Origin: an uncultured bacterium
GTDB lineage: Bacteria; Hydrogenedentota; Hydrogenedentia; Hydrogenedentales; CAILVY01
Reading direction: 5' to 3'
Length of the DNA stretch: 64,000 nt
NCBI GenBank assembly: GCA_937951485.1
Contig: CALEDJ010000015.1
Location: 45,311-109,310 of the forward strand
Below are positions 1 through 64,000 of this stretch, one piece after another. Both the position numbers and the translations under genes were made by a program. How positions within the stretch are numbered: position 1 is the first letter of the stretch; every line of letters begins with the position of its first letter. Below the pieces are notes generated by a model. It ran no database searches. It saw only the letters and a list, made by a program, of their open reading frames with translations, and was not told the DNA's origin.

Positions 1-2
1 GC

Positions 3-152
3 ACAGGAATGGGGTTGACCATCGTCAAGCGGATCGTCGAGGAGCACGGGGGCGCCATCGCCGTTGAGTCGGAACCGGGAAAGGGAACCGCGGTCCGTAT
101 TGCGCTGCCGGTCAGACACGGCGCGAAGCAGACAATATCCGAAGGGAAGTAG
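3..152 (+). CDS. Sensor histidine kinase, C-terminal fragment (HATPase_c G2 box region); the 5' end lies outside the window
   Basis: Frame 3 translates to TGMGLTIVKRIVEEHGGAIAVESEPGKGTAVRIALPVRHGAKQTISEGK then a TAG stop at 150-152. The motif pattern GLGLxIVKRIVExHGGxIxVES..G.GT.F...LP is the conserved end of histidine-kinase ATPase domains. Confidence 0.6.
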   Translation, partial: TGMGLTIVKRIVEEHGGAIAVESEPGKGTAVRIALPVRHGAKQTISEGK

Positions 153-195
153 CGGTCATTCCTGTACAGCAATGGGCAGAGGGGACGGGAACAGG

Positions 196-972
196 TCATG
201 CATTCTTTTCGACCTCCCGCATGATGGCGTCAAGAATGGCGCATATCTCCCGGCGTTGCGGTTCTTTGCCCGTGTATGGGGAACATCCTTCGAGGTCTGC
301 CCGGGCAATCTCCGGATCGAAGCAGATTGTGCCCAGAAGCGGCATTCCCTGCAACAGTCCGGTGAGACCGTTCAGGTCCATGCCGGGGGTAACCTTGTTA
401 ATTACGACGCCGAGGCGTGGAATGTGGATTTCCTCGGCGAGTTTGCGGATGGTGAGGGCGGTCTGGATACTTCTCAGGCCGGGTTCGGCCACGATAATCA
501 TCATGGACACCGCTTCGGCGGTGGCCCGCCCAAGGTGCTCCACGCCGGCTTCCATATCCAGGATGACCGCCTCTTGGGGCCGTAACAGTACATGAGTAAC
601 CAGGGCTTTGAGCAGCGCGCTTTCCGGGCAAATGCAGCCGCTTCCGCCCGTAGACACGCCGCCCAGCGTCAACAATTGCACACCGTGAATGATGCGCGCG
701 TACTTTTCCGGCAGATCGCGCACGTCCGGGTTAATCTTGAAATACGTGCCGTAGCCGCTTTTGGAGCCTGTCCGTTCGCGGATCAGGTCCTTCATCTGGC
801 TCAGGGGCGCCGGCATCTCCTCAGGAGGCACTCCCAACGCCGAGGCAAGATTTGCGTCTGGATCTGCGTCAATAGCGATCACCGGGCGTCCCTGGTCCGC
901 CAAGGTCCTGGCCAGCAATGCCGCCAATGTGGTTTTCCCTGTCCCCCCTTTTCCCGTGATTGCAATCTTCAT
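196..972 (-). CDS. cooC: CooC/AcsF-type Ni-insertion ATPase (CO dehydrogenase / acetyl-CoA synthase maturation factor)
   Basis: MKIAITGKGGTGKTT deviant Walker A and a CICP (CxC) metal-binding motif, about 258 aa. The start at 972 is preceded by GGAG. Divergent from acsB. Confidence 0.85.
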   Translation of the reverse strand: MKIAITGKGGTGKTTLAALLARTLADQGRPVIAIDADPDANLASALGVPPEEMPAPLSQMKDLIRERTGSKSGYGTYFKINPDVRDLPEKYARIIHGVQLLTLGGVSTGGSGCICPESALLKALVTHVLLRPQEAVILDMEAGVEHLGRATAEAVSMMIIVAEPGLRSIQTALTIRKLAEEIHIPRLGVVINKVTPGMDLNGLTGLLQGMPLLGTICFDPEIARADLEGCSPYTGKEPQRREICAILDAIMREVEKNA

Positions 973-1497
973 ATTCCCATCTCCTCTGTGGGTCTGCATT
1001 TCGCCATATATTGCGTCGGATTTTTCATCTCCCTTTTGTTGCAACATCATTGGTTCGGCATGTTATTCCGATGCGCCATTGTCACGCAACAGGATGTGCA
1101 GCATGCTCTCGTGGGTTGCGGAATTTCGCAAACTCTTGGGGATTGCCGTAACTCTAACCGAGGTATTGCATCTTCCCGCTTCCCGCAACCCCGGGCACCT
1201 GAGATTCCCCAGCATGGAGAAGATACGTTCTATCAGCGTCGGCATTGACCCTTCGACGATTGGAACGATTTTTTCGGCAGCCCGCCAGCAAAACGCGCCA
1301 TAGGCACAGGACTTGCTTGAATCCAAGGGAGCGGCAGAAACGTGTTTTATCTGCCTGTATTGTAGTTTTCCGGCCAGGTCAGACAGTGGCTGCAGGCATG
1401 CTTGTGGCTTGTCGAAGAAGGGCGGCATGAGGCAGAAACAACCGGCATTCGCGTCCACAGGACGAAGCGATCGCATTCAACGGGAGATTTGGGTTCT

Positions 1498-3678
1498 ATG
1501 AGTCGAAAAGTGATTGCAGCGGCGATTCGGGGTGCGCAGTCCTTTGTTGCCAGAGCGGAAAGCGAGGTGCGCACCGCCCTGGAGACCCGAGGGTCGGAAC
1601 AGCGTGTGGGTTTTCCCGGAACGGCCTTTTATCTTCCCATGGCGTATGCGCTCATGGGCATAGAAGCGCAGACAGTGGGTGACCTGCAGCTGATTGCGCG
1701 GCATTGCCGGGAACTGGTTGGCGAAGAACCTCCGGCTCGGCTATGGCTGCCCTACCTGGGGCGGGGGCTGGACAGCGGCGTTGCCACCCTGCTTGCCCAA
1801 GAAGTTATCTGCGCCTTGCGTTACCTCAGAAACGAACCCATCGAGCAGGACCATACCGGTTTCATTTCCGACACAATTCTGCGGGAGTTGGGCATTCAGT
1901 TGGTGGATGGCCGCATGCCTGGTTTTGCGGCGATTTTGGGGCCCGCCCCCACCAACGACATTGCCGTCAAAGCCGTCAGACAGTTGCAGCAGCGCAACAT
2001 CCTGTCGTTTCTCCTGTGCAACCGGGATGGCCGTTCCCTGTACGACCAACTCGTCGAGGAAGGCGTCGAGATGGGATGGAATACTTACATTGTTCCGGTG
2101 GGCCGGGATACGGAATCCGCCATTTATGTGCTGGATTGGGCGATTCGCGGCGCCCTGACGTTCGGGGGGCACAAGAAGGGGGATTTCAGGGCCTGTCTGC
2201 GCTATTGCCGCGAGCGCATCTTCGCGTTCGGCATCACCTTCGGCCCGATTCCCGACGAATGGTATGCCGTTGGCGCGGGGGCCATCGTCATGGGGTTTCC
2301 CGTGATTTCGGATGATGCCACAACGCCGGAGATTCGCCCCACGGGGGTAACCACGTACGAGGAACTGGTCCGGGAAACGGACCATGAGAAGTTAATTGCG
2401 CGCGCCATCGAAGTGCGAGGGGTGAAGGTGAAGGTGGAGACCATGGACATTCCCGTGGCGTATGCGGCGGCCTTCGAGGGCGAACGCGTGCGCCGCGAAG
2501 ACATGCACACCCAGTTCGGCGGCAAATACTCGAAGGCGGTGGAATTCCTGCGCATGCGCGATGCCAAAGACATCGAGGACGGGCGGGTGACCGTCATCGG
2601 TCCCGACCTGGACGCGACAGACGCCAGGACTTCGTTGGACCTGGGGATTCTGATCGAGGTGGCTGGGCGCAAAATGCGCCCGGACTTCGAGGGCATTCTG
2701 GAACGCCAGATGCATCGCTACCTGAACCATGCCATGGGCGTCATGCACATTGCCCAGCGCGATCAACTCTGGCTGCGCATCAGCAAGGATGCATTCAAAG
2801 CGGGTTTCCGGCTGAAGCATCTCGGGAATATTCTCCACGCCAAACTACTGGGGGAATATGGCGGGATAGTGGACCGCGTCCAAGTGACCATCTATACGGA
2901 GTCGGAGGCGGTGGAAAAACTGCTTGCAGAGGCTACCGCCGCCTTTGACGCCCGTGATGACCGGGTGCGGGGCATGATGGACGAATCGGTGGACACCTTC
3001 TATTCCTGCACGATCTGTCAATCCTACGCCCCCAATCACGTTTGCGTCATCACGCCGGAACGGTTGGGCCTGTGCGGCGCATATAACTGGCTTGACGGGC
3101 AGGCTGCCTACGAGATCAATCCTGTCGGCCCCAATCAACCCATCAAGAAAGGACGCGTTGTCAATGAGTCCTTGGGCGAATGGCAGGGTGTGAACGAATT
3201 TGTGTATGCGCACTCGAATCATGCGACGGAACGCTTCTCCGCGTATTCGCTCATGCAGAACCCGATGACATCGTGCGGATGCTTCGAAGTGATTGTCGCC
3301 ATCGTTCCAGAGTGCAATGGAGTGATTGCCGTAAACCGCGAATACCAGGGGGACACCCCCATCGGCATGCAGTTCAGCACCTTGGCCGGGTCGGTCGGCG
3401 GGGGGGCGCAGACGCCCGGCTTCGTGGGAGTGGGCCGCATGTACCTGGCGTCACGGAAATTCATCGCCGCGGAGGGCGGCCTCAAGCGCCTGGTCTGGAT
3501 GCCCAAGGACCTCAAGGAAGCCATGCGCGCATATCTGGCCGACCGCGCGCAGGAAATGGGACTGAACGGGTTCGTGGACAAGATCGCGGACGAAACCATC
3601 ACCACCGAAAGCGATGGGCTGTTGGCGCATCTTGAACGGGTGGAACACCCCGCGTTAACGATGGAACCGCTTATTTGA
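1498..3678 (+). CDS. acsB: Acetyl-CoA synthase catalytic subunit AcsB (CODH/ACS alpha, A-cluster subunit)
   Basis: C-terminal domain carries CTICQSYAPNHVCVITPE and the Cys-Gly-Cys A-cluster motif (TSCGCFE), about 726 aa. A GGGAGA RBS precedes the ATG at 1498. The upstream extension in the ORF track is non-coding. Confidence 0.9.
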   Translation: MSRKVIAAAIRGAQSFVARAESEVRTALETRGSEQRVGFPGTAFYLPMAYALMGIEAQTVGDLQLIARHCRELVGEEPPARLWLPYLGRGLDSGVATLLAQEVICALRYLRNEPIEQDHTGFISDTILRELGIQLVDGRMPGFAAILGPAPTNDIAVKAVRQLQQRNILSFLLCNRDGRSLYDQLVEEGVEMGWNTYIVPVGRDTESAIYVLDWAIRGALTFGGHKKGDFRACLRYCRERIFAFGITFGPIPDEWYAVGAGAIVMGFPVISDDATTPEIRPTGVTTYEELVRETDHEKLIARAIEVRGVKVKVETMDIPVAYAAAFEGERVRREDMHTQFGGKYSKAVEFLRMRDAKDIEDGRVTVIGPDLDATDARTSLDLGILIEVAGRKMRPDFEGILERQMHRYLNHAMGVMHIAQRDQLWLRISKDAFKAGFRLKHLGNILHAKLLGEYGGIVDRVQVTIYTESEAVEKLLAEATAAFDARDDRVRGMMDESVDTFYSCTICQSYAPNHVCVITPERLGLCGAYNWLDGQAAYEINPVGPNQPIKKGRVVNESLGEWQGVNEFVYAHSNHATERFSAYSLMQNPMTSCGCFEVIVAIVPECNGVIAVNREYQGDTPIGMQFSTLAGSVGGGAQTPGFVGVGRMYLASRKFIAAEGGLKRLVWMPKDLKEAMRAYLADRAQEMGLNGFVDKIADETITTESDGLLAHLERVEHPALTMEPLI

Positions 3679-3723
3679 TCATCATGCGCCGGCAATGGCC
3701 GGCTGATAAGGAGTACATGCGTT

Positions 3724-5067
3724 ATGGCACTCTCAGGACTTGAGATATACAAGAGCCTGCCGAAGGAAAACTGCAAAGAATGCGGCTTGCCGACTTGCCT
3801 TGCCTTTGCCATGAAGGTTGCTGCGGGGCAAGCCCCGCTCGAGAATTGTCCGCGCCTGGAACCGGGCGCGGCCGCGGCGCTCAGCGAGGCCAGTGCGCCG
3901 CCGCAACAACTGGTGAAGGTCGGTGTGGGCGACCAGGCATTTGAAATCGGCCGGGAAACAGTCCTGTACCGGCATGAGGACAAATTCCACCATCCCGCCG
4001 CGATTGGCGTTTGCGTGGATGATACGGCCGAGATTGCTGCAATCAAGGAGAAAAGCCGCGCAGTGGCGGCCATCGCCTTCGACAGGATGGGCAAAGTGTC
4101 CAAAATAGACCTGATAGCGGTCCGTCATTTGTCGGGTGATGTCGAGCGATTCGCGTTGGCGGCAAAAGCCGCGGCGGATGCGGCCGGAAGGCCGGTTGCG
4201 CTGATGGCGTCCGACCCCAACGCTTTGCGCGCGGCCGGCGGCGCATTGGCGGCCCAACGTCCGCTCTTGTGGGCCATGAACGCCCAGGCCGACATTGACG
4301 GATACATCGCCACAGCCAAGGAACTGGGTCTTCCCTTGTGCATTCAAGGCAGAGATTTTGAAGAAATATCCGCCTTGTCCGAAAAGGCTCGGGCGGCAGG
4401 TCTGAAAGAACTCATCCTCGCGCCCGAGTGCGCCACGGAAACAGACGGGCTTGCTTTCCTGACCCAAAGCCGCCGGGCGGCTATATCCAGGAAGTATCGC
4501 CCCTTGGGATATCCGGTGGCCATGACGGCGATCAACGGAAATCCTGTTCAGGCGACGGTGGCCGCCTGCTGGTACATATTGAAGTATGCCGGGATTGTGG
4601 TGACCAATGTATCCGACCCAGCCTACCTTCTGGCCATGGCGGCGTCGCGCCAGGATATCTACACCGACCCGCAGGTGCCGGTGCAGGTGAAGCCGGGAGT
4701 GCATCCCGTTGGCGACCCCGGCCCCGACGCGCCCGTGCTGGTGACCACCAATTTCGCACTGTCCTACTATTCCGTTGAATCGGAAATCACCGCCGCACGG
4801 ATACCGGCCCACATCATCGCCGTGGACACGGAAGGCACCAGCGTACTCACGGCGTGGGCTGCGGAAAAACTTACGCCGGCGTCGGTGGCGCAGACGCTGT
4901 CGGCCAGCAATCTGGACCGGCAGGTCAACCACAAGAAGATGATCATTCCCGGGCTGGTGGCCGTGCTCAGCGGCGGTATCAAGGAAGAATCCGGATGGGA
5001 TGTCATGGTGGGACCCCGCGAGGCATCCGGCATCGTGCCCTATCTCAAGAAACAATGGAGCGGATGA
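3724..5067 (+). CDS. acsC: Corrinoid iron-sulfur protein large subunit AcsC
   Basis: N-terminal LEIYKSLPKENCKECGLPTCLAFAMK [4Fe-4S] motif, TIM-barrel and C-terminal B12-binding regions, 447 aa. AAGGAG RBS. Confidence 0.85.
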   Translation: MALSGLEIYKSLPKENCKECGLPTCLAFAMKVAAGQAPLENCPRLEPGAAAALSEASAPPQQLVKVGVGDQAFEIGRETVLYRHEDKFHHPAAIGVCVDDTAEIAAIKEKSRAVAAIAFDRMGKVSKIDLIAVRHLSGDVERFALAAKAAADAAGRPVALMASDPNALRAAGGALAAQRPLLWAMNAQADIDGYIATAKELGLPLCIQGRDFEEISALSEKARAAGLKELILAPECATETDGLAFLTQSRRAAISRKYRPLGYPVAMTAINGNPVQATVAACWYILKYAGIVVTNVSDPAYLLAMAASRQDIYTDPQVPVQVKPGVHPVGDPGPDAPVLVTTNFALSYYSVESEITAARIPAHIIAVDTEGTSVLTAWAAEKLTPASVAQTLSASNLDRQVNHKKMIIPGLVAVLSGGIKEESGWDVMVGPREASGIVPYLKKQWSG

Positions 5068-5070
5068 ACC

Positions 5071-7002
5071 ATGGGCCCTTCACGCGCGAAGAAATCTTGT
5101 ACTATCCACTTTTTGCCCGGTGATGTTTCCGTGGAGGTGCCGGTTGGCACAACCATCCTGGACGCGGCGCGCGCCGCGGGCGTATTTGTCGAGAATCTCT
5201 GCGGAGGCGACGGGGTGTGCGGCAAATGCCGCGTTATTGTGCGCCGCGGTCTTGTCGGCGGTGCCGCCACAGGTTCGCTTACGCGCGAACAAATCCGGGA
5301 GGGGTACATCCTGGCCTGTGAAGCGCGGGCCGAGGGAAATGTCATCATCGAGGTGCCCACTGAATCCCAGTTGCGCGGAAAAGTCCGCAGCGCGGACGGT
5401 TCCGAACTGGGGATTCGCGAGCGGGATTACCTGGCCAGGACGCCGGAACGGCTGCACCCCCTGGTCCGGAAATACGCTCTGAAACCCGCCCCCCCGACCC
5501 TTGAGAACTGCCTGTCGGACCTGTCGCGGCTGAAGCAGAAACTTCAAGAGGTGGATGACGCCGCGGAATATCAGATGGGGCTGAAGATAATCCGCATGCT
5601 GCCGCACGTCCTTCGCGGACATGACGGCGTCGTTACGGCCACGGTGGCCCACCGCGGCGCATTGGCGGAAATCACGGACATTGTCGCCGGCGACAGCAGC
5701 GTGCCCAATCTTGCCGTGGCCGTGGATGTGGGCACGACCTCGATTGTTGCGCAACTCGTCGAGTTGGCCAGCGGCCAGACGCTGGGCACTTCGGCCAAGT
5801 ACAACTCGCAGGCGGTCTATGGTTCGGACATATTGCGGCGCATCATCTGGGCGACAGAGCACCCCAACGGCCTCGAGCAAATGCACAGCATGGTGGTGGA
5901 CGACATCAACATCCTTATCCAGGAACTCCTGGACGCAAGCCGGCTGAGCCAGAACTACATTACGTTTCTGGTTGCCGCGGGCAACACGACCATTATGCAC
6001 ACCTTGCTCGGCGTGACCCCGCAGTGGATACGACGTGAGCCATATGTCGGTGTGACCTATCACCCCCCGGCCTTGCGCGCCGCAGAACTGGGAATCACCA
6101 TCAATCCACGCGGGCTGGTCTATTGCATGCCCTGCGTGAGCGCCTTTGTGGGCGCGGATATCACGGCCGGGGTGCTGGCGGTGGGCATGCATCAGGCGGC
6201 GCGCCCCAAGATGCTGATAGACATCGGTACGAACGGCGAGATTGTCATCGGCAACCGCGACTGGATGGTGTGTGCGAGCGCATCCGCGGGGCCTGCCTTC
6301 GAGGGCGCAGGAACGCACGACGGCATGCGCGCCACCACCGGCGCCATAGATCATATCCGAGGATGGAGTGCGGGCCAGAACCTTACCTTTTCCACCATCG
6401 GGGGGGAGCCGCCGCGCGGCTTGTGCGGGACGGCTTTTGTTGATTTGCTTGCCCACCTGCTGCGTCTTGGTATCATGGACAAGACGGGAAAACTGGTCCG
6501 AAACCATCCCAGTTCCAGGGTTCGCGAGAACGGCGACGGCATGTTGGAATTTCTGGTGGTCGGCGCGGGCGAGCGCGGCGCGCCGCGCGATCTGGTCATT
6601 ACCCAAGACGATATCGAGAATCTGGTGCGCACCAAAGCGGCTGTTTACGCCGCGTCACAGGTGCTGCTGCGCGCACTGGGGCTGCAGATGGCAGATATTG
6701 AGGAGATCTATGTTGCGGGCGCTTTCGGCAATTACCTGGACTTGGAAAATGCGGTGCGCATCGGATTGCTGCCCGATGTCCCGGCGCAGAAGATGCGGTT
6801 TGCGGGCAACACCAGCCTGTTGGGTGCAAGAATGGCCGCCCTGAACAGACAGAACTATTTGGACGTGCAGAAGATCGCCAATTCGATGACGTATTTTGAA
6901 CTCAGCACGGAGCCGTCTTTCATGGAGTCTTTTCAATCCGCCTGCTTCTTCCCGCACACCAATATCGAGGAATTTCCTTCGGTCATGGCATTGGTGTCGT
7001 GA
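5071..7002 (+). CDS. acsV: Corrinoid activation/regeneration protein (RACo-type reductive activator of CoFeSP): 2Fe-2S ferredoxin domain plus ASKHA ATPase
   Basis: N-terminal plant-type ferredoxin cysteines (CGGDGVCGKC) followed by an ASKHA fold (DVGTTSIVAQL...GTNGEIVIG), 643 aa. Position between acsC and acsE is typical. Confidence 0.8.
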   Translation: MGPSRAKKSCTIHFLPGDVSVEVPVGTTILDAARAAGVFVENLCGGDGVCGKCRVIVRRGLVGGAATGSLTREQIREGYILACEARAEGNVIIEVPTESQLRGKVRSADGSELGIRERDYLARTPERLHPLVRKYALKPAPPTLENCLSDLSRLKQKLQEVDDAAEYQMGLKIIRMLPHVLRGHDGVVTATVAHRGALAEITDIVAGDSSVPNLAVAVDVGTTSIVAQLVELASGQTLGTSAKYNSQAVYGSDILRRIIWATEHPNGLEQMHSMVVDDINILIQELLDASRLSQNYITFLVAAGNTTIMHTLLGVTPQWIRREPYVGVTYHPPALRAAELGITINPRGLVYCMPCVSAFVGADITAGVLAVGMHQAARPKMLIDIGTNGEIVIGNRDWMVCASASAGPAFEGAGTHDGMRATTGAIDHIRGWSAGQNLTFSTIGGEPPRGLCGTAFVDLLAHLLRLGIMDKTGKLVRNHPSSRVRENGDGMLEFLVVGAGERGAPRDLVITQDDIENLVRTKAAVYAASQVLLRALGLQMADIEEIYVAGAFGNYLDLENAVRIGLLPDVPAQKMRFAGNTSLLGARMAALNRQNYLDVQKIANSMTYFELSTEPSFMESFQSACFFPHTNIEEFPSVMALVS

Positions 7003-7099
7003 ACGTGGCCGGCGCCTGGCGCGCCTGGCCGCTCGAGCGCGGCGGCGGTAAGGCTGCGGGGCGGTGAGCAAAATCAACCGTGGCGAGTGGAGATATCTT

Positions 7100-7930
7100 A
7101 TGTACATTATCGGCGAACGGATCAACGGGATGTTCAAGCGCGTACGCGCGGCCATCGAAGAGCAGAACAAGAGCGTTATCCAGGAGTTGGTGCGCGCGCA
7201 ACTGGAGGGCGCGGCCAATGCCCTGGACGTCAATGTAGGTCCGGCCCAGGTTGATCCGCTTGAGGCGATGCATTGGCTGATAGATACCATCAGGGAGGTG
7301 AGTGATGTCACCCTCTGTATTGACAATCCGAAATATGAGATTCAAAAGGAGGTCATTCCACGCTTGGGGCCGCGCGCCATCATCAACTCCTCGAAAGCCG
7401 ATGAGGAGGCGCTGGAGAAGTTCGTGGCGCTGGCCGCCGAGAACGACGCCAGGCTGATCGCCCTGACCATTGACAAGAAAGGAGTCCCCGCGGACGTGGA
7501 GCGGCGCGTCGAACTCGGCGCATTTATTGTCGTGAAGGCCATGGAAGGGGGGCTGCCGATGGACCATCTCTACATTGATCCCATCATTCTGCCGGTCAAT
7601 GTCGCCCCGAAGCAGCCCCAGTTTGTCCTGGAGGCGTTGCGGCAACTGAGGATACTGAGCGACACGCCGCCCCATCTCAACCTCGGCCTCTCGAATCTTT
7701 CCCAGGGATGTGCGAACCGCCCGCTGATTAACCGCTCCTATCTGGTAATGGCCGTCCTGGCCGGGTTGGATGCGGCCATAATGGATCCCCTGGACAAAGA
7801 CCTTGTGGACGCCATGATTACGGCCGAATTGCTTACGGAAAAGATGATCTATTGTGATTCATATCTCGAAGCCTACCGCATGACCAACTGCGTCGGCGTC
7901 CAGGACCGCATGGGTTGCATGAGGAGATGA
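7100..7930 (+). CDS. acsE: Methyltetrahydrofolate:corrinoid/iron-sulfur protein methyltransferase AcsE (pterin-binding domain)
   Basis: MYIIGERINGMF N-terminus typical of MeTr/AcsE and a pterin-binding TIM barrel. GGAG RBS before the ATG at 7100. Confidence 0.85.
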   Translation: MYIIGERINGMFKRVRAAIEEQNKSVIQELVRAQLEGAANALDVNVGPAQVDPLEAMHWLIDTIREVSDVTLCIDNPKYEIQKEVIPRLGPRAIINSSKADEEALEKFVALAAENDARLIALTIDKKGVPADVERRVELGAFIVVKAMEGGLPMDHLYIDPIILPVNVAPKQPQFVLEALRQLRILSDTPPHLNLGLSNLSQGCANRPLINRSYLVMAVLAGLDAAIMDPLDKDLVDAMITAELLTEKMIYCDSYLEAYRMTNCVGVQDRMGCMRR

Positions 7931-7932
7931 CC

Positions 7933-8265
7933 ATGGCAGACATGCATTGTCCGGGGCGCACCAGCGCGGTCGCCTATCTTTCAAGCGCCATGGTGCAATG
8001 CCCCGCGTGCGGCATGGAAGTGGAGATTTTCGGCGATGAAATCCGAATACGCTGTCGCTGCGGCGGCGTGGTGTTCCGCGAGGCGCTGCCCGCATGCGCC
8101 CAGTGGTGCAGGGAATCCGAGCGATGCTTCGGCCAGGCGGGCAGTTTCCCGAAGTTCCTGAAAAACGCCGGCGACTCGGAAGAAATGAAAAGGCAGGAGG
8201 CGCGTTTCCGGGAAATCCAGGCCCGCGTCATTGCCAGCCTCAGCAAGTGTTCCCAGGCAAAATAG
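7933..8265 (+). CDS. Small cysteine-rich protein (9 Cys: CPG, CPAC, CRC, CxxWCx5C), putative zinc-ribbon/metal-binding protein
   Basis: The ORF follows the acsE stop directly; a GAGGAG RBS at 7921-7926 sits 6 nt before the ATG at 7933. No family recognised. Confidence 0.45.
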   Translation: MADMHCPGRTSAVAYLSSAMVQCPACGMEVEIFGDEIRIRCRCGGVVFREALPACAQWCRESERCFGQAGSFPKFLKNAGDSEEMKRQEARFREIQARVIASLSKCSQAK

Positions 8266-8306
8266 CCGTTGCCGGGGGGCGCCGCGCATGATTTGGGAGA
8301 CTGGAG

Positions 8307-8945
8307 ATGCCCATTCCCGTCAAACAGGAAAACTACCGGATTGCCGTCAGCCAAGGCTTCGAGCAGGCCGGCGCACGGCCGGCCCCGGCCCTGGAGGCCC
8401 TGGGCGCAGAGATATGCGGCGACGGCCGATTCAGGCTGCCCGTGTTGAACAGCGTGTTCACCGTTGATCTTCCCGGCCGGGACATCTCTTTTTCCACGCC
8501 GACGCCCGAGGGGACATCCAGCGGCAGCGTGGGTGTCATGTGGCAGATTCTGGCGTTGCACTATCTCTGCGGCGATATTCCCCGGAACGATGGTTTCCGG
8601 TGGGTTTCATTTGCGGATTTCCAGGAGATTCGGGGATATCAGAGCGTGTACCAGGGGCGCGTGATCTCCCGGTTCTGCGCCACCGCCGGGCGGTCTATCG
8701 AGCAGTTCCAGCAGGCCGGGGAACGACACGGCGGCGCGCCGCTGCGGTTGGGGGATGCGGCGTATCATTTCCAAGTTTTTCCGAGATCGCCGCTCCGGGT
8801 GGTCTGGTACGCGGGCGACGGCGAATTGCCGGCGGGCGCCACCATCTTGTATCCGGACAACATTCTGACGATACTACCCTTGGAAGATGTAATCGTGCTG
8901 TCTGAAGGCCTGGTGAGCCGGCTTCAGGGAAAAGGATGGCTCTGA
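8307..8945 (+). CDS. Hypothetical protein, possibly DUF3786-type (a family that recurs in acs clusters)
   Basis: 212-aa ORF with a GGAGACTGGAG RBS, co-oriented between acsE and folD. The family assignment is from memory of the domain pattern only. Confidence 0.4.
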   Translation: MPIPVKQENYRIAVSQGFEQAGARPAPALEALGAEICGDGRFRLPVLNSVFTVDLPGRDISFSTPTPEGTSSGSVGVMWQILALHYLCGDIPRNDGFRWVSFADFQEIRGYQSVYQGRVISRFCATAGRSIEQFQQAGERHGGAPLRLGDAAYHFQVFPRSPLRVVWYAGDGELPAGATILYPDNILTILPLEDVIVLSEGLVSRLQGKGWL

Positions 8946-9026
8946 GCAAGATTGTGCAGCGGCGGTCAGGCACGAGAAGGGCGTTTCCCAACCAGCCAGG
9001 ACAGCAACAAAGGAGACGGGGCTTTT

Positions 9027-9938
9027 ATGAGCAAGAAGCGTTCGGCGAAAATCATTGACGGGAAAAAGATATCCGCAGCCATACTGCAGGACCTGAAAGA
9101 GGACATCGCGGCGTTGCGCGCGCGGGGCGTTGCGCCTGGGTTGGCGGTGGTGCTGGTGGGCGCCAACCCCGCCAGCGAGGTGTATGTGAAGGCCAAGCGC
9201 AGAACCTGCATTGACCTGGGCATCGAGTCGTTCTCGCATGACCTGCCCGAAAGTTGCACGGAAAAGCGTCTGCTGAAACTGATTGAGAAATTGAACGAAG
9301 ACCCGCGCGTTCACGGCATCCTGGTGCAGATGCCGCTGCCCGAACACATCAGCGAGAAGAAAGTGCTCGAAGCGATTTCCCCCGACAAGGACGTGGATGG
9401 CTTTCACCCCGTGAATGTGGGGCGTCTGCTCAATGGCGAGGAATGCTTCGTCTCCTGCACGCCGGCGGGCTGCCAGGCCCTGCTGCTGCGGTCAGGATAC
9501 GATCCGGCGGGAAAACATGTGGTGATCGTGGGACGATCGAATATCGTGGGCAAACCCCTGGCCGCGCTGCTGATGCAGAAGGCGAACGGGGCCAACGCCA
9601 CCGTGACGGTCTGCCATTCGCACACGCGCAATATCAGCAAAATCACCCGCGAGGCGGACATCCTGATTGCGGCCATGGGCCGGCCCGAGTTCGTCAAGCC
9701 AAACATGGTACGGGAAGGGGCTATCGTACTTGACGTGGGGGTCAACCGCATCCCCGATGCAACCAAGAAAAGCGGCACGCGGCTGGTCGGCGATGTCGCC
9801 TTTGCCGGCGTGTCCAGGAAGGCGCGGGCCATCACCCCCGTGCCCGGCGGCGTCGGGCCGATGACCATCGCCATGTTGATGACCAATACGGTCAAGGCGG
9901 CGCGCCGCGCCGCCGACCGCAAGCGAGGGCGGGCGTAG
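9027..9938 (+). CDS. folD: Bifunctional 5,10-methylene-tetrahydrofolate dehydrogenase / methenyl-THF cyclohydrolase FolD
   Basis: Start MSKKRSAKIIDGKKISAAILQDLKEDIAALRARGVAPGLAVVLVGANPASEVYVKAK..; internal motifs HGILVQMPLP and GVGPMTIAML. An AAAGGAG RBS precedes the ATG at 9027. Confidence 0.9.
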   Translation: MSKKRSAKIIDGKKISAAILQDLKEDIAALRARGVAPGLAVVLVGANPASEVYVKAKRRTCIDLGIESFSHDLPESCTEKRLLKLIEKLNEDPRVHGILVQMPLPEHISEKKVLEAISPDKDVDGFHPVNVGRLLNGEECFVSCTPAGCQALLLRSGYDPAGKHVVIVGRSNIVGKPLAALLMQKANGANATVTVCHSHTRNISKITREADILIAAMGRPEFVKPNMVREGAIVLDVGVNRIPDATKKSGTRLVGDVAFAGVSRKARAITPVPGGVGPMTIAMLMTNTVKAARRAADRKRGRA

Positions 9939-10206
9939 TCTGCCATTTTGCTTGTTTTCGCGCTTTCGCGCAACCCGGGATTGCGTGTGCAGCATCATGC
10001 CCCTGCATCGTGCTTCAGCGGCAAGGCATGCGGGCGACTGATCTTGGCAATCCGGCATGTAATCGGCCATTTTGTGGCTAATTTGACAAAGTTATTTGTC
10101 ATATTGACAATTGACGATTGAGAGGCTGATCGATTTCCGGGGGGCAGGCGTGGGGGCGATCTCATATTTTTTGAAAACAGGCTTTATTTATTGACTGATT
10201 GGGGTC

Positions 10207-10235
10207 TTGACATTTGTTTCTTGATCTGCTATTAT
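10207..10235 (+). promoter_or_regulatory. sigma70-type promoter of groESL (TTGACA-N17-TATTAT)
   Basis: Perfect -35 TTGACA at 10207-10212 and -10 TATTAT at 10230-10235 with a 17-nt spacer, about 130 nt upstream of groES. Confidence 0.5.
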
Positions 10236-10367
10236 CCATTGCATCTATCGAGTGCTAACAGGCCGATGGACAAAAAAAGTTCTGTCAAAATGGCGCGGAA
10301 ATGCCGCAGTGATGCTTCCGCGCACGCAGCATACAAGCCAACAACAACCAAAAAAGGAGAGGAAGCG

Positions 10368-12331
<1,964 letters not shown>

Positions 12332-12388
12332 GCCTGGGGATCATGCGATCCCCCGCGTTCGCGTCAAGCGAACGCTGCACATAAATGG

Positions 12389-12433
12389 CAGGGCCCGTCC
12401 CGCGACAATCGCGGGGCGGCCCTGTGCTTTTTA
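12389..12433 (+). terminator. Rho-independent terminator after groEL
   Basis: GC-rich inverted repeat CAGGGCCCGTCCCGCG-ACAAT-CGCGGGGCGGCCCTG followed by TGCTTTTTA. Confidence 0.6.
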
Positions 12434-12808
12434 CGCGGGACGGGAAAAGAACCGATAGATCGGAAAAGTCGAAGGGAGAAAAAGGACGAAAGGGACGAAA
12501 GGGACATCATAATCACTTCGTTGATGGCGTATACCCTCTCTGAGAACGAATTTGGAACGGTTCCTTGCCGGAAATCAGCATGGCGGGCGAGGAGCGATTG
12601 GACATGAAGAAGTCAGATGGCGAAGCGATGATGATTGCGGGTGAACCCCGGGAATCCCGGGGCGGCGATGACGGGAATGGCGGCGGTGGTCGTATGCGCG
12701 AGATGGGAGAGATTGCAATTGTGGGGTTGATGCTCGCGTGTGCTGGGGATGTTATTGCCAGTCATTATCACGGGAAGCAACATATAAATAATACAGGGGA
12801 ATGAGACT

Positions 12809-13648
12809 TCACGCCTCGGGCCTGCCGTGTTTTGCCTTGCGGGTTTTGTGCACGCGGCCTTTGGTGGCGGCGCGCATGGCAACGCGGACAAGGCATGGGC
12901 ATAGCCGGTTGATAAACACGGAGAGTTTGCCCATGCGGGTGATGATGATTTCGGGTTTTCGGCGGTAAATGCCGCGAACTATCTGGCGCGCGGCTTTTTC
13001 GGCGGACATGACGAGGAACTGGGGAACGGGGTCGGGCTTGCCGGTGTATTCGCCGCGGTTGTTGATGCTGCGAATCTCGCTGTTGACAAAGCCGGGATTG
13101 ACGCAGGTGACGGACACGCCGAGGTCGGCGAGGTCGTGGTAGAGACACTCGGCGAATCCGACGACGGCGAATTTGCTGCTGGTGTATGGCGCGGAGGCGG
13201 GTGTGGCGACGCGGCCGGAAACGCTGCCGATGACTGCGAAGCGGCCCTTGGACCGGAGGAGATGCGGCAGGGTCGCGTAGAAGGTGTCAATCACGCCGAA
13301 GACATTGGTCTCGAACTGTCGCCGGAAGTCTTCGGTTTCCAGCGCGGTGGCCACGCCGGTGACGCCGAATCCGGCGTTGGCGATCACGACATCCAATCCG
13401 CCGAAGACCTCGACGGCCTTCGCGACGGCGGCATCCAGGCTTTCGCGGCGGGTGACATCGCATTCCAGCGCCAAGGCGCGCCCGCCCATGGCCTCGATGT
13501 CGCGGGCCAACGCCTCCAGGCGGTCTTTGCGCCGCGCGGCCAACGCGAGGACCGCGCCTTCCCGCGCGAATTCGCGCGCAGCCGCCGCGCCGATGCCCGA
13601 CGAGGCCCCCGTGATGAAAACTGTCTTGCCTGCAAAGCGACCCGCCAT
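12809..13648 (-). CDS. Short-chain dehydrogenase/reductase (SDR) family oxidoreductase
   Basis: TGASSGIG Rossmann motif near the N-terminus, NAG motif and YxxxK catalytic pair (PYTSSK). AAAGGAGG RBS before the ATG at 13648. Confidence 0.8.
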   Translation of the reverse strand: MAGRFAGKTVFITGASSGIGAAAAREFAREGAVLALAARRKDRLEALARDIEAMGGRALALECDVTRRESLDAAVAKAVEVFGGLDVVIANAGFGVTGVATALETEDFRRQFETNVFGVIDTFYATLPHLLRSKGRFAVIGSVSGRVATPASAPYTSSKFAVVGFAECLYHDLADLGVSVTCVNPGFVNSEIRSINNRGEYTGKPDPVPQFLVMSAEKAARQIVRGIYRRKPEIIITRMGKLSVFINRLCPCLVRVAMRAATKGRVHKTRKAKHGRPEA

Positions 13649-13756
13649 GGCCGTATCCTCCTTTATTGATGCTGATTTATTCGCAGCGTTTCCATTGCAC
13701 AAATCAGAATGGCACAGCAAGCACAAAACAACCGCCGGTCGTCATCATGTCTTCCA

Positions 13757-15073
13757 TCAAGGAAGGACTTTCACGTTCTTTTCGCCGTCCCCGAACCACG
13801 GCACGGTGTATGACGCCGAGGGCATGCAGTAGCAGGTCGGATCGGCGACGCCCGTCTCCCGGAGTTCTGCGCGCGCCAGCGCGAGCGCGGCGTCCAGCGA
13901 TGCCGCTTTGCGCGCGCCGATCAGGGCGACGTCTTTGTCGCTCAGATCGGTGACCAGTATGGTTTTTGGGGCTTTCTCGATGGTGGAAAGGGCGGTCTGG
14001 CCGTTTATCTCGGCATGCTTGCGCAATTCGGCGAAAATGGCATCGCGGGTCTTGAGGGCCAGCCATTGGCCGAACCTGTCAGCGCCAAGCCCCTCCGGTG
14101 CGGGGGCAAGCAGGACGATCCGTCCTTGGGGAGTTGCGGCCAGGGAGGCGTTGAACAGTGCCTTGTGCGACTGGAGGAAATTCGCCGCATCGCCCGCCGA
14201 CGCGATCACGAGGTCGGCGCGGCGGCGGATGGGTGCGGCGTAACACTCCCAGGCGAAGCGCGCGGCGGCGCGGTGCGCGGCGTCCATTTCCCCCGCGAAA
14301 ATCCCGGCGATTTCGCCGCGGCGGTTCAAGACGGTGTTGATGATGCCATCGGCCTTGCACAGTTGCGCCGCTTCGAGCATGTCTTCCGCCACGGGGTTGC
14401 CGTCGAGCACGCCGATGCGCACTGCGGGATTAAGGCGGTTCTCGGCGGAGTCCAGATTGAGCGCATGGTTGTGCGCGATGGTGGCTGCGCCCGCCAGGCC
14501 GGGCAGCAACGCCTTGCGGCCGCCGCCGAACCCTGCAAAATAGTGCAGCACGACGCTCCCTGTCAGGATCACCCGGTCGCAGTCATAGACCCGCTGATTG
14601 ATCCAGACCGGCGTGCCGCGCCGGGTCTCGCCCACGTATATCAGGCCCGCCTCATCCTGCGGGTCATGCACGAGGCACTGCGACTGGAAGCGCGCAAAAA
14701 GGTCGGCGCCCGCGATGCGCGCCTGTTCCCCTTGCGTCGGAGGCCGATGCGTTCCGGTCGCGAAAGCAAACAGGATATCTTCCTCGGCGATGCCCGCCTG
14801 GGACAAGTCGTCGAGAACGAACGGCAGCAATTGGTCCATGCCGGTATGCCGGAAAGCGTCGGAGAGGACGATCGCCACGGTTTCACCGGGTCGAAAGGAT
14901 TTCCATATGCCCGACGAAAGGCCGATGGGCTGATCGACGGCGCGGCGATAGGCCGTCTGCAGGTCGTTCAGTCCCGGAACATCGGCAATGTCCAATGTTC
15001 CCAGGGACTGTCCCCAGTCCATCTCTGCTTCCATCACGGAATTGCCGTAGGGCATGACAACGCGGATAGCCAT
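13757..15073 (-). CDS. LarA-family protein (nickel-pincer-nucleotide-dependent lactate racemase-like; DUF2088)
   Basis: N-terminus MAIRVVMPYGNS...DQPIGL resembles the LarA N-terminal domain, and there is a HYFAGFGGGRK motif. No larBCE genes nearby. Confidence 0.65.
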   Translation of the reverse strand: MAIRVVMPYGNSVMEAEMDWGQSLGTLDIADVPGLNDLQTAYRRAVDQPIGLSSGIWKSFRPGETVAIVLSDAFRHTGMDQLLPFVLDDLSQAGIAEEDILFAFATGTHRPPTQGEQARIAGADLFARFQSQCLVHDPQDEAGLIYVGETRRGTPVWINQRVYDCDRVILTGSVVLHYFAGFGGGRKALLPGLAGAATIAHNHALNLDSAENRLNPAVRIGVLDGNPVAEDMLEAAQLCKADGIINTVLNRRGEIAGIFAGEMDAAHRAAARFAWECYAAPIRRRADLVIASAGDAANFLQSHKALFNASLAATPQGRIVLLAPAPEGLGADRFGQWLALKTRDAIFAELRKHAEINGQTALSTIEKAPKTILVTDLSDKDVALIGARKAASLDAALALARAELRETGVADPTCYCMPSASYTVPWFGDGEKNVKVLP

Positions 15074-15296
15074 CTTTGTACCACCATTGAGACATTTGCG
15101 AAATGACGTTTCGGACCTCAATGCCATCAAAAATCCCGGATATTCGTGTTCTTAAGCGCAGAAAGAGTCCATTTCGCAAATGCGTCACCATTCAATCACA
15201 TGGTCCGTGCAAGGGGCGTATTGTCTCCGTCGGTGCGGCTCGAATCAAGTGAAAAACGCCCGGCGGAAATCTGGAGCACGCGTGTGACATCCGCCG

Positions 15297-16046
15297 TCAC
15301 CACTCGAAATCGTCGTTACCCGTGGTTGGCGCTTCGTTGCGATGGATTTGACAGACCGTCCATATGGCGGCAAATACAAAGCAATCCACCACGGAGAGCG
15401 CCGCATCGAGAAGCGTTCGCGCAAGAATGATTTCGAGCGCGGGGGGCGCGGCGCTCAAGGATGCCGCGCGCGATATGACAAACTGGCCGAAATTGATCAG
15501 CAGCACGACCCAAACCAGCGCGAAGCGGCGCCCGATTGGCGCCAGAATGCTCCCGATCTCGCGCCACTCCAAGGCGCCGTAGAACATGATGCAGGCCCCT
15601 GCCGGCACGGCGAAGCAATAGGCCAGCATCAGGCAGAATTCCAACAGCATGACCAGGTCCGGCATGTCGAGCATCGCCGTGCGCAGTTGTATCCGGGCCA
15701 GCGCCAGGATGCCCAGATTGATGATGAACCAGGGGAGAAAGAAGCGCCGCAGGGCCTCAGCGGGGCCGGCGCACTTCCACAACGGCCGGTCCATTTCGCG
15801 GCCCATTACCGAAAACACAATTGCCTGAAGGGCGGCGTAAAGACCGGCCAAGGTCAAGTCCATCACCAGGGATACCGTATAGACCCATAAGGGGATGACA
15901 TCGTCGCCGGTGTAATCGCTGAGGAAGAATCCTCCGAAGCGAAAAGCGAGGCTCATCGCCGCGACAGCAGTCATATAGGCCATTGCCGTCGCGCGATTGC
16001 GACGCAGTTCTTCCAGCGTTTCTGTCAACAGTCGAGCAATATTCAT
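15297..16046 (-). CDS. Hypothetical polytopic membrane protein
   Basis: About 6 predicted TM helices. The ATG overlaps the stop of the upstream PilZ gene in an ATGA coupling. Confidence 0.5.
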   Translation of the reverse strand: MNIARLLTETLEELRRNRATAMAYMTAVAAMSLAFRFGGFFLSDYTGDDVIPLWVYTVSLVMDLTLAGLYAALQAIVFSVMGREMDRPLWKCAGPAEALRRFFLPWFIINLGILALARIQLRTAMLDMPDLVMLLEFCLMLAYCFAVPAGACIMFYGALEWREIGSILAPIGRRFALVWVVLLINFGQFVISRAASLSAAPPALEIILARTLLDAALSVVDCFVFAAIWTVCQIHRNEAPTTGNDDFEW

Positions 16047-17140
16047 GCTGTGTGAACAGGGTGATCGTTGTCTTCATGCCGCAGGGTCGGTTGGTGCTGC
16101 ATGACGTAATGGGTGATGCGCTCCTGGTCGTCTTCAGGAAGGCCCACAAAGGCGGCGCGCACCAGATGCCTGTCTGCCGAAATCGGCGTCGTCTCAACAA
16201 TGCGCGCCGTCACCAGCACCGGGTCCACACCTGGCCCGAGTCGTATTTTGGTGCGCAGGAGCACCTGCTTGGGCACCGGCTGCGGCAGCACCGCTGCAAA
16301 GCCCCCGCCGCTGAGGCTGGTGATTTGCCCCCGGAACCTTGTCACTGCTTCGCGTTTGTCCAAATCCGAATAATCCCCGTCCACCGGCGCGTTCAGTACG
16401 GCAATGTCCTCAACCTGGTGGATGCGTATTCGGTAATGCGCCCGGGACTGCAATCGGATGAGTTCCGTGGCATGCTCAAAAACCCATTCGGGCGGGTCAG
16501 ACTCCCGCCGCAGGAAACGGGCCGAAAAGCGGTAACGCGCGTCTTCATCGCGCCACACGCGGCATTGCAACATCGTGTCCGGGGCCGGCACCGGCACGTC
16601 ATGCCCGGCGTGCGGCGTCAACCGGAACTGCGCCTCATCCACGCCCGCCACCTTCATCCGATGCCACCGCAATGCGCCGCCCGTGCCGTGCGCAATCCAG
16701 ACCGGCTGCCCGCGCTGCAATTCCCGCGTCGAAAAAATCCGTTGACCATAGGGTACGTGGTCAAGCCCCAAATGGGCGCGGATATCGCGAAGAAAGGCGC
16801 CCCGGGCTTCATAGTCCGCAGTATTGGCAGCCCGTGACGCGAGGTCCTCGTCAACACACCGATCGAACTCCCTGCGCACTGTCAGCACCTGCAAGGGCGT
16901 TTTCGGCGCGAAACGGCGGATCAAATCAAACAGTTCCCTGCGCGCATCGTCGGACAGCCCCTTCTCATCAGCGATTTCGCGCACCCGTTCCCAATCCGCT
17001 TCCACACGCATGCGATCTTCGCGGCGCCGCCGGAATACATCCAGCACCACGGCGAGGCCGAACAAACCAATCACCGCCGCCCCCGCCCACATCAGATGCG
17101 TGATGGTGGGCACCGCCAAGAATATCCCTAATTCAGCCAC
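16043..17140 (-). CDS. Membrane-anchored PilZ-domain (c-di-GMP binding, YcgR-like) protein
   Basis: N-terminal TM segment. C-terminal PilZ signature RAHYRIRI....GQITSLSGGGFAAV (RxxxR ... DxSxxG). GTG start with a GGAGG RBS. Confidence 0.6.
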   Translation of the reverse strand: MAELGIFLAVPTITHLMWAGAAVIGLFGLAVVLDVFRRRREDRMRVEADWERVREIADEKGLSDDARRELFDLIRRFAPKTPLQVLTVRREFDRCVDEDLASRAANTADYEARGAFLRDIRAHLGLDHVPYGQRIFSTRELQRGQPVWIAHGTGGALRWHRMKVAGVDEAQFRLTPHAGHDVPVPAPDTMLQCRVWRDEDARYRFSARFLRRESDPPEWVFEHATELIRLQSRAHYRIRIHQVEDIAVLNAPVDGDYSDLDKREAVTRFRGQITSLSGGGFAAVLPQPVPKQVLLRTKIRLGPGVDPVLVTARIVETTPISADRHLVRAAFVGLPEDDQERITHYVMQHQPTLRHEDNDHPVHTA

Positions 17141-17554
17141 GGTTTTCAGGGCCTCCGGTATCTGGACGCATTATAGGCGCTTATTTCCAAGTGATGCAAT
17201 CAGGTGCGCGCCGGACGGTTCAATGCGGCCGGACATGGACTCACACGGACCGCGAATATCCGACACCTGGGGATGCAAAAGGCCGTATAGTGCGCCCCGA
17301 TGATCCATGCCATTCTACGTACGTATTACTGCTATTTTTTTCAGCCGCATTCCTGTCAAGCGCGGCCGTGGATTCCAGCCGGAAGCGCTCCTGAAAACGG
17401 TGTTGTCAACCCTATTGACGCTGCAAGACGTTTGTGCTACAACTTAGCCGATTTCCCCGACAGCAGCATGCCGGAATACCGGCTTGCCATCCGAATAAAG
17501 AGGAATTTGCCTGAACGCGCCGAATCGTTTCGGCAATCATAAGGACCGCCTTTC

Positions 17555-19507
17555 ATGGCCAAGAAAACCGAGCCTCCGTCATCCGCGCCCCGCACCTTAG
17601 GCCCCGTGCCCGACTTGGAGCGGCATCTTCCGTCCGAATGGTGGCGTACGCTGTTTCGCTCGATCTACCTGAAAACCGACGGGGATATCGTGGAGAATGA
17701 ACGGAACACCCGCAAAGACGTTGACATGCTGATCCAGGCGACAGGGATAGAGCCGAACGACCGTATTCTGGACCTCTGTTGCGGCCAAGGACGGCATTGC
17801 CTGGAACTGGCGCGCCGGGGTTTCAAGAATGTCGTCGGCATTGACCGTTCCCGCTACCTGGTGCGTCTGGCGCGCAAGCGCGCCACAGAACTGGGGCTGC
17901 GCGTGTCTTTTCACGAGGGTGATGCGCGCCGCTTCCGCCTGCCCGAAAATTCCTTTCAGTGCGTGGCCATTCTCGGCAATTCCTTCGGCTATTTCGACCG
18001 CCTCGAAGACGACCTCGCCGTACTCGAATCGGTGAAGCGCGTGCTGAGGTCCGGCGGATCGATCGCTCTGGACGTGGCGAACGGGGAATGGATTCGCCAC
18101 AACTTCGAGCGCCGGTCCTGGGAATGGATTGACGAGAATCAATTCGTGTGCCGGGAGCGATCGCTTTCAGCCGACGGTCAGCGTCTCATCTCCCGCGAAG
18201 TGGTCGTTCACGCCGAGCGCGGCGTCATCGTGGACCAGTTCTACGCGGAGCGTCTCTATTCCCAGGAAATGCTGCAAAACCTGTTGACACAGGCGGGTTT
18301 CGACACCATCCGCGTGCACGGCTTCCCGGAATCCGAATCCGGGCGCAACCAGGACCTCGGCATGATGGCCAGCCGGATATTCGTCACAGCACGCATCACC
18401 AAACGCCCGGCGCCCTCCCGCCGGGGCAAACCCCTTTATCCGCGAATCGCCGTCATCATGGGCGACCCCACCCTGCCGGATTCGGTGAAGCGCGACGGTC
18501 AGTTCAACGCCGAGGACCTCGATACGATTGACCGGCTCAAGCGCGCGCTTGCCGAACTGGATGATTATTCGTTTACCTACCTGGATCAACATTCAAACCT
18601 GATCCCGCGACTGAAATCCGAACTTCCGGAATTTGTTTTCAATCTCTGCGACGAGGGCTACAACAACGACGCTTTCCTGGAATTGCATGTGCCCGCCTAT
18701 CTCGACATGCTCGGCATCCCCTATACGGGCGCGGGGCCGTCCTGCCTCGGTCTGTGCTACAACAAGGCGCTCGTGCGCTCCGTCGCAGCGGGACTGGACA
18801 TTCCCGTGCCGCTGGAAACCTACTTCGATCCCGACGACCAATCGGCCACCCTGCCGTCCACCTTCCCCGCGCTGATCAAGCCAAATTTCGGCGACAGCAG
18901 CATCGGCATCACCATCAATTCGGTGGTGCAAACCCCTCAGGAACTGCTTTCGTACATGCGCCGTCTCCAGGAAACGCTTCCAGGCCGTCCCATCCTGATC
19001 CAGGAATTTCTGGAAGGGCCGGAGTACAGTATCGGCATCATCGGCAACCCTGGCCAGAGGGTCATCTATCTGCCGCCGCTGGAAGTGGATTACAGCGGCC
19101 TGCAAAGCGGGCTGCCGAAAATCCTCGGTTATGAATCCAAGTGGCTCCCGGATTCCCCCTACTGGACCCAGATCAGTTATCACGAGGCGCAACTGGACGA
19201 AGACACGTTGCGCAAACTGCAAGACTATTCCATGCAACTTTTTACGCGACTCGGTTGCCGCGACTATGCCCGCTTCGATTTCCGCGCCGACAATAACGGC
19301 GAGATCAAACTGCTCGAGGTCAACCCCAATCCCGGATGGTGCTGGGACGGCAAGTTCAACATTATGGCCGGCTTCGCCGGCATGCGCTATGCCGACATGC
19401 TCCGGCTTATCATTGAAGCGGCCCAGGAGCGCGTGGCCGCGCAGGCGCCCTCAGGAAATGGCGCCCCGGCGCACGTCGCCCGATACAGCGCGACGGATTG
19501 TGTTTGA
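17555..19507 (+). CDS. Fusion protein: class I SAM-dependent methyltransferase (N-terminal) plus ATP-grasp ligase (D-Ala-D-Ala ligase-like, C-terminal)
   Basis: Residues about 60-190: ILDLCCGQGRHCLELARRGFKNVVGIDRS...FHEGDARRF (methyltransferase motifs I-III). Residues about 330-640: ATP-grasp A/B/C subdomains (GIPYTGAGP...ILIQEFLEGPEYSIGIIG...KLLEVNPNPGW). Confidence 0.7.
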   Translation: MAKKTEPPSSAPRTLGPVPDLERHLPSEWWRTLFRSIYLKTDGDIVENERNTRKDVDMLIQATGIEPNDRILDLCCGQGRHCLELARRGFKNVVGIDRSRYLVRLARKRATELGLRVSFHEGDARRFRLPENSFQCVAILGNSFGYFDRLEDDLAVLESVKRVLRSGGSIALDVANGEWIRHNFERRSWEWIDENQFVCRERSLSADGQRLISREVVVHAERGVIVDQFYAERLYSQEMLQNLLTQAGFDTIRVHGFPESESGRNQDLGMMASRIFVTARITKRPAPSRRGKPLYPRIAVIMGDPTLPDSVKRDGQFNAEDLDTIDRLKRALAELDDYSFTYLDQHSNLIPRLKSELPEFVFNLCDEGYNNDAFLELHVPAYLDMLGIPYTGAGPSCLGLCYNKALVRSVAAGLDIPVPLETYFDPDDQSATLPSTFPALIKPNFGDSSIGITINSVVQTPQELLSYMRRLQETLPGRPILIQEFLEGPEYSIGIIGNPGQRVIYLPPLEVDYSGLQSGLPKILGYESKWLPDSPYWTQISYHEAQLDEDTLRKLQDYSMQLFTRLGCRDYARFDFRADNNGEIKLLEVNPNPGWCWDGKFNIMAGFAGMRYADMLRLIIEAAQERVAAQAPSGNGAPAHVARYSATDCV

Positions 19508-19588
19508 TTTTGCGTCCGGATTGGGTTATCCTCTTTCGAGAGAAAACTTAGGGGGTGTCTGTCAGAGACAGCCACAAGGCATGACGCG

Positions 19589-20599
19589 ATGACGCAAGAA
19601 AAGGGGCATGGGGATCGCAAACTGGAAACGCTTTCATATCTCCCGATTCCTGTAGCCTCGCTGCGCGCGGACACCGTCACCAATTTCGACCTCTATCTTC
19701 CCTCCCATGACGGACGCACGCCGGTGCTCTATCGCGACGGGGTTTTTCCCATCACGACAGCCCTTCTGGATCGGCTCCGCGTCGGCAAGGTGGAGACCCT
19801 GCTGGTAAAGTCAACCGATGAGGAGAATTACCGCCACTACCTGGAGTCCAATCTCGGATCCCTGGTGGCTGATGAGAACATGCCGCTGGAAGAGCGTTCC
19901 GCGTTGCTCTATGACTCCGCCCGAAACCTGGTGCGGGACGTGCTGAGGGACCCGCGCGCGGGAAATGTGTTGCGACGCAGCGAGGAAGTCGTGTCGCACA
20001 TGGTTCGCTTCCTCTTTGCCGACAAACAGGCCTTCTACCATCTCATTCAAGTAACTTCGTACGACTATTACACATACACGCACAGCGTCAATGTGTTCGT
20101 TTTCAATATTGCTTTGGCGGCGCGGCTCGGCGTGCGGGAAGAGGACCTGCACGACTTCGGCCAGGGCGCCCTTTTGCACGACATCGGCAAAAGCAAAATA
20201 GATCCCAATGTGCTCAACAATCCGGGGAAACTCAGTCCGGACCAATGGCGCATCATCAAAATGCATCCTATCTTCGGTGATCAGTTGTTGCTGGAACAGG
20301 GCTGCAAAAGCGAGATCGTTATTGATATCGTGCGCCACCACCACGAGAAACTCTGCGGCGGTGGTTATCCGGACAACCTCTCCGGCGACGACATTTCCGC
20401 CTGGGTCCGCATTTCCACCATCTCCGACATCTTCGATGCGCTCACCACCCGGCGTCCTTACAAGGCGGCGCTGGACAGTTACCACAGCCTCCGGCTCATG
20501 CAGGAGGAAATGTCAGAGGAACTCGACCCTGATTTTTTCCTCGCCTTCGTTGAAATGATGGGCAACATCGAGCGCCCGCGACACCCCGGGAGAAAATAA
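19589..20599 (+). CDS. HD-GYP domain c-di-GMP phosphodiesterase
   Basis: HDIGK metal-binding motif and the GGGYP variant of the GYP motif; 336 aa. Confidence 0.8.
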   Translation: MTQEKGHGDRKLETLSYLPIPVASLRADTVTNFDLYLPSHDGRTPVLYRDGVFPITTALLDRLRVGKVETLLVKSTDEENYRHYLESNLGSLVADENMPLEERSALLYDSARNLVRDVLRDPRAGNVLRRSEEVVSHMVRFLFADKQAFYHLIQVTSYDYYTYTHSVNVFVFNIALAARLGVREEDLHDFGQGALLHDIGKSKIDPNVLNNPGKLSPDQWRIIKMHPIFGDQLLLEQGCKSEIVIDIVRHHHEKLCGGGYPDNLSGDDISAWVRISTISDIFDALTTRRPYKAALDSYHSLRLMQEEMSEELDPDFFLAFVEMMGNIERPRHPGRK

Positions 20600-20606
20600 C
20601 GCGAAC

Positions 20607-23600
20607 TCAGGGAGCGGGGGGCGCGCAGTGATTACGCGGGCGCGAAGCGCCGCTGCCGAGGGCAATCATGGAACCGAAAAAATCGCGTACCCATGCCTGC
20701 GCATCGTCCACGATGGTGTACACAATGGGCACGACGAAGAGGGTGAGGAATGTGCCGGCGCAGAGACCGCCGACGAGGGCGCGCCCCAGCCCGGTGACCG
20801 CGCCGCCGGTCGCGCCGCGCCCGACGGCAAGCGGCAGGATGCAGAAGACGGTGGTGAGGGTGGTCATCAGGACGGGCCGCAGGCGGTTGTGGCCGCCCTG
20901 GAGCACTGCCTGGGCGCGCTCAAGCCCCTGTCGCCGCAGTTGGTTGATGTGGTCAATGATGACGATGCCGTTGTTGACGATGATGCCGCACATGATGATG
21001 GAACCGACGAGGGAGATGGTGTCCATCTGCTTTCCGGTGAGGTACATGACCCAGTACACGCCGGAAAAGGCCATGGGGACGGTGGTGAGCACGGAGAGTG
21101 GCAACAGCCACGATTCAAAAAGGGCTGCCATCACGAGATAGATCAGGATGATCGACATGGCGAGCGTCTTGGAGAAATTGGCCAGGGTTTCGTCCATGGC
21201 CCGCAGTTCGTCGTCCAATTCGATGGAATAACCGCGCGGGAGATCGAATCGGGCGATCAGGGCGCGGAGGCTGTCGCGCACCTGAATCAGGTTCTCGCTG
21301 TTCACCCGCCCGTAGAGTCGCAGGGAACTTTTCGCGTTGACGCGGTCTATGCGCGGCGGGGTCTCGCCTTTGTGCAGGCTGACCAGTTGCATGAGCGGCA
21401 CCAGGCGTCCGTCGCCGCCTTGCACCGCCATTGTTTCCAAATCGCCCACGTTGCCCTTCTGGGTCCAGGGCAACTGCCCGCGTACGGCGATTTCCTGTCC
21501 GCCCCTTTTCATGTAAGGGAGGTTTGCGCCGCGCAGCGCAAAATCCACCGTGCGTGCGATGAGCATCGGCGATACGCCCGCAGCGGCGGCGCGTTCCTTC
21601 TCGATGTGCAGTTGGATTTCGTCTTTTTCGTCGGGTCGATCGGATTTCACATCCGAAAGTTCCGGCAGGGTCGCCATGGCCTCCATAAATCGCCCGGCGA
21701 TTTCGTGCAGGGTTCTGGTGTCGTCGCCGCGCATGAGCACGCCGATGCTCCGCCCGCCCTCGGGGCGCACCTCGGACACGCCGTAGTCAATCCGCGCGCC
21801 GGGCAGCCGGGCGGGCAGCCGTTCCGCCAGGAATTTTCGCGCCTCGTCCGTGCTGCAGGGCAGCGTGGCGCCGGGCGGCAGATCGTCTTCTTTCACAAGA
21901 TACATCGTGATAACGCCCCCCCAGCCGCCCGAATTCACGTAGATATTGGTGATGCCGAGTTCTTCCCGGTAGGCTTCGATGCGGGACACGAGCATGTCCA
22001 CGGTCTCGCGGACATTGTCCTGTCCATAGTTCTGGTCCACGTTGAGCCGCACGCTGAACTGGCGCATGTCGAGTTGCGGCAAACCCTGAAAACCGGTGCG
22101 CTGATAGGGGAGATAATAACTGGCAAGGAGGAGCGCCAGGGTCAGCGCGATAACAACGGGCCGATGCCGGATCGCCAGCGCCATCGCCGCATCGTAGATT
22201 TTCCAGAGGGCATCCATCACGCCGAAATGGGGCAGACGCGGGCGAAACCGTTTCCGGCGTTCTCCGGATGGGGCGGTGGCGCGCGGCCTTTGCGCGCGCC
22301 CGTCATAACTCTCCGCGAGGGGAATGATCGTCAGGGCGATCACGAGGCTTGCCGTCAATGAGGTGGTGATAGGCCCGGCGAACTCCCGCATGATGGTGGA
22401 CAGTTCGCCCGATTCCAGGTAGAACACCGGAATAAACACCACCACCGTTGTCAAGGTTGACGCGGAGATCGCCATGCTCACCTCCGTCGCCCCGCGCTGC
22501 GCATTCATCGCCCGGTCGCCGCCGATCATGCGTCGGCGATGAATGTTCTCGATAACGACGATGGTATTGTCCACCAACATGCCCATGGAAATGACCAACG
22601 CAGCAAGGGTGACGAGGTTCAGGGTCTGGCCGGAAAAGTAGATGTAAATCACGGCGACCACGATGGAGGCGGGAATCGCCAGCGAAACCAGGATGGTCGG
22701 GCGGATGCGGCGCAGAAAGAGCCACAGCACAATCACCGCCATGGCGCAGCCGTATTTTCCGGCGTTGTATAGAGAACTCAGCGCAAAACGGATGATTTCC
22801 GACTGATCCTCGAAAACGAACACCTCGACGTCGTGGAATTCGGGGTCCTCGCGCATGCGCGCCAACTCTGCATGCACCGCGTCGCAGGTGGCCACAGCGT
22901 TGGCGTCCGGTTCCTTGATGATGCGCACAAACACGCCGCGCTTGCCGTCAATCTGAAATTGTTCCGCGCCCGAAGGCCCCTGGACCGAAACATTCGCCAC
23001 GTCTCTGAGGCGGATGCCGGACGGTGTGATGATGGCCATTTCCAGTTCGTCGGGATCACTGAATTCCTCGTTCAGGCGCACGAAGTAGCGCATCTCCCCC
23101 TGTTGTAACTGGCCCACGCCGATGTTGATGCTGGCGGCGTGCAACGCCTGCACCACCTGATAGACGCTCAATCCAAGGCTGAGCAGCGCGTGCTGGTTGA
23201 ATTCCACATAGACCGATTCACTCGGCGTTCCGCTGATCTCCACATCTGCGACGCCGTCCAGACGCATCAACTGCCGCCGCAGATGCGTACGCGCATAAAG
23301 CGCAAGATCGTCCCCGCGTTCCTCGCGGAACAACGCCAGGCGCATGATCGGAATGCTCAGGCTGCTGAAGCGGCGCAGGAGGAGGGTGTCCACATCGGCG
23401 GGCAGTTTCAGGCGGAGCCGCTCGATGCGATCGCGCGCCTCCGCGCTCGCCAGTTTCATGTCCGTATCCCAGGTGAACTCCATCCAGATGTAACATCCGC
23501 CGCTATCCGAATTGCTGGAAATCCGGCGCAGCCCCGGAATCGTCTTGAATTCGCCCTCGGCGGGAATCGCCACTTCATGCTCCACCTGCTCCGGCGTGGC

Positions 23601-23777
23601 CCCCGGATACGGAATCATCACGCGCATCGCGGGGAAGTCCATCTTGATGGTGAATTCCAGCGGCAATCGCGGCCAGCAGATCGCGCCCAGCGTCACGAGC
23701 ATGATCACCAGCATGCACATCGTCACGGGACGCCGGATCGCCAGCGCCGGCAACGACCATTTGCTGTATGCATTCAT
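20607..23777 (-). CDS. Efflux RND transporter permease (AcrB/CzcA/HAE family)
   Basis: 1056 aa, 12-TM architecture with two large periplasmic loops and the typical N-terminus MNAYSKWSLPALAIRRPVTMCMLVIMLVTLG. No membrane-fusion-protein or outer-membrane-factor gene adjacent. Confidence 0.9.
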   Translation of the reverse strand: MNAYSKWSLPALAIRRPVTMCMLVIMLVTLGAICWPRLPLEFTIKMDFPAMRVMIPYPGATPEQVEHEVAIPAEGEFKTIPGLRRISSNSDSGGCYIWMEFTWDTDMKLASAEARDRIERLRLKLPADVDTLLLRRFSSLSIPIMRLALFREERGDDLALYARTHLRRQLMRLDGVADVEISGTPSESVYVEFNQHALLSLGLSVYQVVQALHAASINIGVGQLQQGEMRYFVRLNEEFSDPDELEMAIITPSGIRLRDVANVSVQGPSGAEQFQIDGKRGVFVRIIKEPDANAVATCDAVHAELARMREDPEFHDVEVFVFEDQSEIIRFALSSLYNAGKYGCAMAVIVLWLFLRRIRPTILVSLAIPASIVVAVIYIYFSGQTLNLVTLAALVISMGMLVDNTIVVIENIHRRRMIGGDRAMNAQRGATEVSMAISASTLTTVVVFIPVFYLESGELSTIMREFAGPITTSLTASLVIALTIIPLAESYDGRAQRPRATAPSGERRKRFRPRLPHFGVMDALWKIYDAAMALAIRHRPVVIALTLALLLASYYLPYQRTGFQGLPQLDMRQFSVRLNVDQNYGQDNVRETVDMLVSRIEAYREELGITNIYVNSGGWGGVITMYLVKEDDLPPGATLPCSTDEARKFLAERLPARLPGARIDYGVSEVRPEGGRSIGVLMRGDDTRTLHEIAGRFMEAMATLPELSDVKSDRPDEKDEIQLHIEKERAAAAGVSPMLIARTVDFALRGANLPYMKRGGQEIAVRGQLPWTQKGNVGDLETMAVQGGDGRLVPLMQLVSLHKGETPPRIDRVNAKSSLRLYGRVNSENLIQVRDSLRALIARFDLPRGYSIELDDELRAMDETLANFSKTLAMSIILIYLVMAALFESWLLPLSVLTTVPMAFSGVYWVMYLTGKQMDTISLVGSIIMCGIIVNNGIVIIDHINQLRRQGLERAQAVLQGGHNRLRPVLMTTLTTVFCILPLAVGRGATGGAVTGLGRALVGGLCAGTFLTLFVVPIVYTIVDDAQAWVRDFFGSMIALGSGASRPRNHCAPPAP

Positions 23778-24067
23778 GCTGTCCCCTCCGCAATCCGGTC
23801 GGGGTGATTACGGATCGCCCCTGGACCTGATTCCCAATCATCCTCTGCGACCACATCCCTCTCCGGACATCAGTTTGCCCCTTCCCGGTTTAATCATATC
23901 AGATGGCGCACAGCCAACAGCAAGATGTCCCTTGAGTTACTTTGAGTTGGCAATGACCAAGACAAGATAAGTTGGCGGGAGTTGCGCCAGCACAGGGCAA
24001 CAGATTGATTGCTGCGGGAGTTGCAGTAGCCCGCTCTAATCCGCCCTGGAGAGAGAACAGCGGTACA

Positions 24068-24105
24068 TAAACAAAAGCAGAAGCGCTTTACTCAAACGCT
24101 TCTGC
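24068..24105 (-). terminator. Candidate intrinsic terminator downstream of the small minus-strand gene
   Basis: Perfect inverted repeat GCAGAAGCG / CGCTTCTGC with an 11-nt loop, followed on the minus strand by TTTTGTTT. Confidence 0.5.
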
Positions 24106-24172
24106 AACATAAACCCTTTTCCAAAGCCCACTGACGCTTTGGATGGTCTCTGTAAACACTTCTGGTTCGGAA

Positions 24173-24475
24173 TCAATATCCCGCTTTGATGTCCGCGCCG
24201 CCGGCAGTCGCGCCACCGCCTGTGCCGCCCGCCGCGCCGCCTGCGCCGCCACCAGCGCCGCCAACCGGCGCGCTGGCAACCAACTCAAGCCCCGCTACGG
24301 AGACGGGCAACGATTCCGTTGCAATACTGCCGACATCCGATGCGGCAATCGCCGTTGGGGTTTCAGTCGTTGCGCCATCATAAATGCGCGCCACGGCCAC
24401 GCCGGTAATCACGCCGAACACGGCAATTACCGCTACAACCGACAAACCTATCTTCGATGCCTTCAGGGTACTCAC
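24173..24475 (-). CDS. Small membrane/secreted protein with Gly/Ala-rich tail
   Basis: 100-aa ORF with a GTG start preceded by AGGAGG, N-terminal TM helix (LSVVAVIAVFGVITGVAVA) and a C-terminal (GGAGGGAGGAAGGTGGGATAGG) tail. Confidence 0.45.
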   Translation of the reverse strand: MSTLKASKIGLSVVAVIAVFGVITGVAVARIYDGATTETPTAIAASDVGSIATESLPVSVAGLELVASAPVGGAGGGAGGAAGGTGGGATAGGADIKAGY

Positions 24476-24838
24476 CGTCTCATTCCTCCTTCAGTCTGAA
24501 ATTCCTGCCCTTAATGATCACACTTAAATCGCACGACTTTATTCTACTACCTCACGCCCTTCCATTTCAAGAATGATTATACATGAAAAGTGACCAAAAG
24601 TCCAGTACTTTTTCTGCCCCCGGGGAATAAATCCGTAAATTGTTCCAAGTTGCGTTCTGTCAAGCATTTATGCAAGATAGTCCAAGGAAGATGGAACACC
24701 AAACGGCACTTATGGCGGGCCTTTTTCGTCCCGCAAGAGATAAAATACACTCCTCCATCAGGTTGTCCGGCATAACAAATTCGGCCATAATCCTATTCCG
24801 AAAAGGTGTTGCGTCAGGCGCGGTCCCCGTGGGAAGGG

Positions 24839-27133
24839 ATGTTAAGTTTGACCATGAAAATACTTTCAAATGCCGACAGACGCGCGCATGATTCCCATGT
24901 CGTTGAAAACGGTATTTCTCGTCGCGTTCAGGGCCTTTTATGTATTGCCTTAATCACAGGATTAACAGTTCGTATTATTTATCTGCTTCACTCGTTTTAC
25001 TGTCCTGATTTTGCCTCCCCTGTCCTCGACCCGCGCCTGAACGATTATTGGGCACGCGCACTGGTGACGGGCAACTGGACGCCGCCGGTCTATGCGGACG
25101 ACCCGGAAATCTGCACGACGCCGTATGGCCGTCCTCCGGGTTATCCGTACTTGCTCGCGGTGGTTTATGCGCTGTTCGATGGATCCTATCTTGCGCCGCG
25201 CCTGGCACAGTTGGGATTGGGGCTGGTAAACGTCGCGCTCGCATTTGCATTGGGTCGGCGTATTTTCGGCAATGCGGCGGGCATTGTCGCAGCGGGGATA
25301 CTGGCGGTGTATTGGCCGCTGGTTTATTTTGAAATGGAATTGAACTATCCGGTGGTGGTTGTATTCCTGACATTGTTGACCCTGCTTTGCTGCCAGCGGT
25401 GGGTTCATCATCCAACGTTGCGAATGGCCGCCGGGATTGGTGCGATCATTGGCTGTTTCGCGCTGATCCGGCCCAACGTGCTGCTGTCAGGAATTACACT
25501 GGCCGCATGGATGATCTGGGCGGGCCGGCGTCGCGCCATGCCGTGGCGCAAAGCGTTGATCAACGCGTTCGCGCTGCTGGCGGCGTGCGGGGCGCTGATC
25601 ACGCCTGCCGTTGTGCGCAATTACGTGGTATCCAAAGAGTGGGTGCTTATTTCATATTATGACGGCGTAAACATTTATATCGGCAACAATCCGCAGTCCC
25701 GTGGCGATTCGGCGCGGATTCCTGATTTGCGCGACATCTCCGGCCTGGATGCCTGGGACTGTTTCAGTTATCCCATGCTTGTTCGAAATCTTGGGCGAAA
25801 GATGGATGGCCCGGATTTCGGTTTCTCAGATGCTTCGCGGTATTTCCGCCGGCGCGCCGCCGCGTTCGTCTGGGAAGAACCATTTACCGCACTACGGCTG
25901 ACGGTCCGAAAGGCGCTCTTATTCTGGGGGCCAATAGAGGTCTCCGACAGCAAGGTAATGGAATTGGACCGCCAAGCCAGCCCATTGCTTCGTTGGCTTC
26001 CCGGATTTCCGTCGGTATTCGCGGCGGCCTTGCTCGGTGCGCTTCTGTGGAGACGTAACGCACGACGTTCCGGCAGCCAAGAACCAGACCGCACACGGGA
26101 TGCTTTCCTGGAATGCGTGGCGTTCCTGGTGCTGTTCGCCGTGTCCTATTTTTTCTCCATCCTGCCCTTCTTCATTGCCGGACGTTACCGGATTCCAGTA
26201 GTGCCGATTCTGGCGGTCTTCGCCGGATATGGGCTGGTTGCGACGGGCGCGGCCTGGCGTACGGGAGACTATCGGCGTGGCGCGCTTTCGTCGGCGTTGT
26301 TGGCGCTGCTCTACATCGCATGCGCCACGCCGTTTGCGTCGTATTTGCCGGATGCCGCGACCTGGCATCTGCGGCGGGCGCAGGCGCACATGCAGGCTCA
26401 CCGTGACGGAGAAGCCCTGCAGGAACTGGCATCTGCGCTGCGCGAAGACGATATGAATATAGAGGCGCATGTGTTGACGGGATTTCTATTGGACCGCGCT
26501 GGAGATATCGAGGCCGCGATAGCCCAGTACCGTCGAGCGCTGGAGATTGACCCTGACCATGTCACGGCCTGCAACAACCTCGGTCATGCCCTGGCGCGGC
26601 AGGGCGAAGCGGATGAGGCGGAGGCCCTATACCGGCGCGCGCTGCAATGGAACCCCTGGCATGCGCTGGCCTGCAATAACCTGGGGTGGTTGTCAATGGA
26701 GCATGGGCGGCTGGAAGAAGCCGTCGGTGCGTTTACCCAGGAAATCACGGCAGAACCGAACCATGCGCGGGGACACTACCACTTGGGAATCGCGCTGGCG
26801 CGGCAGGGAAAATTTGAGTTGTCCGCCGAACATCTGGAGGCGGCCCTGACGCGTGCGCCCGGGAATCCGGATATCCTCACCGACCTTGGCCTGGTGCGGG
26901 CGCGGCTGGGACAACCGGAGCAGGCCGAGCGGCGCTTCCTGGAGGCGCTGCAGCGGCGGCCTGATTTTGCCCGAGCACATTTCAATCTCGGCAATCTCTA
27001 CGGCGACCTGGGCCGCTATGAGGACGCGGCCCGGCATTTCGAAAAGACGCTTGCCATTGATCCCGATTTTGAACAGGCGCGCCAGCACCTCGAACAGGTT
27101 CGGGCGGCCATGGAAAAACCCCCGAACGATTGA
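24839..27133 (+). CDS. GT-C family (PMT/ArnT-like, GT39-type) membrane glycosyltransferase with C-terminal TPR repeats (TMTC-like architecture)
   Basis: N-terminal polytopic domain with the conserved YGRPPGYPYLLA motif and about 11 TM segments. The C-terminal roughly 330 aa hold at least 8 TPR units (AHxNLGxxLxxQG...). The start could be 24839 or 24854. Confidence 0.65.
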   Translation: MLSLTMKILSNADRRAHDSHVVENGISRRVQGLLCIALITGLTVRIIYLLHSFYCPDFASPVLDPRLNDYWARALVTGNWTPPVYADDPEICTTPYGRPPGYPYLLAVVYALFDGSYLAPRLAQLGLGLVNVALAFALGRRIFGNAAGIVAAGILAVYWPLVYFEMELNYPVVVVFLTLLTLLCCQRWVHHPTLRMAAGIGAIIGCFALIRPNVLLSGITLAAWMIWAGRRRAMPWRKALINAFALLAACGALITPAVVRNYVVSKEWVLISYYDGVNIYIGNNPQSRGDSARIPDLRDISGLDAWDCFSYPMLVRNLGRKMDGPDFGFSDASRYFRRRAAAFVWEEPFTALRLTVRKALLFWGPIEVSDSKVMELDRQASPLLRWLPGFPSVFAAALLGALLWRRNARRSGSQEPDRTRDAFLECVAFLVLFAVSYFFSILPFFIAGRYRIPVVPILAVFAGYGLVATGAAWRTGDYRRGALSSALLALLYIACATPFASYLPDAATWHLRRAQAHMQAHRDGEALQELASALREDDMNIEAHVLTGFLLDRAGDIEAAIAQYRRALEIDPDHVTACNNLGHALARQGEADEAEALYRRALQWNPWHALACNNLGWLSMEHGRLEEAVGAFTQEITAEPNHARGHYHLGIALARQGKFELSAEHLEAALTRAPGNPDILTDLGLVRARLGQPEQAERRFLEALQRRPDFARAHFNLGNLYGDLGRYEDAARHFEKTLAIDPDFEQARQHLEQVRAAMEKPPND

Positions 27134-27188
27134 CCCAAACCCCTTGTCCCCTGCTATGCTTGAGCAGGACTGACGCAGGGAAAAGCCG

Positions 27189-29894
27189 GTGAAGGAAGCG
27201 ATACAGGAAAATACTGCGCCCGGGCGCGCCGTTGACGGGGAAAGCGCTTCAGGTGAAGAATGGCCGCGCCGTGAATGGATTTGCCTGACGGCGATTCTGG
27301 CGCTGGGGCTTTTCCTGCGGCTATGGTATTTCTCCGAACTGGTGCACGCCCCGGATTTCCGTGCGCTCCGCCAGGATCTGGATGTGCAGGATTATCAGGC
27401 GCGCGCCATGCTTTCGGGCGACTGGACGGTCCGCGACGGGGAAAACGACCCGGAAATCCCCACCACCCCCTATTACCGCCCCCCGGGCTATCCCTATTTC
27501 CTGGCCATTGTTTATTGGTTCAGCAACGGCAGTTATCTGGCGCCGCGCCTGGTGCATTTCGCGCTCGGTCTCACCACCGCCACGCTGTTGTATCTTCTGG
27601 GCAGGGCTGTTTTCAGCGGCGGCGTCGGTTTGATCGCCGCATTCCTGTACGCTACGTACTGGGGCTGCATTTACTACGAAGGCGAGGTCAATGACCCGGC
27701 GATATTTCTTTTTCTCGTCCCCTCTCTCATGCTTGTCCTGCTGCGATGGCTTCGGGCTTTTGCCGCTCGATGGGCGGCGCTTGCCGGTCTGATTATCGGC
27801 TGCTACGCCATCATGCGACCCAACATTCTCCTGTTTGGGCCGGTTCTTGCCGCATGGATGCTGTATGTCGCCTGGCGGCGACGGCAATTGCGGCGCGCGG
27901 CAAGCAGTTGGATCGCACTGGCGTTGTTGGCCGCCGCCCCCATTTTGCCGGTCACGGCGCGCAATTACGTGGTATCCGGTGAATTTGTGCCAATCTCTAC
28001 ATATTTCGGGCAGAATTTCCTTATCGGCAATGGAGAGGATTCCAACGGCTACACCTCCTGGACGCCTTACCTGCAGGAATTGGAAGGCACAGGGAACTGG
28101 TCGGTGTGGGTGTACAACAACGTGGTGCGTGGTCTGGGCAGGGAAGTGGGCAATGAAAACCTGACCCACTCGGAGGCGTCGCGCATCTTCTTCTGGAAGA
28201 CCGTGGATTTCATTCGCGAAAACAAGATGCGCACGCTGAAACTGGCGATAAAAAAAGCCGCATACTTCTGGCACCCGCTGGAAATCACCGAAAACAAGGT
28301 CGTCCAACACGAAAAGTGGCACTATGCGCCACTGAAATACCTTCCGGGTTTTCCCTGGACCATGGCGTTGTTTCTGGGCGGCAGCCTGTTTCTCACATGG
28401 GACTGGCGGCGCGGCCGCCTGCCGGGGCATTCATCATTGGATGCAACGACGGTGAAGCGCATCATCTTCATCGTCTATGCGTTTGCATTCACTTATTTCG
28501 CCTCCTTCATTCCGTTTTTCGTCAATGCCCGGTCAAGGGCGCCTTTATATGGCCTGATGCTGCTGATTGGCGCGTATGGCGTGAAGCGGCTGTGGGATTT
28601 TGCGGTTGCCCGACAATACTGCCGGATGGCGCTGGGAGCGGCTCTTTTCGGCGGAATGTTCCTGATTTCTTCGGTGCCGCTGGCGCCGTATACTCCTGAC
28701 CATGATCGCTGGCATTATGACCGCGCCGATTCATACCTTCGGGAAGGCAAAGTGGAAGAAGCGATTGCGGAGGCGCGGGCGATGATGGCGCTGCCGGAAC
28801 GGCCGATGTACTACATGCCGCACCGTCTGGGGGTGGCGTTTGTTCGATTGGGTCGCTACGAAGAGGCCGTCCCGCTGTTGCGTGCGGCGCTCAGTCCGGA
28901 ACCGGAGGAACAGGATCCCCGATACCGGCAGGATGTGCACTATCTCTTGGGGGTGGCGCTGGCAAGCACAAACCGGGACGCGGAGGCCGTGGAAGCCTAT
29001 GAAGCGGCGCTGTGGCTGAATCCGGATGACGCGCGGACGCATAACAATCTGGGGGTGATCCGCGAGAAGCAGGGCGATTTCGCCGCAGCGGAACATCACT
29101 ACCGCGAGGCGATCCGGTCTTCGCGGGAGTTTGCCCTGGCCTACAGCAATCTTGGGGACCTGTTGGGGCGAACGGCCCGCCTGGACGAAGCGATTGCGCA
29201 TCTGCGGCGCGCGGCGGAACTGGAGCCGGACAACGCGGACTACCATTACAATCTGGCGCGACATCTTGCGATGGCGGGGCGTAACGAAGAGGCTTCGGCG
29301 CACTATGAAACTGCAATTGCACTTCGACCGGAAGACCCGCGCCCCTGCAACAACCTCGGCTGGATGGCGCAGGAAGCGGGAGACCTTGCCGAGGCGGAGC
29401 GGCGCTACCGGCAGGCGGTGGAGGCGTCGCCGACTTTTACGCTGGGGTGGATCAATCTTATGCACCTGATGGTGCAGGAGGGGCGCTTGTCCGATGCCGG
29501 ACAGGTCTGCGACATCGCGATCGCCGAGGACCCGCGGAATCACGGATTAAGGTTGTCGTTTGCGGAAGTACTGGCCAGATATGATTACCAGTCAGAAGCC
29601 ATTGCGGAGTACCGCAAGGCACTGGCTTCGGAACCTGAGAATCCGGTGATCATGAACAATCTCGCCATTCTTCTGGTAGCAACAGGGCAGTGGCGGGAAG
29701 CCGAAGCCCTGTATCGCCGGGCGATCGAGTCTGATCCTGCGTACGCACCGGCGCACTGTAATCTGGGGGTACTGCTTCAGGCGCAGGGGCTCACGGAAGA
29801 CGCGATGCGGTATTTTCGCCAGGCCCTCGCGATTGATCCTGACAATGCGTTTGCGCAAAAGCGGCTGGCGACCGGAAAAGAGGAGAAGCGGTAA
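27189..29894 (+). CDS. Paralogous GT-C(PMT-like)+TPR membrane glycosyltransferase
   Basis: Same motif (YYRPPGYPYFLA) and architecture as the upstream gene, with a longer TPR tail. GTG start. Confidence 0.65.
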   Translation: MKEAIQENTAPGRAVDGESASGEEWPRREWICLTAILALGLFLRLWYFSELVHAPDFRALRQDLDVQDYQARAMLSGDWTVRDGENDPEIPTTPYYRPPGYPYFLAIVYWFSNGSYLAPRLVHFALGLTTATLLYLLGRAVFSGGVGLIAAFLYATYWGCIYYEGEVNDPAIFLFLVPSLMLVLLRWLRAFAARWAALAGLIIGCYAIMRPNILLFGPVLAAWMLYVAWRRRQLRRAASSWIALALLAAAPILPVTARNYVVSGEFVPISTYFGQNFLIGNGEDSNGYTSWTPYLQELEGTGNWSVWVYNNVVRGLGREVGNENLTHSEASRIFFWKTVDFIRENKMRTLKLAIKKAAYFWHPLEITENKVVQHEKWHYAPLKYLPGFPWTMALFLGGSLFLTWDWRRGRLPGHSSLDATTVKRIIFIVYAFAFTYFASFIPFFVNARSRAPLYGLMLLIGAYGVKRLWDFAVARQYCRMALGAALFGGMFLISSVPLAPYTPDHDRWHYDRADSYLREGKVEEAIAEARAMMALPERPMYYMPHRLGVAFVRLGRYEEAVPLLRAALSPEPEEQDPRYRQDVHYLLGVALASTNRDAEAVEAYEAALWLNPDDARTHNNLGVIREKQGDFAAAEHHYREAIRSSREFALAYSNLGDLLGRTARLDEAIAHLRRAAELEPDNADYHYNLARHLAMAGRNEEASAHYETAIALRPEDPRPCNNLGWMAQEAGDLAEAERRYRQAVEASPTFTLGWINLMHLMVQEGRLSDAGQVCDIAIAEDPRNHGLRLSFAEVLARYDYQSEAIAEYRKALASEPENPVIMNNLAILLVATGQWREAEALYRRAIESDPAYAPAHCNLGVLLQAQGLTEDAMRYFRQALAIDPDNAFAQKRLATGKEEKR

Positions 29895-29946
29895 GACAGC
29901 AGGATTGGCGCCCGGCCACCGCGTCAGGGGCTTGCCGCTTTTTTTT
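29888..29946 (+). terminator. Candidate intrinsic terminator after the GT-C/TPR gene pair
   Basis: GC-rich stem (GCGGTAAG...CTTGCCGC) ending in a T8 tract at 29939-29946. Confidence 0.4.
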
Positions 29947-30338
29947 GATGAAAAACCAGGCTGCTTTTGCTACAGTAGTATCGCTGGAAACATGGCGTAA
30001 TTTTTATTGTGTAAGGCAAGTGTTCATGTCTGGTTAAGGACCGGCAGAGTGCATTCATGTTCTACAATTGCAGCCGATGCGCCAGTTCCGCGAAGTGTTC
30101 TGGGTTTCCGCGTGCGCGGGAATGATCTACTCCCTGGAAAGTGTTGTTTTTCCGGTTTCATTGCCGCCCAAAGGCCTGTCGTTTCAGTGTGGGGACCGCC
30201 ACAAGTGCGCGAGGCCCGGGGCGAGGCGTGTCTGTCCGGGTTATGCGCGAAAGCGAAAGAACGGCATGCGGGAATCCAGTCATGTAAAACCATGCGCTGA
30301 GCGAACACCAATGGTGAGGCAAACAAGGAGGTAGCAAC

Positions 30339-30683
30339 ATGGTCGAGGCATTAAGATCGGGATGTATCAACCATCCCGGCGTGGAAGCGACGGTGCGCTG
30401 CAAGCAATGCGGCACGCCGGTGTGTGACACCTGCGTGGAATCCGGCCCCACGGGGCGCTTTTGTTCCCCGGCGTGCCGGCAAAAGCATGAAGCATTCATG
30501 CAGCGCGCACAGCAGAGGGACGGGCGCGCGCGGTCCGGCGTTTTTGTCAAACTGCGCGGACTGATCGGTTCCATCATGATTATTCTCGTCGTGCTGTTGG
30601 TAATCGGCGTGGCGGCAATGCTGTTTCCCATTCCCATGCTGTCTGATCTGGTTTTTCAACTGCGGGGCATGCTGAACATATAG
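30339..30683 (+). CDS. Zinc-ribbon (CxxHPx10CxxCx4CxxC-type) protein with C-terminal TM helix
   Basis: AAGGAGG RBS. N-terminal Cys cluster CINHP..CKQCGTPVCDTC..CSPAC and a C-terminal hydrophobic segment IMIILVVLLVIGVAAMLF. Confidence 0.55.
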   Translation: MVEALRSGCINHPGVEATVRCKQCGTPVCDTCVESGPTGRFCSPACRQKHEAFMQRAQQRDGRARSGVFVKLRGLIGSIMIILVVLLVIGVAAMLFPIPMLSDLVFQLRGMLNI

Positions 30684-30692
30684 GAGGTGGAC

Positions 30693-31133
30693 ATGGATCT
30701 CAGTGGATTGAAATGGCCGGTGATCATTCTGGTGGTCATCGGTGTCATCTGGCTGCTCTCCAGCGGCGGGGTGTCCTGGATGGAGACGAATTTCACCAAG
30801 GCCACACCGGGCGTGGACGCGGCGCGTGACACGACCGATGAGGCGGGGTTGACGCGGTTGGGCGGCTATCTGCTCGCGCTCTGGCGTTATGAACACGCGG
30901 CGCGGGTGATGGAGGCGGCCATTGCCCGTTATGGGATGAACGGCCCCAACTACTGGTATAACCACTACCGTCTCGTGAAGTGTTACGAGAAGATGGGGGA
31001 TTACCAGCGCGCGTACAATGTGTTGATGCAGTTGGTCGCCGCATCGGCCCACCAATACGACAAGCGGGTGCCGGAAAACGACAACCTGAGCCTGCGGGCG
31101 TCGAAACTCAAGGAATTGCACGAACTACGGTGA
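30693..31133 (+). CDS. Hypothetical N-terminally anchored membrane protein (TPR-like helical domain)
   Basis: AGGAGG RBS 5 nt before the ATG. N-terminal TM helix. The stop overlaps the rlmB GTG start in a GTGA coupling. Confidence 0.5.
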   Translation: MDLSGLKWPVIILVVIGVIWLLSSGGVSWMETNFTKATPGVDAARDTTDEAGLTRLGGYLLALWRYEHAARVMEAAIARYGMNGPNYWYNHYRLVKCYEKMGDYQRAYNVLMQLVAASAHQYDKRVPENDNLSLRASKLKELHELR

Positions 31134-31870
31134 GGGTCCGAGCGGCAATCGTGGCGGGGCGGATTCCCGTGCTGGAATGTCTGCGGGGCGGGAAACGCGC
31201 CGCGCGGCGCTTGCTCGTGTTGCAGGGTGCTCGCGAACTCGGTGCCATTCTTGACGCTGTGAAAGCAATCCCCGTAGAGGTCTGCCCGCGTGAGACGCTC
31301 GACCGCCTTGCAGGCGGGACGACCCACCAGGGCGTGGTGCTTGAGGCGGACCCCCTGCCCGTGCTGGAATTGGACGCCTGGTTGCGCCGGGAATGGGATG
31401 AAAACGCCGTGGCGGTGGTGCTGGACGGCATCCAAGACCCGCAGAACTTCGGCGGGATTATCCGGTCCGCGGCGGCTTTCGGCGCGGCGGGCGTCCTTTT
31501 CGCCAAAGACCGCGCCGCGCCGCTCTCGCCGGCGGTGGTCAAGGCGGCGGCAGGGGGCGTGGAATACGTGGACCTGGTGCGGGTGGTCAACGTGGCGCGC
31601 GCGCTGCGCGCGATGCAGGACGCCAAGTTCTGGACGGCGGCGTTCGAGGCCGATGCGCCGCAGACGTTGTGGGAGGCCGACCTGTGCGGCAGACTGGCGC
31701 TGGTCATCGGCGGTGAGGGCCGGGGTGTCCGCCGCCTTGTGCGGGAACGGTGCGACATGCTGCTGCGGATTCCCATCGGCGGCCCCATCTCCAGCCTGAA
31801 CGCCTCGGTCAGCACGGCGATCGCGCTGGCCGAGTGTGCGCGGCAGCGTTGGCAAAGCGGCTTGGATTGA
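31130..31870 (+). CDS. rlmB: 23S rRNA (guanosine-2'-O)-methyltransferase RlmB (SpoU/TrmH family)
   Basis: SpoU motifs: VVLDGIQDPQNFGGIIRSAAAFGA, GGEGRGVRRL and IPIGGPISSLNASVSTAIALAE. The GTG start at 31130 overlaps the upstream stop. The track ORF start at 30980 lies inside the upstream gene. Confidence 0.7.
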   Translation: MRVRAAIVAGRIPVLECLRGGKRAARRLLVLQGARELGAILDAVKAIPVEVCPRETLDRLAGGTTHQGVVLEADPLPVLELDAWLRREWDENAVAVVLDGIQDPQNFGGIIRSAAAFGAAGVLFAKDRAAPLSPAVVKAAAGGVEYVDLVRVVNVARALRAMQDAKFWTAAFEADAPQTLWEADLCGRLALVIGGEGRGVRRLVRERCDMLLRIPIGGPISSLNASVSTAIALAECARQRWQSGLD

Positions 31871-31885
31871 AGCGATAATCCCCGC

Positions 31886-33022
31886 ATGCGCATCCTGATT
31901 CCCACAATGGACTATCCGCCCGCGGCGGGCGGCATCGCCAGCGTAACGCTGGAACTTTCGCGGGAACTGGCCGCCATGGGTCATGTGGTGACCATTGTGG
32001 CGCCCCCAGCCCCTGACATGGCCGCGTTTGATCGGGGGGAACCGGCGCACGTCATCCGATTCGCGGGACGCCGGCGCGGGTGCTTCTGCTTCCTTCCTTT
32101 GTGCTGGAAGACCTGGCGGCTCGCGGGGCGGGCGGACCTGATTCTCGCCATCAACGCGACATATGGCGGGATCATCGCGCGCGGCGGGCGCCTCTTGTTC
32201 GGCCCGCCGTACCTTGTGTTCGCCCATGCCGATGAATGCCTCCGGTACAGGCGCGCGCCAGTCGTGCGGACGTTGCTGCGGTCGGTGTATCGCCGCGCGA
32301 ACACCGTCGTCGCCCTCAGTCGGCATGCGCGGCGCAACCTGGAATTGGTCGGCGTGCCTGAACGCGACATTGCGCTGGTCCTGCCCGGCGCACGGCTGCC
32401 GGAACCGCTCCCGGCAGCGGCGATCCATGCTGTCCGGGAGCGGTTCGATATCTGCGACAGCAACATGATCCTCGCCGTTGGCCGTTTCCTCCCCCACAAG
32501 GGCCATCTCACGCTGGTCAAGGCGATGCCGCAGGTGCTGGAGCGTCATCCGAACACGCATCTTGTCATGGCGGGCCAAGGACCCTGCCTGGGAGCGTGTC
32601 TGGACAAGGCGCGGGCGCTGGGCATTGAAGGGCAGGTGCATTGTACCGGCCATGTGGATGACGCGACGCTGGAAGCCCTCTACCAGGCGTGTGATGTATT
32701 TGCCCTGCCCATTGAGGATGCGCAGGAACAGGGGTTGGAACTGGTATTCACCGAAGCCCACGCCCGGGGAAAACCTGTCGTGGCGGGGCGGGTCGCCGGT
32801 GTTCCAGACCTCGTCATTGACGGACAAACCGGGTTCCTCGTGGAACCACAGAACCCGGACGCGCTGGCGGACCACATTGCCGCGATCCTCGATGACCCTC
32901 AACTGGCAAAGCGCCTGGGCGAGGCGGGTCGCCGCCGCATCGAAGAAGAACTCAACTGGCGGGCGTTTGCGGAAAAAGTGATCGCGGCCGCATCGCGGAA
33001 AGGCGGGGCTATCGCGCCGTGA
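31886..33022 (+). CDS. GT4-family (GT-B fold) glycosyltransferase
   Basis: N-terminal [21 protein letters not shown] and the C-terminal [30 protein letters not shown] motif, equivalent to the E-X7-E motif of GT4 enzymes. Confidence 0.8.
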
Positions 33023-36000
33023 TCATTCCCGAGTAGGCCTCCTTGGGGCCGCAATCGAAGAGGTAGTTGTCCTCCCTGCCGAACCAGCCGGTGGCGGCGC
33101 GGTAATTGTCCCCCCCGTAAACATTCGTTTTCGGTCCCCAGCCCCATTTCTCGCTGGTGATATGGCCGTCGCACCAGAGCACATTGGCGCGGCCGTTGTG
33201 GCGGAAATGGATGGTGGGGGTGGATAGACCCCATTCAGTGTTTCCTTGCGGGTGGTCGGGCGTGACGAAATACGGCGGCTCGATGAAACTGTACTCGATG
33301 ACGTAGCCGTCCTGCGCCAGCGCGGCATCGGCAAACATCATGGTCTCGGAGGGTTTTCGGACGTGGCTGTCCAGCGTGGTGCGTCGTGCCGATTCCGGCA
33401 GTTCAAATAGATAGGCGGTGCCGCCGATATAGGCCATGTTGTAGCCGTAACCGCCGCCGCCCGACTCAAAAGCGTTGGGCGCTTCGCCCACGCGCTTCAT
33501 TTCGGTGAAGGCGGGGCACTCCTTGACCCGGCCGTCCGGCAGGTACTCGGCGAGCGGGCCGCTGTTGGGGTCGAAGGGGCTGTTGCCGTTGGCCTCCTTG
33601 CGCACGCCGTGCCAGCGGATACGCCCGCCGAAACCGTCGAGGATATCCGGCGCGGCGGGAACGTAAAGCCCCTTGTTTTCCCCGGCGTACATGGTGTTGG
33701 CCAGGAACAACTGGCGCAGGTTGTTGAGGCATTGCACGCGGACGCCCTGCTGCCGTGCGCGCGACAGCGCGGGAAGGAGCAGTGCGGCGAGGATCGCCAC
33801 AATGGCGATCACCACCAGCAGTTCGATGAGGGTGAATCCGCCGGTCGCCTTACTCCGCGTCCGGAGGCCGTCGCGTGCGGCGCGCCGACGGGGGTGCATG
33901 CGTCTCATCCCCGCCGCGCCCAGCAGAAAAACCACCGAGAACAGGCAACGCACGGCGGGAACCGGCACATAATCGGCGATGGACAGGGCCTGTTCACCCA
34001 AGAACACCGTCTTACCGGCGTCGCCGTATGCGGTCAGGTAAAACACATCATCACTGTGCGCGGCCTCGACGGTGATCGAAGCGCGGCCAAAGACGGTGCG
34101 CGCCTGGAATCCTGGAAGCGTATCGTCGGCGTCGCCGGAAACGAAGGTCGCGCCCTCGATGTCGAGCGTGACGAATGATCCGTCGCGCACGATGTTGCCG
34201 TAATAATCGCGGATGACGCTGGACGTCAGCGTCACGGAGACCGGCGCGAAGCCTTCCGGGCGGCTCATGGTCCACGCGACCGGCGATTCCGGCGGGCCGG
34301 GCAGGAAGCGATACGTCAACTCGCCGTATGCGGAACCGGTGACCGACACCGCGGCAAAGACGGCTGTGCCGGATCGCGTTGACTGCGCCGCAAAGACAAT
34401 CCGCCCATCCTGGGCGGCAACCTGGACGCCCGGCGCGCCGGGGTCCGCGTCCGGCGTTGCAATGTGTCCCAGTGTCGTGTGCACGGTAAACAGCGCGCCG
34501 TCGGTCACGGGCATGGCCGCGTGATCAAGAATAATGTCGCTCTCGACAACGACCGACGGGAACACATCCACCGGGGCTTCCTCCGGCGGGGTGGCGTGCA
34601 GGAGGATGTCGCCCTGCGGGCCAAAGGGATTCCCCGTGTCGCCTGCCCCGGCAGTGGACGCCAGAATGAAAAGCCCGGGCGCGTCGGACCGGAACGTAAC
34701 CAAATTGGCGGTGTCGTTCACGCTGATTTGCGTAATGCCCTGCAGGGTCCAGCCGCTTCCCGTGTGCCGCCACGGTTGCAGTCCCGCTTCGTCCAGCCCC
34801 GCGATTTCCGCCGACGTGTATCGGATGGTGATTTCCATGGGCTGAATCTGCGCCGCGCTGAAACTCGATTCGCTGCAAAGAATCCCCCGGACGGTCCCGC
34901 TCTTGATGAGGTCGGGGTTGGGCAACGGTGTGACAGGCGCCACGGGCGCGACGATGTCCAGCGTGGCATTGCGCGGCAAGCCGGGGTCCCTGTCGCCGCT
35001 CGAATAGAAGCGCAGGCGCGTGCCACGATCATCCTCGACCGTGCCCAGCAGCGTTCCTGCCGGGCTGCCGCCGAATTCCGCCGGAATCGCGAGCGCGACG
35101 ACCGTGCTCTCGCGCCGGAGCGGGTCCGTGCCCGCGACGCGGATTTCGTAATCATCCAGAATGCCGTCGCCGTCGGTGTCCACATCGCGCGCGATCGCCG
35201 CGACCGCGTTGATTTCCGGCGATACCGTACCCAAGGCGCCCGATTCTTTGTGAATGAATGACGTGAACCGGATACAGGAAAACTGCGTCAGGTTGGCGGG
35301 ATTGCCGGCGGCGTCCACCGCCCAGGCGATATCGAAGGCATCGCCGCCGCCCGAGCGCGGCGTCAGCCCCACGGTAAACGGATCGTCCGGGCGCATGTAA
35401 TTATCGAGGTATTCCGGCAGCGCGGGCGACATGTCGCCGTAGCCCCAATTGAATTCCTCGTGATCGTTCGCGGGGTTGGCGTCGAAGAGGTTGGGGTTGG
35501 TGACGACGCCGGAGAGAATATACGGATCGTCCGTGCTGTTGCCTTGGCCGGCCGGTTCGGTGAGCCACGGGAAGGGATCATAGGCGAAATTGCGGCTGCC
35601 GGGAATCAGATACCACGGGCCATCGGGGTGATTGCTGATTTCGATAAGTGCCGGTTCCTGCCATTTCCGCCGGGGATTGCCGCCGACCCAGAAGGCGTTC
35701 CCATAGACGATGAAATCCAGGCCCATCGGATTGTCGGGGTGGTCCAGCACCGGCGTATTGAATTTCAGGGTCAGCGTGCCGCCCTGACCGCCGAGCGACA
35801 CCACCGACGCATTGTCCGGCGCGATGACGCCCCCACCGCTGGGCTTGCCCAGCGCCTTTGCCGGATCGGAGAACGGCCCCGTGGGCGGGTTCGGCCCCTG
35901 CTGAAAATGGACCACCTCGTCCGCCCAGGGATCGTCCGCATGGGAGACGCCGGCGGCAATGGCCAGCAGCACAAGGCACGCCGCAAGCGGCCCGAATGCG

Positions 36001-36047
36001 GCGTTTGCCAGGAAGCCCGAAAAGGGGGTTCCGGGCGAATCAATCAC
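33009..36047 (-). CDS. Long composite ORF with no stop between two modules. The N-terminal roughly 700 aa is a secreted protein with a signal peptide and a PEP-CTERM-like tail (VPVP, TM segment, RRMHPRRR). The C-terminal 299 aa is a prepilin-type N-terminal cleavage/methylation H-X9-DG (DUF1559) pilin-like protein
   Basis: Signal peptide [23 protein letters not shown] from a probable GTG start near 36047. An Asp-rich calcium-binding-like loop ([12 protein letters not shown]). The tail is ..[45 protein letters not shown], then [25 protein letters not shown] (class III signal), then [16 protein letters not shown] (H-X9-DG). An internal ATG at 33908 or 33899 would start the pilin-like module as a separate gene. 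Confidence 0.5.
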
Positions 36048-36695
36048 GAAAATCTCATTCGAGACTTTCGTGATTGGGTCTTTTTCCGGGCGGCGTGCCG
36101 CCCGGGCGTCCAGGCAAGCCTGGACGCATGAAAGCGGTGGCAAGCCGGCGCAGTGCAAAAAAGCGTTACCCCCTCGTGACACCGCTCCCGCGCTGTCACA
36201 TAACAGCGAAGAAAAACACGGAACCTGACACAGGAAAATGCGAATGTTTCTGATCATCGTGCGCATAAACGCCGCCCTCGGGCGTTTTTGGGCGCACCCG
36301 GCAACAGGGAGCAGCGGCGGGAATCATCAGGCGATCATCGCAATGTCAATGATGCATGATCTTTGCCGCCGCCTTCCCACGAAGGCGCGCGCCACCTCGA
36401 GTTACACACTGACGGCACGACACGCGCCGCCCCCATCGGCAGGTCTTCGGACTTGCGGGCACACCGCGCGATCGCGTCTCTCGACGCGCCGCCCGGCACT
36501 CTACTGGACGCCGCTTCCCAGCCTCCGGGGTGGAGGCCAGTGCTTCGTGGCGCCGTTCGTTCCCGCTTACCGCTGCGGGGCAGTTCCGGACTTCCACCGG
36601 ATTCCCTCTTAGCCGGAAACGCCAGGCATGCGTTCCCGGGCCGATAGTGATTTCAGTATAGGCCATCGCGAGTGAAAAAGCAATCGCTGCCGGAT

Positions 36696-37241
36696 TCACT
36701 TGGGCTGATACCTGAACTTCTGCGCTCCGATGGTGGCCTGGGCCATCAGCCCGGATTCATCCATGACGAACACCATGACACCCTCGGCGTATTTGGCGGC
36801 GGCGGTGACCCCGGACCTGTTTGCCACGGCAGAGGTGACTGCATCGAAAGCAAGGGTGCCGCTTTTGAGGCGATCAATCGCGTCCTTTGTTTCGAAGCAG
36901 ATGATCATGGTGTAGGCCTGTCCGCCGATTTGCCCTCCAAATGTCACCTGGGTTACGTCGCAATATCCCACAATCGCGCCCAATTCATAAAGCACGCCCC
37001 TGCCATAGGTGCCGCCGGCAATCATGCCCCCCTTGCCAACCCTGGGAAACACGGCGTAACCCCGGGCGTCACGGAGTATCGCGTCAATGCCCGGCGCTTT
37101 GAATTCGGCGAACGACAACACATCCTGCGCTGCTCTTTCGAGGCGTTCCTTGCCGGCCCGGGTATCGGGCGCCGTCGCGCACGCCGTCAACATGATTGCG
37201 AGCATCGCCGGAGCGACAACTGAAATGAACCGTCGGTGCAT
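36696..37241 (-). CDS. Lipoprotein with Ysc84/SYLF-like (DUF500) lipid-binding domain
   Basis: Lipobox LTAC after the signal peptide MHRRFISVVAPAMLAIM. Gly-rich GGMIAGGTYGRGVL...FGGQIGGQAY pattern typical of SYLF domains. AGGAAG RBS. Confidence 0.55.
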   Translation of the reverse strand: MHRRFISVVAPAMLAIMLTACATAPDTRAGKERLERAAQDVLSFAEFKAPGIDAILRDARGYAVFPRVGKGGMIAGGTYGRGVLYELGAIVGYCDVTQVTFGGQIGGQAYTMIICFETKDAIDRLKSGTLAFDAVTSAVANRSGVTAAAKYAEGVMVFVMDESGLMAQATIGAQKFRYQPK

Positions 37242-37431
37242 CGTCACTTCCTTTCGGTTTCAGGATGTTCATCATGGTCGTCTGGAAACAACTTTCGTCA
37301 ACATTTTATAACCGGATCGTGATTCCGACGCAAAGGCCTGATAGCGGCATTTCCAGATGCTCATGATACAACAAAAGAAACGAATGTCAAACAGCCATAA
37401 TTCCGTACAAACACTTTGGAGATACCGCGAA

Positions 37432-39291
37432 TCACGTCGTACCGTCATTTGGGATTCGTGAATACCGTTTCAGAAGGCGCACCGCGCCGGTTATTGCGAC
37501 GATAACGGCAAGACATAACAAGGCACACAGCCCACCTGCCGGGATTGCCTCGACCACAGAGAGCAGGGTGTGGTCTGTCTGGATCACAGAGAATGCGTCG
37601 CTGATAACACAGAAGTAAATACCGGTATCGGTGTAATCCAGTTCTTCGATGGTAAAGACGGGCGCGTTGGGACCGACTGGGATTGCAATTTTCGCCGGAT
37701 CTTCCTTGAACCATTCGTACTGGGGCGGACCGGCAGCGCCCGCGACCTCAACCATGAAGGTATGCGAAGAACCGGCTTCCGCATAAATCACGGGAGGCGG
37801 CTGACGGACAATGTGCAGATCGCCCCGGATGATCGCCACGGTATGCGAGTCGTCGGGGGCCATTACATTGCCGACAAGGTCCACCGCGTCGGACACTGTT
37901 ACAGTGGCGATGCCTTCGTCCGCGGCTTCAACAGGGCGGTCGATCGAGACCTCATAGGCGCGGTCGTTCACCCAGAGACCGTCGCCCCCTCCGTCGGTCG
38001 GGCTTGCGGTGATGACATGGCCCGCCCTGGCGGTGACGGCGACTGTCGGAAACTTCGTTTCATTCATGTCCTTGCTGAAGACCAGCGTCATGCGCGGGCG
38101 CGATCCCAGCGGCGCCGCCGCATGGTCAACATCAAACGAGACCAACACCGGCGGTACGGCATCAATGACATAGATTTCACTGGTGAAATTGCCATTGCCG
38201 GAGCCGGGGCCGCCGAGCATGTTCTGATTATAACTGCGGTCGCGAATGGAATCGTTGTCTTCCAGTTTTACGGCAAGGGTCCCGGCGCCTGTGACGTTGT
38301 GAACGCCAATTTCGTACTCCCTGTTCGTGATGCGCCGCACCGCCACCGGCGAGGAAAAAGAGACTTCGCCCACCGTCTTGACGGCAAAATCCCCCGCGTC
38401 CACGCCGGTCACCCCTTCGCTGAAACGCGCGATGAAACGCACCGTGCCGGCGGGGGCGGGGCTGGGATCGGACCGCTGAATCGAAACCACCAGGGGCGGT
38501 TTCCGGTCCCCCCACAGCACGGCGTTGATATACAGGCGCTGCACATGAACGTTGGACAATGTGGACGCGCCCGCCGTGTTGCCGGTGTGATGAAAGGAGA
38601 CAACCCGGCCCGCACCGAATTCCCGCACCGCCACCGCGTGGTTGCCCCAGCCGTCGGTCATCAGCGGAACAGCCGGCCAAGGGTCGAAGGACAGTATCAA
38701 GCCTTCCTTGCGTCCGCTGCGAAATACGAATGCATCCGGCAAATTGCGCAGCACAGGGTGGTCGGCCTGGTCTGGAATTTTTGTGACGGTTATATCGGTA
38801 ACGCCCCAACCGCGCATCCTGTCAATGACGGTCAGGTCCCACATCGCCGAAGACAGACCCCCGAATTGCGGCGGAATCGCCATTTGCGCCGCATTGTTTT
38901 CAGACCCTACATATGCGCCGCCCTCATCGCGCACATATTGCACCAACCGCGTCACCGCGGAAACAGGCAGGATATAGGAATTCGGTCCGCCGCCATTCAG
39001 ATGCACCACAGCGTCGAAACTGTCGGGCATGGGGTTGAAACCCGTCCAGCGGCCCTGTGTGTTGGCGCTGTAGGTCACCGAAATGCCGGCGTTCGTCATC
39101 GCACGGACCAGCGCTTTGGTATTGGCATTCAGCATGTCTGGGACCGGTGTTCCCTCGTCGTCGTCCCAGAGCAACAGCACATTCGGTCCGGCAATGGCGG
39201 CGTTCGCCACACACACTGTCAACAGCAGAAACAGAGCATAACGGCGTGGTCTGGCAGATGGTATCATCGGAAGGATTCGCAACGGCATCAT
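37432..39291 (-). CDS. Secreted protein: ThuA-like (class I glutamine-amidotransferase-like) domain, Ig-like domains and a C-terminal TM anchor
   Basis: Signal peptide RRYALFLLLTVCVANAAIA. ThuA-like region (VVHLNGGG...GRVVSFHHTGN...LYINAVLWG). C-terminal AGGLCALLCLAVIVAITGAVRLLKRYSR. The start overlaps the upstream sulfatase-like stop (ATGA). Confidence 0.55.
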   Translation of the reverse strand: MMPLRILPMIPSARPRRYALFLLLTVCVANAAIAGPNVLLLWDDDEGTPVPDMLNANTKALVRAMTNAGISVTYSANTQGRWTGFNPMPDSFDAVVHLNGGGPNSYILPVSAVTRLVQYVRDEGGAYVGSENNAAQMAIPPQFGGLSSAMWDLTVIDRMRGWGVTDITVTKIPDQADHPVLRNLPDAFVFRSGRKEGLILSFDPWPAVPLMTDGWGNHAVAVREFGAGRVVSFHHTGNTAGASTLSNVHVQRLYINAVLWGDRKPPLVVSIQRSDPSPAPAGTVRFIARFSEGVTGVDAGDFAVKTVGEVSFSSPVAVRRITNREYEIGVHNVTGAGTLAVKLEDNDSIRDRSYNQNMLGGPGSGNGNFTSEIYVIDAVPPVLVSFDVDHAAAPLGSRPRMTLVFSKDMNETKFPTVAVTARAGHVITASPTDGGGDGLWVNDRAYEVSIDRPVEAADEGIATVTVSDAVDLVGNVMAPDDSHTVAIIRGDLHIVRQPPPVIYAEAGSSHTFMVEVAGAAGPPQYEWFKEDPAKIAIPVGPNAPVFTIEELDYTDTGIYFCVISDAFSVIQTDHTLLSVVEAIPAGGLCALLCLAVIVAITGAVRLLKRYSRIPNDGTT

Positions 39292-41162
39292 TCGACATAT
39301 CCCAGGGCGCGCAATTGCTCGAAACGGGCATTGATATCTTCGTCGGAGGGCGCTTCGGGGATTTCTTCTCCTTGCTCGAATCGGATAAGCCGGAATCCGT
39401 TCATGACGGCCCAGTGGTTATCGGTGCCGGGTTTCAGCGTGATTTCAAAAATACCGTCGTCGGTTTCATAAATGCCGGCATCCACAAAAAGATATGTGTG
39501 ATGGCCCACGGCACAATCATCTTTTTTGACAAGCGAAAAGTCCTCGTCGCCGCGCAGACGCACTGCAAACGCGGAAGCAGGATGATCGAGATAATCGCTC
39601 ATACAAAACATTCTGATTTGGACGCGATAGCGAGCCGGAGGCACCTCATAGCGGAAAGTCAGCGGCGGGGGGGTCTCCAGCCAGGCGCGGGTCCATAAAC
39701 GCCGCCAATCGGTGTCGTATGCCCACTTATCATCACGCAGGTAGTTGTTGAAATCGGCGTTTCGATGGATTGCCAGCGCTTCCTGGGGAAACGCATTGGT
39801 GGCAATGGTGTCATGAATAAACAAAACCACGACGCGTTCCGGGAGCGCGCGATAGGCCTCCCATTTCGGCAGAATCTCCCGTTCGACATATCTTTTCAAC
39901 GTTGCGGCTGCGTCCGGATATTCTTGAATAACGTTAGGGCGTGTCGGAAATACATCCGGCACAGGCCACAAGTATTCGCGTTCATTATGCATATCCCATT
40001 CGTATTTGAAATCCCTGCTCCGGAGAATCAGGCCGGGCTTGCCGTCGTAACCGCCCGCGACATACTTTGATAAGGCATACGGCCGACCTTCAGATTTCCC
40101 TTCCTGGCGCAACAGCGGTAAGATGCTCCTCCCGTCAAAGGCCGCGTTCGTTTCAAGATGCAGCAGGTCCACCAGTGTGGGCACAATATCCACATTCTCT
40201 GTGATATCGTTGACTACCCTGCCCGGGGGAACGCCCGGCCCGGCGAGGATGAAAGGCACACGCATCAGCAGGTCATAACTGGCGGGGACATGTCCCCATC
40301 GGATGCCGTCTTCGCCCAGAAGGTCTCCGTGGTCCGACCCGATAACGATGACGGCGTCATCGAACAGGCCCAGCGTCTCCAGTTTCCAGAACAACAAGCC
40401 TAACTGATGGTCGCTGTAGAGAATGCTTCCGTCATACAGCCCCTCCAGGTGCCGCCGCTCTTCCGGCGAAAAGCGACATTCGTACTTCGACACAGGCGTG
40501 CCATTCTGGATTTGTTCCGAAGTGAAGTCCGGGTCAATCCACAGGTCATAGGGCGCGTCCAGAATATGCGGAAAATGGGTGTCAAGGGTATGAATATAAA
40601 GGAAAAAAGGTTGCCGGGGGGTATTCGTCAGCCATTGAAATATGCGCCGGTTCAGCGTGGCGAAACTGGCGTAATATGCGCGATCGCGTTCATCAGGGCG
40701 CTCGAAAATCGCTTCGTCAAACGCCTGCCACAATCGGCTGCGCGGCGTGAACCACGGATGCGATGTGATCATGGCCGTGTGATAGCCGTTCGCACGGAAT
40801 ATCTCCGGAGCGAGCAACTCGTCCGGTGGACATTTCCGCGCCACCTCGGTGCCTTCCACCGATTCATGCACCATTACGGGGAAGTATCTGCCGGTCATGT
40901 ACGACGGCACGGAGACGGTCGTCCACAATCCCTGCGTGAAATGATGCGCCGCGCGCACACCCCTCGCCGCCAGGGCGTCCATGTTCGGCGAGGTGCGCCG
41001 CGCATACCCGTGGCACGAGAGGCTGTCCGCGCGAAGCGCGTCCAGCACGATCCAGATGACATTCGGTCGTTTGTCTCCGGCATCCGGCGTTCCTTGCGCC
41101 CGGGCCGCAAGGCTCCCGCAGAACACGGAAAAGAGAACTATCGCCACCATAAACTGTCGCAT
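39288..41162 (-). CDS. Sulfatase-like hydrolase/transferase (alkaline-phosphatase superfamily), secreted
   Basis: Signal peptide MRQFMVAIVLFSVFCGSLAARAQG. The N-terminal metal-binding block NVIWIVLDALRADSL is followed by a degenerate signature TVSVPSYMTGR in place of C-x-P-x-R, so it may not be a true formylglycine sulfatase. AAGGAG RBS before the ATG at 41162. Confidence 0.7.
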   Translation of the reverse strand: MRQFMVAIVLFSVFCGSLAARAQGTPDAGDKRPNVIWIVLDALRADSLSCHGYARRTSPNMDALAARGVRAAHHFTQGLWTTVSVPSYMTGRYFPVMVHESVEGTEVARKCPPDELLAPEIFRANGYHTAMITSHPWFTPRSRLWQAFDEAIFERPDERDRAYYASFATLNRRIFQWLTNTPRQPFFLYIHTLDTHFPHILDAPYDLWIDPDFTSEQIQNGTPVSKYECRFSPEERRHLEGLYDGSILYSDHQLGLLFWKLETLGLFDDAVIVIGSDHGDLLGEDGIRWGHVPASYDLLMRVPFILAGPGVPPGRVVNDITENVDIVPTLVDLLHLETNAAFDGRSILPLLRQEGKSEGRPYALSKYVAGGYDGKPGLILRSRDFKYEWDMHNEREYLWPVPDVFPTRPNVIQEYPDAAATLKRYVEREILPKWEAYRALPERVVVLFIHDTIATNAFPQEALAIHRNADFNNYLRDDKWAYDTDWRRLWTRAWLETPPPLTFRYEVPPARYRVQIRMFCMSDYLDHPASAFAVRLRGDEDFSLVKKDDCAVGHHTYLFVDAGIYETDDGIFEITLKPGTDNHWAVMNGFRLIRFEQGEEIPEAPSDEDINARFEQLRALGYVE

Positions 41163-41330
41163 CCGGCATACTCCTTGCCCGGCCAATGACATACATCCGC
41201 GAAACACTCGTGAAACATCATGCTTCAACGCTCTTTATACAATAATTCGCCACGGATTTCATGCTTTCGACGGTCTCGCGGAGGAGGAAAGTGCCAGAGG
41301 AACGGCGCCTGCGCAACAGGAAGAAGAAAC

Positions 41331-41407
41331 TGGCGCGCCTGGTGCGACTCGAACGCACTACCTACGGCTTAGAAGGCCGTTGCTCTATCCGGATGAGCTA
41401 CAGGCGC
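41331..41407 (-). tRNA. tRNA-Arg (anticodon TCT) with encoded CCA
   Basis: Reverse complement folds as GCGCCTG-TA-GCTC-ATCCGGATA-GAGC-A-ACGGC-CTTCTAA-GCCGT-AGGTA-GTGCG-TTCGAGT-CGCAC-CAGGCGC-G-CCA. All four stems are perfect, with a 7-nt anticodon loop and a TTCGAGT T-loop. Confidence 0.85.
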
Positions 41408-41581
41408 GCATGCCGGCCGTTGCGGCCCTTCATCGCACTGCACGACTATGTGCGCAACACATTATCCCACAATCCACATGGACCTGTCTATCAGCAATCA
41501 CCGATAGTGGCAATTGAGCGGGGTGCGTAGTAGAATCGGCACAGTTCATAAGATTTATGCAGAACTTTACACGATGCCCCG

Positions 41582-43648
41582 ATGACACGTTCTCTTGGCG
41601 ACAAAGAACACAACGGCAACAAGGCAGCCAATCCGCTCCGATTCATGACTGATCCGGTATCTGCATTTCCGATCAAACGGTCCTGGTATGCGGGAAGTAT
41701 CGCTGAACTGCATAGCGTTTCGGATGATCAAATACTTCTCCATCTGATCAAGGACGATCGGTACGCCATCCTCCCCACCCAGCAAGATGCGTGGGCGGAA
41801 CAGTTGCCTATCCTGCGGGCAGCGCTCTCGGGGTATTCGGGTATGTTGTACTTGGAATATACCATTCCCAGAATGGGGCGCCGGGTGGATGCGGTTGTGT
41901 TGATAGACGGGGTAGTTCTGGTAATCGAGTTTAAGATCGGCGCCCATGAATACCTCGCAAGCGATTTGGATCAAGCCTACGATTATGCTGCCGATCTCAA
42001 GTATTTCCATGAAGGAAGTCACGACTTATCGGTAGTGCCCATCCTTGTTGCGTCACAGGCGCGAGACCGTAATCCAGTGGTCCATCCGCACCCCACAGTG
42101 CGGGGATTATATAAGCCGATTTGCACCAATGCGCATGGACTCCGCGCAGTTATTGATCACATATTAGAGAAGGTTCCGAAAGCGTCCATTGATCCCGATG
42201 TATGGGTTTCGGCCCGCTATGCTCCCACTCCTACTATTGTCGAGGCAGCGCGCGCCCTTTATGCCGGCCACAACGTGGCAGACATCTCCCGCAGTGATGC
42301 GGGCGCCAAGAATCTGCACGAAACATCGGATCGTCTGGCCGGGATCATCGAAGAGTCGCGCAGTCTGAAGAAGAAGGCTGTGTGCTTTGTGACCGGTGTG
42401 CCGGGAGCGGGTAAAACCCTGGTGGGATTGAACATTGCCACGAAGTACAACGACTCCGAAAACGATTTGCACAGTGTCTTTCTTTCCGGCAATGGGCCTC
42501 TGGTGGCAATACTTCGTGAGGCATTGGCCCGCGACAGTGTCCAGCGGGAACGCGAGCAGGGGCGCAGAATCCGTAAGGGGGATGCTGCAACGCAAGTGAA
42601 GGCGTTCATTCAAAATGTTCATCATTTCCGTGATGAGTGCATCCGGGATGCGCACCGTCCACCGGTGGATCACGTAGCACTATTCGATGAGGCACAGCGT
42701 GCGTGGGACAAGGAACAGACCGCCTCATTTATGCGACGAAAAAAGAGATTGGGCGGCTTCAATATTTCTGAGCCGGAATACCTGATATCATGTATGGATC
42801 GTCACGGGGATTGGGCCGTTGTAGTGTGCCTGGTTGGCGGCGGCCAGGAAATCAATACCGGTGAAGCAGGCATTGGGGAATGGATTGAGGCTGTTCGCCG
42901 ATCTTTCGGGCACTGGCACCTGCACATATCACCGCACCTGACTGACAGCGAGTATGGCGCCGGGCGCATCCTTGAGGAGATTAAGGAATTGCCGCATGTG
43001 CATTACCAGGAAGACTTGCATCTTGGCGTTTCCATGCGTTCATTTCGGTCGGAGCACGTTTCAGGTTTCGTTAAAAAAGTCCTGGACTGTGAAGTATGCG
43101 GTGCACGCGGATTGCTGCAGGAATTGAAGCCACGATATCCCCTTGTTCTAACCCGCAACCTCGATCATGCAAAACAGTGGCTGCGTGATCACGCCAGTGG
43201 CAACGAACGGTATGGGATTGTGGTTTCATCCCAGGCGGAACGCCTGAAACCATATGCGATTGATGTGCGTAGTCCTGTGAATCCTGTGAAATGGTTCCTG
43301 GATGGGAAAAATGATGTTCGTTCGTCATACTATCTGGAAGATGTGGCCACGGAGTTCCACGTGCAGGGTCTTGAACTGGATTGGGTGTGTGTTTCGTGGG
43401 ATGGTGACTTTCGGCACGATAAGAGCGGATGGCAGTATTTTTCTTTTCGTGGCACGAAATGGCAGAGAATCAAAAAAGAAGCGCGGAAAAAATATCTTAA
43501 AAATGCTTATCGCGTGCTGCTGACCCGCGCGCGCCAGGGAATGGTGATATTTGTTCCGGAAGGGTCTTCCAGCGATCCCACCAGAGTCCCGGACTATTAT
43601 GATTCTACTTATTCCTACCTGCGGGAAATTGGCGTTCCAGAACTATGA
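41582..43648 (+). CDS. PD-(D/E)xK (NERD-like) nuclease domain fused to a DUF2075 / Schlafen-group-3-like P-loop NTPase (helicase-like); candidate defense protein
   Basis: N-terminal nuclease core ..RRVDAVVLIDGVVLVIEFK (D...ExK). Central Walker A CFVTGVPGAGKTLVGLNIA and Walker B-like VALFDEAQRAW; 688 aa. GC about 52% against about 63% elsewhere. Adjacent to tRNA-Arg. Confidence 0.7.
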   Translation: MTRSLGDKEHNGNKAANPLRFMTDPVSAFPIKRSWYAGSIAELHSVSDDQILLHLIKDDRYAILPTQQDAWAEQLPILRAALSGYSGMLYLEYTIPRMGRRVDAVVLIDGVVLVIEFKIGAHEYLASDLDQAYDYAADLKYFHEGSHDLSVVPILVASQARDRNPVVHPHPTVRGLYKPICTNAHGLRAVIDHILEKVPKASIDPDVWVSARYAPTPTIVEAARALYAGHNVADISRSDAGAKNLHETSDRLAGIIEESRSLKKKAVCFVTGVPGAGKTLVGLNIATKYNDSENDLHSVFLSGNGPLVAILREALARDSVQREREQGRRIRKGDAATQVKAFIQNVHHFRDECIRDAHRPPVDHVALFDEAQRAWDKEQTASFMRRKKRLGGFNISEPEYLISCMDRHGDWAVVVCLVGGGQEINTGEAGIGEWIEAVRRSFGHWHLHISPHLTDSEYGAGRILEEIKELPHVHYQEDLHLGVSMRSFRSEHVSGFVKKVLDCEVCGARGLLQELKPRYPLVLTRNLDHAKQWLRDHASGNERYGIVVSSQAERLKPYAIDVRSPVNPVKWFLDGKNDVRSSYYLEDVATEFHVQGLELDWVCVSWDGDFRHDKSGWQYFSFRGTKWQRIKKEARKKYLKNAYRVLLTRARQGMVIFVPEGSSSDPTRVPDYYDSTYSYLREIGVPEL

Positions 43649-43669
43649 TGACACCAGGCATTGATTGTG

Positions 43670-45250
43670 TCATTCGGTTTCCCAGAGATGCGCAATAAGC
43701 GGGTCGTATTTGCCGAGGTGCATGTTGAGGATGGTGCGGGATCGGCGGCGGCTCCAGATGGGGTCACGGGTGATGGTGCGCAGGTGCGCGTAGTATGCCG
43801 CGAGTTGTTCGTCCTCCAATTGAATGTCCTCTGAAAGGACTGATTCAAGGTATCCCAGCGGCAGATTGCGGCGAAAATGCCCTATGACCCAGTGGTTGCG
43901 ATCCGGGATGGGCCAGCGCGCCAGAAGAGGATCGCATATGCCCATGATGTCCACAAAATGGACTTTCGGCCCGGCATGATAAGGGCCGACGCCCGCCGCG
44001 ATGGTGCTTTGCACAACAGACGCATCCGATTCGCGGATGAGTCTCCCGGCATTCTCGCGTCCGCGAAATACCGCCACCGAGATGTTTTCCTGGTCGTCGC
44101 ATGCACTGAACAGACCGAGCGCCGGATAGGAAAACAGGCGTTCGTTGCGAATCTGAATGCCTTCAAGAAACATTTCGGGCGTGGCATCACACCCGAAACG
44201 GGGTCCGCTCAGGAGAGGCGGATGGGTCGCGATCATGCCCGTGGCGCATGCGCCGATCATGGCGGAGAGCCAGCAACGTCGATCGGTCAGACGGGGCGCG
44301 CGGATGAGCAATGTCACGGCCAGAAGGAACGGAGTGGTGAGAAATCGCCCCGACATGAAGTCGCCGCCGATGCGCACCACGTAAGCCAGGTAGAGCAGGA
44401 TGCTGAAGGCGATGCCGAGGGACTTGCTGTCACGCGCTGAGAAGGCGTAGAAAAGGGCGGCGGCGCAAATTGCCGGCGTCAAGAGATCGTGGTGGAGCGA
44501 ATGGGCGAGATATCGAAGTCCCTGCGCCATCAAAGACATTGCCGGAACGCCCGCGCCGAGTTTGGCATAGGCCGTGTTGGGAATGAGGAAGCCGTAGTAA
44601 ACAACAGAGAACGTTTCCCAGGCGATCAGTGGAAGCAGTCCCAATGCGCCCCAAGCGGCCACGCGCCATGATCTCATCGCCATGAATTCCGCCAAGAGCA
44701 TCGGCAAATACAGGAGAATGAGATTATGGCGGTTGACGGCGCTCAGGCACGCAATGCACACCAGCAGCGCGAATCGCCCAGGCGTGGTCGGTTCCCGAAA
44801 ATAGACCATGAGAAACAGGGCGGCAAGCAGATGGCTGAGCGGATTTTCCAGGCCGGAAGTTGAAAATTCCACAAAAGCCGTGGAGAAGATGCACAGCAAT
44901 AAACCCAGGACGGCGCCCTGATAACTCCTGGCGATGCGGCAGGCCAACAGCGCCGCAGTCAGCATGCTGACTGCGGTGGAAAACAGGAGCGTGCTGTAAA
45001 ACACCTCTCTCGTCAACGCATGCAGGGGGATCAACGCCAGCATCCAGAGCGGATGCGTATAGGTCTGCACGCGTTCTGCAATGTTCCACCGAAGGCCATG
45101 GCCGTTCAGGAAATTGTCTATTGTCCGGTAAGTGATATATGCATCATCACAAAGCCACGCTGTACGCAGCACCATGACGAGAAACACGAACAGAAGGATG
45201 CCCGGGAAGACTCCGGGCAGAATTGTTTCCTTTCTTTCCCAAGAACTCAT
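43670..45250 (-). CDS. GT-C fold polytopic membrane glycosyltransferase (hypothetical)
   Basis: About 12 TM helices with a DDAYITYR acidic motif in the first extracytoplasmic loop, as in GT-C transferases (ArnT/PMT/arabinofuranosyltransferases). Confidence 0.5.
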   Translation of the reverse strand: MSSWERKETILPGVFPGILLFVFLVMVLRTAWLCDDAYITYRTIDNFLNGHGLRWNIAERVQTYTHPLWMLALIPLHALTREVFYSTLLFSTAVSMLTAALLACRIARSYQGAVLGLLLCIFSTAFVEFSTSGLENPLSHLLAALFLMVYFREPTTPGRFALLVCIACLSAVNRHNLILLYLPMLLAEFMAMRSWRVAAWGALGLLPLIAWETFSVVYYGFLIPNTAYAKLGAGVPAMSLMAQGLRYLAHSLHHDLLTPAICAAALFYAFSARDSKSLGIAFSILLYLAYVVRIGGDFMSGRFLTTPFLLAVTLLIRAPRLTDRRCWLSAMIGACATGMIATHPPLLSGPRFGCDATPEMFLEGIQIRNERLFSYPALGLFSACDDQENISVAVFRGRENAGRLIRESDASVVQSTIAAGVGPYHAGPKVHFVDIMGICDPLLARWPIPDRNHWVIGHFRRNLPLGYLESVLSEDIQLEDEQLAAYYAHLRTITRDPIWSRRRSRTILNMHLGKYDPLIAHLWETE

Positions 45251-45494
45251 GGGGACATGGTAAGTATCCTGCAGGGTACCTGCAAATCATCTGAATATGA
45301 AGACCGACGGGGCTCGGAAGTTTACTGACTTGAACTGATTCCACTTCGCAATTGGCAGGCATAGTTAAAGCATGTTGCACCGGGCTGGGGGAAGCGGATA
45401 AGATGCGTGCCATCGCATGGGAGAGGACTGAATCAGGCGTTGCACAGCGGGAGCGCAGCCGATCCGGCGGCTTGACGCTGCAACGGGGGAAAGA

Positions 45495-48167
45495 ATGCAG
45501 GTCGAAGAGGCGTTTGAACGGTTTTTCGGCAACGGCGTTGCGCCGGTCCACGGCGGCGAGTATGGGGATGGCAACTTTGGCCGGTGGATTACCGACGGGG
45601 ATGGCAATCCTGCCTATCTCTATGAGTGGAATGACCCCGAGGCAGACCACTGGCACATGCTGGGCAATGATCGTATTGTGGCAACGGCGCACAGCGGCGG
45701 CCATGTGCAACTCTATGATTGGACGCGCGGCGGCAAAGTGGTCAACTGGCACGCCCCGCGTCGCGGGGCAAACGCCGGCGGCTTCAAGTTTGTCCAGACC
45801 CGCGCGGATACGTGGTGCACTCATTGGTCACGGCTGCCGCAAGGCGCGGGACTCCGGCGCGTCTTCGGCATGGGTTATTTCGAGAAGGCGTCACGGCATG
45901 CAGACCTGGAGGTGGTGGAGCGCATCGAGGCGCCTGCGGGCGATGACCCCGTGTTGCTTTCCACGACGGCAGTGCGAAACTATGCCGCGGCAACGCGGGA
46001 GATTGTGTTGGTGGAGTATTGGGGGGCGCGGCTGCACCAGTTGACGCCGGCGCCGGTGATGACCCACGGCCTGCACCGCTTTTGGGAATGGCGGCGCGAC
46101 CGGCTCAATCGGCGTTTCCGGGTCCACGCCGAGTGGGACGCGGCCTTGGCCGCCATCCGGATAGTTCACCGCCATGCATCCTGGCGCGGAACACAGCACC
46201 CCGCGTGCCCGACCTTGTACGACCAGCATCCCAAACAGATTTTTCTGGCCGCTCTCGACCCGCTTCCGGGCGGTTATCGAGGATTTATTGCAGACCCCGC
46301 CCGTTTTTTCCGCGATAATGATCATGCGGCGGCGTCCGCCATGGACGGTACGATGGACGGCGCGTTGCTATCCCCGCAACGCGCGCATCGGCGCGGCGCG
46401 ATTCTCGCGTTTCGCCGGATATTCCGACTCGCTCCGGGAGAAGAAATACGGTTCCGCTATCTGTACGGCTGCGCGGATGGGGAATGCGTCCCTGACCTGG
46501 TCGAGCGATACCGTCAACCAAGAGAGACGCCGCCACAACCTACGCTGGAACTGCACACGCCGGAAGATGCATGGCTGACACGCGAGTTGCGCTGGCACGC
46601 CCATTATCTGCAAGCGGGGTCGTTGTATTCCGATTTTTTCCAAACGCACTTCGTGGATCAGGGCAGCGCCTATGGATACCTTCAGGGCGCATCGGGGGCG
46701 CCGCGCGACTTCTGCCTCTTTGCGTTGCCGCTCGTCTATCTGCGCCCCGACCTCGCCAAGGACATCCTGCGGATGCTGATGCGGGCGCAACGCGCGGGAA
46801 CAGGGGCATTTCCCTATGCCTTCATCGGGCATGGGAAAACCACCGGGGCGTTGGTCCACAGCCGCAGCAGCGACCTTGATCTTTTCTTTTTCTGGGCGCT
46901 GGCTGAATATCTCGGCGCGACGCGGGATTTGGCGTTTTTTGACGAAATGCTTCCTTATTACCCGCCCAATTCAGGACGGAAGGGCACCGTGCTGGAACAT
47001 GTTCATGCTGCGTTCAGGCATCTTGCTCAGCACATAGGATTGGGGCCGCACGGCCTCATCCGGTGCGGCACAGGCGATTGGAACGACCTGCTCATCGGTC
47101 TTTCCCGTTTCTCCCCGTGGATGATTCTCCGGGGCGAATCGGCGTTGAATGCGGGACTGGCCACGCTGGCCCTGCCGGCCTTGGCCGATGCCATCGAGGC
47201 GAAAGATGCCGACTTCGCGGCGGCATTGCGCGCATTTGCGGAGGGGCAGTCGCGCGCGCTGCGCAGTCTGTGGACCGGACAATGGGTCGCACGCGGCTAC
47301 CGGGGACACGGAGACGCGATGCTTGGTCGCGACAATCTCTTCCTGGACGCGCAAGCCTTCGGCGTACTGGGCGGGGTATGGCGATCCAAGGAAGCGCATA
47401 CGCTGTTTGAGGCGATACGACGCTTGTGCGTGGCGCCGGAGGCGGCTGGCGCACGATGCCTGTGGCCGCCGTTCAAAGGGCCGATGCTGGAACCGGGGTC
47501 CGACACCAACGGCGGTACGTGGGCGGCGGTGGACGCCTGGACGGCATGGGCGTGGGCGACAGTGCAGCCGGAAGCGGCTTGGCGTTTTTACCTGCGAACA
47601 ACTTTGGCGGCGCATGCCGAGGCCTATCCGGATATCTGGTACGGCATCTGGTCCGGGCCGGACACTTACAACGCTTCGTACCACCCGCGCCCGGGTGAAA
47701 CCTTCGATGTGGGCGTCACGCCGATGACGCTGTTTCCCGTGATGAACATGAACCGGCATGCATGCCCGCTGTTCGATGCGATCAAACTGGCGGGAATCCA
47801 TCCCTGTGGCGGGCGCATTGTCATTGACCCGCTGATGCCCTTCGATTCATTCGCACTGCGGCTGCCGATCATCGGCGCAGCATATCTTCCCGGCAGGCAT
47901 CGCGGGTATTACGCGCCGGTAGTGTCCGGCATGTTTTCCTTTTCGGTGCGCCCGCCAGCCGGGCTGAGCGCAACGGCGGCGCGCCTGGAAGTGAACGGCG
48001 TGGAAGTGACGTTTGAATCCGACGGCAACGGCATGCTGCTATTCCAGGCGTTCGGGGAACCGGGAAAACGGGTCTGCTGGGAAATCACAGCGCGGGACAG
48101 TGTCGTCCGGAATAAGTTGTTACGTAATTCAAAGGCTATACCTGACACGCCTGGAGAATCCTTTTGA
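45495..48167 (+). CDS. Large (alpha/alpha)6-barrel glycoside hydrolase / glycoside phosphorylase-like protein (GH94/GH15-like fold)
   Basis: 890 aa. GTGDWNDLL motif of the kind seen in glucoamylase-fold catalytic domains. No signal peptide. Confidence 0.5.
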   Translation: MQVEEAFERFFGNGVAPVHGGEYGDGNFGRWITDGDGNPAYLYEWNDPEADHWHMLGNDRIVATAHSGGHVQLYDWTRGGKVVNWHAPRRGANAGGFKFVQTRADTWCTHWSRLPQGAGLRRVFGMGYFEKASRHADLEVVERIEAPAGDDPVLLSTTAVRNYAAATREIVLVEYWGARLHQLTPAPVMTHGLHRFWEWRRDRLNRRFRVHAEWDAALAAIRIVHRHASWRGTQHPACPTLYDQHPKQIFLAALDPLPGGYRGFIADPARFFRDNDHAAASAMDGTMDGALLSPQRAHRRGAILAFRRIFRLAPGEEIRFRYLYGCADGECVPDLVERYRQPRETPPQPTLELHTPEDAWLTRELRWHAHYLQAGSLYSDFFQTHFVDQGSAYGYLQGASGAPRDFCLFALPLVYLRPDLAKDILRMLMRAQRAGTGAFPYAFIGHGKTTGALVHSRSSDLDLFFFWALAEYLGATRDLAFFDEMLPYYPPNSGRKGTVLEHVHAAFRHLAQHIGLGPHGLIRCGTGDWNDLLIGLSRFSPWMILRGESALNAGLATLALPALADAIEAKDADFAAALRAFAEGQSRALRSLWTGQWVARGYRGHGDAMLGRDNLFLDAQAFGVLGGVWRSKEAHTLFEAIRRLCVAPEAAGARCLWPPFKGPMLEPGSDTNGGTWAAVDAWTAWAWATVQPEAAWRFYLRTTLAAHAEAYPDIWYGIWSGPDTYNASYHPRPGETFDVGVTPMTLFPVMNMNRHACPLFDAIKLAGIHPCGGRIVIDPLMPFDSFALRLPIIGAAYLPGRHRGYYAPVVSGMFSFSVRPPAGLSATAARLEVNGVEVTFESDGNGMLLFQAFGEPGKRVCWEITARDSVVRNKLLRNSKAIPDTPGESF

Positions 48168-48256
48168 ATCAAGTTGATTTCATGGGCTTTTCCTATGCGC
48201 AAAGGTCCTCGTGGGAATTCCTGACACATCATTGCCCTTGTTCCAAGGTATTCCGT

Positions 48257-48316
48257 TTTGTCCCCCTCACCCCACCCCTCTCCCGCTGGGAGAGGGGTGG
48301 GGTGAGGGGGACAAAG
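48257..48316. repeat. Perfect 28-bp-arm inverted repeat (C-rich arm / G-rich arm, 4-nt loop GCTG) between convergent genes
   Basis: TTTGTCCCCCTCACCCCACCCCTCTCCC-GCTG-GGGAGAGGGGTGGGGTGAGGGGGACAAA. Likely a bidirectional terminator or REP-like element. The G-rich arm has four G3+ runs. Confidence 0.7.
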
Positions 48317-48418
48317 CAACACAATCAAAGGCTTTTCTCAGCGCCAAGAATATTTCGGGCGGCACGGGGGGAAGGAAAAAGAACTGACACCGCGCCGATG
48401 GCATATGACGCAAAGAAA

Positions 48419-49138
48419 CTATGCCTTTGTCGTCTGCGCAATCTTTTTTGGCGCTTCCGGCGACGGCAGGTCGGACATCCGGGTGACCGTGAAGCGGTCC
48501 GGGGAGATAATCCCCACCGACACCACCATCCGCACCGCTTCCTCCACGCTCATCTGGCACTGGAGCACGTCTTCCGGTTTGCACAGCAAATACAAGCCCA
48601 CGGAGATGTTGGGCGCGGTGGGCATGAATATTTTGTAAAACAGCCGTCCCTCAGGGTCGCGAATGGTTCCTGTGAGAAACCCCACGGCCCGCATGCCCGG
48701 ATAGGGGAACTCCACAAATACCGCGGCCTTCATGTTGTTGTCGCCTCTCTGGAAGGACACCGTCTCCACGATCTGCTTGGTGGACCCATATACCGTCGCC
48801 ACCAGGGGAATCCGCTGGATGATGGCTTCCGCCAGACCGATGAGGCGGCGGCCCACAACGGCCGTGGCCACCACGCCGACGACGTACAGCAGCGCGAAAA
48901 AGAGGACGATGGAAACCAGGGGAATGGCGTAGTCGGGAAGCCGTCCAAGCCATATGCCGGCATAGCGGCTTATTCTGCCGACCGTGAAATTATAAAGAAA
49001 ATTGACGACGAGCGCGGTGATGCCCACTGGAACGATCACCACAAACCCGGAAATCAGCCTGCTGCGGATGGTTTGCTTTATCTGCATCCACAGACCAGGT
49101 TGCTTTCCTTTTTTCTTTTTCGCTCGTTGGTTCTTCAT
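48419..49138 (-). CDS. DUF502-family membrane protein
   Basis: Two N-terminal TM helices, then the conserved IPLVxxVYGSTKQ motif. GGAGA RBS. Translationally coupled to the upstream paralog. Confidence 0.7.
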   Translation of the reverse strand: MKNQRAKKKKGKQPGLWMQIKQTIRSRLISGFVVIVPVGITALVVNFLYNFTVGRISRYAGIWLGRLPDYAIPLVSIVLFFALLYVVGVVATAVVGRRLIGLAEAIIQRIPLVATVYGSTKQIVETVSFQRGDNNMKAAVFVEFPYPGMRAVGFLTGTIRDPEGRLFYKIFMPTAPNISVGLYLLCKPEDVLQCQMSVEEAVRMVVSVGIISPDRFTVTRMSDLPSPEAPKKIAQTTKA

Positions 49139-49863
49139 GGAGTCTCCGTCACGCGTTTGCCATAGTGACTTTTCTCCGGAGTATTGATTTCCCGTGGTCG
49201 CGCGGTGGCTGTGGCGTCTGCTTCCCTGGCCGGGGTCATGACCAACTCAGGAGGGGCAATAATGCCCGCCGACATCAGCATCTTCACGGCATCTTCCACA
49301 GAAAGGTCCGCATGATACACGAATCTGGGATTCAGCACCTGCAGATAACCGCTGGTGGGATTGGGCGTTGTCGGCACAAAAACCTTGTAACATTCCCCTT
49401 CGCCGTCAATATGTACCATCCCCGTGACAAAGGCGATGGATTTGACGCCGGGCCGGGGAAAATCCACATAAACCGCTGCCTGGTAGTTGCTGCCCGCATC
49501 CTGCGCCGACACCGTCTGCACCAGTCGTTTTGACGCGCCATATACGGTCTTCACCAACGGAATGCGGTGCAGCAGCGCGTCCATTACGGCGATGAGACGT
49601 CGGCCCACAACGGCCGTCGCCACCACGCCGATGATATAGAGCATGGAAAAGAACAGGAAAACTGACAGCGCAATCACTGCGTATTCCGGCATGGGAAGCC
49701 AGTATTTCTTGATAAACGGCACCAGATGCGCGGCGGTGAAGTTGTAGCAGATGATCAGGACGTAGATCGTTACGCCGAGGGGCACCAACACCAGCAATCC
49801 CCGGATGGAATACATCCGGAAATTGTTCTTGATGCGCAGCAGCAGCGAGGGCTTCTGTTTCAT
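49135..49863 (-). CDS. DUF502-family membrane protein (tandem paralog)
   Basis: Same architecture with an IPLVKTVYGASKR motif. Overlaps the downstream paralog by 4 nt. Confidence 0.7.
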   Translation of the reverse strand: MKQKPSLLLRIKNNFRMYSIRGLLVLVPLGVTIYVLIICYNFTAAHLVPFIKKYWLPMPEYAVIALSVFLFFSMLYIIGVVATAVVGRRLIAVMDALLHRIPLVKTVYGASKRLVQTVSAQDAGSNYQAAVYVDFPRPGVKSIAFVTGMVHIDGEGECYKVFVPTTPNPTSGYLQVLNPRFVYHADLSVEDAVKMLMSAGIIAPPELVMTPAREADATATARPREINTPEKSHYGKRVTETP

Positions 49864-50161
49864 TTTTTCTTCACGCAACAGCCCAACAATGAGGCCGGTC
49901 CCTTGGTAATCGGTCCCGATCCGGCGCGTCCCTTATTATGGCACTCCCGGCGCGCTGGTCTCCGGGAAAGGCCCGACGCCGGTCGGCGGCAATGACAGGC
50001 TCAAGTATATCATGCGCTCGTTTGAGCGCGCGATATCTATCCCCGTTTCAGCGATTCAGTTCCCTGGGCGAGGGCTTTCCCGGTCTTGACCCCCCTGGGG
50101 AATGCTGTTAGGCTTAGACGTTCTGTTTTATTCCGAGACAATCAAATGGAGTGGTTGCGCC

Positions 50162-51781
50162 ATGGCCGGTTTTCAGCCCGTTGACTGGATGATTCTGGTG
50201 TTGTACATGGTCGCCATGGCGGCGATAGGGCCGCTTTGCGCGCGCAGCGGCAGAACCACGGAAGGCTATTTCCTCGGCAGCCGGTCGTTTTCGGGATGGC
50301 TGGTGGGCCTGTCCATGTTCGCAACGTCCATCAGTTCCGTCACGTTCATGGCCTATCCTGCCGACGCCTACAAGACGGCGTACATTCGCTTTGTGCCCTG
50401 TCTGATGCTGCCGTTAGGCGTATTGTTATGTTCCTATATTTTTTTGCCGTTTTATCGTAAGGCGCGGATTATCTCCGCGTTTGAATATCTTGAGAGTCGT
50501 TTCGGTCCGGGCATCCGACTGTATGCGGCGTCCATGTTCGTGTTGGGGCAACTCATCCGCCTCAGCCTCGTGCTTTATCTGGTATCCTTGCTGGTGTATG
50601 AGATGAGCCGCCTGGACCCCATGCTCTGCATCCTGATTGGCGGCGTGGTCACGGCCTTCTACACCATTACGGGCGGCATCAAGGCGGTGCTCTGGACCGA
50701 TTTCATCCAGTCCTTCCTGCTCTGGGGGGGCGGCCTGGTATGCCTGTTGGTTATCGTCTTCAAATTGGAGGGCGGCTTCGGCGAAATCTTCTCCGTGGCC
50801 ATGCGCGACGGCAAATTCATGCTCGGCGACTTGAACAGGGCCACGGGGGAATTGGAGCGCGCCCCATGGGGGTTCGCGTTGTCCGAAAAGACGGTGATCA
50901 TGATGCTGCTGGTGGGGTTGACGGGCTGGATGACGGAATACAGCAGCAATCAGAACGTGATTCAGCGGTTCTGCGCCTCCGCATCGCCGACCGAAGCGCG
51001 CAAGGCCATCTGGATTTGCTGCGTGTGCAGTGTGCCCACGTGGGGATTCTTCATGTTCCTGGGCACCAGCCTCTACGTGTTCTTCCAGGCGTATCCGACG
51101 CCGGAGGCTCAAGCGATGCTTGACGGGACGATGAAGGCCGACCAGATATTGCCGTACTTCGTGGTGCACTATCTGCCGCCGGGCATGTCGGGACTGGTGA
51201 TTGCGGGCGTGCTCGCCGCCGCGATGTCTTCGCTTTCTTCCAGCATCAACGCCGTGTCCGCCATCGGCATCGTGGACATCTACCGCCGCCATGTGATGAA
51301 GGGCAAATCGGACACGCACTATGTTGTCGCCGCGAAATTGATCGCTCTGGGCGCGTCCCTGGTCATGATCGGCGGCGCCATGCTCCTGATGATAGCGGAC
51401 AGCAAGACCATGCAGGACACCGGCGCCAAGATCGGCGCGGTCACCGCCGGCGGCCTGCTCGGTCTGTATTCACTGGGCTTTTTGACCAAACGCGGCGACG
51501 CGCGGGCCGTCGGTGTCGGCATTGTGTGCACGATCCTTTTCTCCCTGTGGATTGCATCCCTGGAAATGGGTTGGATTACGGAAGCGCGCGTGCTGATGCT
51601 GGGTCTCCCGCAGGGATTTGCGTCGTGGTTCGTCAAGCCGATGGACACCTACTACGCCGGCATCTTCGGCAACATCATCATGTTCGTGGTGGGCTATCTG
51701 CTTGGCAGCCTCGTCTTTGTCCGCAAGGGCGACCTGACCAACCTGACCGTGTGGACCCGCGACGGCACACCGGAAGTGTAG
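50162..51781 (+). CDS. Sodium:solute symporter (SSS) family transporter
   Basis: About 13 TM segments. N-terminal MAGFQPVDWMILVLYMVAMAAIG...GYFLGSRSFSGWLVGLSMFATSISSVTFMAYPADAYK matches the SSF signature region. Confidence 0.85.
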   Translation: MAGFQPVDWMILVLYMVAMAAIGPLCARSGRTTEGYFLGSRSFSGWLVGLSMFATSISSVTFMAYPADAYKTAYIRFVPCLMLPLGVLLCSYIFLPFYRKARIISAFEYLESRFGPGIRLYAASMFVLGQLIRLSLVLYLVSLLVYEMSRLDPMLCILIGGVVTAFYTITGGIKAVLWTDFIQSFLLWGGGLVCLLVIVFKLEGGFGEIFSVAMRDGKFMLGDLNRATGELERAPWGFALSEKTVIMMLLVGLTGWMTEYSSNQNVIQRFCASASPTEARKAIWICCVCSVPTWGFFMFLGTSLYVFFQAYPTPEAQAMLDGTMKADQILPYFVVHYLPPGMSGLVIAGVLAAAMSSLSSSINAVSAIGIVDIYRRHVMKGKSDTHYVVAAKLIALGASLVMIGGAMLLMIADSKTMQDTGAKIGAVTAGGLLGLYSLGFLTKRGDARAVGVGIVCTILFSLWIASLEMGWITEARVLMLGLPQGFASWFVKPMDTYYAGIFGNIIMFVVGYLLGSLVFVRKGDLTNLTVWTRDGTPEV

Positions 51782-51831
51782 TTGCAGGGTGAGTGCAGCG
51801 AAGCGAAACCCATTGCTTGCCTTCGGCGCGA

Positions 51832-52716
51832 TCAGTCTTTGGCGGCGCGGGGATCGAGCGCATCGCGGAGACCGTCGCCCAGAAAGTTCAGCGAAAACAA
51901 TGTGAGCGACAGCGCAATCCCCGGAAAAATCAGCAGCCAGGGATATTCCTCCATCGTCTCCACCCCTTCCTTGATCAACAGCCCCCAGGAACTCATCGGC
52001 GGCTGCACACCCAGCCCCAGGAAACTGAGGAACGCCTCCAGCAGCATGACCTGGGGAATGGTGAGCGTGGCATAGACGATGACCGGACCGAGCGTGTTCG
52101 GCGCGAGATGCACGAACAGGATGCGCAGCCGCTTCAGCCCCAGCACCACGGCGGCCTGGATAAACTCCTGTTCCCGCAACGACAACACCTGCCCGCGCAC
52201 GATGCGCGCCATGGTCAGCCAGTGCACCGCGCCAATGGCGAGAAACAGGAACACGAAATTGCGCCCGAAGAAGACCATGAGAATGATGACGAAGATGGTG
52301 AAGGGCAGCGCGTAGAGGATGTCCACAATGCGCATCATCAGCGCGTCCGCTCGACCGCCCGCGAATCCCGCCACCGCGCCGTAGGTGACGCCGATGATCA
52401 ACGACACGGCCGTGGCGATCACGCCGACCAAGAGCGAAATGCGGCCGCCATGCAGGAGGCGGGTGAGCAGATCACGGCCCAGCGGATCGGTGCCGAGCCA
52501 GTGTTGACGGGAGGGCGGCGCGGCCCCCAGGGCGGTGTCCTGCTCATCATAGGTATAGGGGCTGAACCACGGCCCGGCGATGGCCAGCGCGACAACCACG
52601 CCCAGCAGAATCAGCCCGGCCACCGCGGCGCGGTTTTTGACCAGCCGCCGCCATGCGTCCTGCCAGAGCGATTGGCCCCGTTCCAGTTCCTGCAAGGGGA
52701 TGTCGGTGGTGCTCAT
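51832..52716 (-). CDS. ABC transporter permease, OppC/DppC-like
   Basis: Binding-protein-dependent permease EAA-like region (..LSLREQEFIQAAVVLGLKRLRILFVHLAPN..). The start overlaps the oppB-like stop. Confidence 0.8.
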   Translation of the reverse strand: MSTTDIPLQELERGQSLWQDAWRRLVKNRAAVAGLILLGVVVALAIAGPWFSPYTYDEQDTALGAAPPSRQHWLGTDPLGRDLLTRLLHGGRISLLVGVIATAVSLIIGVTYGAVAGFAGGRADALMMRIVDILYALPFTIFVIILMVFFGRNFVFLFLAIGAVHWLTMARIVRGQVLSLREQEFIQAAVVLGLKRLRILFVHLAPNTLGPVIVYATLTIPQVMLLEAFLSFLGLGVQPPMSSWGLLIKEGVETMEEYPWLLIFPGIALSLTLFSLNFLGDGLRDALDPRAAKD

Positions 52717-53630
52717 GTGTGACGAATCCTGGGGTCCAGCCAGGCGCATGCGATGTCCGCCGCAAGGTTCAACGCCATGACCAGCACCGCATAGACCAGC
52801 ACCGTCCCGCTGATCATCGTATAATCGCGGTTGAAGGCCGATTCCACAAACTCTCGACCCAATCCCGGCACCTGGAAAATCGTTTCCACCACGAAAGACC
52901 CCGTGAGCAGCCCTGCCGTGGCCGGGCCGAGAAAAGCGATGGTCGGCTGAATGCCGCCGGGGAGCGCGTGGCGGATGACCACCCGCGCCTCGCTCATGCC
53001 CTTGGCGCGCGCCGTGCGGATGAAATCCCGCGACAGCGTTTCCAGCATGCCCGCGCGGGTCAGCCGCGCAATGTAGGCCGCGTACATCGCACCGAGCGTC
53101 AGCGACGGCAGCACCTTGTCGGCGGCGCTGCGCCAGCCCGCCACCGGCAGCCAGCCCAGCCACAGCGAAAACACCAGCACCAGCAGCGGCCCCAGCACGA
53201 AGTTGGGAATGCAGATGCCGGCCATGCCCAGCGCCATGGTCCCGTGATCTATTGCACTGTTCGGGCGCATCGCCGCCAGCAGTCCCGCCCCCATGCCCAG
53301 CGCCAGCGCCACCACCAGCGCATACGCGCCCAGTTCCAGCGAAACGGGCAGGCGCAGCAGAATCCATTCATTGACACTGCGGCTCGATTTGCGGAAGGAC
53401 GGTCCCAGGTCACCGTGAAATACCCCGCGCATGTATTCCCAGTATTGCACCAGCAGCGGCGCGTCGAGCCGGTAATGCGCCTCGAGGCGCTGTTGCGCCT
53501 CCGGCGAAACCCGCTTGTCCGCATCGAACGGGCCGCCCGGCGCCAACCGCACCATGAAAAACGTCAGCGTCATGATGATGAACAGCACCGGGAGGAATTC
53601 AAGCAGTCTTCTCGCGATATAGCGTGTCAT
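52713..53630 (-). CDS. ABC transporter permease, OppB/DppB-like
   Basis: MTRYIARRLLEFLPVLFIIMTLTFFMVRLAPGGPF... typical OppB N-terminus, and an EAA motif (RTARAKGMSEARVVIRHALP). No substrate-binding-protein or ATPase gene adjacent. Confidence 0.8.
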   Translation of the reverse strand: MTRYIARRLLEFLPVLFIIMTLTFFMVRLAPGGPFDADKRVSPEAQQRLEAHYRLDAPLLVQYWEYMRGVFHGDLGPSFRKSSRSVNEWILLRLPVSLELGAYALVVALALGMGAGLLAAMRPNSAIDHGTMALGMAGICIPNFVLGPLLVLVFSLWLGWLPVAGWRSAADKVLPSLTLGAMYAAYIARLTRAGMLETLSRDFIRTARAKGMSEARVVIRHALPGGIQPTIAFLGPATAGLLTGSFVVETIFQVPGLGREFVESAFNRDYTMISGTVLVYAVLVMALNLAADIACAWLDPRIRHT

Positions 53631-53735
53631 GATCAGCCCGCAAAGTTTATTCTACGCGATACTGCGGCATGTCTTTTCAGTTGATGGATTATAATCGCCG
53701 GGGCGCCGTTGAAGAAACCCGTGGAGGGACATGGA

Positions 53736-55154
53736 ATGCGACACCGGCGGATATCACGGAGAAATTGGATGCAGGGCATGGCCGGGATGATGGCCGGGAT
53801 GATGGCCGGGACGGCGCTGAGCCGCGCCGGCGGGGAAGAAAATCCTGGGCAAAGACCGAACCTGCTGATTGTCCTTACGGATGACCAGCATTTCCAGGCG
53901 ATGGGCTGCATGGGCAACCCGATCATCCAGACGCCGCAGATGGATGCGCTCGCGGCGCAAGGGGCGCTGTTCGCAAACGCCTTTGTGACCACGCCGATCT
54001 GCTGCACAAGCCGCGCCAGCATCCTCACGGGCATGTACGCCTGGAGCAACGGCGTCCACGATTTTCAGACGCCCCTTCCCCCGGACCTCCTCGAAATCAG
54101 TTATCCCGTGATGCTGCGGCGGCACGGGTATTACACCGGCTTTGTTGGCAAGTACGGCGTGGGGACAACGCCGCCGGCAGATGCCTTTGATTTCTTTTTC
54201 GGACTTCCCGGAAATGGACGCTATATCCAGGAGATCAACGGCGAGACGCAGCACATGACCGGCCTGCTTGCCGACCAGGCCGTTGCATTCCTGGAATCTT
54301 GTCCCGATAACGCGCCGTTCTGTCTGTCGCTGAGCACGCGTGCGCCCCACGCCGAGGACTACGACCCGCGCCCCTTCCCGCCGGACCCCGCCTTGGAACA
54401 TCTCTACTGCGATGTCGAAATCCCCGCGCCTGAACTGGTGAAACCGGAGTATTACGAGGCGCTGCCGCCGTTTCTCAAGGATTCCGAGGGCCGCAAGCGC
54501 TGGGAGAACAATTTCAACACGCCGGAACGCTATCAGGAGTCGGTGCGGGATTATTACCGGATGATCACCGGCGTGGACCATGCCATCGGCCGCCTCCGGG
54601 AAGTCCTGCGCCGGCGCGGCATGGACCACAACACCGTCATTCTTTTCACTTCCGACAACGGTTTCCTTCTCGGCGAGCGCGGCCTGTCCGACAAATGGTA
54701 CGCCTACGAGTCCTCCATCCGTGTGCCGTTCATTCTCTATGATCCCCGGCTGCCTGAAGCGCAACGGGGGCGGCGCGTCGAGGCCATGGCGCTGAACATT
54801 GACATCGCGCCGACCCTCCTCGACCTCGCGGGGATCGAAGCGCCGTCCGCAATGCAGGGGCGGAGCCTTTTGCCCTGGCTGCGCGGTGAAACGCCCCCCT
54901 GGCGGGAACACTGGTTCTTCGAGCACCGCTTCGACAGCCCCCACCACAAGATTCCGATGAGCGAGGGCGTGCGCAGCCCCCGCTGGAAGTATTTCCGGTG
55001 GATCAACGTCGAAGGAACCCCGGAAGAACTCTACGACCTGGAACAGGACCCGCTCGAAATCCGCAATCTCGCGGGAAATCCCGATTCCGCGGCCACCCTC
55101 GCCGAAATGCGCCTCTTGACGGAAGCATACCGGGAAACGCTGCCGAAGCGGTGA
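53736..55154 (+). CDS. Sulfatase (formylglycine-type, alkaline-phosphatase superfamily) with twin-arginine signal
   Basis: Tat-like MRHRRISRRNWMQGMAGMMAG. NLLIVLTDDQH and the active-site region TTPICCTSRASILTGMYAW (C-C-T-S-R variant of C-x-P-x-R). GGAGGG RBS. Confidence 0.85.
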   Translation: MRHRRISRRNWMQGMAGMMAGMMAGTALSRAGGEENPGQRPNLLIVLTDDQHFQAMGCMGNPIIQTPQMDALAAQGALFANAFVTTPICCTSRASILTGMYAWSNGVHDFQTPLPPDLLEISYPVMLRRHGYYTGFVGKYGVGTTPPADAFDFFFGLPGNGRYIQEINGETQHMTGLLADQAVAFLESCPDNAPFCLSLSTRAPHAEDYDPRPFPPDPALEHLYCDVEIPAPELVKPEYYEALPPFLKDSEGRKRWENNFNTPERYQESVRDYYRMITGVDHAIGRLREVLRRRGMDHNTVILFTSDNGFLLGERGLSDKWYAYESSIRVPFILYDPRLPEAQRGRRVEAMALNIDIAPTLLDLAGIEAPSAMQGRSLLPWLRGETPPWREHWFFEHRFDSPHHKIPMSEGVRSPRWKYFRWINVEGTPEELYDLEQDPLEIRNLAGNPDSAATLAEMRLLTEAYRETLPKR

Positions 55155-55158
55155 AAAT

Positions 55159-55320
55159 GTCGGACAAGTCGGACAAGTCGGACAGGTCGGACGGGTCGGA
55201 CGGGTCGGACGGGTCGGACGGGTCGGACGGGTCGGACGGGTCGGACGAGTCGGACGGGTCGGACGGGTCGGACGGGTCGGACGGGTCGGACGGGTCGGAC
55301 GGGTCGGACGAGTCGGACGG
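55159..55320 (+). repeat. Tandem array of 18 x 9-bp repeats, GTCGGAC(A/G)(A/G), with a palindromic GTCSGAC core
   Basis: Read directly: gtcggacaa gtcggacaa gtcggacag gtcggacgg (x many) gtcggacga ... It starts 5 nt after the sulfatase stop. Confidence 0.85.
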
Positions 55321-55449
55321 GGGAGAGTGGTCGGAAAGGGGCATTTTGAGCCTTTGGAATTGTTGTGGTCTGTTGCCATAGATGGCGAGAACCACGTATA
55401 TTGGCATTATGAGAATCACGACACCTGCCGCGGATGGGGAGCATAGCCC

Positions 55450-56202
55450 ATGAATGATCCAAAGGGGCCATTACTGCCGCACGGAGGATATCGGTCTCTA
55501 AAGAGTTATAAAGTGGCGGAAGCGATCTATGACGCGACCGTGGTGTTCTGCCGCCGATTCTTCCAGCAAGATCGCCGCATGACGGAGCAAATGGTTCAAG
55601 CCGCACGAAGCGGTGTGCGCAATATCAGCGAAGGAAGCGGCGCGTCAGCCACTTCCCGCAAGACGGAAATGAAACTGACCAACGTGGCCCGCGCCAGCCT
55701 GGCGGATGAATTGCTGCGGGATTATGAAAGTTTCCTCGTGCAGAGAGGGCTGCGTATCTGGCCGAAAGAATCGCGTGAGGCCCGTTTGATGCGCGACCGT
55801 TTGGCCAAAGATCAAGCCGATGACTTGCCACCTATTTCTGATGGAACCACCCGATTGACTGGTCTTTCCGGTTTGTCCGATTTTGTGTCCGAAGCAGACC
55901 CTGAAATCGTGGCCAATGCGATGATATGCGCGATTCACCAAGCCGTTTATCTGTTGAGCCGGCAACTGAAGAGTCAAGGTGAAGCGTTCCTGTCCGCGGG
56001 CGGGTTTTCAGAGAATCTCTATCATTCCCGGCAGCAAGCCCGCGAAGAAAATCACAGTGCGCCCGAATGCCCCGTCTGTGGCAAGCCCATGCGGCAACGC
56101 ACCGCAAGCAAAGGACCACACAAAGGGGAATCATTCTGGGGTTGCAGCGCTTATCCTGCCTGTACCGGCACGCGCTCCATGGACATAGAAAACCGCCGTT
56201 GA
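55450..56202 (+). CDS. Four-helix-bundle protein (TIGR02436 / 23S-rRNA-IVS / Avd-like family) fused to a C-terminal topoisomerase-type C4 zinc ribbon
   Basis: N-terminal motifs YKVAEAIYDATVVFCRRF...QMVQAARSGVRNISEGSGASATSRKTEMKLTNVARASLADELLRDYE match the four-helix-bundle family. C-terminal CPVCGKPMRQRTASKGPHKGESFWGCSAYPACTGTR matches zf-C4_Topoisom. GGGGAG RBS. Confidence 0.65.
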   Translation: MNDPKGPLLPHGGYRSLKSYKVAEAIYDATVVFCRRFFQQDRRMTEQMVQAARSGVRNISEGSGASATSRKTEMKLTNVARASLADELLRDYESFLVQRGLRIWPKESREARLMRDRLAKDQADDLPPISDGTTRLTGLSGLSDFVSEADPEIVANAMICAIHQAVYLLSRQLKSQGEAFLSAGGFSENLYHSRQQAREENHSAPECPVCGKPMRQRTASKGPHKGESFWGCSAYPACTGTRSMDIENRR

Positions 56203-56224
56203 TCCCTGCCATTCCCCTCCCCGT

Positions 56225-56368
56225 TTGTCCGCCCTGTCCGCCCCGTCCGCCCCGTCCGCCCTGTCCCACTCGTCCGACCTGTCCGACTGATCCGACTGGT
56301 CCGACCTGTCCGACTCGTCCGACTGGTCCGACTGGTCCGACTGGTCCGACTGGTCCGACTCGTCCGAC
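56225..56368 (-). repeat. Second tandem array (16 x 9 bp) of the same repeat in inverted orientation, (N)GTCCGAC(N)
   Basis: tgtccgccc..cgtccgacc tgtccgact ggtccgact (x5) cgtccgacc is the reverse complement of the 55159-55320 array. Together they bracket the 55450-56202 gene. Confidence 0.8.
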
Positions 56369-56443
56369 CCAGCACGTTCCTTCCCCCTCAAATTGACATC
56401 TGCGTCCGCTCTGGTGATACTCCCCCACAGGAGGAGGAAAACC

Positions 56444-58420
56444 ATGCCCGAAAAAAGGGTCAATCGCCGAAATTTCTTCCGGGACGCCGCCAACGCGGGT
56501 GCGTTGGCCGGCTACACGTTGCTGGTGCGGGTGGACGGCGCGCGCGGGGGGGAATCTTCCGGCGCGCCGCGTCCCGATTTTCAGCAGATCGCGCCCCCGG
56601 CGGACCATGCCGCGCGGCTGGCCGCGGAACCGAACATGACGGTGGCGGACCTTGCGTGCGATGTCATGGTCGCGGGCGGAGGCATGGCGGGGGTGTGCGC
56701 GGCGCTGGCGGCGGCGCGCCATGGGGCGAGGGTGGTGCTGGCGCAGGACCGTTCCCGTCTCGGCGGCAACGCAAGCAGCGAGGTCCGCATGCACATTGTC
56801 GGCGCAGACTGCCATAACGGGCGGCCCGGCTGGCGGGAAGGCGGCATCCTGGAGGAGTTGCGCCTGGAGAATGCGGTCCGCAATCCGCACGGCGCGTGGG
56901 AACTCTGGGACCTGATGCTCTACGACAAGGTGGTTTCGGAACCCAATATCACGCTGCTGCTCGATGCCACGGTCTATGCCGCGAAGGTCGGGGACGGTTG
57001 CATCCGGGAAGTGCTGGCGCGCTGCGACCGCACTGAACACATTTACCGCATCCGCGCCGCGCAGTACGCGGACTGCACCGGCGACAGCCGGCTCGGACTG
57101 GAAGCGGGGGCGCTGTTCCGCACCGGCCACGAATCGCGGGCGGCATTCGATGAACCCCTCGCGCCGGAGACGGAAGGACCGGAAACGCTGGGCAGCAGCA
57201 TTCTTTTCACCTCGAAGGACTACGGTCATCCGGTACCCTTTACGCCGCCGCCATGGGCGCGCAAAATTACCAAAGAGCAGTTGCGGCACCGCGGCATCCG
57301 TTCGTGGGAATACGGCTACTGGTGGATCGAGTGGGGCGGGATGATTGACGCGATCCGGGACGATGCGCGCATCCGCTTTGAATTGCTGTCCATTGTAATG
57401 GGCGTATGGGATTACATCAAGAACTCCGGCGCGTTTCCGGAAAGCGCCACCTGGGGGATGGATTGGGTCGGCATGATTCCGGGGCGGCGCTCAAGCCGCC
57501 GCCTGATTGGCCCGTACCTCCTCACGCAGCAGGATTTGATGGGACTGAACGGCGAATTCGAGGACGCCGTGGCCATCGGCGGCTGGTCTTTTGACGATCA
57601 CCCGCCCGGCGGTTTCGACGCGACGGAGAAGCCCCCGTGCCGACAGATCCATATTGAAGAACCCTATAACATCCCGTTGCGCGCGCTGTTCTCCGCGAAC
57701 GTGAAAAACCTGTTCATGGCCGGGCGCAACATCAGCGCATCGCACGTCGCGTTCACGTCGTTGCGGGTGATGGGTACCTGTGCCGTCGAAGGGCAGGCCA
57801 TCGGCACTGCGGCGGCGCTCTGCGCGCGGGAGGAAAAAACCCCGGAGGCATTGGTCGCGGACAGCGGGGCCGTCGCCGCCCTGCGGCAAGCCCTCCTGCG
57901 CGACGACCAGACCATCAAGGGCGCAAAGAATGAGGACCCGAACGACCTGGCGCGCCGCGCGCGCGCAAGCGCTTCGGGCGAAGTGAAAGGGAGCCGGGCG
58001 GCGCATGTGCTCGACGGTTTTGTGCGCGATATGCCGGGGGAGTGGGAGCATCGCTGGGGCGGCCCCATGACGCCGGAGGGGGCATGGATTGCGTTGGAAT
58101 GGGATGCGCCGCAGACCATTTCACACGTACAGATTTGTTTTGATTCCGGATTCAGCCGGGAGTTGACGCTTTCGGAAAACCAGTGGGTGCGCACGCGCAT
58201 CACCACCGGTCCGCAACCCGAAACGGTACGCGACTACGCGCTCCAGTATTGGGATGACAACCACGGCGATTGGAAAACCATTGTTGAAATCGCCGGCAAT
58301 TATCAACGGCTGCGACGGCACCATTTTCCGGCTGTCGAGACGAAGAAACTGCGACTGCAGATCACCGCAACCAACGGCGATCCCGAAGCGCGGGTCTATG
58401 AGATTCGGTGCTATGCGTAG
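56444..58420 (+). CDS. FAD-dependent oxidoreductase (pfam12831-like) with Tat signal and C-terminal discoidin/F5-8-C-like domain
   Basis: RRNFFRDAANAGALAGYTLL twin-arginine motif. DVMVAGGGMAGVCAALAAARHGARVVLAQDRSRLGGN dinucleotide-binding fold. AGGAGGAGG RBS. Confidence 0.7.
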   Translation: MPEKRVNRRNFFRDAANAGALAGYTLLVRVDGARGGESSGAPRPDFQQIAPPADHAARLAAEPNMTVADLACDVMVAGGGMAGVCAALAAARHGARVVLAQDRSRLGGNASSEVRMHIVGADCHNGRPGWREGGILEELRLENAVRNPHGAWELWDLMLYDKVVSEPNITLLLDATVYAAKVGDGCIREVLARCDRTEHIYRIRAAQYADCTGDSRLGLEAGALFRTGHESRAAFDEPLAPETEGPETLGSSILFTSKDYGHPVPFTPPPWARKITKEQLRHRGIRSWEYGYWWIEWGGMIDAIRDDARIRFELLSIVMGVWDYIKNSGAFPESATWGMDWVGMIPGRRSSRRLIGPYLLTQQDLMGLNGEFEDAVAIGGWSFDDHPPGGFDATEKPPCRQIHIEEPYNIPLRALFSANVKNLFMAGRNISASHVAFTSLRVMGTCAVEGQAIGTAAALCAREEKTPEALVADSGAVAALRQALLRDDQTIKGAKNEDPNDLARRARASASGEVKGSRAAHVLDGFVRDMPGEWEHRWGGPMTPEGAWIALEWDAPQTISHVQICFDSGFSRELTLSENQWVRTRITTGPQPETVRDYALQYWDDNHGDWKTIVEIAGNYQRLRRHHFPAVETKKLRLQITATNGDPEARVYEIRCYA

Positions 58421-58648
58421 ATTTTGGGGACACTGGGTCGGCCAGGTGGCTCGCTCAGGAGACCGGCCACAACAAAAACAGTTCCGTCTTTGCGAGCGGT
58501 GCGGTGCAGCGCGCCGCTGAGCGAAACAATCCAAGGTGAATTGGACATCCATATTGCCGCGCTCCGCTTCGCTTCGCTCGCAATGACGGGTACGACGGCA
58601 AAAATGGTGAAAATACGCGCTTTCTTTGCAGGCAAGGAGAAAGGTGAG

Positions 58649-61600
58649 ATGAAACGGAAGTTCTGGCGCAGGGTGATGCTTGTTTCATTCACGCTTGCGG
58701 CGTTGCTAGCCGCGCGGACCGAGGCGCAGGCGCGCCTGAAATGGTCGTATGAAACGACAGGTAAAATCTACGCATCGCCGATTCTTGCTGATTTGGACGG
58801 CGACGGTGCGGTCGAGATCATCGTGGCGGCGTCGCGGGACCAGCGGCTCTTGTGCCTGAACGGGCAGGGCGAACTGCTGTGGTCGTTCCAACTGGACGAC
58901 GGCAACAGGGACGGGTTTCAGGCCACGCCGTCCGTGGCGGATTACGACGGCGACGGCAGGCAGGAGGTGTTCTGGCTGACGCGGGGCGGCACGGCGGGAT
59001 GCGTGGATTATCAGGGCCGTCTGGTCTGGCGCGTGACGATGGGCGATGAGATGGATTACACCGGCCCTGTGTTGGCGGACCTTAACAACGATGGCCGCCT
59101 GGAGATTGTCTTCGGTTCGGAAAGCGGCACGCTCTATTGCCTCAACGACACGGGGCGCGTGTTGTGGCGCAAGCAGCACGTGGGCGACATGCGCGGCATC
59201 CCTGCGGTGGCGCGCATCGGCGACGCGCCCGCCATGCGGGTATATGCCGTGTTTGGCGGCGGCGTCGAGGCATGCTTCGACGCCGAAGGCAACACCCTCT
59301 GGGCGCACGAGGAAGGATTGCCCGCACGGCAACGGCGGTCCGGCGTGTCCATCGGCGATCTGAACGGCGACGGGCGCCTGGAAACGGTCTCCGCCACCGA
59401 AGATTTTCAGGTGGTCGCGCGCGACGCGGAAACCGGCGAGGAGCGCTGGCGTTTCAAGGGCAAAGGGCGCATAGACCAGACGTGCAGTTTCGCATTGGCG
59501 GACTTCGACGGTTCGGGCCGTCTCGATGTCGTCACTGGCGATTCCTCCGGCCATGTCTATCGCCTGCGCGATGGCGAGGCCGTCTGGATGACCGATACCG
59601 GCGGCGGCGTGGTGCAGGGGCCTGCCATTGGCGATGTGAACGGCGACGGCCGCCTCGATGTACTGGTTTCCTCACGGTCGAACCGGATGCTCTGCCTCGA
59701 CGGCGACACCGGCGCGATACAATGGGATTTTCCTACGCCCGCCGCCCCGCTGACAACGCCCGCACTCGGAGATGTGGACGGCGACGGCACGGTGGACATC
59801 ATCCTCACGAGCAAGGACCGTTTTGTCTATTGCCTGAACGCAGGCGGCAAATATGATCCGGCGCGGTTGCCCTGGCCGATGATGAACCGCGACCCGCAGT
59901 TGTCGGGCAACATGATGGGCGCGCGGTTCGAGATCGCGCCCGCGCCGCAGCCGCCCGAAACGCCTGTTGCGCCGGTATCGCTGGAGGCGTTCGGCCCGTT
60001 GCGCATGGGAAGAAACCCGCTTCAGTTTTCCTTCCACAACGACAGCCATCGCCGCCGCCGTCTGGAAGCGGTGACGAGCGTGCAGCGCCCCGACGGCAGC
60101 GTGATCACGCACCGGGCGGCCGACGAATGCACCCCCTATGAAACGAGAACACAGTCATTTGAACTGGAAGTCCTGGAAAGCGGTCCATATCGCCTCGACC
60201 TGTGCCTGATTGACGCAGGAACCGGCGCAATTCTCGCCGCGACGGACACCATCACGGAAGTGAAAGCCTTTGCCGTGGAACGCGCGGAGGCGCAAACCTG
60301 GTTCGAGGAGGGTACGCAGTTGGCGGACGCCATTGCGAATGAGGCGTTGCATGACCGCGCGCGTCGGGCGCTGGCCTCCGCGTGGGACACTGCCGACACG
60401 GCGCTGCGCGCCGCCGAGGCCGCCGCGCACCCGGACCGCCGCACGCTGATAACTGTGCGCGCGGCGCAGGCCGGCCTGTGCCGCACCCTGGCGAAACTCC
60501 GCGCCGTACATGCGACGCCTGGACCGGCGGATGCGTTCGCAGCCGTCCCGGAAACCTCCATGCGCAAGGTGTTCATGGACGAGCCCTGCCTGCTTGCGCC
60601 GCGCGAAGCGCGGCCGCTCCGCGTCGAACTCGCCCGCAATGAATACGAAAGCGCCCAACTGATCATCGTGCCGCTATGGACATCGCTGCGCGGGTTGCGT
60701 GTGCGGCCGAATGCCTTGCGGCAGGAAAACGGCGCTGGGGTACTGCCAGCGGACGCGATTCAGGTGCATCAGGTGGGGTATGTGGAGATCGGCCCGCCGG
60801 AATACAACTGGCACGTCGAAAAGGTGGGCCTTTATCCCGACCCGCTTCTGCCGTCCATGCCGGAATACATTCCCGCCGGACAGGACGCGCAGCCCTTCTA
60901 CATCACCGTGAAAACCACTGCGGATACGCCGCCCGGGGCATATCGCGGCGTTGTGACGGTAGAGGCCGACGGCGCGAATGCGCTGGAAATCCCGTTGGCG
61001 GTGAAGGTCTGGGATTTCGCCCTGCCCGACAAAACCACGCTGAAAACGTCGTTCTGGATGAAAGAAGCGCACATCAAGGCGTTCTATGGATATGAAGGCC
61101 GCACGCCGTTCGAGGTTCGCAAGCGGTACTACGACATGCATCTGGATCATCGGGTCGGACCGCTGATGGCACTGCCGCTCGGCGGCGGCGATATGCTCGA
61201 AGATTTCGAGTACGTTATCAGTCGGGGACAAAACAATTTCTTCATTCACACTCCCGACCTTTTCGGCCCGGAGGGCCGCGATGAATACCGCGAGAAGGCG
61301 CTCGCCACCCGCGCGTTGATCCGGGAAAAAGGCTGGGGCGATCTCGCGCTTTTCTACACCCACGACGAGGTGGCCGTGATGGCGCGGCATCTGATCCCCC
61401 AAGTGGTCGAAGTGAACAACTGGGTGAAGAGTTTTTTGCCCGATTGGCCGCGCCTGCAGACCAGTGCGCCGGAACAGGCGCTCGTCGGCGCAGTGGATGT
61501 CTGGTGCCCCACTATTGACCATTTCGATCCGGAAATGCTCGCCACACGCATGGCCCAGGGCGACCGCCTCTGGTTCTACACGGTCTGGGGACGGCCCGGC

Positions 61601-62065
61601 ATCATGATCGAGTTTCCCGCCACCGACCACCGCATCATGTTCTGGCAGTGCTGGAAATATGGCGCGGAAGGGTTCCTGTATTGGGGCACGACGTTCTGGG
61701 AATACAACATCACCGGGGAGGGGCGCTGGCCGGATCGGCCCTGGATACCCTATAACAGTCAGCCTGGTCACAACGGCTGCGGTTATCTCATTTATCCCGG
61801 TCCGGACGGACAGCCCCTGTCTTCGATCCGGCTCGCCATGGTGCGCGACGGCATCGAGGACTATGAGATGCTCCACCTGCTGAAATCACTGCTGGAGCAG
61901 AAACGCGCCCGTGCGCCGGAAGCGTTGTGCAACCACGCCGACAAGGCGCTGGCCATCCCCCCGGCGGTCGTGGCCGATCACAAGAACTTCACTGGGGATC
62001 CGGAACTAATCCTGGATGCGCGACGGCAAGCCGCCGCGCTGATCGAAGAACTCGCAGGAGTGTAG
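58649..62065 (+). CDS. Secreted FG-GAP/VCBS-repeat beta-propeller protein fused to a DUF4091-type glycoside-hydrolase-like C-terminal domain
   Basis: Signal peptide MKRKFWRRVMLVSFTLAALLAARTEAQA. At least 7 repeats of the form (A/G)xP(S/V)(L/V)AD(L/Y)DGDG...E(I/V). The C-terminal roughly 450 aa have DUF4091-like motifs (FWQCWKYGAEGFLYWGTTFWE). AAGGAGAAAGG RBS. Confidence 0.6.
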   Translation: MKRKFWRRVMLVSFTLAALLAARTEAQARLKWSYETTGKIYASPILADLDGDGAVEIIVAASRDQRLLCLNGQGELLWSFQLDDGNRDGFQATPSVADYDGDGRQEVFWLTRGGTAGCVDYQGRLVWRVTMGDEMDYTGPVLADLNNDGRLEIVFGSESGTLYCLNDTGRVLWRKQHVGDMRGIPAVARIGDAPAMRVYAVFGGGVEACFDAEGNTLWAHEEGLPARQRRSGVSIGDLNGDGRLETVSATEDFQVVARDAETGEERWRFKGKGRIDQTCSFALADFDGSGRLDVVTGDSSGHVYRLRDGEAVWMTDTGGGVVQGPAIGDVNGDGRLDVLVSSRSNRMLCLDGDTGAIQWDFPTPAAPLTTPALGDVDGDGTVDIILTSKDRFVYCLNAGGKYDPARLPWPMMNRDPQLSGNMMGARFEIAPAPQPPETPVAPVSLEAFGPLRMGRNPLQFSFHNDSHRRRRLEAVTSVQRPDGSVITHRAADECTPYETRTQSFELEVLESGPYRLDLCLIDAGTGAILAATDTITEVKAFAVERAEAQTWFEEGTQLADAIANEALHDRARRALASAWDTADTALRAAEAAAHPDRRTLITVRAAQAGLCRTLAKLRAVHATPGPADAFAAVPETSMRKVFMDEPCLLAPREARPLRVELARNEYESAQLIIVPLWTSLRGLRVRPNALRQENGAGVLPADAIQVHQVGYVEIGPPEYNWHVEKVGLYPDPLLPSMPEYIPAGQDAQPFYITVKTTADTPPGAYRGVVTVEADGANALEIPLAVKVWDFALPDKTTLKTSFWMKEAHIKAFYGYEGRTPFEVRKRYYDMHLDHRVGPLMALPLGGGDMLEDFEYVISRGQNNFFIHTPDLFGPEGRDEYREKALATRALIREKGWGDLALFYTHDEVAVMARHLIPQVVEVNNWVKSFLPDWPRLQTSAPEQALVGAVDVWCPTIDHFDPEMLATRMAQGDRLWFYTVWGRPGIMIEFPATDHRIMFWQCWKYGAEGFLYWGTTFWEYNITGEGRWPDRPWIPYNSQPGHNGCGYLIYPGPDGQPLSSIRLAMVRDGIEDYEMLHLLKSLLEQKRARAPEALCNHADKALAIPPAVVADHKNFTGDPELILDARRQAAALIEELAGV

Positions 62066-62136
62066 GGAAACACCGGAAAAGACCAGAGAGAACAGGACCA
62101 ATAGGACGCGCAGGACCCGCAGGTCGCATGTTCCAT

Positions 62137-62658
62137 TCAGCGCCCTTCTTTCATCGCCTTCAATCGCGCAATGGTGTCCGGATCCAGCCGGTCTTCCAGA
62201 CGATCAGGGGCGGGGTCCTTCCTGCTTTTCTGCATCGCGCCGGTAATGTCCTGTTTGGTCTCGCGCACAGTGGCGAGAAAGTTGTCGGCCTCCATCACCA
62301 GCGCGCCCATGCCCCGGCAGACCTCGCGCAGGCCGCGGTCGTTGCTGACCACCACGATATCAAGACGATTCCCGGCCTTGTACACCATGCGTTCGATAAC
62401 CGCATCGGCGGAGAGGTTGGCCGGGGAATAGACGATCTGCAATCCGGCGACGCCGGGCGGCGGCGGTGCATGTTGTGGTTGGTGGCGGCCGCGTCCGTCA
62501 AAAACGATTACCGCGCGCTTTCCGCTGCCCACGCAGAACAACGCCACTTTGTCAATCAGCGCATCCCGCGCGGCCTCAAAATCTTCCTGCGCAAGCGGGC
62601 GCAATAAAGACGACTTGTGCAGCACATTGTAGCCGTCAATGTAGTAAATTTCGGGCAT
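62137..62658 (-). CDS. NYN-domain (YacP/Rae1-like) ribonuclease-fold protein
   Basis: MPEIYYIDGYNVLHKS... start typical of YacP-like NYN proteins, with conserved Asp residues (FDGRG, VVSNDR). Confidence 0.7.
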   Translation of the reverse strand: MPEIYYIDGYNVLHKSSLLRPLAQEDFEAARDALIDKVALFCVGSGKRAVIVFDGRGRHQPQHAPPPPGVAGLQIVYSPANLSADAVIERMVYKAGNRLDIVVVSNDRGLREVCRGMGALVMEADNFLATVRETKQDITGAMQKSRKDPAPDRLEDRLDPDTIARLKAMKEGR

Positions 62659-62758
62659 GCACGGAATTCTTCCGAAAATCTCGTCAACGAAACCGGATCA
62701 TATGGGACTGTTCACTAATCAGCAGTACAAAAAATGCCCTGATATGAACATATAAGAC

Positions 62759-63961
62759 TTATGCTGTCTTCCCCAGAACCGCCGCTATCGCCGCACACAG
62801 GGTATCCATGTTTTCCTCGGTCATGCCCGCTACATTGATGCGACCCGATCCCACGATATAGATGGCGTATTCGTCGCGCAGGGCGGCAACCTGGTCCCTG
62901 TTCAATCCTGAGAAGGAAAACATCCCCTTTTGCCGGGTGATAAAGGAGAAGTCAGTTCGTACGCCCCTGGCCTGCAACGTGGCGACGAAAAGCCTGCGCA
63001 TGCCGTTGATGCGGTCACGCATGGCGGCGACTTCGCCTTCCCACTGCGCGCGGAGGTCGGGGTCGCCGAGCACCGTGCTGACAATGGCGCCGCCATGGGA
63101 CGGCGGGTTGCTGTAGTTTGCGCGGATGCACGCCTTGATGTGACTGAAGGCCCTGTCTGCGGCGTCCCGGGTCGCACCGACGACAGTCAATGCGCCGCAA
63201 CGCTCATTGTACAGGCCGAAATTTTTGGAAAATGAACTGCAAATCAGCATTTCGGCGCCCGTAGCACACAGCGTGCGCAATCCACGCGCATCTTCTTCCA
63301 GGCCGTCGCCGAAGCCCTGGTACGCGAAATCCACCACCGGCATCAGGGCGCGCCGCTGCACCAGCGCCGCGATGGCCTCCCACTGCGCCGGGTTTGGGTC
63401 CACGCCGCTGGGATTGTGACAGCAGGCATGCAACAACACCGCGTCGCCCTCCGGCGCAGATTCAAGACCGTTCAGCATCGCGTCGAAATCCAGGCATTTC
63501 CGTTGCGCGTCGTAATAGGGACAGGCCTTTGTCTCCACACCCGCCGCGCGGAAAACATTCGCGTGATTCTCCCACGTCGGCGTGCTCATCCACAGCGCCT
63601 TGGCGGGGAACATCCGTTTAATAAAATCCCCCGCCACCCGCAGCGCGCCCGTACCGCCGGGTGTGTGCGCCGTCGCCGCACGGTTGTTCTTTACGATTTC
63701 GTGATCGGCGCCAAAAAGCAACTCGCGCACCTTCGCGCCGAATTCCGGCGCGCCGGAGATCGGCAGATAACTCTTGGTGGATTCTTCCTGGAGCAGGCGC
63801 TTTTCCGCCGCTTTGACAGATTCCAGCACCGGCGTGCGGCCCGCCGCATCCTTGTACACGCCGACGCCAAGATTGATTTTATGGGGGCGGGGATCGTTCT
63901 TGAACGCTTCGGTCAGACCCAGAATCGGGTCCGGCGGCGCCATCTCCAACTGCTCGAACAT
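62759..63961 (-). CDS. aspC: Aspartate/aromatic-amino-acid aminotransferase (class I PLP enzyme, AspC/TyrB family)
   Basis: MFEQLEMAPPDPILGLTEAFKNDPRPHKINLGVGVYKDAAGRTPVLESVKAAE... is nearly colinear with the AspC N-terminus. A PLP-lysine region SFSKNFGLYNERCG is present. Confidence 0.9.
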   Translation of the reverse strand: MFEQLEMAPPDPILGLTEAFKNDPRPHKINLGVGVYKDAAGRTPVLESVKAAEKRLLQEESTKSYLPISGAPEFGAKVRELLFGADHEIVKNNRAATAHTPGGTGALRVAGDFIKRMFPAKALWMSTPTWENHANVFRAAGVETKACPYYDAQRKCLDFDAMLNGLESAPEGDAVLLHACCHNPSGVDPNPAQWEAIAALVQRRALMPVVDFAYQGFGDGLEEDARGLRTLCATGAEMLICSSFSKNFGLYNERCGALTVVGATRDAADRAFSHIKACIRANYSNPPSHGGAIVSTVLGDPDLRAQWEGEVAAMRDRINGMRRLFVATLQARGVRTDFSFITRQKGMFSFSGLNRDQVAALRDEYAIYIVGSGRINVAGMTEENMDTLCAAIAAVLGKTA

Positions 63962-64000
63962 ATTGCTTCCTTTCCTGTGCAAAAATTTCTTTGAATGGAA

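Follow-up and report, generated by a model that had tools for sequence, protein, structure and literature searches.

Probable redistribution of Wood-Ljungdahl carbonyl-branch genes over two loci in a Hydrogenedentota-like genome

The acs operon at positions 196 to 9938 of the 64-kb stretch of DNA analyzed here (termed the window herein) is likely to be an ordinary member of the known Wood-Ljungdahl system, with its gene set redistributed rather than reduced. The region contains cooC (on the minus strand), acsB, acsC, RACo/acsV, acsE, an open reading frame (ORF) for a 110-amino-acid protein with nine cysteines, a gene for a DUF3786 protein, and folD, and it would represent, in a Hydrogenedentota-like genome, the core operon for a canonical carbonyl branch of the bacterial Wood-Ljungdahl pathway. 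All genes named in a preliminary description of this DNA were found where it had placed them (Pfam, NF, and PRK profile matches), and its statement that CODH and acsD are not encoded in the 10-kb cluster held in Pfam scans and tblastn searches. With regard to acsD, however, the cluster does not stand as a reduced or deficient acs system, since acsD is recorded at a second locus. The main value of this result is one of caution: a "missing subunit" of a cluster can be mere gene relocation.

The same description had placed the genome as PVC-like and had considered an acs cluster in such a genome notable. This placement is not supported: L084, the syntenic relative, is a Hydrogenedentiales MAG, and the labels of the closest acs proteins are Hydrogenedentota, Sumerlaeota, or "Nitrospiraceae." An acs cluster in Hydrogenedentota has already been reported (PMC6121073).

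Gene content of the core operon

The acsB gene (1498 to 3678, plus strand) encodes the A-cluster subunit of acetyl-CoA synthase (NF040764, 986 bits against a cutoff of 800) and has the full three-domain bacterial architecture (PF18537, PF03598, and PF19436), including the N-terminal CODH-docking domain. The A-cluster ligands are legible in the translation as C-x2-C-x8-C-x9-C and C-G-C (SCTICQSYAPNHVCVITPERLGLCG and SCGCFE, respectively). AcsB identities were 79 to 80% to the proteins of L002, L003, and L021 (80% for L002) and 84% to those of L082 and L084, with 84 to 90% across the lineages of split order. From its family match and established enzymology, AcsB would make acetyl-CoA from, or cleave it to, CO, CoA, and the methyl group on the corrinoid Fe-S protein (CoFeSP). 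The large CoFeSP subunit is encoded by acsC (3724 to 5067, plus strand; PF04060 and PF03599; NF003195, 495 bits), in which Cys17, Cys20, Cys25, and Cys42 of the N-terminal Fe-S domain are all present, together with the corrinoid domain. It is followed by RACo/acsV (5071 to 7002, plus strand; Fer2, RACo_linker, Raco_middle, and RACo_C_ter; NF040756, 590 bits), whose product is the reductive, ATP-dependent activator for the corrinoid protein and by family membership would re-reduce oxidized cobalt.

The acsE-like gene (7100 to 7930, plus strand; PF00809) encodes a methyl-THF:CoFeSP methyltransferase. Its profile scores were borderline for PRK07535 (258.1 against a cutoff of 259) and 161 against a cutoff of 370 for NF040758, and it is the ortholog of the acsE genes of full clusters (74% identity to L002); the family role predicts methyl transfer to or from methyl-THF. 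The last gene of the operon is folD (9027 to 9938, plus strand; PF00763 and PF02882), which is in the identical position in L082 and L084 and encodes a bifunctional methylene-THF dehydrogenase/cyclohydrolase that would connect the pathway with the THF C1 pool. A terminator-like hairpin at the folD end (9928 to 9944, plus strand) and, 3' of it, a strong sigma-70-like promoter predicted for groES (10207 to 10235) come from consensus scans only.

Divergently from acsB, the minus strand carries a gene for a cooC-like P-loop ATPase of the Ni-insertion type (196 to 972, with the longest ORF extending to 1050; PF01656, CbiA). In a neighbor-joining tree, this cooC grouped with the paralogs located upstream of CODH and apart from the paralogs next to RACo and AcsD (the AcsF position). 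The dN/dS ratios were 0.03 to 0.2 in every gene with estimable synonymous sites (two pairs of the Cys-rich ORF were saturated), including 0.08 to 0.11 for acsC within the split-cluster clade and 0.10 for cooC compared with L082, and all genes of the operon are under strong purifying selection.

The Cys-rich ORF (7933 to 8265, plus strand) starts with an ATG located 2 nucleotides past the acsE stop codon. Eight of its nine cysteines (C6, C23, C26, C41, C43, C55, C59, and C65) are conserved in an alignment of the family, for which 412 representative homologues were found, and pN was 0.19 to 0.22 compared with a pS of 0.68 to 0.87. The 212-amino-acid product of the next gene (8307 to 8945, plus strand) had been read as DUF3786-like; the profile search bore this out, with 115.7 bits for PF12654 against a cutoff of 27. 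The Cys-rich ORF adjoins the DUF3786 gene in at least 15 loci, two natural fusions of both proteins exist (P0160 and P0186), and the pair is kept beside acsE across many phyla, in Bacteria and Thermoplasmata, making the earlier idea that the two small ORFs are acs accessories plausible. An assignment of the Cys-rich protein to the AcsC/RnfB-type Fe-S domains (PF04060; C-x2-C-x4-C-x16-C) was rejected: it had no Pfam match, and hhalign against the alignment of AcsC N termini gave a probability of 0.5%. A search for related solved structures found none for either protein. Guilt by association suggests that the two might form a conserved two-part metal-binding accessory of AcsE/CoFeSP, and our guess is that its task could be electron delivery or cofactor handling in the methyl-transfer step. 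The pair is a concrete target in the search for an unrecognized component of this step of the Wood-Ljungdahl pathway.

A second locus and the split gene order

The nearest relatives have one contiguous cluster with the order cooC (divergent)|CODH-cooF..acsB-acsC-RACo-cooC2-acsD-acsE-Cys-DUF3786, as read from L002 to L011, L089 to L092, and L094, and this is apparently the ancestral order. The split order of the window lineage is also that of L082 and L084, two diverged relatives. Pfam scans of the long ORFs in the 64-kb window detected no second CdhD, and acsD was also absent from the known flanks of the window, on the right and on the left, where the contig of an independent Logan assembly reaches 1.7 to 2 kb further upstream (NTP_transf_3 and a histidine kinase). 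The window itself begins with the C-terminal end of this kinase (HATPase_c; 3 to 152, plus strand, reading frame 3), which is complete in the Logan contig (414 amino acids; HisKA and HATPase_c) and has a syntenic homologue in L082 (62% identity). A location of acsA and acsD directly upstream of the kinase fragment, named in the preliminary description as a refuting outcome, was found neither in the Logan extension nor at the L082 locus. Searches of the window by tblastn with CODH, cooC2, and AcsD of the closest relatives gave chance-level matches only, indicating that no pseudogene remnants of these genes are present there.

Instead, an AcsD protein (P0130; 328 amino acids; PF03599) is encoded next to cooC2 and fhs on a contig recorded at 124,879 bp, which is equal in size, source set, and run (ERR9287890) to that of the window proteins. 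It is thus recorded as lying on the window's own contig, on the basis of matching contig size, sources, and run rather than of read-through sequence, and the earlier suggestion that the missing genes might sit elsewhere was right for acsD, which has its cooC2 partner beside it. This second, 11-kb locus has the order cooC2 (acsF type)-acsD-fhs-hdrCBA-like-mvhD-metV(-like) and includes methyl-branch genes (FTHFS, HdrC/B/A-like proteins, MvhD, and a metV-like start). There are hence two cooC paralogs, one at each locus, and the second locus would supply AcsD, as the small subunit of CoFeSP, and the Ni insertase of the AcsF type.

A sigma-54-type promoter motif (GGCACAGGACTTGCT; 1303 to 1317, plus strand) is located 181 bp 5' of the acsB ATG, and the 64-kb window has no other match (0.18 expected). 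The motif was found at the same position 5' of acsB in L082, 5' of cooC2 in L093, and in the spacer between cooC and CODH in L002, L004, L006, and L008; it was not found in the cooC spacers of L003, L089, L091, and L094. In the window, L082, and L093, paired palindromes lie ∼170 to 190 bp 5' of the sigma-54-like motif; those of the window (TGCGGAATTTCGCA and TGGGGATTGCCGTA, in tandem at 1117 to 1150, plus strand) are motif matches that could function as enhancer-binding-protein sites (UAS). The flanking regulators are the histidine kinase at the window locus and a sigma-54 activator at the second locus. Because of the common sigma-54-type promoter and palindromes and these flanking regulators, both loci probably form one regulon, providing a testable regulon model for the Wood-Ljungdahl pathway in an uncultured phylum.

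The CODH partner of acetyl-CoA synthase

No prismane/CODH domain was detected by Pfam scans in the long ORFs of the 64-kb window, and a CODH gene was not found in the ∼80 kb examined, which comprised the window, the 11-kb second locus, and ∼5 kb of extra flanks. In all nearest relatives, a CODH-cooF module separates this promoter from acsB; here, the module seems to have been cleanly excised. We consider it probable that CODH is encoded elsewhere in the genome, because the retained cooC is of the CODH type and the docking domain of AcsB is conserved.

Alternatively, CODH might truly have been lost, and AcsB and CoFeSP would then assimilate free CO or cleave acetyl-CoA, with the methyl group entering the THF pool and CO being released, akin to the incomplete pathway of Dehalococcoides mccartyi. 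We regard this as unlikely. It would agree with the clean, remnant-free absence of the module from the space between a conserved promoter and acsB, which three diverged lineages share, with the lack of CODH in all sequence examined, and with the Dehalococcoides precedent (summarized in PMC7857596). Published MAG tables moreover contain genomes of other phyla that are positive for acsB, acsC, and acsD but negative for CooS, and acsB-positive MAGs without CooS are reported for Auribacterota and for soda-lake PVC groups, so true CODH loss does occur. The cooC kept in the window, however, is the paralog found with CODH in every relative and is under purifying selection, and the N-terminal docking domain of AcsB is not relaxed, its conservation equaling that in CODH-containing lineages with full clusters. 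In addition, acsD had likewise seemed "missing" yet was only relocated, and the lineage, unlike Dehalococcoides, carries acsE together with a complete methyl branch (fhs, folD, and hdr-mvhD-metV).

A more elaborate version, which we think doubtful, is a Hydrogenedentiales lineage lacking the CODH partner of acetyl-CoA synthase but keeping AcsB, a complete CoFeSP, AcsE, and the full methyl branch in one sigma-54 regulon. Free CO would be consumed, or released upon acetyl-CoA cleavage; maturation of acetyl-CoA synthase would reuse the CODH-type CooC; and the Cys-rich ORF and DUF3786 would form a new metal-containing methyl-transfer subunit. If CODH is truly absent, this would be a second, differently composed case of acetyl-CoA synthase working without CODH.

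That the operon is a decaying remnant of a disused pathway could explain why parts of the ancestral cluster are missing at the window locus, but it is very improbable: all eight genes are intact, pN is only 0.05 to 0.28 among three lineages with saturated or nearly saturated synonymous sites, the catalytic Cys motifs are preserved, and acsD and cooC2 are intact at the second locus. Still less probable is a chimeric join from assembly or binning that dropped CODH and cooC2-acsD from this metagenome-assembled contig, given the same gene order and identical junctions in the Logan assembly of the same run, the recurrence of the junctions in SRR32456895 and GCA_007130975.1, which represent two further samples and lineages, the short spacers, and the intact genes.

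Comparison with known systems

Among the closest known systems is the canonical Moorella thermoacetica/Carboxydothermus type (cooC-acsA-acsB-acsC-RACo-acsF-acsD-acsE), the reference order displayed by the C. islandicus locus L067. The window shares its proteins, the relative order acsB-acsC-RACo...acsE, and the intact Cys ligands of the A-cluster and CoFeSP. Unlike in that type, acsA (with cooF) has been excised between promoter and acsB; acsD and the acsF-type cooC were relocated to the methyl-branch locus of this contig; the Cys-rich ORF, DUF3786, and folD follow acsE as extra genes; and control is apparently of the sigma-54 type, as judged from motif matches.

The full clusters of the nearest relatives (L002 and L003, labeled "Nitrospiraceae"; L021, Hydrogenedentota; L089, L091, and L094) have, where the loci span these parts, the same divergent cooC and the same acsE-Cys-DUF3786 tail as the window, except for L091, which is without the Cys-rich ORF. 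In contrast to the window lineage, they keep CODH-cooF(-FNOR) 5' of acsB, and their RACo and acsE genes flank cooC2-acsD. The window product matches Pfam family DUF3786, a family without an assigned function or a solved structure, from end to end (profile positions 5 to 175 of 176, i.e., the full domain); its Cys-rich partner is a separate protein here, and fusions of the two occur in other organisms.

The incomplete pathway of D. mccartyi retains acsC and acsD and is without acsE and metF; a core methionine synthase receives the methyl group straight from CoFeSP, and there is no methylene-THF reductase system (PMC7857596). The window resembles it in having genes for acetyl-CoA synthase and CoFeSP without an adjacent CODH, which raises the same idea of acetyl-CoA synthase running without CODH. 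Membership in this type was rejected, since acsE is present in the operon and a metV-like start and hdr/mvhD are present at the second locus; the window lineage differs in having acsE, folD, fhs, and the metV/hdr/mvhD set.

Gene content and probable limits of the acs operon

An ORF map together with profile searches recovered from the window every gene named in the preliminary description. The 3' end of a histidine kinase gene (3-152, +) is followed on the opposite strand by a gene for a cooC-type P-loop ATPase (196-972, -) and then, all on the forward strand, by acsB (1498-3678), acsC (3724-5067), RACo/acsV (5071-7002), a gene for an acsE-like methyltransferase (7100-7930), an ORF for a 110-amino-acid protein with nine cysteines that was placed by the ORF map (the Cys ORF, 7933-8265, starting 2 nt past the acsE stop), a DUF3786 gene (8307-8945), and folD (9027-9938). 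The match of the 8307-8945 product to profile PF12654 (115.7 bits) bears out its supposed membership in DUF3786. The A-cluster motifs of AcsB and the Fe-S cysteines of AcsC are unbroken in the window translations. A hairpin resembling a terminator overlaps the folD stop, and groES has a strong promoter-like site ahead of it; acsB to folD therefore most likely form one operon. An Rfam scan of window positions 1-10700 found no riboswitch or other RNA.

CODH and acsD are indeed missing from this 10-kb cluster (Pfam scans and ORF map), as first described, and Pfam scans of the remaining long ORFs of the 64-kb window found neither a Prismane/CODH protein nor a second CdhD/AcsD. The Logan assembly of run ERR9287890, made independently, reproduces the gene order. 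There, the sequence upstream of the cluster encodes an NTP-transferase and a kinase, which disposes of the scenario that acsA and acsD sit just upstream of the kinase fragment; no CODH was found in about 5 kb of extra flanks of the window.

Three other window genes were recorded in passing. A LarA-like protein with a lactate racemase N-terminal domain (Ni-pincer enzyme family) is encoded at 13757-15130 (-), 4 kb downstream of the acs operon. A 688-amino-acid protein with a Schlafen group 3 DNA/RNA helicase domain (41582-43648, +; PF09848, 275 bits), beside sulfatase genes, may be defence related. The sole Pfam match of a 1,085-amino-acid mechanical ORF (33009-36266, -) is a prepilin-type N-terminal methylation motif at residues 809-831, and this ORF probably merges two genes or begins too early.

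Gene order in relatives and the second locus

AcsB was used to scan species-representative genomes, yielding 80 loci, on which the acs genes were mapped with phmmer (loci are designated by L-numbers). The closest relatives (AcsB identity, 69-80%) carry the labels Nitrospiraceae, Hydrogenedentota, Sumerlaeia, Actinomycetota, Planctomycetia, and Phycisphaerae, and wherever their loci are long enough they share the order cooC(-) | CODH, CooF-like ferredoxin (with or without an FAD oxidoreductase), acsB, acsC, RACo, cooC2 (a cooC paralog), acsD, acsE, Cys ORF, DUF3786. The window has the identical order, except that two blocks, CODH-cooF and cooC2-acsD, are absent. This split order is no accident of one assembly, because it is also found in two diverged lineages from other samples, L082 (SRR32456895) and L084 (GCA_007130975.1); as in the window, L082 has a kinase and an NTP-transferase upstream, and L084 has folD downstream. 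tblastn searches of the window, L082, and L084 for pseudogene remnants of CODH, cooC2, or AcsD gave chance-level matches only. AcsB identity among the three is 84-90%, and pS between them is 0.64-0.87, at or near saturation, versus a pN of only 0.05-0.28. For the comparisons in which dS was estimable, which saturation precluded for the two window Cys-ORF pairs, dN/dS was 0.03-0.2, with acsC among the constrained genes; selection and conservation comparisons gave no sign that acsC or the AcsB docking domain had relaxed after loss of their neighbours.

Different arrangements were seen in other loci. The C-terminal extension of the L031 AcsB (10001-13501) is a CdhD domain, forming an AcsB-AcsD fusion, and AcsB proteins of about 1,170-1,250 amino acids without a separate acsD occur there and in L027, L032, L036, L039, and L056 (Christensenellaceae, Desulfovibrionaceae, and Acidobacteriaceae). 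In eight loci (L029, L033, L034, L041, L042, L048, L054, and L061; Planctomycetales, Omnitrophota, and "Deltaproteobacteria"), acsB is full length, folD frequently lies some 2 kb upstream of it, and the ±10 kb around it contain no CODH, acsC, acsD, acsE, or RACo; all three domains are present in the L029 AcsB. In L064-L081 (Methanomassiliicoccales/Thermoplasmata), the AcsB match lies inside ORFs of about 1,350 amino acids, possibly CODH-AcsB fusions, followed by acsD-acsC, with acsE-DUF3786 a few kilobases downstream.

The preliminary suggestion that the missing genes may lie elsewhere proved right for acsD. Aligned AcsD proteins of the relatives, used as a database query, retrieved P0130, a protein of 328 amino acids that is 70% identical to the AcsD of L089, one of the nearest relatives with a full cluster. 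Its record (one 124,879-bp contig; sources NCBI, Logan, and ENA) is identical to those of the window AcsB, AcsC, Cys, and DUF3786 proteins, and its Logan contig (L093, 11.2 kb) comes from the same run as the window, ERR9287890, and does not overlap it. L093 carries the 3' end of a sigma-54-type activator gene, cooC2, acsD, fhs, genes for an HdrC-like ferredoxin, an HdrB-like CCG protein, a 1,511-amino-acid HdrA/NfnB-like fusion, and MvhD, and the start of a MetV-like gene. The matching records point to a single contig for both loci; the genes for the small subunit of CoFeSP and the adjoining Ni-insertase would then have been relocated to a methyl-branch locus at a distance of some tens of kilobases. 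Two other AcsD matches possibly from sister lineages, P0047 and P0071, sit in ordinary full clusters, and a JGI metagenome scan with the relocated AcsD for longer contigs of the same clade gave a best match of just 62% identity.

A putative sigma-54 regulon and the whereabouts of CODH

Examination of the large cooC-acsB spacer revealed a -24/-12 class motif, GGCAC-N5-TTGCT, whose single match in the whole window (1303-1317, +; chance expectation, 0.18) lies 181 bp before acsB. This predicted promoter recurs upstream of acsB in L082 (3390-3404), upstream of cooC2 in L093 (616-630), and in the cooC|CODH spacer of L002, L004, L006, and L008. Two tandem palindromes, TGCGG-N4-YCGCA and TGGGG-N4-CCGYA, are candidate sites about 170-190 bp upstream of the motif in the window (1117-1150), L082 (3201-3234), and L093 (419-453). 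A kinase flanks one locus (that of acsB) and a sigma-54 activator the other (L093). Together, these sequence features suggest that a single sigma-54/enhancer-binding-protein regulon may serve the pathway, with an ancestral promoter that would have driven CODH-acsB.

The two cooC paralogs separate in a neighbour-joining tree, and the window retains the one that stands beside CODH in every relative, whereas the paralog of the RACo|AcsD position moved together with acsD. In Moorella and Carboxydothermus this place is occupied by acsF, hence the "AcsF" label of this paralog, a name that some papers apply loosely. The retained, CODH-adjacent cooC is under purifying selection, the N-terminal CODH-docking domain of AcsB (83-89% within the split-cluster clade) is as conserved as in CODH-containing lineages, and acsD had seemed equally absent until it was found at the second locus; for these reasons CODH is probably encoded elsewhere in the genome. 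True loss, leaving an ACS without a CODH partner, has precedents in acsB/acsC/acsD-positive, CooS-negative genomes from MAG surveys (Auribacterota and soda-lake PVC groups) and in Dehalococcoides, where ACS can function without CODH, as summarised in PMC7857596, but is unlikely here given the same three observations.

The Cys ORF/DUF3786 pair and its setting

An exhaustive profile search yielded 412 representative homologues of the Cys ORF, mostly of 65-130 amino acids. Eight cysteines are kept across the family: C6 (CPG motif), C23 and C26 (CPxCG), C41 and C43 (CxCG), C55, C59, and C65. The Cys ORF neighbours DUF3786 in at least 15 of the loci examined, and two of the 412 homologues (P0160 and P0186) are natural fusions of the two; in additional bacterial loci and in five from Thermoplasmata, acsE is followed by DUF3786 only. 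The idea that the two small ORFs lack conservation thus fails, and adjacency and fusions argue, at the sequence level, for a conserved functional unit linked to acsE. In another of the 412 homologues (P0221) the Cys domain is fused to an HD domain, and fusions including long C-terminal extensions occur in L020 (1-429, -) and L022 (5633-6439, -); in L022 its place is next to DUF3786, upstream of cooC-CODH. The domain thus behaves like a mobile module.

The DUF3786 structure is confidently modelled as two alpha+beta repeats (pLDDT, 94.4), with no meaningful PDB neighbour in sequence and structure searches. For the Cys ORF, a search of PDB sequences gave nothing meaningful, an AF2 model from six sequences was poor (pLDDT, 52), and an AcsC-type Fe-S domain was ruled out (hhalign probability, 0.5%). 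Its cysteine pattern is consistent with a zinc ribbon together with a further site of four cysteines, and the pair could act as a metal-binding adaptor for the AcsE/CoFeSP/RACo methyl-transfer step. A literature search for "DUF3786" found nothing relevant, the sole mention being unrelated.

The nearest AcsD and AcsB matches are labelled Hydrogenedentota or Sumerlaeota, which marks the sulfatase- and glycosidase-rich window as Hydrogenedentota-like and not PVC-like, as the genome had been called. Nor is an acs cluster new to this phylum: the Wood-Ljungdahl pathway was previously described in Hydrogenedentota (PMC6121073) and has been reported in numerous phyla where it was not expected (PMC6146748). 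Interest now centres on the Cys/DUF3786 pair, the putative sigma-54 regulon, and the whereabouts of CODH; the window cluster itself belongs to a known system whose genes are rearranged here.

Follow-up and report, generated by a model that had tools for sequence, protein, structure and literature searches.

A widespread family of methyltransferase/Ddl-like ATP-grasp ligase fusions, proposed to make N-methylated amides

N-methyl-bacillithiol synthase NmbA, the closest characterised relative of the methyltransferase described here, has 266 aa, is not fused to another domain and is found together with BshA/B/C (Hammerstad et al. 2025, PMC12719100). Other N-methyltransferases with a beta-strand cap (CypM, the daptide methyltransferase, CcbJ and CgnL) sit in natural-product gene clusters, and none of them is fused to a ligase. 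We analysed a 64,000-nt stretch of DNA (the window), in which one gene joins a methyltransferase to a ligase of the D-Ala-D-Ala ligase (Ddl) type. The earlier note on this DNA called such an architecture unfamiliar among characterised enzymes; we met no well-characterised family that carries the fusion and found no publication on it in the literature. A paper on beta-lactones (PMC11427300) describes a CysF-CysE fusion, which is another architecture.

The two-domain organization was confirmed by Pfam and NCBIfam, which both place a methyltransferase and a Ddl-like ATP-grasp ligase in the same ORF (Table 1). The protein is 100% identical to one on record, whose contig carries the same neighbour genes. 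Rfam gave no match at E<=1 across positions 16900-19800, so the 415-bp spacer upstream of the fusion gene contains no known riboswitch; no terminator-like site was found within 17000-20700, and tblastn identified neither a peptidase nor another ligase paralogue elsewhere in the window. In the upstream gene pair, the stop of the PilZ gene overlaps the start of the gene encoding the hydrophobic protein by 4 nt. The product of the downstream gene is assigned to the HD-GYP type, since LHDIGK and HHEKLCGGGYP are present in this HD_5/HD protein. In the predicted model, the linker between the halves of the fusion stands out by a mean pLDDT of 65 for the ten-residue block 281-290, compared with 91 and 88 in the flanking blocks.

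Table 1. Coordinates of the fusion gene, its domains and motifs, and the flanking genes (positions in the window)
Feature	Position	Strand	Basis or remark
Hydrophobic 249-aa protein, no family match	15297-16046	-	ORF list, Pfam
PilZ protein	16043-17140	-	PF07238, 26.5 bits
AAGGA, Shine-Dalgarno-like	17541..17545	+	9 nt 5' of the fusion ATG, read from the sequence
Methyltransferase/Ddl-like ATP-grasp fusion ORF, 650 aa	17555..19507	+	ATG start; ORF list, Pfam, NCBIfam, homologue search
Class I SAM methyltransferase domain with beta-strand cap, NmbA-like, about residues 27-281	17633..18397	+	
SAM-binding motif I, L72-D-L-C-C-G-Q-G79, then R80-H81 (= NmbA R70-H71)	17768..17791	+	Invariance in 47 members; NmbA alignment
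Inter-domain linker, about residues 282-296	18398..18442	+	No regular secondary structure predicted
Complete Ddl-like ATP-grasp ligase (three sub-domains; residues 297-632, approximately) with Type A pocket	18443..19450	+	
C365-D-E-G-Y-N-N-D372 family motif, region of the Ddl H-G-x-x-G-E-D-G loop	18647..18670	+	C365, D366, E367, G368, N371 invariant
Omega-loop K529-W530 (= DdlB K215-Y216)	19139..19144	+	DdlB alignment; both invariant in the family
R573-F-D575 (= DdlB R255/D257, catalytic Arg and Mg2+ ligand)	19271..19279	+	DdlB alignment, family invariance
E588-V-N590 (Mg2+ ligands, = DdlB E270/N272), then P-N-P-G594-W-C-W-D-G-K600	19316..19354	+	DdlB alignment
HD-GYP protein	19589-20599	+	HD_5/HD Pfam match; LHDIGK, HHEKLCGGGYP

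Residues 58-176 of the N-terminal half match the Pfam families Methyltransf_25, Methyltransf_31 and Methyltransf_11, and the match to Methyltransf_23 extends to about residue 250, all scores being above the gathering score. Motifs I-IV and the Rossmann-like seven-strand fold are those of class I SAM methyltransferases. The loop of motif I (defined as in the NmbA paper, PMC12719100), generally of the G-x-G-x-G type, reads C-G-Q-G in the fusion, beta2 ends in an acidic residue, and motif III carries its Asp. Residues D73, L74, C75, C76, G77, Q78, G79, R80 and H81 are invariant in 47 members of the fusion family, as are D97, D123 and the block N142-S-F-G-Y-F147.

The closest solved methyltransferase in the PDB is NmbA (9RI2, E 6.5e-25; next methyltransferase chain 2.4e-13), with 33.9% identity over 227 aligned residues and the likeness reaching into the cap domain. 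NmbA residues W16, R70, H71, R175, E188, R189, R194, H203, R217 and Y219 are identical in the fusion, and K198 is replaced by Arg. The arginine set common to both proteins would be compatible with a carboxylate-bearing acceptor. The top methyltransferase-type NCBIfam match is the daptide N-methyltransferase, and most of the structural neighbours whose function is known methylate the amine nitrogen of amino acids, peptides or amino sugars. Some neighbours are C- or O-methyltransferases, so O-, S- or C-methylation by the fusion may be considered as well; at 34% identity, the similarity to NmbA does not fix the regiochemistry.

The C-terminal half had been described as a D-Ala-D-Ala-ligase-like ATP-grasp domain, and this description stands: Dala_Dala_lig_C (PF07478) matches residues 436-621 with 80 bits (cut-off 24), and the three-domain fold agrees with membership in the Ddl-like group of the ATP-grasp superfamily. 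Since residues 336-625 align to profile positions 37-303 of 305 in the NCBIfam Ddl models, the protein contains a nearly whole Ddl-type enzyme, beyond the C-domain. RimK and cyanophycin synthetase, proposed before as comparators, fit poorly, as the ligase is specifically Ddl-like and has no RimK (PF08443) Pfam match. The DdlB residues K144, E187, K215, R255, D257, E270 and N272, which serve ATP and Mg2+, are all kept in the fusion and invariant in 47 homologues; invariance across the 47 family members extends to ligase residues K442, S449, E490, K529, R573, D575, E588, N590 and G594. Judged by conserved residues, the catalytic machinery is intact in both halves.

The substrate side of the ligase differs. 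In the Ddl triad E15-S150-Y216, S150 is kept and Y216 is replaced by W530, and the segment P-N-P-G594-W-C-W-D-G-K600 stands where Ddl has the site for the D-Ala2 carboxylate (S281 to G599, L282 to K600). The E15-containing Ddl motif GG-x-S-x-E-x-E-V-S presumably corresponds to G-D-P-x-L-P-D-x-V-K-R, although this match in the N-domain was made by hand and is less certain. In the same way, by hand, we take the C365 motif to occupy the place of the DdlB H63 loop (the printed HMMER alignment starts at DdlB 74). The C-terminal half is a Ddl fold with the Ddl ATP/Mg2+ residues and a differently lined substrate pocket.

Whether sequences or folds are compared, every one of the best ligase matches is a Ddl or Van enzyme, and together with the fully conserved ATP/Mg2+ core this would suit a genuine peptidoglycan D-Ala-D-Ala ligase with an accessory methyltransferase. 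Such a role is nevertheless highly improbable, given that the scores against all equivalog models are far below their cut-offs (PRK01372, 112.3 bits versus 243; TIGR01205, 102.2 versus 245.65), that Y216, S281 and L282 are replaced by Trp, Gly and Lys (as, presumably, is the E15 motif, compared by hand with that of DdlB), that no mur/dcw neighbour recurs in 80 loci, and that the fusion occurs in chytrids, blastoclads and Monosiga, organisms that have no peptidoglycan.

The pocket composition of the fusion (Type A: E367, W530, G-W-C-W) was found in 19 of 26 fused representatives and in 19 of 71 unfused ones, although the sequences counted are related to one another and some are probably truncated; the pocket residues appear to track the presence of the methyltransferase. 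Standalone Type B ligases of Alphaproteobacteria (e.g. P0123 from Kiloniellales) form a sister clade with 47-52% identity. They share with the fusion G-D-P-x-L-P-D-x-x-K-R-D, N-x-C-D-x-G, E-S-K-x-L-P-D-S-P-Y-W and E-V-N-P-N-P-x-W-x-x-D-G-K, but have no methyltransferase and carry T367, A/T530, A594 and A596, with Asn being the most common residue at 597. A gene encoding an S15/PepX_C hydrolase adjoins the Type B ligase in three of four loci. Type A ligases with neither a fused nor an adjacent methyltransferase also exist (P0127, and P0133 on a phage-like contig). A split-gene version of the fusion was considered and rejected, an adjacent methyltransferase gene being absent in both unfused Type A cases (P0133, P0127) and in all four unfused Type B cases examined.

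The fusion had been called unusual, which does not agree with its distribution. The protein has 5,600 homologues, the best 120 of which are all full-length fusions, and at least 573 genome matches from 10 or more bacterial phyla were obtained. It is most common in Planctomycetota, and its hosts include Hydrogenedentota, Sumerlaeota and Alphaproteobacteria; among eukaryotes, the same fusion is found in chytrid and blastoclad fungi and in the choanoflagellate Monosiga. The architecture is held down to about 35% identity of the ligase half in bacteria and eukaryotes, and this stability argues for a coupled function of the two halves. The fusion is a large and strongly conserved enzyme family built of textbook folds. 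Its members are currently named 'methyltransferase domain-containing protein' or 'D-alanine-D-alanine ligase', the latter name being given to many members at JGI and to those of Synchytrium.

Two other candidate assignments were rejected. The PADLOC match to mad2 (85 bits), suggestive of MADS anti-phage defence (Mad2), covers only residues 31-186, i.e. profile positions 255-407 of 492, and coincides with the methyltransferase core; the three neighbour genes scanned gave no PADLOC match, so other mad genes were not found there. For a phage reading, annotated phages contain no close homologue, and the PHROGs match is weak and limited to the methyltransferase core.

Gene context was surveyed in 80 loci of other species, whose ORFs within plus or minus 8 kb were all clustered at two stringencies. 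Leaving aside a shadow ORF antisense to the fusion gene itself, no family of neighbours accompanies the fusion throughout, the maximum being 8 loci by clustering and 10 by tblastn. The earlier note had placed the fusion in a c-di-GMP signalling neighbourhood; the PilZ protein, its membrane partner and the HD-GYP protein are indeed present as described, but the functional grouping did not survive this survey. In its favour, the HD-GYP gene lies 82 bp downstream of the fusion gene in the same orientation, the two not being separated by a terminator-like site, and the PilZ gene is still upstream in a relative with 91% identity. Already in that relative HD-GYP is replaced, however, both genes are missing in a 79% relative, homologues of PilZ and HD-GYP occur in 0 and 1 of the 80 loci, respectively, and the fusion protein has no c-di-GMP-related domain in Pfam. 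Hence it is very unlikely that the fusion works in c-di-GMP signalling with the flanking genes. The four genes common to loci L039 and L041, which include a rimO/miaB-like and a CDP-alcohol phosphatidyltransferase gene, were dismissed as partners, being uninformative housekeeping synteny.

The only recurring gene partners of the fusion in the 80 loci and Monosiga are amide hydrolases. In 10 of the 80 loci, which come from both Planctomycetia and Phycisphaerae, the gene immediately downstream of the fusion encodes a deacylase of the AstE/AspA family, and in two of them (L049, L059) the genes overlap by 4 bp. In locus L038, the fusion is adjoined by an S15/PepX_C hydrolase that is 66-73% identical to the S15 proteins beside the sister standalone ligases, and in Monosiga its neighbour, arranged head-to-head with it, is a ligase fused to a prolyl-oligopeptidase. 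In 68 of 80 loci, no peptidase or hydrolase of the searched families is found within 8 kb.

The fusion might instead modify a conserved protein or a ribosomal peptide: the ligase would extend a C-terminus or side chain by one amino acid (like RimK), the methyltransferase would methylate the N-terminal amine (like CypM), and the AstE/AspA-like enzyme of carboxypeptidase fold would trim the modification. AstE/AspA-like genes accompany RimK in other bacteria. Oligopeptidases as eukaryotic partners would fit such a role, as would the structural similarity to the peptide N-terminal methyltransferase CypM and the best methyltransferase-type NCBIfam match. Moreover, the family shows a very high, star-like conservation, with 65% identity inside phyla and 64% between them, and conservation of this degree is at least as typical of enzymes acting on macromolecular substrates. 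Still, we consider this role improbable: the ligase is Ddl-like, neither RimK-like (no RimK Pfam match) nor graspetide-like, the nearest methyltransferase relative, NmbA, has a small-molecule substrate, and the 80 loci show neither a short ORF for a conserved precursor nor a conserved target gene near the fusion.

The general suggestion of the earlier note, that a small molecule or peptide is both ligated and methylated, is still the best reading. We give about even chances to a more specific proposal, namely that the fusion is a bifunctional biosynthetic enzyme for a small N-methylated amide (a dipeptide or pseudopeptide), is not a D-Ala-D-Ala ligase and has no demonstrable link to c-di-GMP genes. 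By analogy with Ddl chemistry, the ligase half would activate a carboxylate with ATP to an acyl-phosphate and couple it to an amine, and the methyltransferase half would use SAM to methylate a free amino group, either on the substrate or on the ligated product, as NmbA, CypM, the daptide methyltransferase and CcbJ suggest. At clearly lower confidence, the product may carry free carboxylates, e.g. as an N-methyl-aminoacyl-Asp/Glu or a similar dicarboxylate conjugate, and be turned over by dedicated amide hydrolases. Somewhat better, but still tentative, is the broader idea that the family and its dedicated hydrolases (AstE/AspA-type, S15 or the ligase-prolyl-oligopeptidase partner) make and turn over a new N-methylated small metabolite common to Planctomycetota, Hydrogenedentota, Sumerlaeota, some Alphaproteobacteria, zoosporic fungi and choanoflagellates. 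Its most striking form would be the so far missing low-molecular-weight thiol of Planctomycetes, with the NmbA-like domain and the ligase joined to it producing an N-methyl-cysteinyl conjugate.

Taken separately, synthesis of a low-molecular-weight thiol, with the ligase attaching cysteine or a Cys-containing unit and the NmbA-like half methylating the cysteinyl amine, would supply a new N-methylated thiol to lineages where none is known. The ATP-grasp domain of GshF (or GshB) is Ddl-like and offers an analogue for the ligase half. The nearest characterised methyltransferase relative being the bacillithiol Cys-N-methyltransferase, cap residues included, the abundance of the fusion in Planctomycetota, and the placement of the invariant C596 (by the DdlB alignment) and C365 (by the hand alignment only) at the ligase substrate pocket all point in the same direction. 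Against it, the fusion is also present in Alphaproteobacteria, fungi and choanoflagellates, which use glutathione; genes of redox, bsh or gsh type do not recur around the fusion in the 80 loci, the recurrent partners being of peptidase and deacylase types. The identity to NmbA (34%) also falls just below the 35% floor of the network built by its authors (PMC12719100). Thus a thiol product is a slim prospect, and we return to the small N-methylated amide as the preferred reading.

The fusion is stable and marks out an enzyme family of very large size and high conservation, which spans at least 10 bacterial phyla and early-branching opisthokonts. The name 'D-alanine-D-alanine ligase' is misleading for it and can corrupt surveys of peptidoglycan genes, especially in Planctomycetes and fungi. 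Should a new N-methylated thiol or dipeptide-like metabolite prove to be the product, a widespread compound and its pathway would be added to microbial metabolism, and the NmbA-type methyltransferase class would gain a second function. Experiments can build on the distinct pocket residues, on the partner hydrolases and on hosts that can be cultured, among them planctomycetes and Monosiga.

Compared with DdlA/DdlB and VanA (PF07478, TIGR01205), to which the ligase half is about 21-26% identical, the fusion has an added methyltransferase, has no cell-wall gene context and occurs in eukaryotes; the E15 and H63 motifs are, by our hand comparison with DdlB, presumably replaced. Compared with NmbA, the methyltransferase is the N-terminal part of a 650-aa protein, joined to a ligase, its 33.9% identity lies just under the 35% SSN threshold of the NmbA authors (PMC12719100), and several cleft residues differ (W20 is replaced by Leu, and the H31/H32 region is changed). 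For the natural-product methyltransferases CypM, the daptide methyltransferase, CcbJ and CgnL, identity is 16-21% for three structural neighbours. A conceptual analogue is Ngg, a bifunctional N-acetylglutaminylglutamine synthase (GNAT plus ATP-grasp) that makes an N-capped dipeptide osmolyte: as proposed for the fusion, an N-modifying transferase is combined with an ATP-grasp dipeptide ligase, but there it is an acetyltransferase instead of a methyltransferase.

The reading frame of the fusion has exactly the coordinates and length described in the earlier note (see table below), and both of its domains, methyltransferase and ATP-grasp, are found in Pfam and NCBIfam. The class I methyltransferase models Methyltransf_25/31/11/23 (residues 58-250) and Dala_Dala_lig_C (residues 436-621) all score above the Pfam gathering thresholds. 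The Ddl models of NCBIfam cover residues 336-625 (profile positions 37-303 of 305), and thus a complete Ddl-type enzyme is fused here, more than an ATP-grasp lobe. The methyltransferase core is also matched by the PADLOC 'mad2' model, which represents the MADS defence system (85 bits); this match is confined to residues 31-186 (profile 255-407 of 492), and was judged a generic methyltransferase-core likeness.

Features of the window and of compared loci (L numbers, loci from other genomes)
Feature	Location	Strand	Remarks
Fusion ORF	17555-19507	+	ATG start, 650 aa
AAGGA motif	9 nt 5' of fusion start	+	read from sequence
PilZ protein	16043-17140	-	4-nt overlap with next gene
Hydrophobic protein	15297-16046	-	249 aa, no family match
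HD-GYP protein	19589-20599	+	contains LHDIGK and HHEKLCGGGYP
ACS/CODH beta subunit	1402-3678	+	CdhC + ACS_CODH_B_C, E 3e-120
LarA-type racemase homologue	12809-15130	-	Lar_N, 188 bits
PMT_2-TPR proteins	24806-27133, 27189-29894	+	consecutive
Schlafen group 3-type DNA/RNA helicase domain protein	41582-43648	+	PF09848, E 1e-81
Standalone Type A ligase P0133	L086:6001-7017		338 aa; also L087, L088
Peptidase_S15 + PepX_C hydrolase (CocE/NonD type)	L082:7053-9089, L084:8071-10089, L085:8255-10285, L038:5517-7544		~675 aa; by fusion in L038
Ddl-like ligase/prolyl-oligopeptidase	L094:4321-8799	-	1210 aa; Monosiga brevicollis scaffold CH991550.1
Methyltransferase-ligase fusion	L094:10001-12527	+	806 aa; same scaffold

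The earlier note called this architecture unusual, which is not borne out by its distribution. A search of 5.8 billion proteins yields 5,600 homologues, the best 120 of which are all full-length fusions (631-695 aa, 67-91% identity), and a scan with one genome per species finds at least 573 loci. Among the matches listed, most of these loci are from Planctomycetota, the further hosts being Hydrogenedentota, Sumerlaeota, Alpha- and Gammaproteobacteria, Myxococcota, Bacteroidota, Ignavibacteriales, Chloroflexota and Omnitrophota; the closest relatives of the protein come from Hydrogenedentota and 'Nitrospirales' MAGs. Eukaryotic fusions are present in Olpidium, Synchytrium, Gonapodya, Paraphysoderma, Quaeritorhiza, Polyrhizophydium, Blastocladiella and Monosiga. 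The Monosiga gene range (2,527 bp) does not translate directly into its 806-aa product (2,418 coding nt), and hence the gene contains introns. With the ligase half alone as the query against 50%-identity representatives, fusions recur down to ~35% identity. The conservation is striking and star-like, the median identity being 65% within Planctomycetota, 65.6% within Alphaproteobacteria and 63.7% between phyla. The 47-sequence alignment of the family averages 67% identity per column, and each half contains long invariant blocks.

All nine residues equivalent to the ATP/Mg2+ and phosphoryl-transfer residues of the E. coli D-Ala-D-Ala ligase DdlB (K144, S150, E187, K215, R255, D257, E270, N272, G276, aligned with K442, S449, E490, K529, R573, D575, E588, N590, G594 of the fusion) are invariant in this alignment. 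The substrate-defining positions are changed: DdlB Y216 corresponds to W530, and S281 and L282 to G599 and K600, inside the invariant G-W-C-W-D-G-K motif. By a less certain hand alignment of the N-domain to DdlB, the E15 motif is presumably replaced by G-D-P-x-L-P-D-x-V-K-R, and the H63 loop by N-L-C-D-E-G-Y-N-N-D. It is hardly credible that the fusion is a bona fide D-Ala-D-Ala ligase, since its score does not reach even half the curated NCBIfam cut-off for any Ddl model, and it occurs in hosts without peptidoglycan. Database names of the fusion are 'methyltransferase domain-containing protein' or 'D-alanine-D-alanine ligase'; in the fungus Synchytrium endobioticum (TPX47760.1 and TPX41519.1; P0167, P0392) the NCBI name 'D-alanine---D-alanine ligase' is likely a misannotation, which could propagate.

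Typing of the ligase pocket by 25 positions in 270 relatives gives two classes. Type A has E367, W530 and G-W-C-W, while Type B, carried by a large standalone alphaproteobacterial sister family, has T367, A/T530 and A-W-A-N (N is the commonest of several residues at 597). Of the 26 methyltransferase-fused representatives, 19 are Type A, as are 19 of the 71 unfused ones; the odds ratio of 7.4 is descriptive only, given the kinship among the sequences and the probable presence of fragments in the unfused set. In several fused exceptions the sole change is D for E. The extra acidic and aromatic residues of Type A would be compatible with (methyl)ammonium recognition.

Other architectures are also present in the ligase clade. 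The standalone Type A ligase P0133 is 48% identical to the window ligase half, and its contigs are phage-like, with dozens of small co-oriented ORFs, Cpn60, MazG, DUF4326 and an Rv2179c-like exonuclease. In annotated phage genomes the only matches are generic Ddl-like ones (~25% identity), and PHROG has no matching family. P0159 from a Lokiarchaeia MAG combines leucine-rich repeats with the ligase (1210 aa), and P0236, P0244, P0246 and P0255 are tandem double Ddl-like proteins (637-702 aa).

The closest solved structure, by sequence, to the METHYLTRANSFERASE half of the fusion is the N-methyl-bacillithiol synthase NmbA (9RI2, E 6.5e-25; next methyltransferase chain, E 2.4e-13), for which methylation of bacillithiol at its cysteine nitrogen was demonstrated in 2025 (PMC12719100). 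Identity is 33.9% over 227 residues, reaching into the substrate cap; W16, R70, H71, R175, E188, R189, R194, H203, R217 and Y219 (NmbA numbering) are identical, and K198 is replaced by Arg in the fusion. By this likeness, the methyltransferase half probably N-methylates the free amino group of a carboxylate-bearing acceptor; O-, S- or C-methylation is possible. A new N-methylated low-molecular-weight thiol as the product would suit Planctomycetes, for which no such thiol is predicted (Hiras et al.), but the fusion also occurs in glutathione-using lineages and redox gene context is absent, making this improbable.

The PilZ protein with its membrane partner and the HD-GYP protein, which the earlier note took as a c-di-GMP neighbourhood, are indeed present. 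No Rfam elements are found in the 415-bp spacer upstream of the fusion, and there is no terminator-like site before the HD-GYP gene 82 bp downstream, so that co-transcription is possible in this genome. The association is lost on comparison: a 91%-identical relative retains the divergent PilZ gene (69% identity) and has an unrelated 267-aa gene downstream, in a 79% relative the flanking genes are for fumarase (upstream) and a GT2 glycosyltransferase (downstream), and among 80 loci from other species a PilZ homologue occurs in none and an HD-GYP homologue in one. It is thus local synteny and no functional neighbourhood, and a c-di-GMP-linked role is extremely doubtful.

As for other genes of the window, the ACS/CODH gene suggests an anaerobe of the Wood-Ljungdahl type. 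The homologue of LarA-type 2-hydroxyacid racemases (nickel-pincer cofactor) is followed immediately, on its own strand, by a short-chain dehydrogenase gene, and best matches LarAH10 in NCBIfam (343 bits, below the 540 cut-off). Two proteins each combine an N-terminal PMT_2 membrane domain (dolichyl-phosphate-mannose-type glycosyltransferase) with long C-terminal TPR arrays, and the Schlafen-type protein may be defence-related.

When every ORF within 8 kb was clustered across the 80 loci, no family-wide neighbour of the fusion emerged; each of the recurring partners, Monosiga included, is an amide hydrolase. In 10 loci the gene directly 3' encodes an AstE/AspA-family zinc deacylase (Planctomycetia and Phycisphaerae), with 4-bp gene overlaps in two of them. 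An S15/PepX_C hydrolase adjoins the fusion in the alphaproteobacterial locus L038, being 66-73% identical to the S15 genes beside Type B ligases, which adjoin the ligase or lie one gene off in three of four loci examined. One Type B locus (L085) has GNAT-DUF3335 and RLAN-RimK genes just upstream of the ligase. In Monosiga, the fusion is head-to-head with, and 1.2 kb from, a gene fusing a third-type ligase paralogue to prolyl-oligopeptidase, an architecture also seen in the choanoflagellate Barroeca (P0254). Amides of the N-acyl-Asp/Glu type are the substrates of AstE/AspA enzymes, and this chemistry, together with the arginine-rich methyltransferase cleft, weakly suggests an acidic, dipeptide-like product.

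The two catalytic domains are intact and stably fused, and the substrate pocket is unlike that of Ddl. In the proposed scheme, ATP is used by the ligase half to make an acyl-phosphate, which is then joined to an amine; the methyltransferase half would N-methylate the free amine of either substrate or product, and dedicated hydrolases would degrade the product. We give this general scheme of ligation, N-methylation and hydrolase turnover about an even chance; an N-methyl-aminoacyl-dicarboxylate as the product is a tentative and less likely suggestion, and modification of a protein or peptide is unlikely.

A literature search turned up neither a characterised enzyme of this architecture nor a paper describing one. 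The fusion belongs to the ATP-grasp and class I methyltransferase superfamilies, falls outside Ddl by membership tests, and can be called no more than a borderline relative of NmbA. It would work like an amide ligase of the Ddl type combined with an N-methyltransferase of the NmbA/CypM type. As an orphan family of bifunctional enzymes, unusually broad and unusually conserved, it is not categorically new but is worth experimental attention.

Follow-up and report, generated by a model that had tools for sequence, protein, structure and literature searches.

A BtuH-like secreted module and a DUF1559 pseudopilin share one open reading frame behind a cobalamin riboswitch in Candidatus Hydrogenedentota

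So-called prepilins of the DUF1559/H-X9-DG family are numerous in Planctomycetes, Verrucomicrobia and relatives, and no assigned function for this family was found in the literature searched. In type IV pilins in general, the residues G-1, F+1 and E+5 at the processing site matter for cleavage, N-methylation and filament assembly, and a free Phe1 is needed. Cobalamin is a scarce and traded cofactor, and work on BtuH-type binding proteins has, to our knowledge, been confined to gut Bacteroidetes. The H-domain of BtuG1 and BtuH2 both bind B12 (PMC8941943; PMC10404256), and the B12-contacting residues of BtuH2 were reported to be Q333, N399, F401, H476, Y510, W511, W577 and L578 (PMC8941943).

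The window analysed in the present study is a stretch of 64,000 nucleotides from an uncultured Candidatus Hydrogenedentota bacterium. The list of its open reading frames and the translation displayed a single frame of 1085 codons at 33009..36266 (-), in which residues are numbered from ATG 36266. As an earlier, sequence-only reading of this DNA had stated, two modules lie in one stop-free frame: no stop codon separates a secreted module, closing with YVPVP, a transmembrane (TM) stretch and an Arg-rich cluster, from a complete prepilin motif with an H-X9-DG body. In our view this gene probably encodes a B12-repressed BtuH-like receptor fused to a DUF1559 pseudopilin, which would be cut by prepilin peptidase, both parts serving jointly in cobalamin capture.

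Upstream of the gene, on the sense strand and 155 nt before ATG 36266, a cobalamin (B12) riboswitch aptamer was located at 36421..36660 (-), where the Rfam covariance model RF00174 was matched over its full length (1-189) with 97.3 bits and E 9e-25 (gathering threshold 31.5). The riboswitch is conserved in L084 and L085, two orthologous loci from independent assemblies with the same gene neighbourhood as the window and identities of 87% and 81%. RF00174 was confirmed by Rfam in 11 of the 12 related loci tested, and nhmmer found a riboswitch upstream in 21 of 24 fused, 32 of 36 split and five of six module-1-only loci; counted over 68 related loci, about 60 carried it upstream and in the same orientation. 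The behaviour of other B12-uptake genes suggests, by analogy, that plentiful B12 should switch the gene off. Both this riboswitch and the BtuH-type domain described below had been overlooked in the sequence-only reading, and they change the subject of the finding.

Promoter-like hexamers (TTGCTT-N17-TATACT, 36655..36683 (-)), which directly follow the stop codon of the Ysc84-like gene upstream and border on the riboswitch, were read from the three-locus DNA alignment; they are conserved in L085 and may represent the promoter, and a consensus promoter scan gave no call at this site. The leader search yielded no terminator-like site. Immediately before ATG 36266 stands a hairpin, AAACGCC-CGAGGGC-GGCGTTT (36264..36287 (-)), which is identical in the window, L084 and L085 and bears a Shine-Dalgarno-like GAGG in its loop. 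Conservation of this GAGG hairpin in front of the ATG suggests translational control, and the hairpin is a possible candidate for the expression platform and start site. It is followed by a structured segment of about 190 nt (36048..36263 (-)) with five predicted hairpins, which is present in the window and L084, absent from L085 and not repeated elsewhere. The two perfect GC hairpins reported earlier belong to this run (36127-36106 and 36105-36086), as does a predicted hairpin at 36075-36042, which buries GTG 36047. Compared with L084, substitutions in the segment number 16/16/15 on codon positions 1/2/3, and this spread, together with the density of hairpins, supports the earlier view that the first 73 codons are leader and not coding sequence; the segment is probably 5' leader. 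Candidates for the start codon are ATG 36266 and GTG 36047, and in L085 the ATG equivalent to 36266 is the sole start giving a basic n-region of the signal peptide.

The secreted module begins with a Sec-type signal peptide (residues 74-110, 35937..36047 (-)), whose hydrophobic core is followed by an AxA-like site and which ends SHA/DD; the mature N-terminus is conserved throughout the family as [ED]DPWAD and reads DDPWADE after the cleavage point in the window protein. The adjoining globular domain (residues 111-360, 35187..35936 (-)), the predicted B12-binding head, is homologous in sequence and fold to the BtuG1 H-domain and to the C-terminal globular domain of BtuH2, at 25-28% identity. 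Equivalents of the BtuH2 contacts N399, F401, Y510 and L578 are present in the head, W511 and W577 are replaced, and Q333 and H476 fall outside the aligned blocks; N190 and Y276 of the head are invariant in the family. From these correspondences we infer that the head binds B12. A bacterial thrombospondin type-3 (calcium-binding) repeat follows at 35118..35180 (-), matched just under the cut-off in the window protein (PF18884, E 4e-5); the model also matches 38 of 55 family members. Next comes a stalk of several Ig-like beta-sandwich domains (residues ~390-762, 33981..35099 (-)), for which a high-confidence all-beta model was predicted and which matches Ig domains of invasin, intimin and S-layer proteins. 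The window also encodes an acetyl-CoA synthase/CO dehydrogenase cluster, and as this is corrinoid-dependent, the cell needs corrinoids.

The tail of the module (33909..33971 (-)), recognised from the sequence and a predicted helix, consists of Y766-V-P-V-P770 (33971-33957) and the helix TM1 (33956-33909), the hydrophobic stretch covering residues 771-786. Stand-alone homologues end in the same [YF]xPxP motif, TM helix and basic tail, and TM1 is retained in 73 of 78 fused relatives. This tail had been labelled PEP-CTERM-like, which describes a resemblance only: the tail recalls such signals in its Pro motif, TM helix and basic cluster, and, in favour of the label, two other secreted proteins of these loci close with the same kind of tail. 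However, neither PEP-CTERM (TIGR02595) nor other CTERM models matched the window tail at E <= 10, and the tail is C-terminal only in stand-alone homologues, whereas 299 residues lie beyond TM1 in the window protein. Five scanned homologue tails gave two sub-threshold matches (Loki-CTERM, E 0.14; CoaP_CTERM, E 0.0011, 18.6 bits versus 35), and IPTL-CTERM matched weakly once, in one of 55 members.

Between TM1 and the pilin part lies a basic linker (residues 787-810, 33837..33908 (-)) with a net charge of +8, which is disordered in the predicted model, is predicted to be cytoplasmic and occupies the place of a prepilin leader. In the 78 fused relatives the linkers comprise 8-88 aa with a median net charge of +5. 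The class III prepilin motif G810/F811-T-L-I-E815 with its long pilin alpha-1 helix (33681..33839 (-)) was matched by PF07963 (N_methyl, 26.6 bits versus a cut-off of 21.2) and TIGR02532 (25 bits versus 16.3). E815 is followed by LLVVIAIV, and the helix gave profile matches to N-terminal helices of solved pilins and is a helix in the predicted model. The motif had thus been recognised properly in the sequence-only reading, but cleavage had been placed one residue too early, the canonical site being GG/FTL and not G/GFTL. In contrast to the usual basic leader of about 5-30 aa, the motif is not N-terminal but begins at residue 810 (737 if counted from GTG 36047). All 41 fused relatives compared retain F+1 and E+5, and 40 of them G-1, while positions -2 to -12 vary, so that conservation shifts sharply exactly at the cleavage site. 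The DUF1559-type body (33012..33680 (-), stop codon 33011-33009) contains H-X9-DG as H1023 and D1033-G1034 (33209-33159; residues 1020-1035), and TIGR04294, at 23.7 bits over residues 1020-1036, exceeded its cut-off of 19 and confirmed this part of the earlier description. PF07596 (DUF1559) matched only with its first 28 positions, at 19-19.4 bits against a cut-off of 23.3, and matches 38 of 55 family members at E <= 0.01; the body has low confidence in the predicted structure model.

Most relatives, among them other Hydrogenedentota species, encode the two modules as adjacent, co-transcribed genes; the species-representative loci comprised 36 split, 23 fused and six without a pilin. In the 36 split loci the pilin gene starts 4-104 nt past the stop of module 1, overlapping in one (L048), and typically has a separate Met start with a short leader, of about 5-11 aa in those examples that were read. 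Of 120 homologue clusters, 78 have the fused architecture; their linkers fall into 24 different lengths, every one in frame, and the neighbour-joining tree requires at least 13 changes of state. Fusion of this operon pair is hence recurrent, and the repeated joining and separation of the two genes speaks strongly, on genomic grounds, for a joint function of their products.

It could be assumed that the window frame represents two genes whose intervening stop is missing because of a recent frameshift or of an error in sequencing or assembly, and hence an artefact or pseudogene. Split relatives exist, and in some, such as L001, the two frames are offset by one base, so that single-base errors could turn one state into the other; as the genomes are metagenomic drafts, some of the fused and split calls could be errors of this kind. 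However, the alignment with orthologues that the sequence-only reading had proposed revealed no stop between tail and pilin part: L084 and L085 are open as in the window, so that three independently assembled orthologues have a common frame, and not one indel occurs over the 43 codons of tail and linker. Module 1 carries 70/33/204 substitutions on codon positions 1/2/3 and the pilin half 17/8/71, and this third-position bias in both halves, in one frame, indicates that purifying selection acts on both. In addition, the 78 fused clusters, many of them divergent, derive from many sources, and entire clades of the tree are fused. We therefore regard a lost stop as hardly conceivable and reject it; of the two options that had been offered, the genuine fusion is the one supported, and ORF 33009-36266 is a genuine single gene of the Candidatus Hydrogenedentota bacterium.

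Given a genuine fusion, the pilin might also be made alone by internal initiation at ATG 33908 or 33899, with the read-through fusion being incidental. Both of these previously noticed codons lie in frame within the linker, 24 and 21 codons before F811, and the linkers of the relatives P0001 and P0002 contain Met as well. However, Met is present in the linker of only 11 of the 78 fused relatives, so that the pilin cannot generally arise by internal initiation; a Shine-Dalgarno-like sequence is absent before either ATG, and the full-length fusion is produced regardless, since the upstream frame is stop-free. Such an origin of the pilin is consequently very improbable. A two-pass membrane protein that is never cut at the prepilin site, its pilin helix acting as a second anchor only, is unlikely but more difficult to dismiss, because its hairpin topology would be self-consistent without cleavage, because no prepilin peptidase gene was seen among about 30 window ORFs scanned, and because we know of no described precedent for prepilin peptidase cleavage behind a membrane-spanning 'leader' of 730-800 residues. 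Against this stands the essentially invariant G-1, F+1 and E+5 in fused lineages at 42-55% identity, whereas the residues just upstream are free to vary. Finally, module 1 could serve as a general adhesin or as a protein of S-layer type, with an exosortase-type enzyme sorting it and cutting it at its Pro-x-Pro tail, and its link to B12 could be purely regulatory. Its stalk indeed resembles the Ig domains of invasin, intimin and S-layer proteins, and the same Pro motif, TM helix and basic tail on a ~360-aa upstream protein of related loci and on a neighbouring 619-aa Ig protein behaves like a sorting signal. However, the tail found no match among sorting-domain models, the head shows homology specifically to the one BtuH-type B12-binding domain known and retains key contacts, and riboswitch control is nearly universal in the family; moreover, B12 binding and sortase-type cleavage can coexist. 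An adhesin with no more than a regulatory tie to B12 seems a rather remote prospect.

For the receptor-pseudopilin fusion we favour, the following course is proposed. The first part would be exported via Sec, exposing the N-terminal BtuH-type head, calcium-binding repeat and Ig-like stalk, and be anchored N-out/C-in by the Pro-x-Pro motif, TM helix and basic tail, while the second, with its canonical class III processing site, would be a DUF1559/H-X9-DG pseudopilin. As the end of the first part and the start of a prepilin are both cytoplasmic, joining them gives a consistent helical hairpin, and the predicted model shows the order TM1, disordered basic loop and long pilin helix. The head would thereby lie outside, TM1 lead to the basic loop inside, and the pilin helix return to a pilin body outside, the loop being part of an exceptionally long prepilin 'leader' of ~735-810 aa. 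Most likely, prepilin peptidase would cut after G810 and free the pseudopilin, yielding the products of the split genes in a 1:1 ratio at the same membrane site, and receptor and pseudopilin would then act jointly in cobalamin capture. Using a machine like those of type II secretion or type IV pili, the pseudopilin might display or export the receptor; alternatively, it might bear it on a filament. Against this course, the scan of about 30 window ORFs revealed, besides no prepilin peptidase, no genes for a pilus or for type II secretion and no exosortase, BtuB or BtuFCD.

These results bear on cobalamin capture by uncultured phyla. They would provide the first link of the DUF1559 pilin family to a nutrient, with one subfamily tied to B12. 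They also place a BtuH-like head outside the Bacteroidetes, in an uncultured phylum, where it stands behind a B12 riboswitch, has another kind of anchor and is without a BtuB partner in its operon. With the fused protein, nature moreover supplies a test case for the action of prepilin peptidase on an internal site that follows a very long, membrane-spanning leader. A further-reaching idea, which we put forward tentatively and consider possible at best, is that Hydrogenedentota use a type IV filament or a type II secretion-like pseudopilus in B12 acquisition. A dedicated DUF1559 pseudopilin would be encoded in cis with the receptor, either within one precursor or by the following gene, be released by the peptidase through an internal cut ~740-810 residues into the precursor, and then display the BtuH-like receptor or shuttle it across the cell envelope. 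If so, this would be the first function for any member of the very large DUF1559/H-X9-DG family, the first natural polyprotein processed by prepilin peptidase, and a route of B12 capture unrelated to BtuB-BtuG.

Among described systems, BtuH2 and the H-domain of BtuG1 (PDB 7BIZ, 8BLW), from lipoproteins that bind B12 on the surface of Bacteroides thetaiotaomicron, are the closest known to the head. Common to both are the phosphate/lower-ligand contacts (N-A-F) and one corrin contact (Tyr), the combination with Ig-like domains and a calcium site, and a gene under a B12 riboswitch (PMC10404256, PMC8941943). However, the domain order is reversed, with the head N-terminal and the Ig stalk C-terminal in the window protein, the anchor consists of a Sec signal and a C-terminal transmembrane tail instead of an N-terminal lipid, two Trp contacts are not conserved, the operon is without btuB, btuG and btuFCD, and the head is fused or adjacent to a pseudopilin in another phylum. 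With the DUF1559/H-X9-DG prepilins of Planctomycetes, Verrucomicrobia and Lentisphaerae (PF07596, TIGR04294) the window protein shares the class III motif, the DUF1559 body and H-X9-DG, but its motif is internal, after ~735-810 residues of Sec signal, ectodomain and TM helix, and its subfamily is tied to a B12 riboswitch. PEP-CTERM/exosortase signals likewise close secreted proteins with a short Pro-containing motif, TM helix and Arg/Lys cluster, and the tail described above also recurs on unrelated proteins of the same loci; its motif, however, is [YF]-x-P-x-P and not P-E-P, no CTERM model matched, the tail is internal in the fused form and no exosortase was seen among the about 30 window ORFs scanned. 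The PilY1/minor-pilin operons of type IVa pili also place a large Sec-exported non-pilin binding protein beside pilin-like proteins, with which it is thought to cooperate (PMC7541494), but there is no sequence relationship, and the window possesses a single pilin partner, a membrane-anchored binding protein and riboswitch control. Modular type IV pilins, such as PilB and PilC of Streptococcus sanguinis, combine pilin and binding module in one polypeptide as well (PMC8179133); however, their extra module is attached on the C-terminal side of the pilin domain and remains part of the mature pilin, whereas the module in the window protein precedes the cleavage site, so that processing would separate it from the pilin.

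The fusion gene was found to occupy a single open frame of 1085 codons on the minus strand, running from ATG 36266 to the stop codon at 33011-33009, and the sequence-only reading was right that no stop separates the secreted module from the prepilin/H-X9-DG module. Counted from this ATG, a signal-peptide-like stretch (residues 74-110, ending SHA/DDPWADE) is followed by a long beta-rich region, a proline-motif tail (Y766-VPVP770) with a hydrophobic stretch at 771-786, a basic segment (787-810), the prepilin motif G810/F811-TLIE815-LLVVIAIV and the H-X9-DG region (1020-1035). In the window protein the models for prepilin methylation (PF07963, TIGR02532) and for H-X9-DG (TIGR04294) scored over their curated cut-offs; PF07596 (DUF1559) stayed under its cut-off there and was matched by 38 of 55 family members. 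The second half is a pseudopilin whose processing motif is intact, and a six-frame scan of the window returned no second prepilin motif. At its 3' end the gene overlaps a convergent GT4 glycosyltransferase gene (31886-33022, plus strand) by 14 nt (33009-33022), an overlap retained in the two closest orthologous loci, L084 and L085.

Two explanations had been offered for the missing stop, namely a loss by sequencing error or frameshift and a genuine fusion. The homologue search yielded many full-length relatives (967-1086 aa, query coverage 95-100%, identity 42-87%), and those with an organism name in the source were annotated as Candidatus Hydrogenedentes. An internal prepilin motif behind the module-1 domain was present in 78 of the 120 homologue clusters listed; in these 78 fused clusters the residue preceding Phe was Gly in 76 and Ala in two, and the spacer from helix to Gly took 24 distinct lengths (8-88 aa, median 15), in frame every time. 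The two closest relatives derive from independent assemblies (ENA ERZ4756918 and SRR13155362), share the gene neighbourhood of the window and have the same uninterrupted frame; no indel interrupts the 43 codons of tail and linker when the three DNA sequences are aligned. Relative to L084, substitutions at the three codon positions number 70/33/204 for module 1 and 17/8/71 for the pilin half, and because of this pattern both halves are considered to be under purifying selection in a single frame. The artefact is contradicted by the open-frame orthologues, the junction free of indels and the 78 fused clusters: the fusion gene is a single conserved frame.

How this frame arose can be retraced in related loci. 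A species-level scan with one genome per species detected 256 related loci, of which 80 were kept, most labelled Hydrogenedentota/Hydrogenedentes and a sizeable minority Nitrospirales/Nitrospiraceae or other. Counting classifiable species-representative loci only, 36 are split, the module-1 gene stopping directly after the transmembrane helix and basic tail with a DUF1559 prepilin gene next, 23 are fused in one frame as in the window, and six carry module 1 without a downstream pilin gene. In split loci the pilin gene lies within 4-104 nt of the module-1 stop (overlapping the stop in L048) and typically begins with a Met codon of its own and a leader that is short, at about 5-11 aa in those examples that were read. 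When a neighbour-joining tree was built from the N-terminal domain, fused loci were scattered among split ones, so that at least 13 changes of state are needed, and the nearest species-level relatives of the window are split. In some split loci the frames of the two genes are one base apart, as in the related locus L001, which reads TAA-C-GGA-TTC, so that switching between the states is mutationally cheap. A few fused or split calls in draft genomes may be erroneous. The two genes form a conserved operon pair that has fused and separated repeatedly. At the L001 junction itself (8140-8182) the module-1 stop TAA occupies 8164-8166 and the Gly-Phe codons of the prepilin motif, GGA-TTC, follow one base later in the +1 frame, which leaves space for no more than a TTG start and a leader of four residues; either the leader is genuinely minimal, or the gene is fused and its assembly is off by one base.

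The AlphaFold2 model was built on the 55-sequence alignment and reached pLDDT >90 across most of model residues 40-690. In it, ORF residues 772-789 form a helix, a disordered stretch comes next, and after that a 50-residue helix of the kind typical of pilins. The hydrophobic segment TM1 was present in 73 of the 78 fused relatives, and their linkers had a median net charge of +5. The model fits a predicted hairpin topology with the ectodomain outside, TM1, the basic loop in the cytoplasm, the pilin helix and the pilin body outside, and the repeated tolerance of fusion would be explained by the tail-anchored C-terminus of module 1 and the prepilin leader both being cytoplasmic. As is established for pilins, cleavage by prepilin peptidase depends on Gly-1, and N-methylation and filament assembly depend on Phe1 and Glu5. 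The alignment contains 41 fused sequences, of which 40 retain G(-1) and all retain F(+1) and E(+5), while positions -2 to -12 were variable except for an Arg/Lys bias. Conservation this strict speaks for continued processing at the internal site, with the basic loop, formally all upstream sequence, probably serving as leader. The pilin could instead be made by separate initiation, and the internal ATGs proposed for this purpose are indeed present in the window at 33908 and 33899; however, since a Met occurs in just 11 of the 78 linkers, this cannot be the general way to the pilin.

The tail had been likened to a PEP-CTERM signal, and the resemblance holds as far as the Pro motif, the transmembrane helix and the basic cluster are concerned, but no PEP-CTERM or other CTERM family of NCBIfam matched the whole protein or six isolated tails; 'sorting-signal-like' denotes resemblance only. 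A [YF]-x-P-x-P motif with transmembrane helix and Arg/Lys closes stand-alone module-1 homologues, and in related loci a similar tail (Pro motif, transmembrane helix, Arg-rich segment) closes a protein of about 360 aa that is encoded upstream. Being common to several proteins of these loci, the tail behaves as a sorting signal would. Cleavage at the tail by a sortase and at G/F by prepilin peptidase would be mutually compatible; no exosortase was seen in the window. The window also encodes a 619-aa secreted Ig-domain protein (37432-39291, minus strand), retained beside the orthologue in L084, which ends in EAIPAGG, a transmembrane helix and RLLKR, a tail in the style of module 1, and the two may share a phylum-specific C-terminal sorting signal.

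The head of module 1 (ORF residues 111-360) is, by profile comparison, homologous to a B12-binding domain. The family profile matched BtuG1 (8blw_B residues 424-659, E 2.9e-20) and BtuH2 (7biz_A residues 267-490, E 2.4e-15), and the same entries were the top Foldseek matches of the head. The BtuH2 domain was shown crystallographically to bind vitamin B12 and occurs as the 'H-domain' of BtuG1 (PMC8941943; PMC10404256). When the BtuH2 contacts listed in PMC8941943 were compared, N399 and F401 aligned with the N-A-F motif of the family (N190-A-F192 in the window, the Asn invariant), Y510 aligned with the invariant Y276 of the window protein, and L578 was retained; W511 and W577 are not conserved in the family, and Q333 and H476 fall outside the aligned blocks. 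No Pfam family covered the head in any of the 55 members, and NCBIfam gave only a weak match to LIC_13355 lipoprotein on the head of the window protein. The head is followed by a thrombospondin type-3 calcium-binding repeat and by several Ig-like beta-sandwich domains, which are invasin/intimin-like.

Aligning the window with the two orthologous loci exposed a strongly conserved non-coding block upstream of the fusion gene. Rfam identified this block, which spans 36421-36660 on the minus strand, as a cobalamin riboswitch of family RF00174, with a score of 97.3 bits (gathering score 31.5) and an E value of 9e-25. It is the sole riboswitch in the window and had not been noticed from the sequence alone. 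With an nhmmer profile iterated from this copy and applied to the related loci, a same-strand riboswitch was found upstream of module 1 in 21 of 24 fused, 32 of 36 split and five of six module-1-only loci; among the negative loci, four have less than 1.1 kb of upstream DNA, and L069, L081, L027 and L031 gave no match despite enough of it. Of 12 loci tested with Rfam, 11 yielded the riboswitch at the gathering score; the remaining one has only 75 nt of DNA upstream of the match. The fusion gene stands behind a bona fide cobalamin riboswitch. Two spacings occur, either directly upstream of module 1 or about 1.1 kb farther with the gene for the ~360-aa protein in between. This uncharacterised secreted protein was found in that position in 28 related loci (L001 4961-6004, L008 3933-5024 and 26 others) and is absent from the window; an assignment as a BtuG-like propeller is not made here, as WD40-type matches were weak and arose with single sequences only, and a 20-sequence profile matched nothing in the PDB.

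Between riboswitch and signal peptide, the two perfect GC hairpins already remarked on were located at 36127-36106 and 36105-36086. A further hairpin, AAACGCC-CGAGGGC-GGCGTTT with GAGG in its loop, precedes ATG 36266 and is identical in three of three orthologues, and in L085 no start other than the equivalent ATG gives a signal peptide with a basic n-region. Some 190 extra nt between ATG 36266 and the signal-peptide core (36048-36263, minus strand) are present in the window and L084 alone; the segment is in frame, shows substitutions without bias over the codon positions (16/16/15) and is predicted to fold into five successive hairpins, with GTG 36047 buried in the last. The substitutions and the hairpins make it more likely that the first 73 codons are 5' leader, as had been suspected, with ATG 36266 and GTG 36047 both candidate start codons. 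The segment may be an extended expression platform or an in-frame insertion; a repeated mobile element is not indicated, since no second copy was found in the window or 85 loci. A consensus scan of 35900-36900 called no promoter or terminator.

A Wood-Ljungdahl carbonyl-branch cluster lies at 1402-9938 (plus strand), comprising genes for the acetyl-CoA synthase/CO dehydrogenase beta subunit, the corrinoid protein delta subunit, the corrinoid reductive activator RACo, a pterin-binding methyltransferase and FolD; this cluster indicates that the organism uses corrinoid-dependent enzymes and so depends on corrinoids. Among about 30 window ORFs, Pfam disclosed no pilus, secretion, sortase or B12-transport genes (including prepilin peptidase, BtuB and BtuFCD). 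A GxGDxK motif scan of all DNA examined found one short A24-type prepilin-peptidase-like ORF, in the related locus L023 only (GGGDVKL; 8291-8932, minus strand). It lies about 4-5 kb away from a module-1/pilin pair of the split type, and its contig bears the label Desulfovibrionaceae, perhaps through a binning error. Other neighbours in the window are two tandem large proteins with a PMT_2 glycosyl/arabinosyl-transferase-like membrane domain and many TPR repeats (24806-29894, plus strand), retained in the same neighbourhood in L084, sulfatase genes at 39288-41228 and 53709-55154, and a tRNA gene (41334-41407, minus strand) adjoining a Schlafen group 3-like DNA/RNA helicase gene (41582-43648, plus strand; PF09848, E 1e-81).

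A mechanism can be proposed in which expression of the fusion gene would rise under B12 scarcity and the head, to judge from its homology, would bind corrinoids. Prepilin peptidase would cut at G810/F811 and give two products in a 1:1 ratio, a receptor anchored by its tail and the mature DUF1559 pseudopilin, and the pseudopilin might help to display, export or carry the receptor via a type II secretion/type IV pilus-like machine. That this constitutes a new, pilus-linked route of vitamin capture is a tentative idea which we regard as possible but less likely than not. In the literature searched, the combination of parts was not found, nor was any paper that connects cobalamin riboswitches to pilins or DUF1559, or B12 uptake to Hydrogenedentes. 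The individual parts are all of known kinds; new are the occurrence outside the Bacteroidetes of a putative BtuH-like receptor, recognised by homology, the coupling of this receptor with a DUF1559 pseudopilin, and the position of a class III processing site about 740-810 residues into the precursor.

What the first reader, a model, noticed from the sequence alone, without database searches (positions are those of the whole stretch)
41230..43660. Lower-GC single gene encoding PD-(D/E)xK nuclease plus DUF2075 (Schlafen-like) NTPase next to tRNA-Arg: candidate anti-phage defense island
The 688-aa product joins an N-terminal restriction-endonuclease-fold/NERD-like core (D...EFK) to a DUF2075 P-loop domain (GVPGAGKT), the Schlafen-group-3-like helicase module. 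Its GC is about 10 points lower than the flanking genes and it sits right beside a tRNA-Arg(TCT), a classic integration hotspot. No partner gene or integrase is visible, so it may be a standalone nuclease-NTPase defense or abortive-infection effector (compare Schlafen-like/Mokosh-type modules), or the remnant of an island.
Basis: partly seen in the sequence, partly recalled or inferred. Interest (0 to 1): 0.65.

Follow-up and report, generated by a model that had tools for sequence, protein, structure and literature searches.

The report
Nhi-like nuclease-helicase phage-defence gene
This is a single gene for a DNA-cutting enzyme fused to a helicase motor, a member of the already described "Nhi-like" anti-phage family, and it sits in a chromosomal slot where a closely related strain carries a restriction-modification system instead; it is a clear example, but an ordinary one.

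Summary
ORF 41582-43648 (+) encodes 688 aa (more likely 667 aa from Met22). It has an N-terminal PD-(D/E)xK nuclease (invariant E92, D103, E116-x-K118) and a DUF2075/SLFN-group-3 SF1 helicase with intact motifs. tRNA-Arg(TCT) lies 175 nt upstream, and this is the lowest-GC 2.2 kb of the window.

The defence reading is supported, and the family is known. The protein matches PADLOC PDC-S41 over its full length (E 3.7e-281). It is a full-length homologue (27% identity, E 2e-65) of the Bacillus cereus "Nhi-like" protein verified by Millman et al. 2022, and that protein's own best PADLOC hit is also PDC-S41.

Comparative genomics shows a polymorphic defence slot. In the related MAG contig L004 every flanking gene is syntenic at 83-89% nt, but the slot holds REase-II + C5-methylase + Vsr. 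A metagenome contig, L114, has a flank 98.9% identical to L004 yet carries the Nhi-like gene.

The tRNA-integration idea is not supported. The cassette lies on the tRNA's 5' side, with no att repeat and no integrase. The gene has diverged about as much as its flanks, so it is an old resident exchanged by flank recombination.

Verdict: new member of a known kind; interest is low to moderate.

The parts
41582..43648 (+). Nhi-like (PADLOC PDC-S41) nuclease-helicase gene. 688 aa from the first ATG; the probable true start is Met22 at 41645 (667 aa).
   Evidence: ORF. PDC-S41 E 3.7e-281 over profile positions 2-653 of 657. 8000+ homologues; those listed below the query's own entry are 60-76% identical. 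Homologues start near aa 31-33. aa 1-31 have pLDDT <50.
41678..42061 (+). N-terminal PD-(D/E)xK nuclease core (aa 33-160), with an alpha-beta-beta-beta-alpha-beta topology.
41855..41935 (+). Catalytic motif E92...D103...E116-F-K118 (EYTIPRMGRRVDAVVLIDGVVLVIEFK). Q131 and D134-Y135 follow in the next helix.
   Evidence: Invariant in 40 homologues. Conserved in the verified B. cereus Nhi-like protein (EYEILRGGGRRPDILLLINGYLIVIECK). Translation checked.
42203..42325 (+). Very highly conserved bridge segment, aa 208-248 (W..RY.PTPTI.EAARALYAGH.V..ISR.DAGA.NL..T), between nuclease and helicase. Its role is unknown.
   Evidence: Dense run of invariant columns. Partly conserved in B. cereus Nhi-like. 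Low model confidence. Translation checked.
42374..43558 (+). SF1 helicase/NTPase domain (PF09848, SLFN group 3 / DUF2075), aa 265-659. Contains Walker A at 42395-42418, DEAQ at aa 369-372 and TRARQG at aa 648-653.
   Evidence: Pfam E 1.4e-81. Invariant motifs. Foldseek top PDB hits are SLFN11, RecD, SLFN14 and Upf1.
41538..43678 (.). Exchangeable cassette: the only stretch between about 36.2 and 48.1 kb with no counterpart in the syntenic relative L004.
   Evidence: blastn of L004 against the window aligns 36194-41537 and 43679-48091 but not the stretch between. Boundary alignments. GC 52.6%, the window minimum.
41507..41536 (+). Promoter-like element (GTGGCA-18 nt-TAGAAT) in the conserved flank, immediately before the cassette boundary. 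Its role as a shared promoter for whichever cassette occupies the slot is inferred.
   Evidence: Consensus scan, 9 of 12 matches. Conserved in L004 as GTGGTA...TAAAAT, with homology ending just after it. The R-M genes in L004 read in the same direction.
41331..41407 (-). tRNA-Arg(TCT). A conserved flank marker, not part of the cassette. Its 5' end faces the cassette.
   Evidence: ARAGORN. Rfam 66.6 bits. Identical in L004.

Best explanation
The gene encodes a single-protein anti-phage nuclease-helicase of the Nhi-like family (PADLOC PDC-S41). Most likely mechanism, inferred from characterised relatives: the SF1 helicase module binds and translocates on phage DNA, either on structures or ends produced during phage replication or on DNA carrying a phage-specific feature. 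The N-terminal PD-(D/E)xK domain, held inactive in the resting full-length protein, then nicks and degrades that DNA, so phage DNA cannot accumulate. Both activities sit in one polypeptide, so no partner gene is needed. At this locus the gene is one allele of a polymorphic core-genome defence slot between the tRNA-Arg promoter and the last codons of a glycosyltransferase gene. Other strains carry a type II R-M + Vsr cassette there. Alleles are probably exchanged by homologous recombination through the conserved flanks, downstream of a conserved promoter-like element.

Shown here: domain architecture, catalytic and motor motifs, family membership, homology to a verified defence protein, slot polymorphism, and absence of integration signatures. 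Inferred: defence activity of this particular protein, its DNA target, autoinhibition, promoter use, and the recombination route. The confidence given (0.8) is for the statement that this is an Nhi-like family defence gene in an exchangeable slot; the mechanistic details are less certain.
For: Family: PDC-S41 E 3.7e-281 over the full length. The protein aligns end to end with the B. cereus plasmid Nhi-like homologue (27% identity, E 2e-65) and with the verified Millman protein (aa 15-409, E 2e-45; N-terminal domain alone E 2e-18). The best PADLOC hit of both Bacillus proteins is PDC-S41 (1.4e-114 and 8.8e-76).

Function of relatives (literature). Nhi-like from B. cereus FSL H8-0482 is marked as verified, which I take to mean experimentally, in the supplementary tables of Millman et al. 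2022 (bioRxiv 10.1101/2022.05.11.491447). Phages escape it by losing a DNA methylase (10.1101/2022.08.27.505566). Purified PsNhi-like degrades T7, SECphi17 and SPO1 DNA but not E. coli or plasmid DNA (10.1101/2025.07.10.664194). The analogous Nhi needs both nuclease and helicase, its N-terminal 230 aa carry exonuclease and nickase activity that is nearly absent in the full-length protein, and it limits phage DNA accumulation (10.1101/776245).

Slot: L004 is syntenic on both sides but carries REase_II (E 5e-96), a C5 MTase and Vsr, also at low GC. L114 is 98.9% identical to L004 in the flank yet carries the Nhi-like gene (92% aa identity to the window).

The gene is always solo in 7 other genomic contexts. 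In three related IMG/VR contigs, of which L104 was annotated and L098 and L106 share its Mza, MTase and Nhi-like genes by tblastn, it sits in a dense defence island. It also occurs on plasmids and on viral contigs.
Against: No experiment exists for this protein or for any member of its close clade (60-76% identity group). The verified relative is only 27% identical. The in vitro target range of PsNhi-like only partly matches its in vivo defence, so the trigger is unresolved. The immediate neighbours in the window are housekeeping or envelope genes, not other defence genes. The slot polymorphism rests on two related contigs only, L004 and the short 2.4-kb L114. Promoter and recombination route are inferred from sequence conservation alone.
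Confidence: 0.8

Rival explanations
1. Modification-dependent (type IV-like) restriction. The protein specifically recognises methylated or otherwise modified phage DNA and cuts it. The Dcm-type R-M cassette seen in L004 would then be an incompatible alternative allele of the same slot. This is a more specific version of the best explanation, not a contradiction of it.
For: [quoted passage not shown] DUF2075 NTPases are found beside modification-dependent endonucleases (PMC6765204). The alternative cargo at this slot is a C5-methylase R-M with Vsr. Vsr, AIPR and EcoRII-C fragments flank homologues in L089 and L002.
Against: PsNhi-like cleaves T7 DNA, which to my knowledge is unmodified, and does not cleave E. 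coli or plasmid DNA, which to my knowledge carry Dam/Dcm methylation (cleavage result). In L098, L104 and L106 a C5 methylase gene overlaps the Nhi-like start codon by 4 nt, so the two can coexist. No modification-reading domain (SRA, PUA, YTH, DUF3427) was detected.
Confidence: 0.2
2. Abortive-infection effector. Once triggered, the nuclease degrades host as well as phage DNA, so the infected cell dies or arrests instead of clearing the phage.
For: One staphylococcal Nhi homologue was toxic on induction, and Bari et al. discuss host DNA damage as a possible mode. The nuclease activities of Nhi are not sequence-specific.
Against: Nhi was reported as direct immunity that prevents phage DNA accumulation. 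[quoted passage not shown] Nothing in the sequence distinguishes the two modes.
Confidence: 0.12
3. Housekeeping DNA repair or replication nuclease-helicase (Dna2/AddAB/RecB-like) that merely has atypical composition.
Against: A strain with a 98.9% identical flank lacks the gene and has R-M genes there instead. There is no NCBIfam match. Distribution across phyla is patchy, with 60-76% identity between Chlorobi, Hydrogenedentota and candidate-phyla bacteria. Homologues occur on plasmids, on viral contigs and in a defence island. GC3 is atypical.
Confidence: 0.04
4. Cargo or remnant of a tRNA-targeting integrative element (genomic island, prophage or satellite) inserted at tRNA-Arg by a site-specific integrase.
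For: The gene is adjacent to a tRNA and has low GC. Family members occur on IMG/VR viral contigs, one of them next to tRNA-Asn at a contig end.
Against: The cassette lies on the 5' (promoter) side of the tRNA. To my knowledge, integrases typically target the 3' part of a tRNA gene. There is no repeat of tRNA sequence of 14 nt or more within 36-50 kb. No integrase or transposase was found in the ORFs examined between about 20.6 and 55.2 kb. The tRNA and its promoter region are intact and shared with L004. The gene has diverged in step with its flanks between two lineages. Only 1 of 29 other family loci has a tRNA nearby.
Confidence: 0.04

Closest known systems
Nhi-like (Millman et al. 2022, system SG141; marked as verified for the Bacillus cereus FSL H8-0482 gene 2729017301), equivalent here to PADLOC candidate PDC-S41
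   Same: A single protein with an N-terminal PD-(D/E)xK nuclease and a DUF2075 SF1 helicase. Homology runs end to end and includes the E..D..ExK motif, the bridge segment and all helicase motifs. Both share the same best PADLOC model. Millman's family table lists one Nhi-like gene in Chlorobaculum limnaeum DSM 1677, the species of the genome that encodes P0078, which is 64% identical to the window protein. It is probably the same gene, but this was not proven.
   Different: Identity to the verified protein is only 27%, and the window protein is about 60 aa longer (667 against 609-611 aa). Its host is an uncultured lineage, Hydrogenedentota-like judging by its neighbours' homologues, and no member of this 60-76% clade has been tested.
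Nhi (SERP2475, Staphylococcus epidermidis; Bari et al. 2022)
   Different: There is no detectable sequence relationship outside the P-loop. The PADLOC Nhi model matches only aa 264-294 with E 2.7e-4. tblastn against plasmids found no staphylococcal homologue. Millman et al. also state that the two share no sequence identity.
Eukaryotic Schlafen group III proteins (SLFN5/11/13/14) and prokaryotic Schlafen nucleases
   Same: The helicase domain belongs to the same Pfam family, PF09848. SLFN11 is the top PDB match both by sequence (P-loop region only, E 0.67, not significant) and by fold. Both have antiviral roles.
   Different: There is no Schlafen-core (AlbA_2) RNase domain; the N-terminus is a PD-(D/E)xK DNase fold instead. 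Bacterial Schlafen defence proteins (PMC13056530) are defined by the RNase domain, which is absent here.
Core-genome defence hotspots with exchangeable cassettes (to my knowledge described in E. coli, Pseudomonas and Vibrio pangenomes)
   Same: Conserved flanking core genes, sharply bounded low-GC cargo, alternative defence systems in the same position in near-identical strains, and no mobility genes.
   Different: Here the slot holds a single gene and abuts the promoter side of a tRNA. Only three alleles or contigs were sampled.

Membership tests
Nhi-like / PADLOC PDC-S41 | Significant full-length sequence homology to the verified B. cereus Nhi-like protein and to the family profile | tested here: met
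   PDC-S41 E 3.7e-281, profile positions 2-653 of 657. BLASTP against the B. cereus plasmid homologue covers aa 15-667, E 2e-65. BLASTP against the verified protein fragment gives E 2e-45. Both Bacillus proteins hit PDC-S41 best.
Nhi-like / PADLOC PDC-S41 | N-terminal predicted nuclease with intact catalytic residues | tested here: met
Nhi-like / PADLOC PDC-S41 | DUF2075 (PF09848) helicase/NTPase with Walker A and B | tested here: met
   PF09848 E 1.4e-81. GVPGAGKT, DEAQ and TRARQG are invariant.
Nhi-like / PADLOC PDC-S41 | Single-gene system with no conserved partner | tested here: met
   The cassette holds only this gene. No neighbour is conserved across 7 other genomic contexts.
Nhi-like / PADLOC PDC-S41 | Protects cells against phage infection | not testable with these tools
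   Known only for the 27%-identical B. cereus protein and for PsNhi-like, from the literature.
Nhi sensu stricto (SERP2475 family) | Sequence homology to SERP2475 across nuclease and helicase | tested here: not met
   The PADLOC Nhi model hits only the P-loop, aa 264-294, E 2.7e-4. The SERP2475 sequence itself was not available for a direct comparison.
Schlafen family (group III) | N-terminal Schlafen core / AlbA_2 RNase domain | tested here: not met
   No Pfam hit N-terminal of aa 250. The N-terminal fold is PD-(D/E)xK.
Schlafen family (group III) | C-terminal SLFN group-3 helicase domain | tested here: met
   PF09848 E 1.4e-81. SLFN11 is the top Foldseek hit.
Mokosh | RNA helicase plus PLD-family nuclease (HxK motif) | tested here: not met
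   No PADLOC Mokosh hit and no PLD domain. The nuclease is PD-(D/E)xK.
tRNA-integrated genomic island | Integrase, plus a direct repeat of the tRNA 3' end bounding cargo downstream of the tRNA | tested here: not met
   No repeat. No integrase. The cargo lies upstream of the tRNA 5' end.
NERD domain (PF08378) | Match to the Pfam NERD profile | tested here: not met
   No NERD hit at E<=0.01. Only the general PD-(D/E)xK fold is supported.

The most novel reading that the evidence does not exclude
In this lineage the Nhi-like gene and the Dcm-type R-M + Vsr cassette may be mutually exclusive alleles of one promoter-equipped slot because they are functionally incompatible. The Nhi-like enzyme of this clade would be a 5-methylcytosine (or other methylation) dependent nuclease-helicase. 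A strain could then keep either 'cut methylated DNA' or 'methylate self and cut unmethylated DNA', but not both. The population would hold both alleles as a balanced pair that phages cannot evade simultaneously. The very highly conserved bridge segment (aa 208-248) could be the modification-sensing or autoinhibitory element.
Probability: 0.12. Interest if true: 0.55.

Novelty: new member of a known kind. Interest (0 to 1): 0.27.

Why it matters
The finding adds an uncultured-lineage member to a defence family that is widespread (more than 8000 homologues) but has barely been characterised. It shows that PADLOC's untested candidate PDC-S41 is the same family as the verified Nhi-like protein, which is useful for annotation. 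It also documents a sharply bounded defence slot in which a nuclease-helicase and an R-M system replace each other between near-identical strains without any mobility genes. None of this changes current understanding. Its value lies in annotation, and the 60-76% clade, with its strikingly conserved bridge motif, is a reasonable candidate for biochemical work on how Nhi-like enzymes choose their DNA targets.

Tried and rejected
- Searched 36-50 kb for att-type direct repeats of the tRNA. Only chance-level matches of 14-33 nt appeared, none involving the tRNA 3' end.
- Looked for tRNA-Arg next to the neighbour-gene homologues in 60 GTDB loci. None had it. Those loci are only 35-45% identical and are not syntenic, so they say nothing about the slot.
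- Searched PDB by sequence. Only an insignificant SLFN11 P-loop match appeared (E 0.67).
- The full-length fold search gave low TM-scores (0.2-0.3) because of multi-domain geometry. It is useful only to name the helicase class.
- A search with the N-terminal domain alone against 1.84 billion cluster representatives found 2353 relatives. The full-length ones are all about 645-830 aa with the domain at the N-terminus, so no alternative architectures were revealed.
- Tested whether a C5 methylase next to the gene is a family feature. It occurs only in one lineage, L098/L104/L106.
- Tested whether tRNA adjacency is a family feature. It holds for 1 of 29 other loci.
- NCBIfam gave no hit. A literature search for 'PDC-S41' found nothing.
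- The contig labelled 'Bacteriophage sp.', MT836127.1, showed no phage structural genes in PHROGs, only Nudix and methyltransferase hits, so it is not good evidence for phage carriage.
- The Mokosh, Schlafen-RNase and NERD assignments were considered and rejected (see membership tests).
Full report
**Observation.** The window contains the ORF exactly as described: 41582-43648 on the plus strand, 688 codons. tRNA-Arg(TCT) lies on the minus strand at 41331-41407 (Rfam). The quoted motifs are real. GVPGAGKT sits at aa 272-279, and EYTIPRMGRRVDAVVLIDGVVLVIEFK carries E92, D103 and E116-F-K118. Pfam places aa 265-659 in PF09848 (SLFN group-3 helicase, formerly DUF2075) with E 1.4e-81, and finds nothing in the N-terminal 260 aa, NERD included.

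The composition claim is directionally right but overstated. The gene is 52.8% GC, against 56.3% and 57.7% for the two adjacent genes and 60.3% for the window. GC3 is 54.9%, against 64.5-80% in 15 of the other 16 ORFs measured; the unannotated ORF 48164-49165 is similar, at 56.6%. The 2.2-kb stretch is the lowest-GC segment of its length in the whole window. Homologues begin at residue 31-33, and aa 1-31 are modelled as disordered. The real start is therefore probably Met22 at 41645, giving 667 aa.

**Anatomy of the protein.** I aligned 40 homologues of 59-73% identity. E92, D103, E116, K118, Q131 and D134-Y135 are invariant, and so are all the helicase motifs: Walker A, DEAQ, GGGQEI, QGLELDW and TRARQG.

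- An AlphaFold model of the N-terminal 242 aa (pLDDT 83) shows the alpha-beta-beta-beta-alpha-beta core of the restriction-endonuclease fold.
- The full-length model (pLDDT 77) is closest to SLFN11, RecD, SLFN14 and Upf1, all SF1 helicases.
- Between the two domains lies a segment, aa 208-248, that is more conserved than either catalytic domain but is modelled with low confidence. I cannot explain it.

**Family.** PADLOC gives a full-length hit to PDC-S41 (E 3.7e-281). PDC models are untested candidates derived by 'guilt-by-embedding' in BREX, DISARM and type I R-M loci (bioRxiv 10.1101/2024.01.29.577857).

The literature describes two defence proteins with exactly this architecture. One is Nhi of Staphylococcus epidermidis (Bari et al., bioRxiv 10.1101/776245). 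The other is 'Nhi-like' of Bacillus cereus FSL H8-0482 (Millman et al. 2022, bioRxiv 10.1101/2022.05.11.491447). I recovered the first 399 aa of the verified Nhi-like protein from Millman's supplementary table.

- That fragment aligns to the window protein over aa 15-409 (27% identity, E 2e-45), and the alignment includes the nuclease motif.
- The N-terminal domains alone align with E 2e-18.
- Its best PADLOC hit is PDC-S41 (8.8e-76), against 6e-7 for the 'Nhi' model.
- A full-length B. cereus megaplasmid homologue aligns end to end with the window protein (E 2e-65) and also hits PDC-S41 (1.4e-114).
- Millman's family table lists one Nhi-like gene in Chlorobaculum limnaeum DSM 1677, the species of the genome that encodes P0078, which is 64% identical to the window protein.

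So PDC-S41 and Nhi-like are the same family, and the window gene belongs to it. By contrast, the PADLOC Nhi model touches only the P-loop (E 2.7e-4). This protein therefore works like Nhi but is not a sequence-family member. There is no Schlafen RNase core, no PLD nuclease (so not Mokosh) and no NCBIfam housekeeping assignment.

**Distribution.** More than 8000 homologues were scored. The hits listed below the query's own entry are 60-76% identical, although they come from Chlorobi, Hydrogenedentota, candidate-phyla bacteria and others, which is a horizontal-transfer pattern.

- The gene is solo in each of seven other genomic contexts. Its neighbours range from SecA and RNase Y to toxin-antitoxin pairs, orphan methylases, and Vsr, AIPR or EcoRII-C fragments.
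- Homologues occur on Persicobacter and Bacillus plasmids and on 22 IMG/VR contigs.
- In one of those lineages, annotated for L104 and shared by L098 and L106 by tblastn, the gene ends a run MzaC-MzaD-MzaE-C5 methylase-Nhi-like. In L104, candidate PDC-S05 and a type I methylase follow, which makes it a textbook defence island.

**The locus: the decisive comparative test.** I used the adjacent 526-aa glycosyltransferase-like gene to fetch related genomes.

- One MAG contig, L004 (CAZLII010000042.1), is collinear with the window from about 36.2 to 48.1 kb at 83-89% nt identity. It has the same Ysc84-like, Ig-like and sulfatase genes, an identical tRNA-Arg(TCT), and the same glycosyltransferase and GH94-like genes. 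The one exception is the stretch corresponding to window 41538-43678.
- There L004 carries a type II restriction enzyme (PADLOC REase_II, E 5e-96), a C5 cytosine methylase and a Vsr endonuclease, at 47-54% GC.
- A short metagenome contig, L114, is 98.9% identical to L004 across the glycosyltransferase. Downstream it carries the Nhi-like gene, 88.8% nt and 92% aa identical to the window's, against 84.3% nt for the adjacent gene.

Two conclusions follow. First, within one species-level population the slot is polymorphic: Nhi-like in one strain, R-M + Vsr in another. Second, the Nhi-like gene has diverged between the two lineages about as much as its flanks. It is therefore an old occupant of this slot and not a recent arrival.

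The boundaries are sharp. On one side homology stops inside the last three codons of the glycosyltransferase; the window and L114 read ...ACC GAA TGA where L004 reads ...GCG GGT TAA. On the other side it stops just after a promoter-like GTGGCA-18-TAGAAT element (41507-41536) that is conserved in L004. Both cassettes read away from that element, which suggests one resident promoter serves whichever cassette is present. This is inferred, not shown.

**The tRNA.** The tRNA is a flank marker and not an integration site. The cassette lies upstream of the tRNA's 5' end and beyond its own promoter-like element. There is no duplicate of tRNA sequence. No integrase or transposase was found in the ORFs examined between about 20.6 and 55.2 kb. 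Only 1 of 29 other family loci has any tRNA nearby. Exchange by homologous recombination through the flanks is the simplest account.

**Mechanism.** Nothing about the mechanism can be measured here, so I rely on characterised relatives.

- Nhi needs both its nuclease and its helicase. Its isolated N-terminal 230 aa have 3'-5' exonuclease and nickase activity that is nearly absent in the full-length protein, which suggests autoinhibition. It unwinds DNA from either polarity, it blocks phage DNA accumulation, and a phage SSB protects against it.
- Phages escape B. cereus Nhi-like by losing a DNA methylase.
- Purified PsNhi-like degrades T7, SECphi17 and SPO1 DNA but spares E. coli and plasmid DNA.

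Every catalytic and motor residue is intact in the window protein. I therefore expect the same behaviour: a self-contained sensor-effector that loads on a phage-specific DNA feature and destroys it. Whether that feature is a replication intermediate, a free end or a modification is open. A type IV-like, methylation-dependent variant deserves about 20%. It is tempting because the alternative allele is a Dcm-type R-M. It is weakened by T7 cleavage in vitro and by the methylase-Nhi-like operon in L104.

**Verdict.** The gene is a new member of a known family in a polymorphic defence slot. It is a clean and well-supported case but not a surprising one.

Noticed in passing
window 36421-36660 (-): A cobalamin riboswitch (Rfam RF00174, 97 bits) lies upstream of the 1085-aa ORF 33009-36266 (-). 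That ORF carries a TSP3 repeat and, oddly, an internal prepilin N-methylation/DUF1559 motif at aa 809-862. The region is conserved at 89% nt in L004. This is unusual cargo for a B12 riboswitch, or the long ORF may be two genes.
   Followed up: no
window 42203-42325 (aa 208-248 of the Nhi-like protein): The segment W..RY.PTPTI.EAARALYAGH.V..ISR.DAGA.NL..T, between nuclease and helicase, is the most invariant part of the N-terminal half. It is partly conserved even in the 27%-identical B. cereus Nhi-like protein, yet it is modelled with low confidence. Its function is unknown; it might be an autoinhibitory or DNA-sensing element.
   Followed up: partly
L104 583-9950 (IMG/VR UViG_3300029250_000192); also L098 and L106: One co-directional run reads MzaC, MzaD, MzaE, C5 methylase, Nhi-like homologue, and the methylase stop overlaps the Nhi-like start by 4 nt. 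In L104, PDC-S05, a SIR2/pAgo-like helicase and a type I methylase follow. The arrangement suggests an Mza-linked or methylase-linked sub-type of Nhi-like in one lineage.
   Followed up: partly
PADLOC model PDC-S41 versus the Millman Nhi-like protein: The verified B. cereus Nhi-like protein scores best against PADLOC's 'untested candidate' PDC-S41 (8.8e-76) and only 6e-7 against the model named Nhi. PDC-S41 is therefore effectively the Nhi-like family under another name.
   Followed up: yes
window 48257-48315: A perfect 28-nt inverted repeat with a 3-nt loop (TTTGTCCCCCTCACCCCACCCCTCTCCC / GGGAGAGGGGTGGGGTGAGGGGGACAAA) lies about 90 nt after the stop of the GH94-like gene, inside the predicted ORF 48164-49165. 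It could be a strong terminator or a repeat element.
   Followed up: no
window about 23800-24800: This is the second-lowest GC stretch of the window (54.4%). It is a gap of about 1 kb with no long ORF, between an AcrB-type transporter gene (20607-23777, -) and a TPR/PMT_2 gene (24806-27133, +).
   Followed up: no
L114 2345-2377 (OMKS01031052.1): The contig ends in CTGTCTCTTATACACATCTCCGAGCCCACGAGA, which I recognise as a Nextera adapter sequence. The public metagenome contig therefore carries untrimmed adapter at its end.
   Followed up: no
L091 (MT836127.1, 'UNVERIFIED: Bacteriophage sp.'): This 12.7-kb record carries a homologue that tblastn puts at 47% identity to the window protein. PHROGs finds only Nudix and DNA methyltransferase hits and no structural genes. 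It looks more like a bacterial or defence-island fragment than a phage.
   Followed up: partly
L089 9505-12394 and L002 9670-9930: Fragments of Dcm-associated modules sit directly beside Nhi-like homologues in unrelated genomes: Vsr and an AIPR fragment in L089, and an EcoRII-C fragment in L002. This echoes the Dcm + Vsr cassette that replaces the gene in L004. It may be coincidence within defence islands, or a functional link.
   Followed up: no
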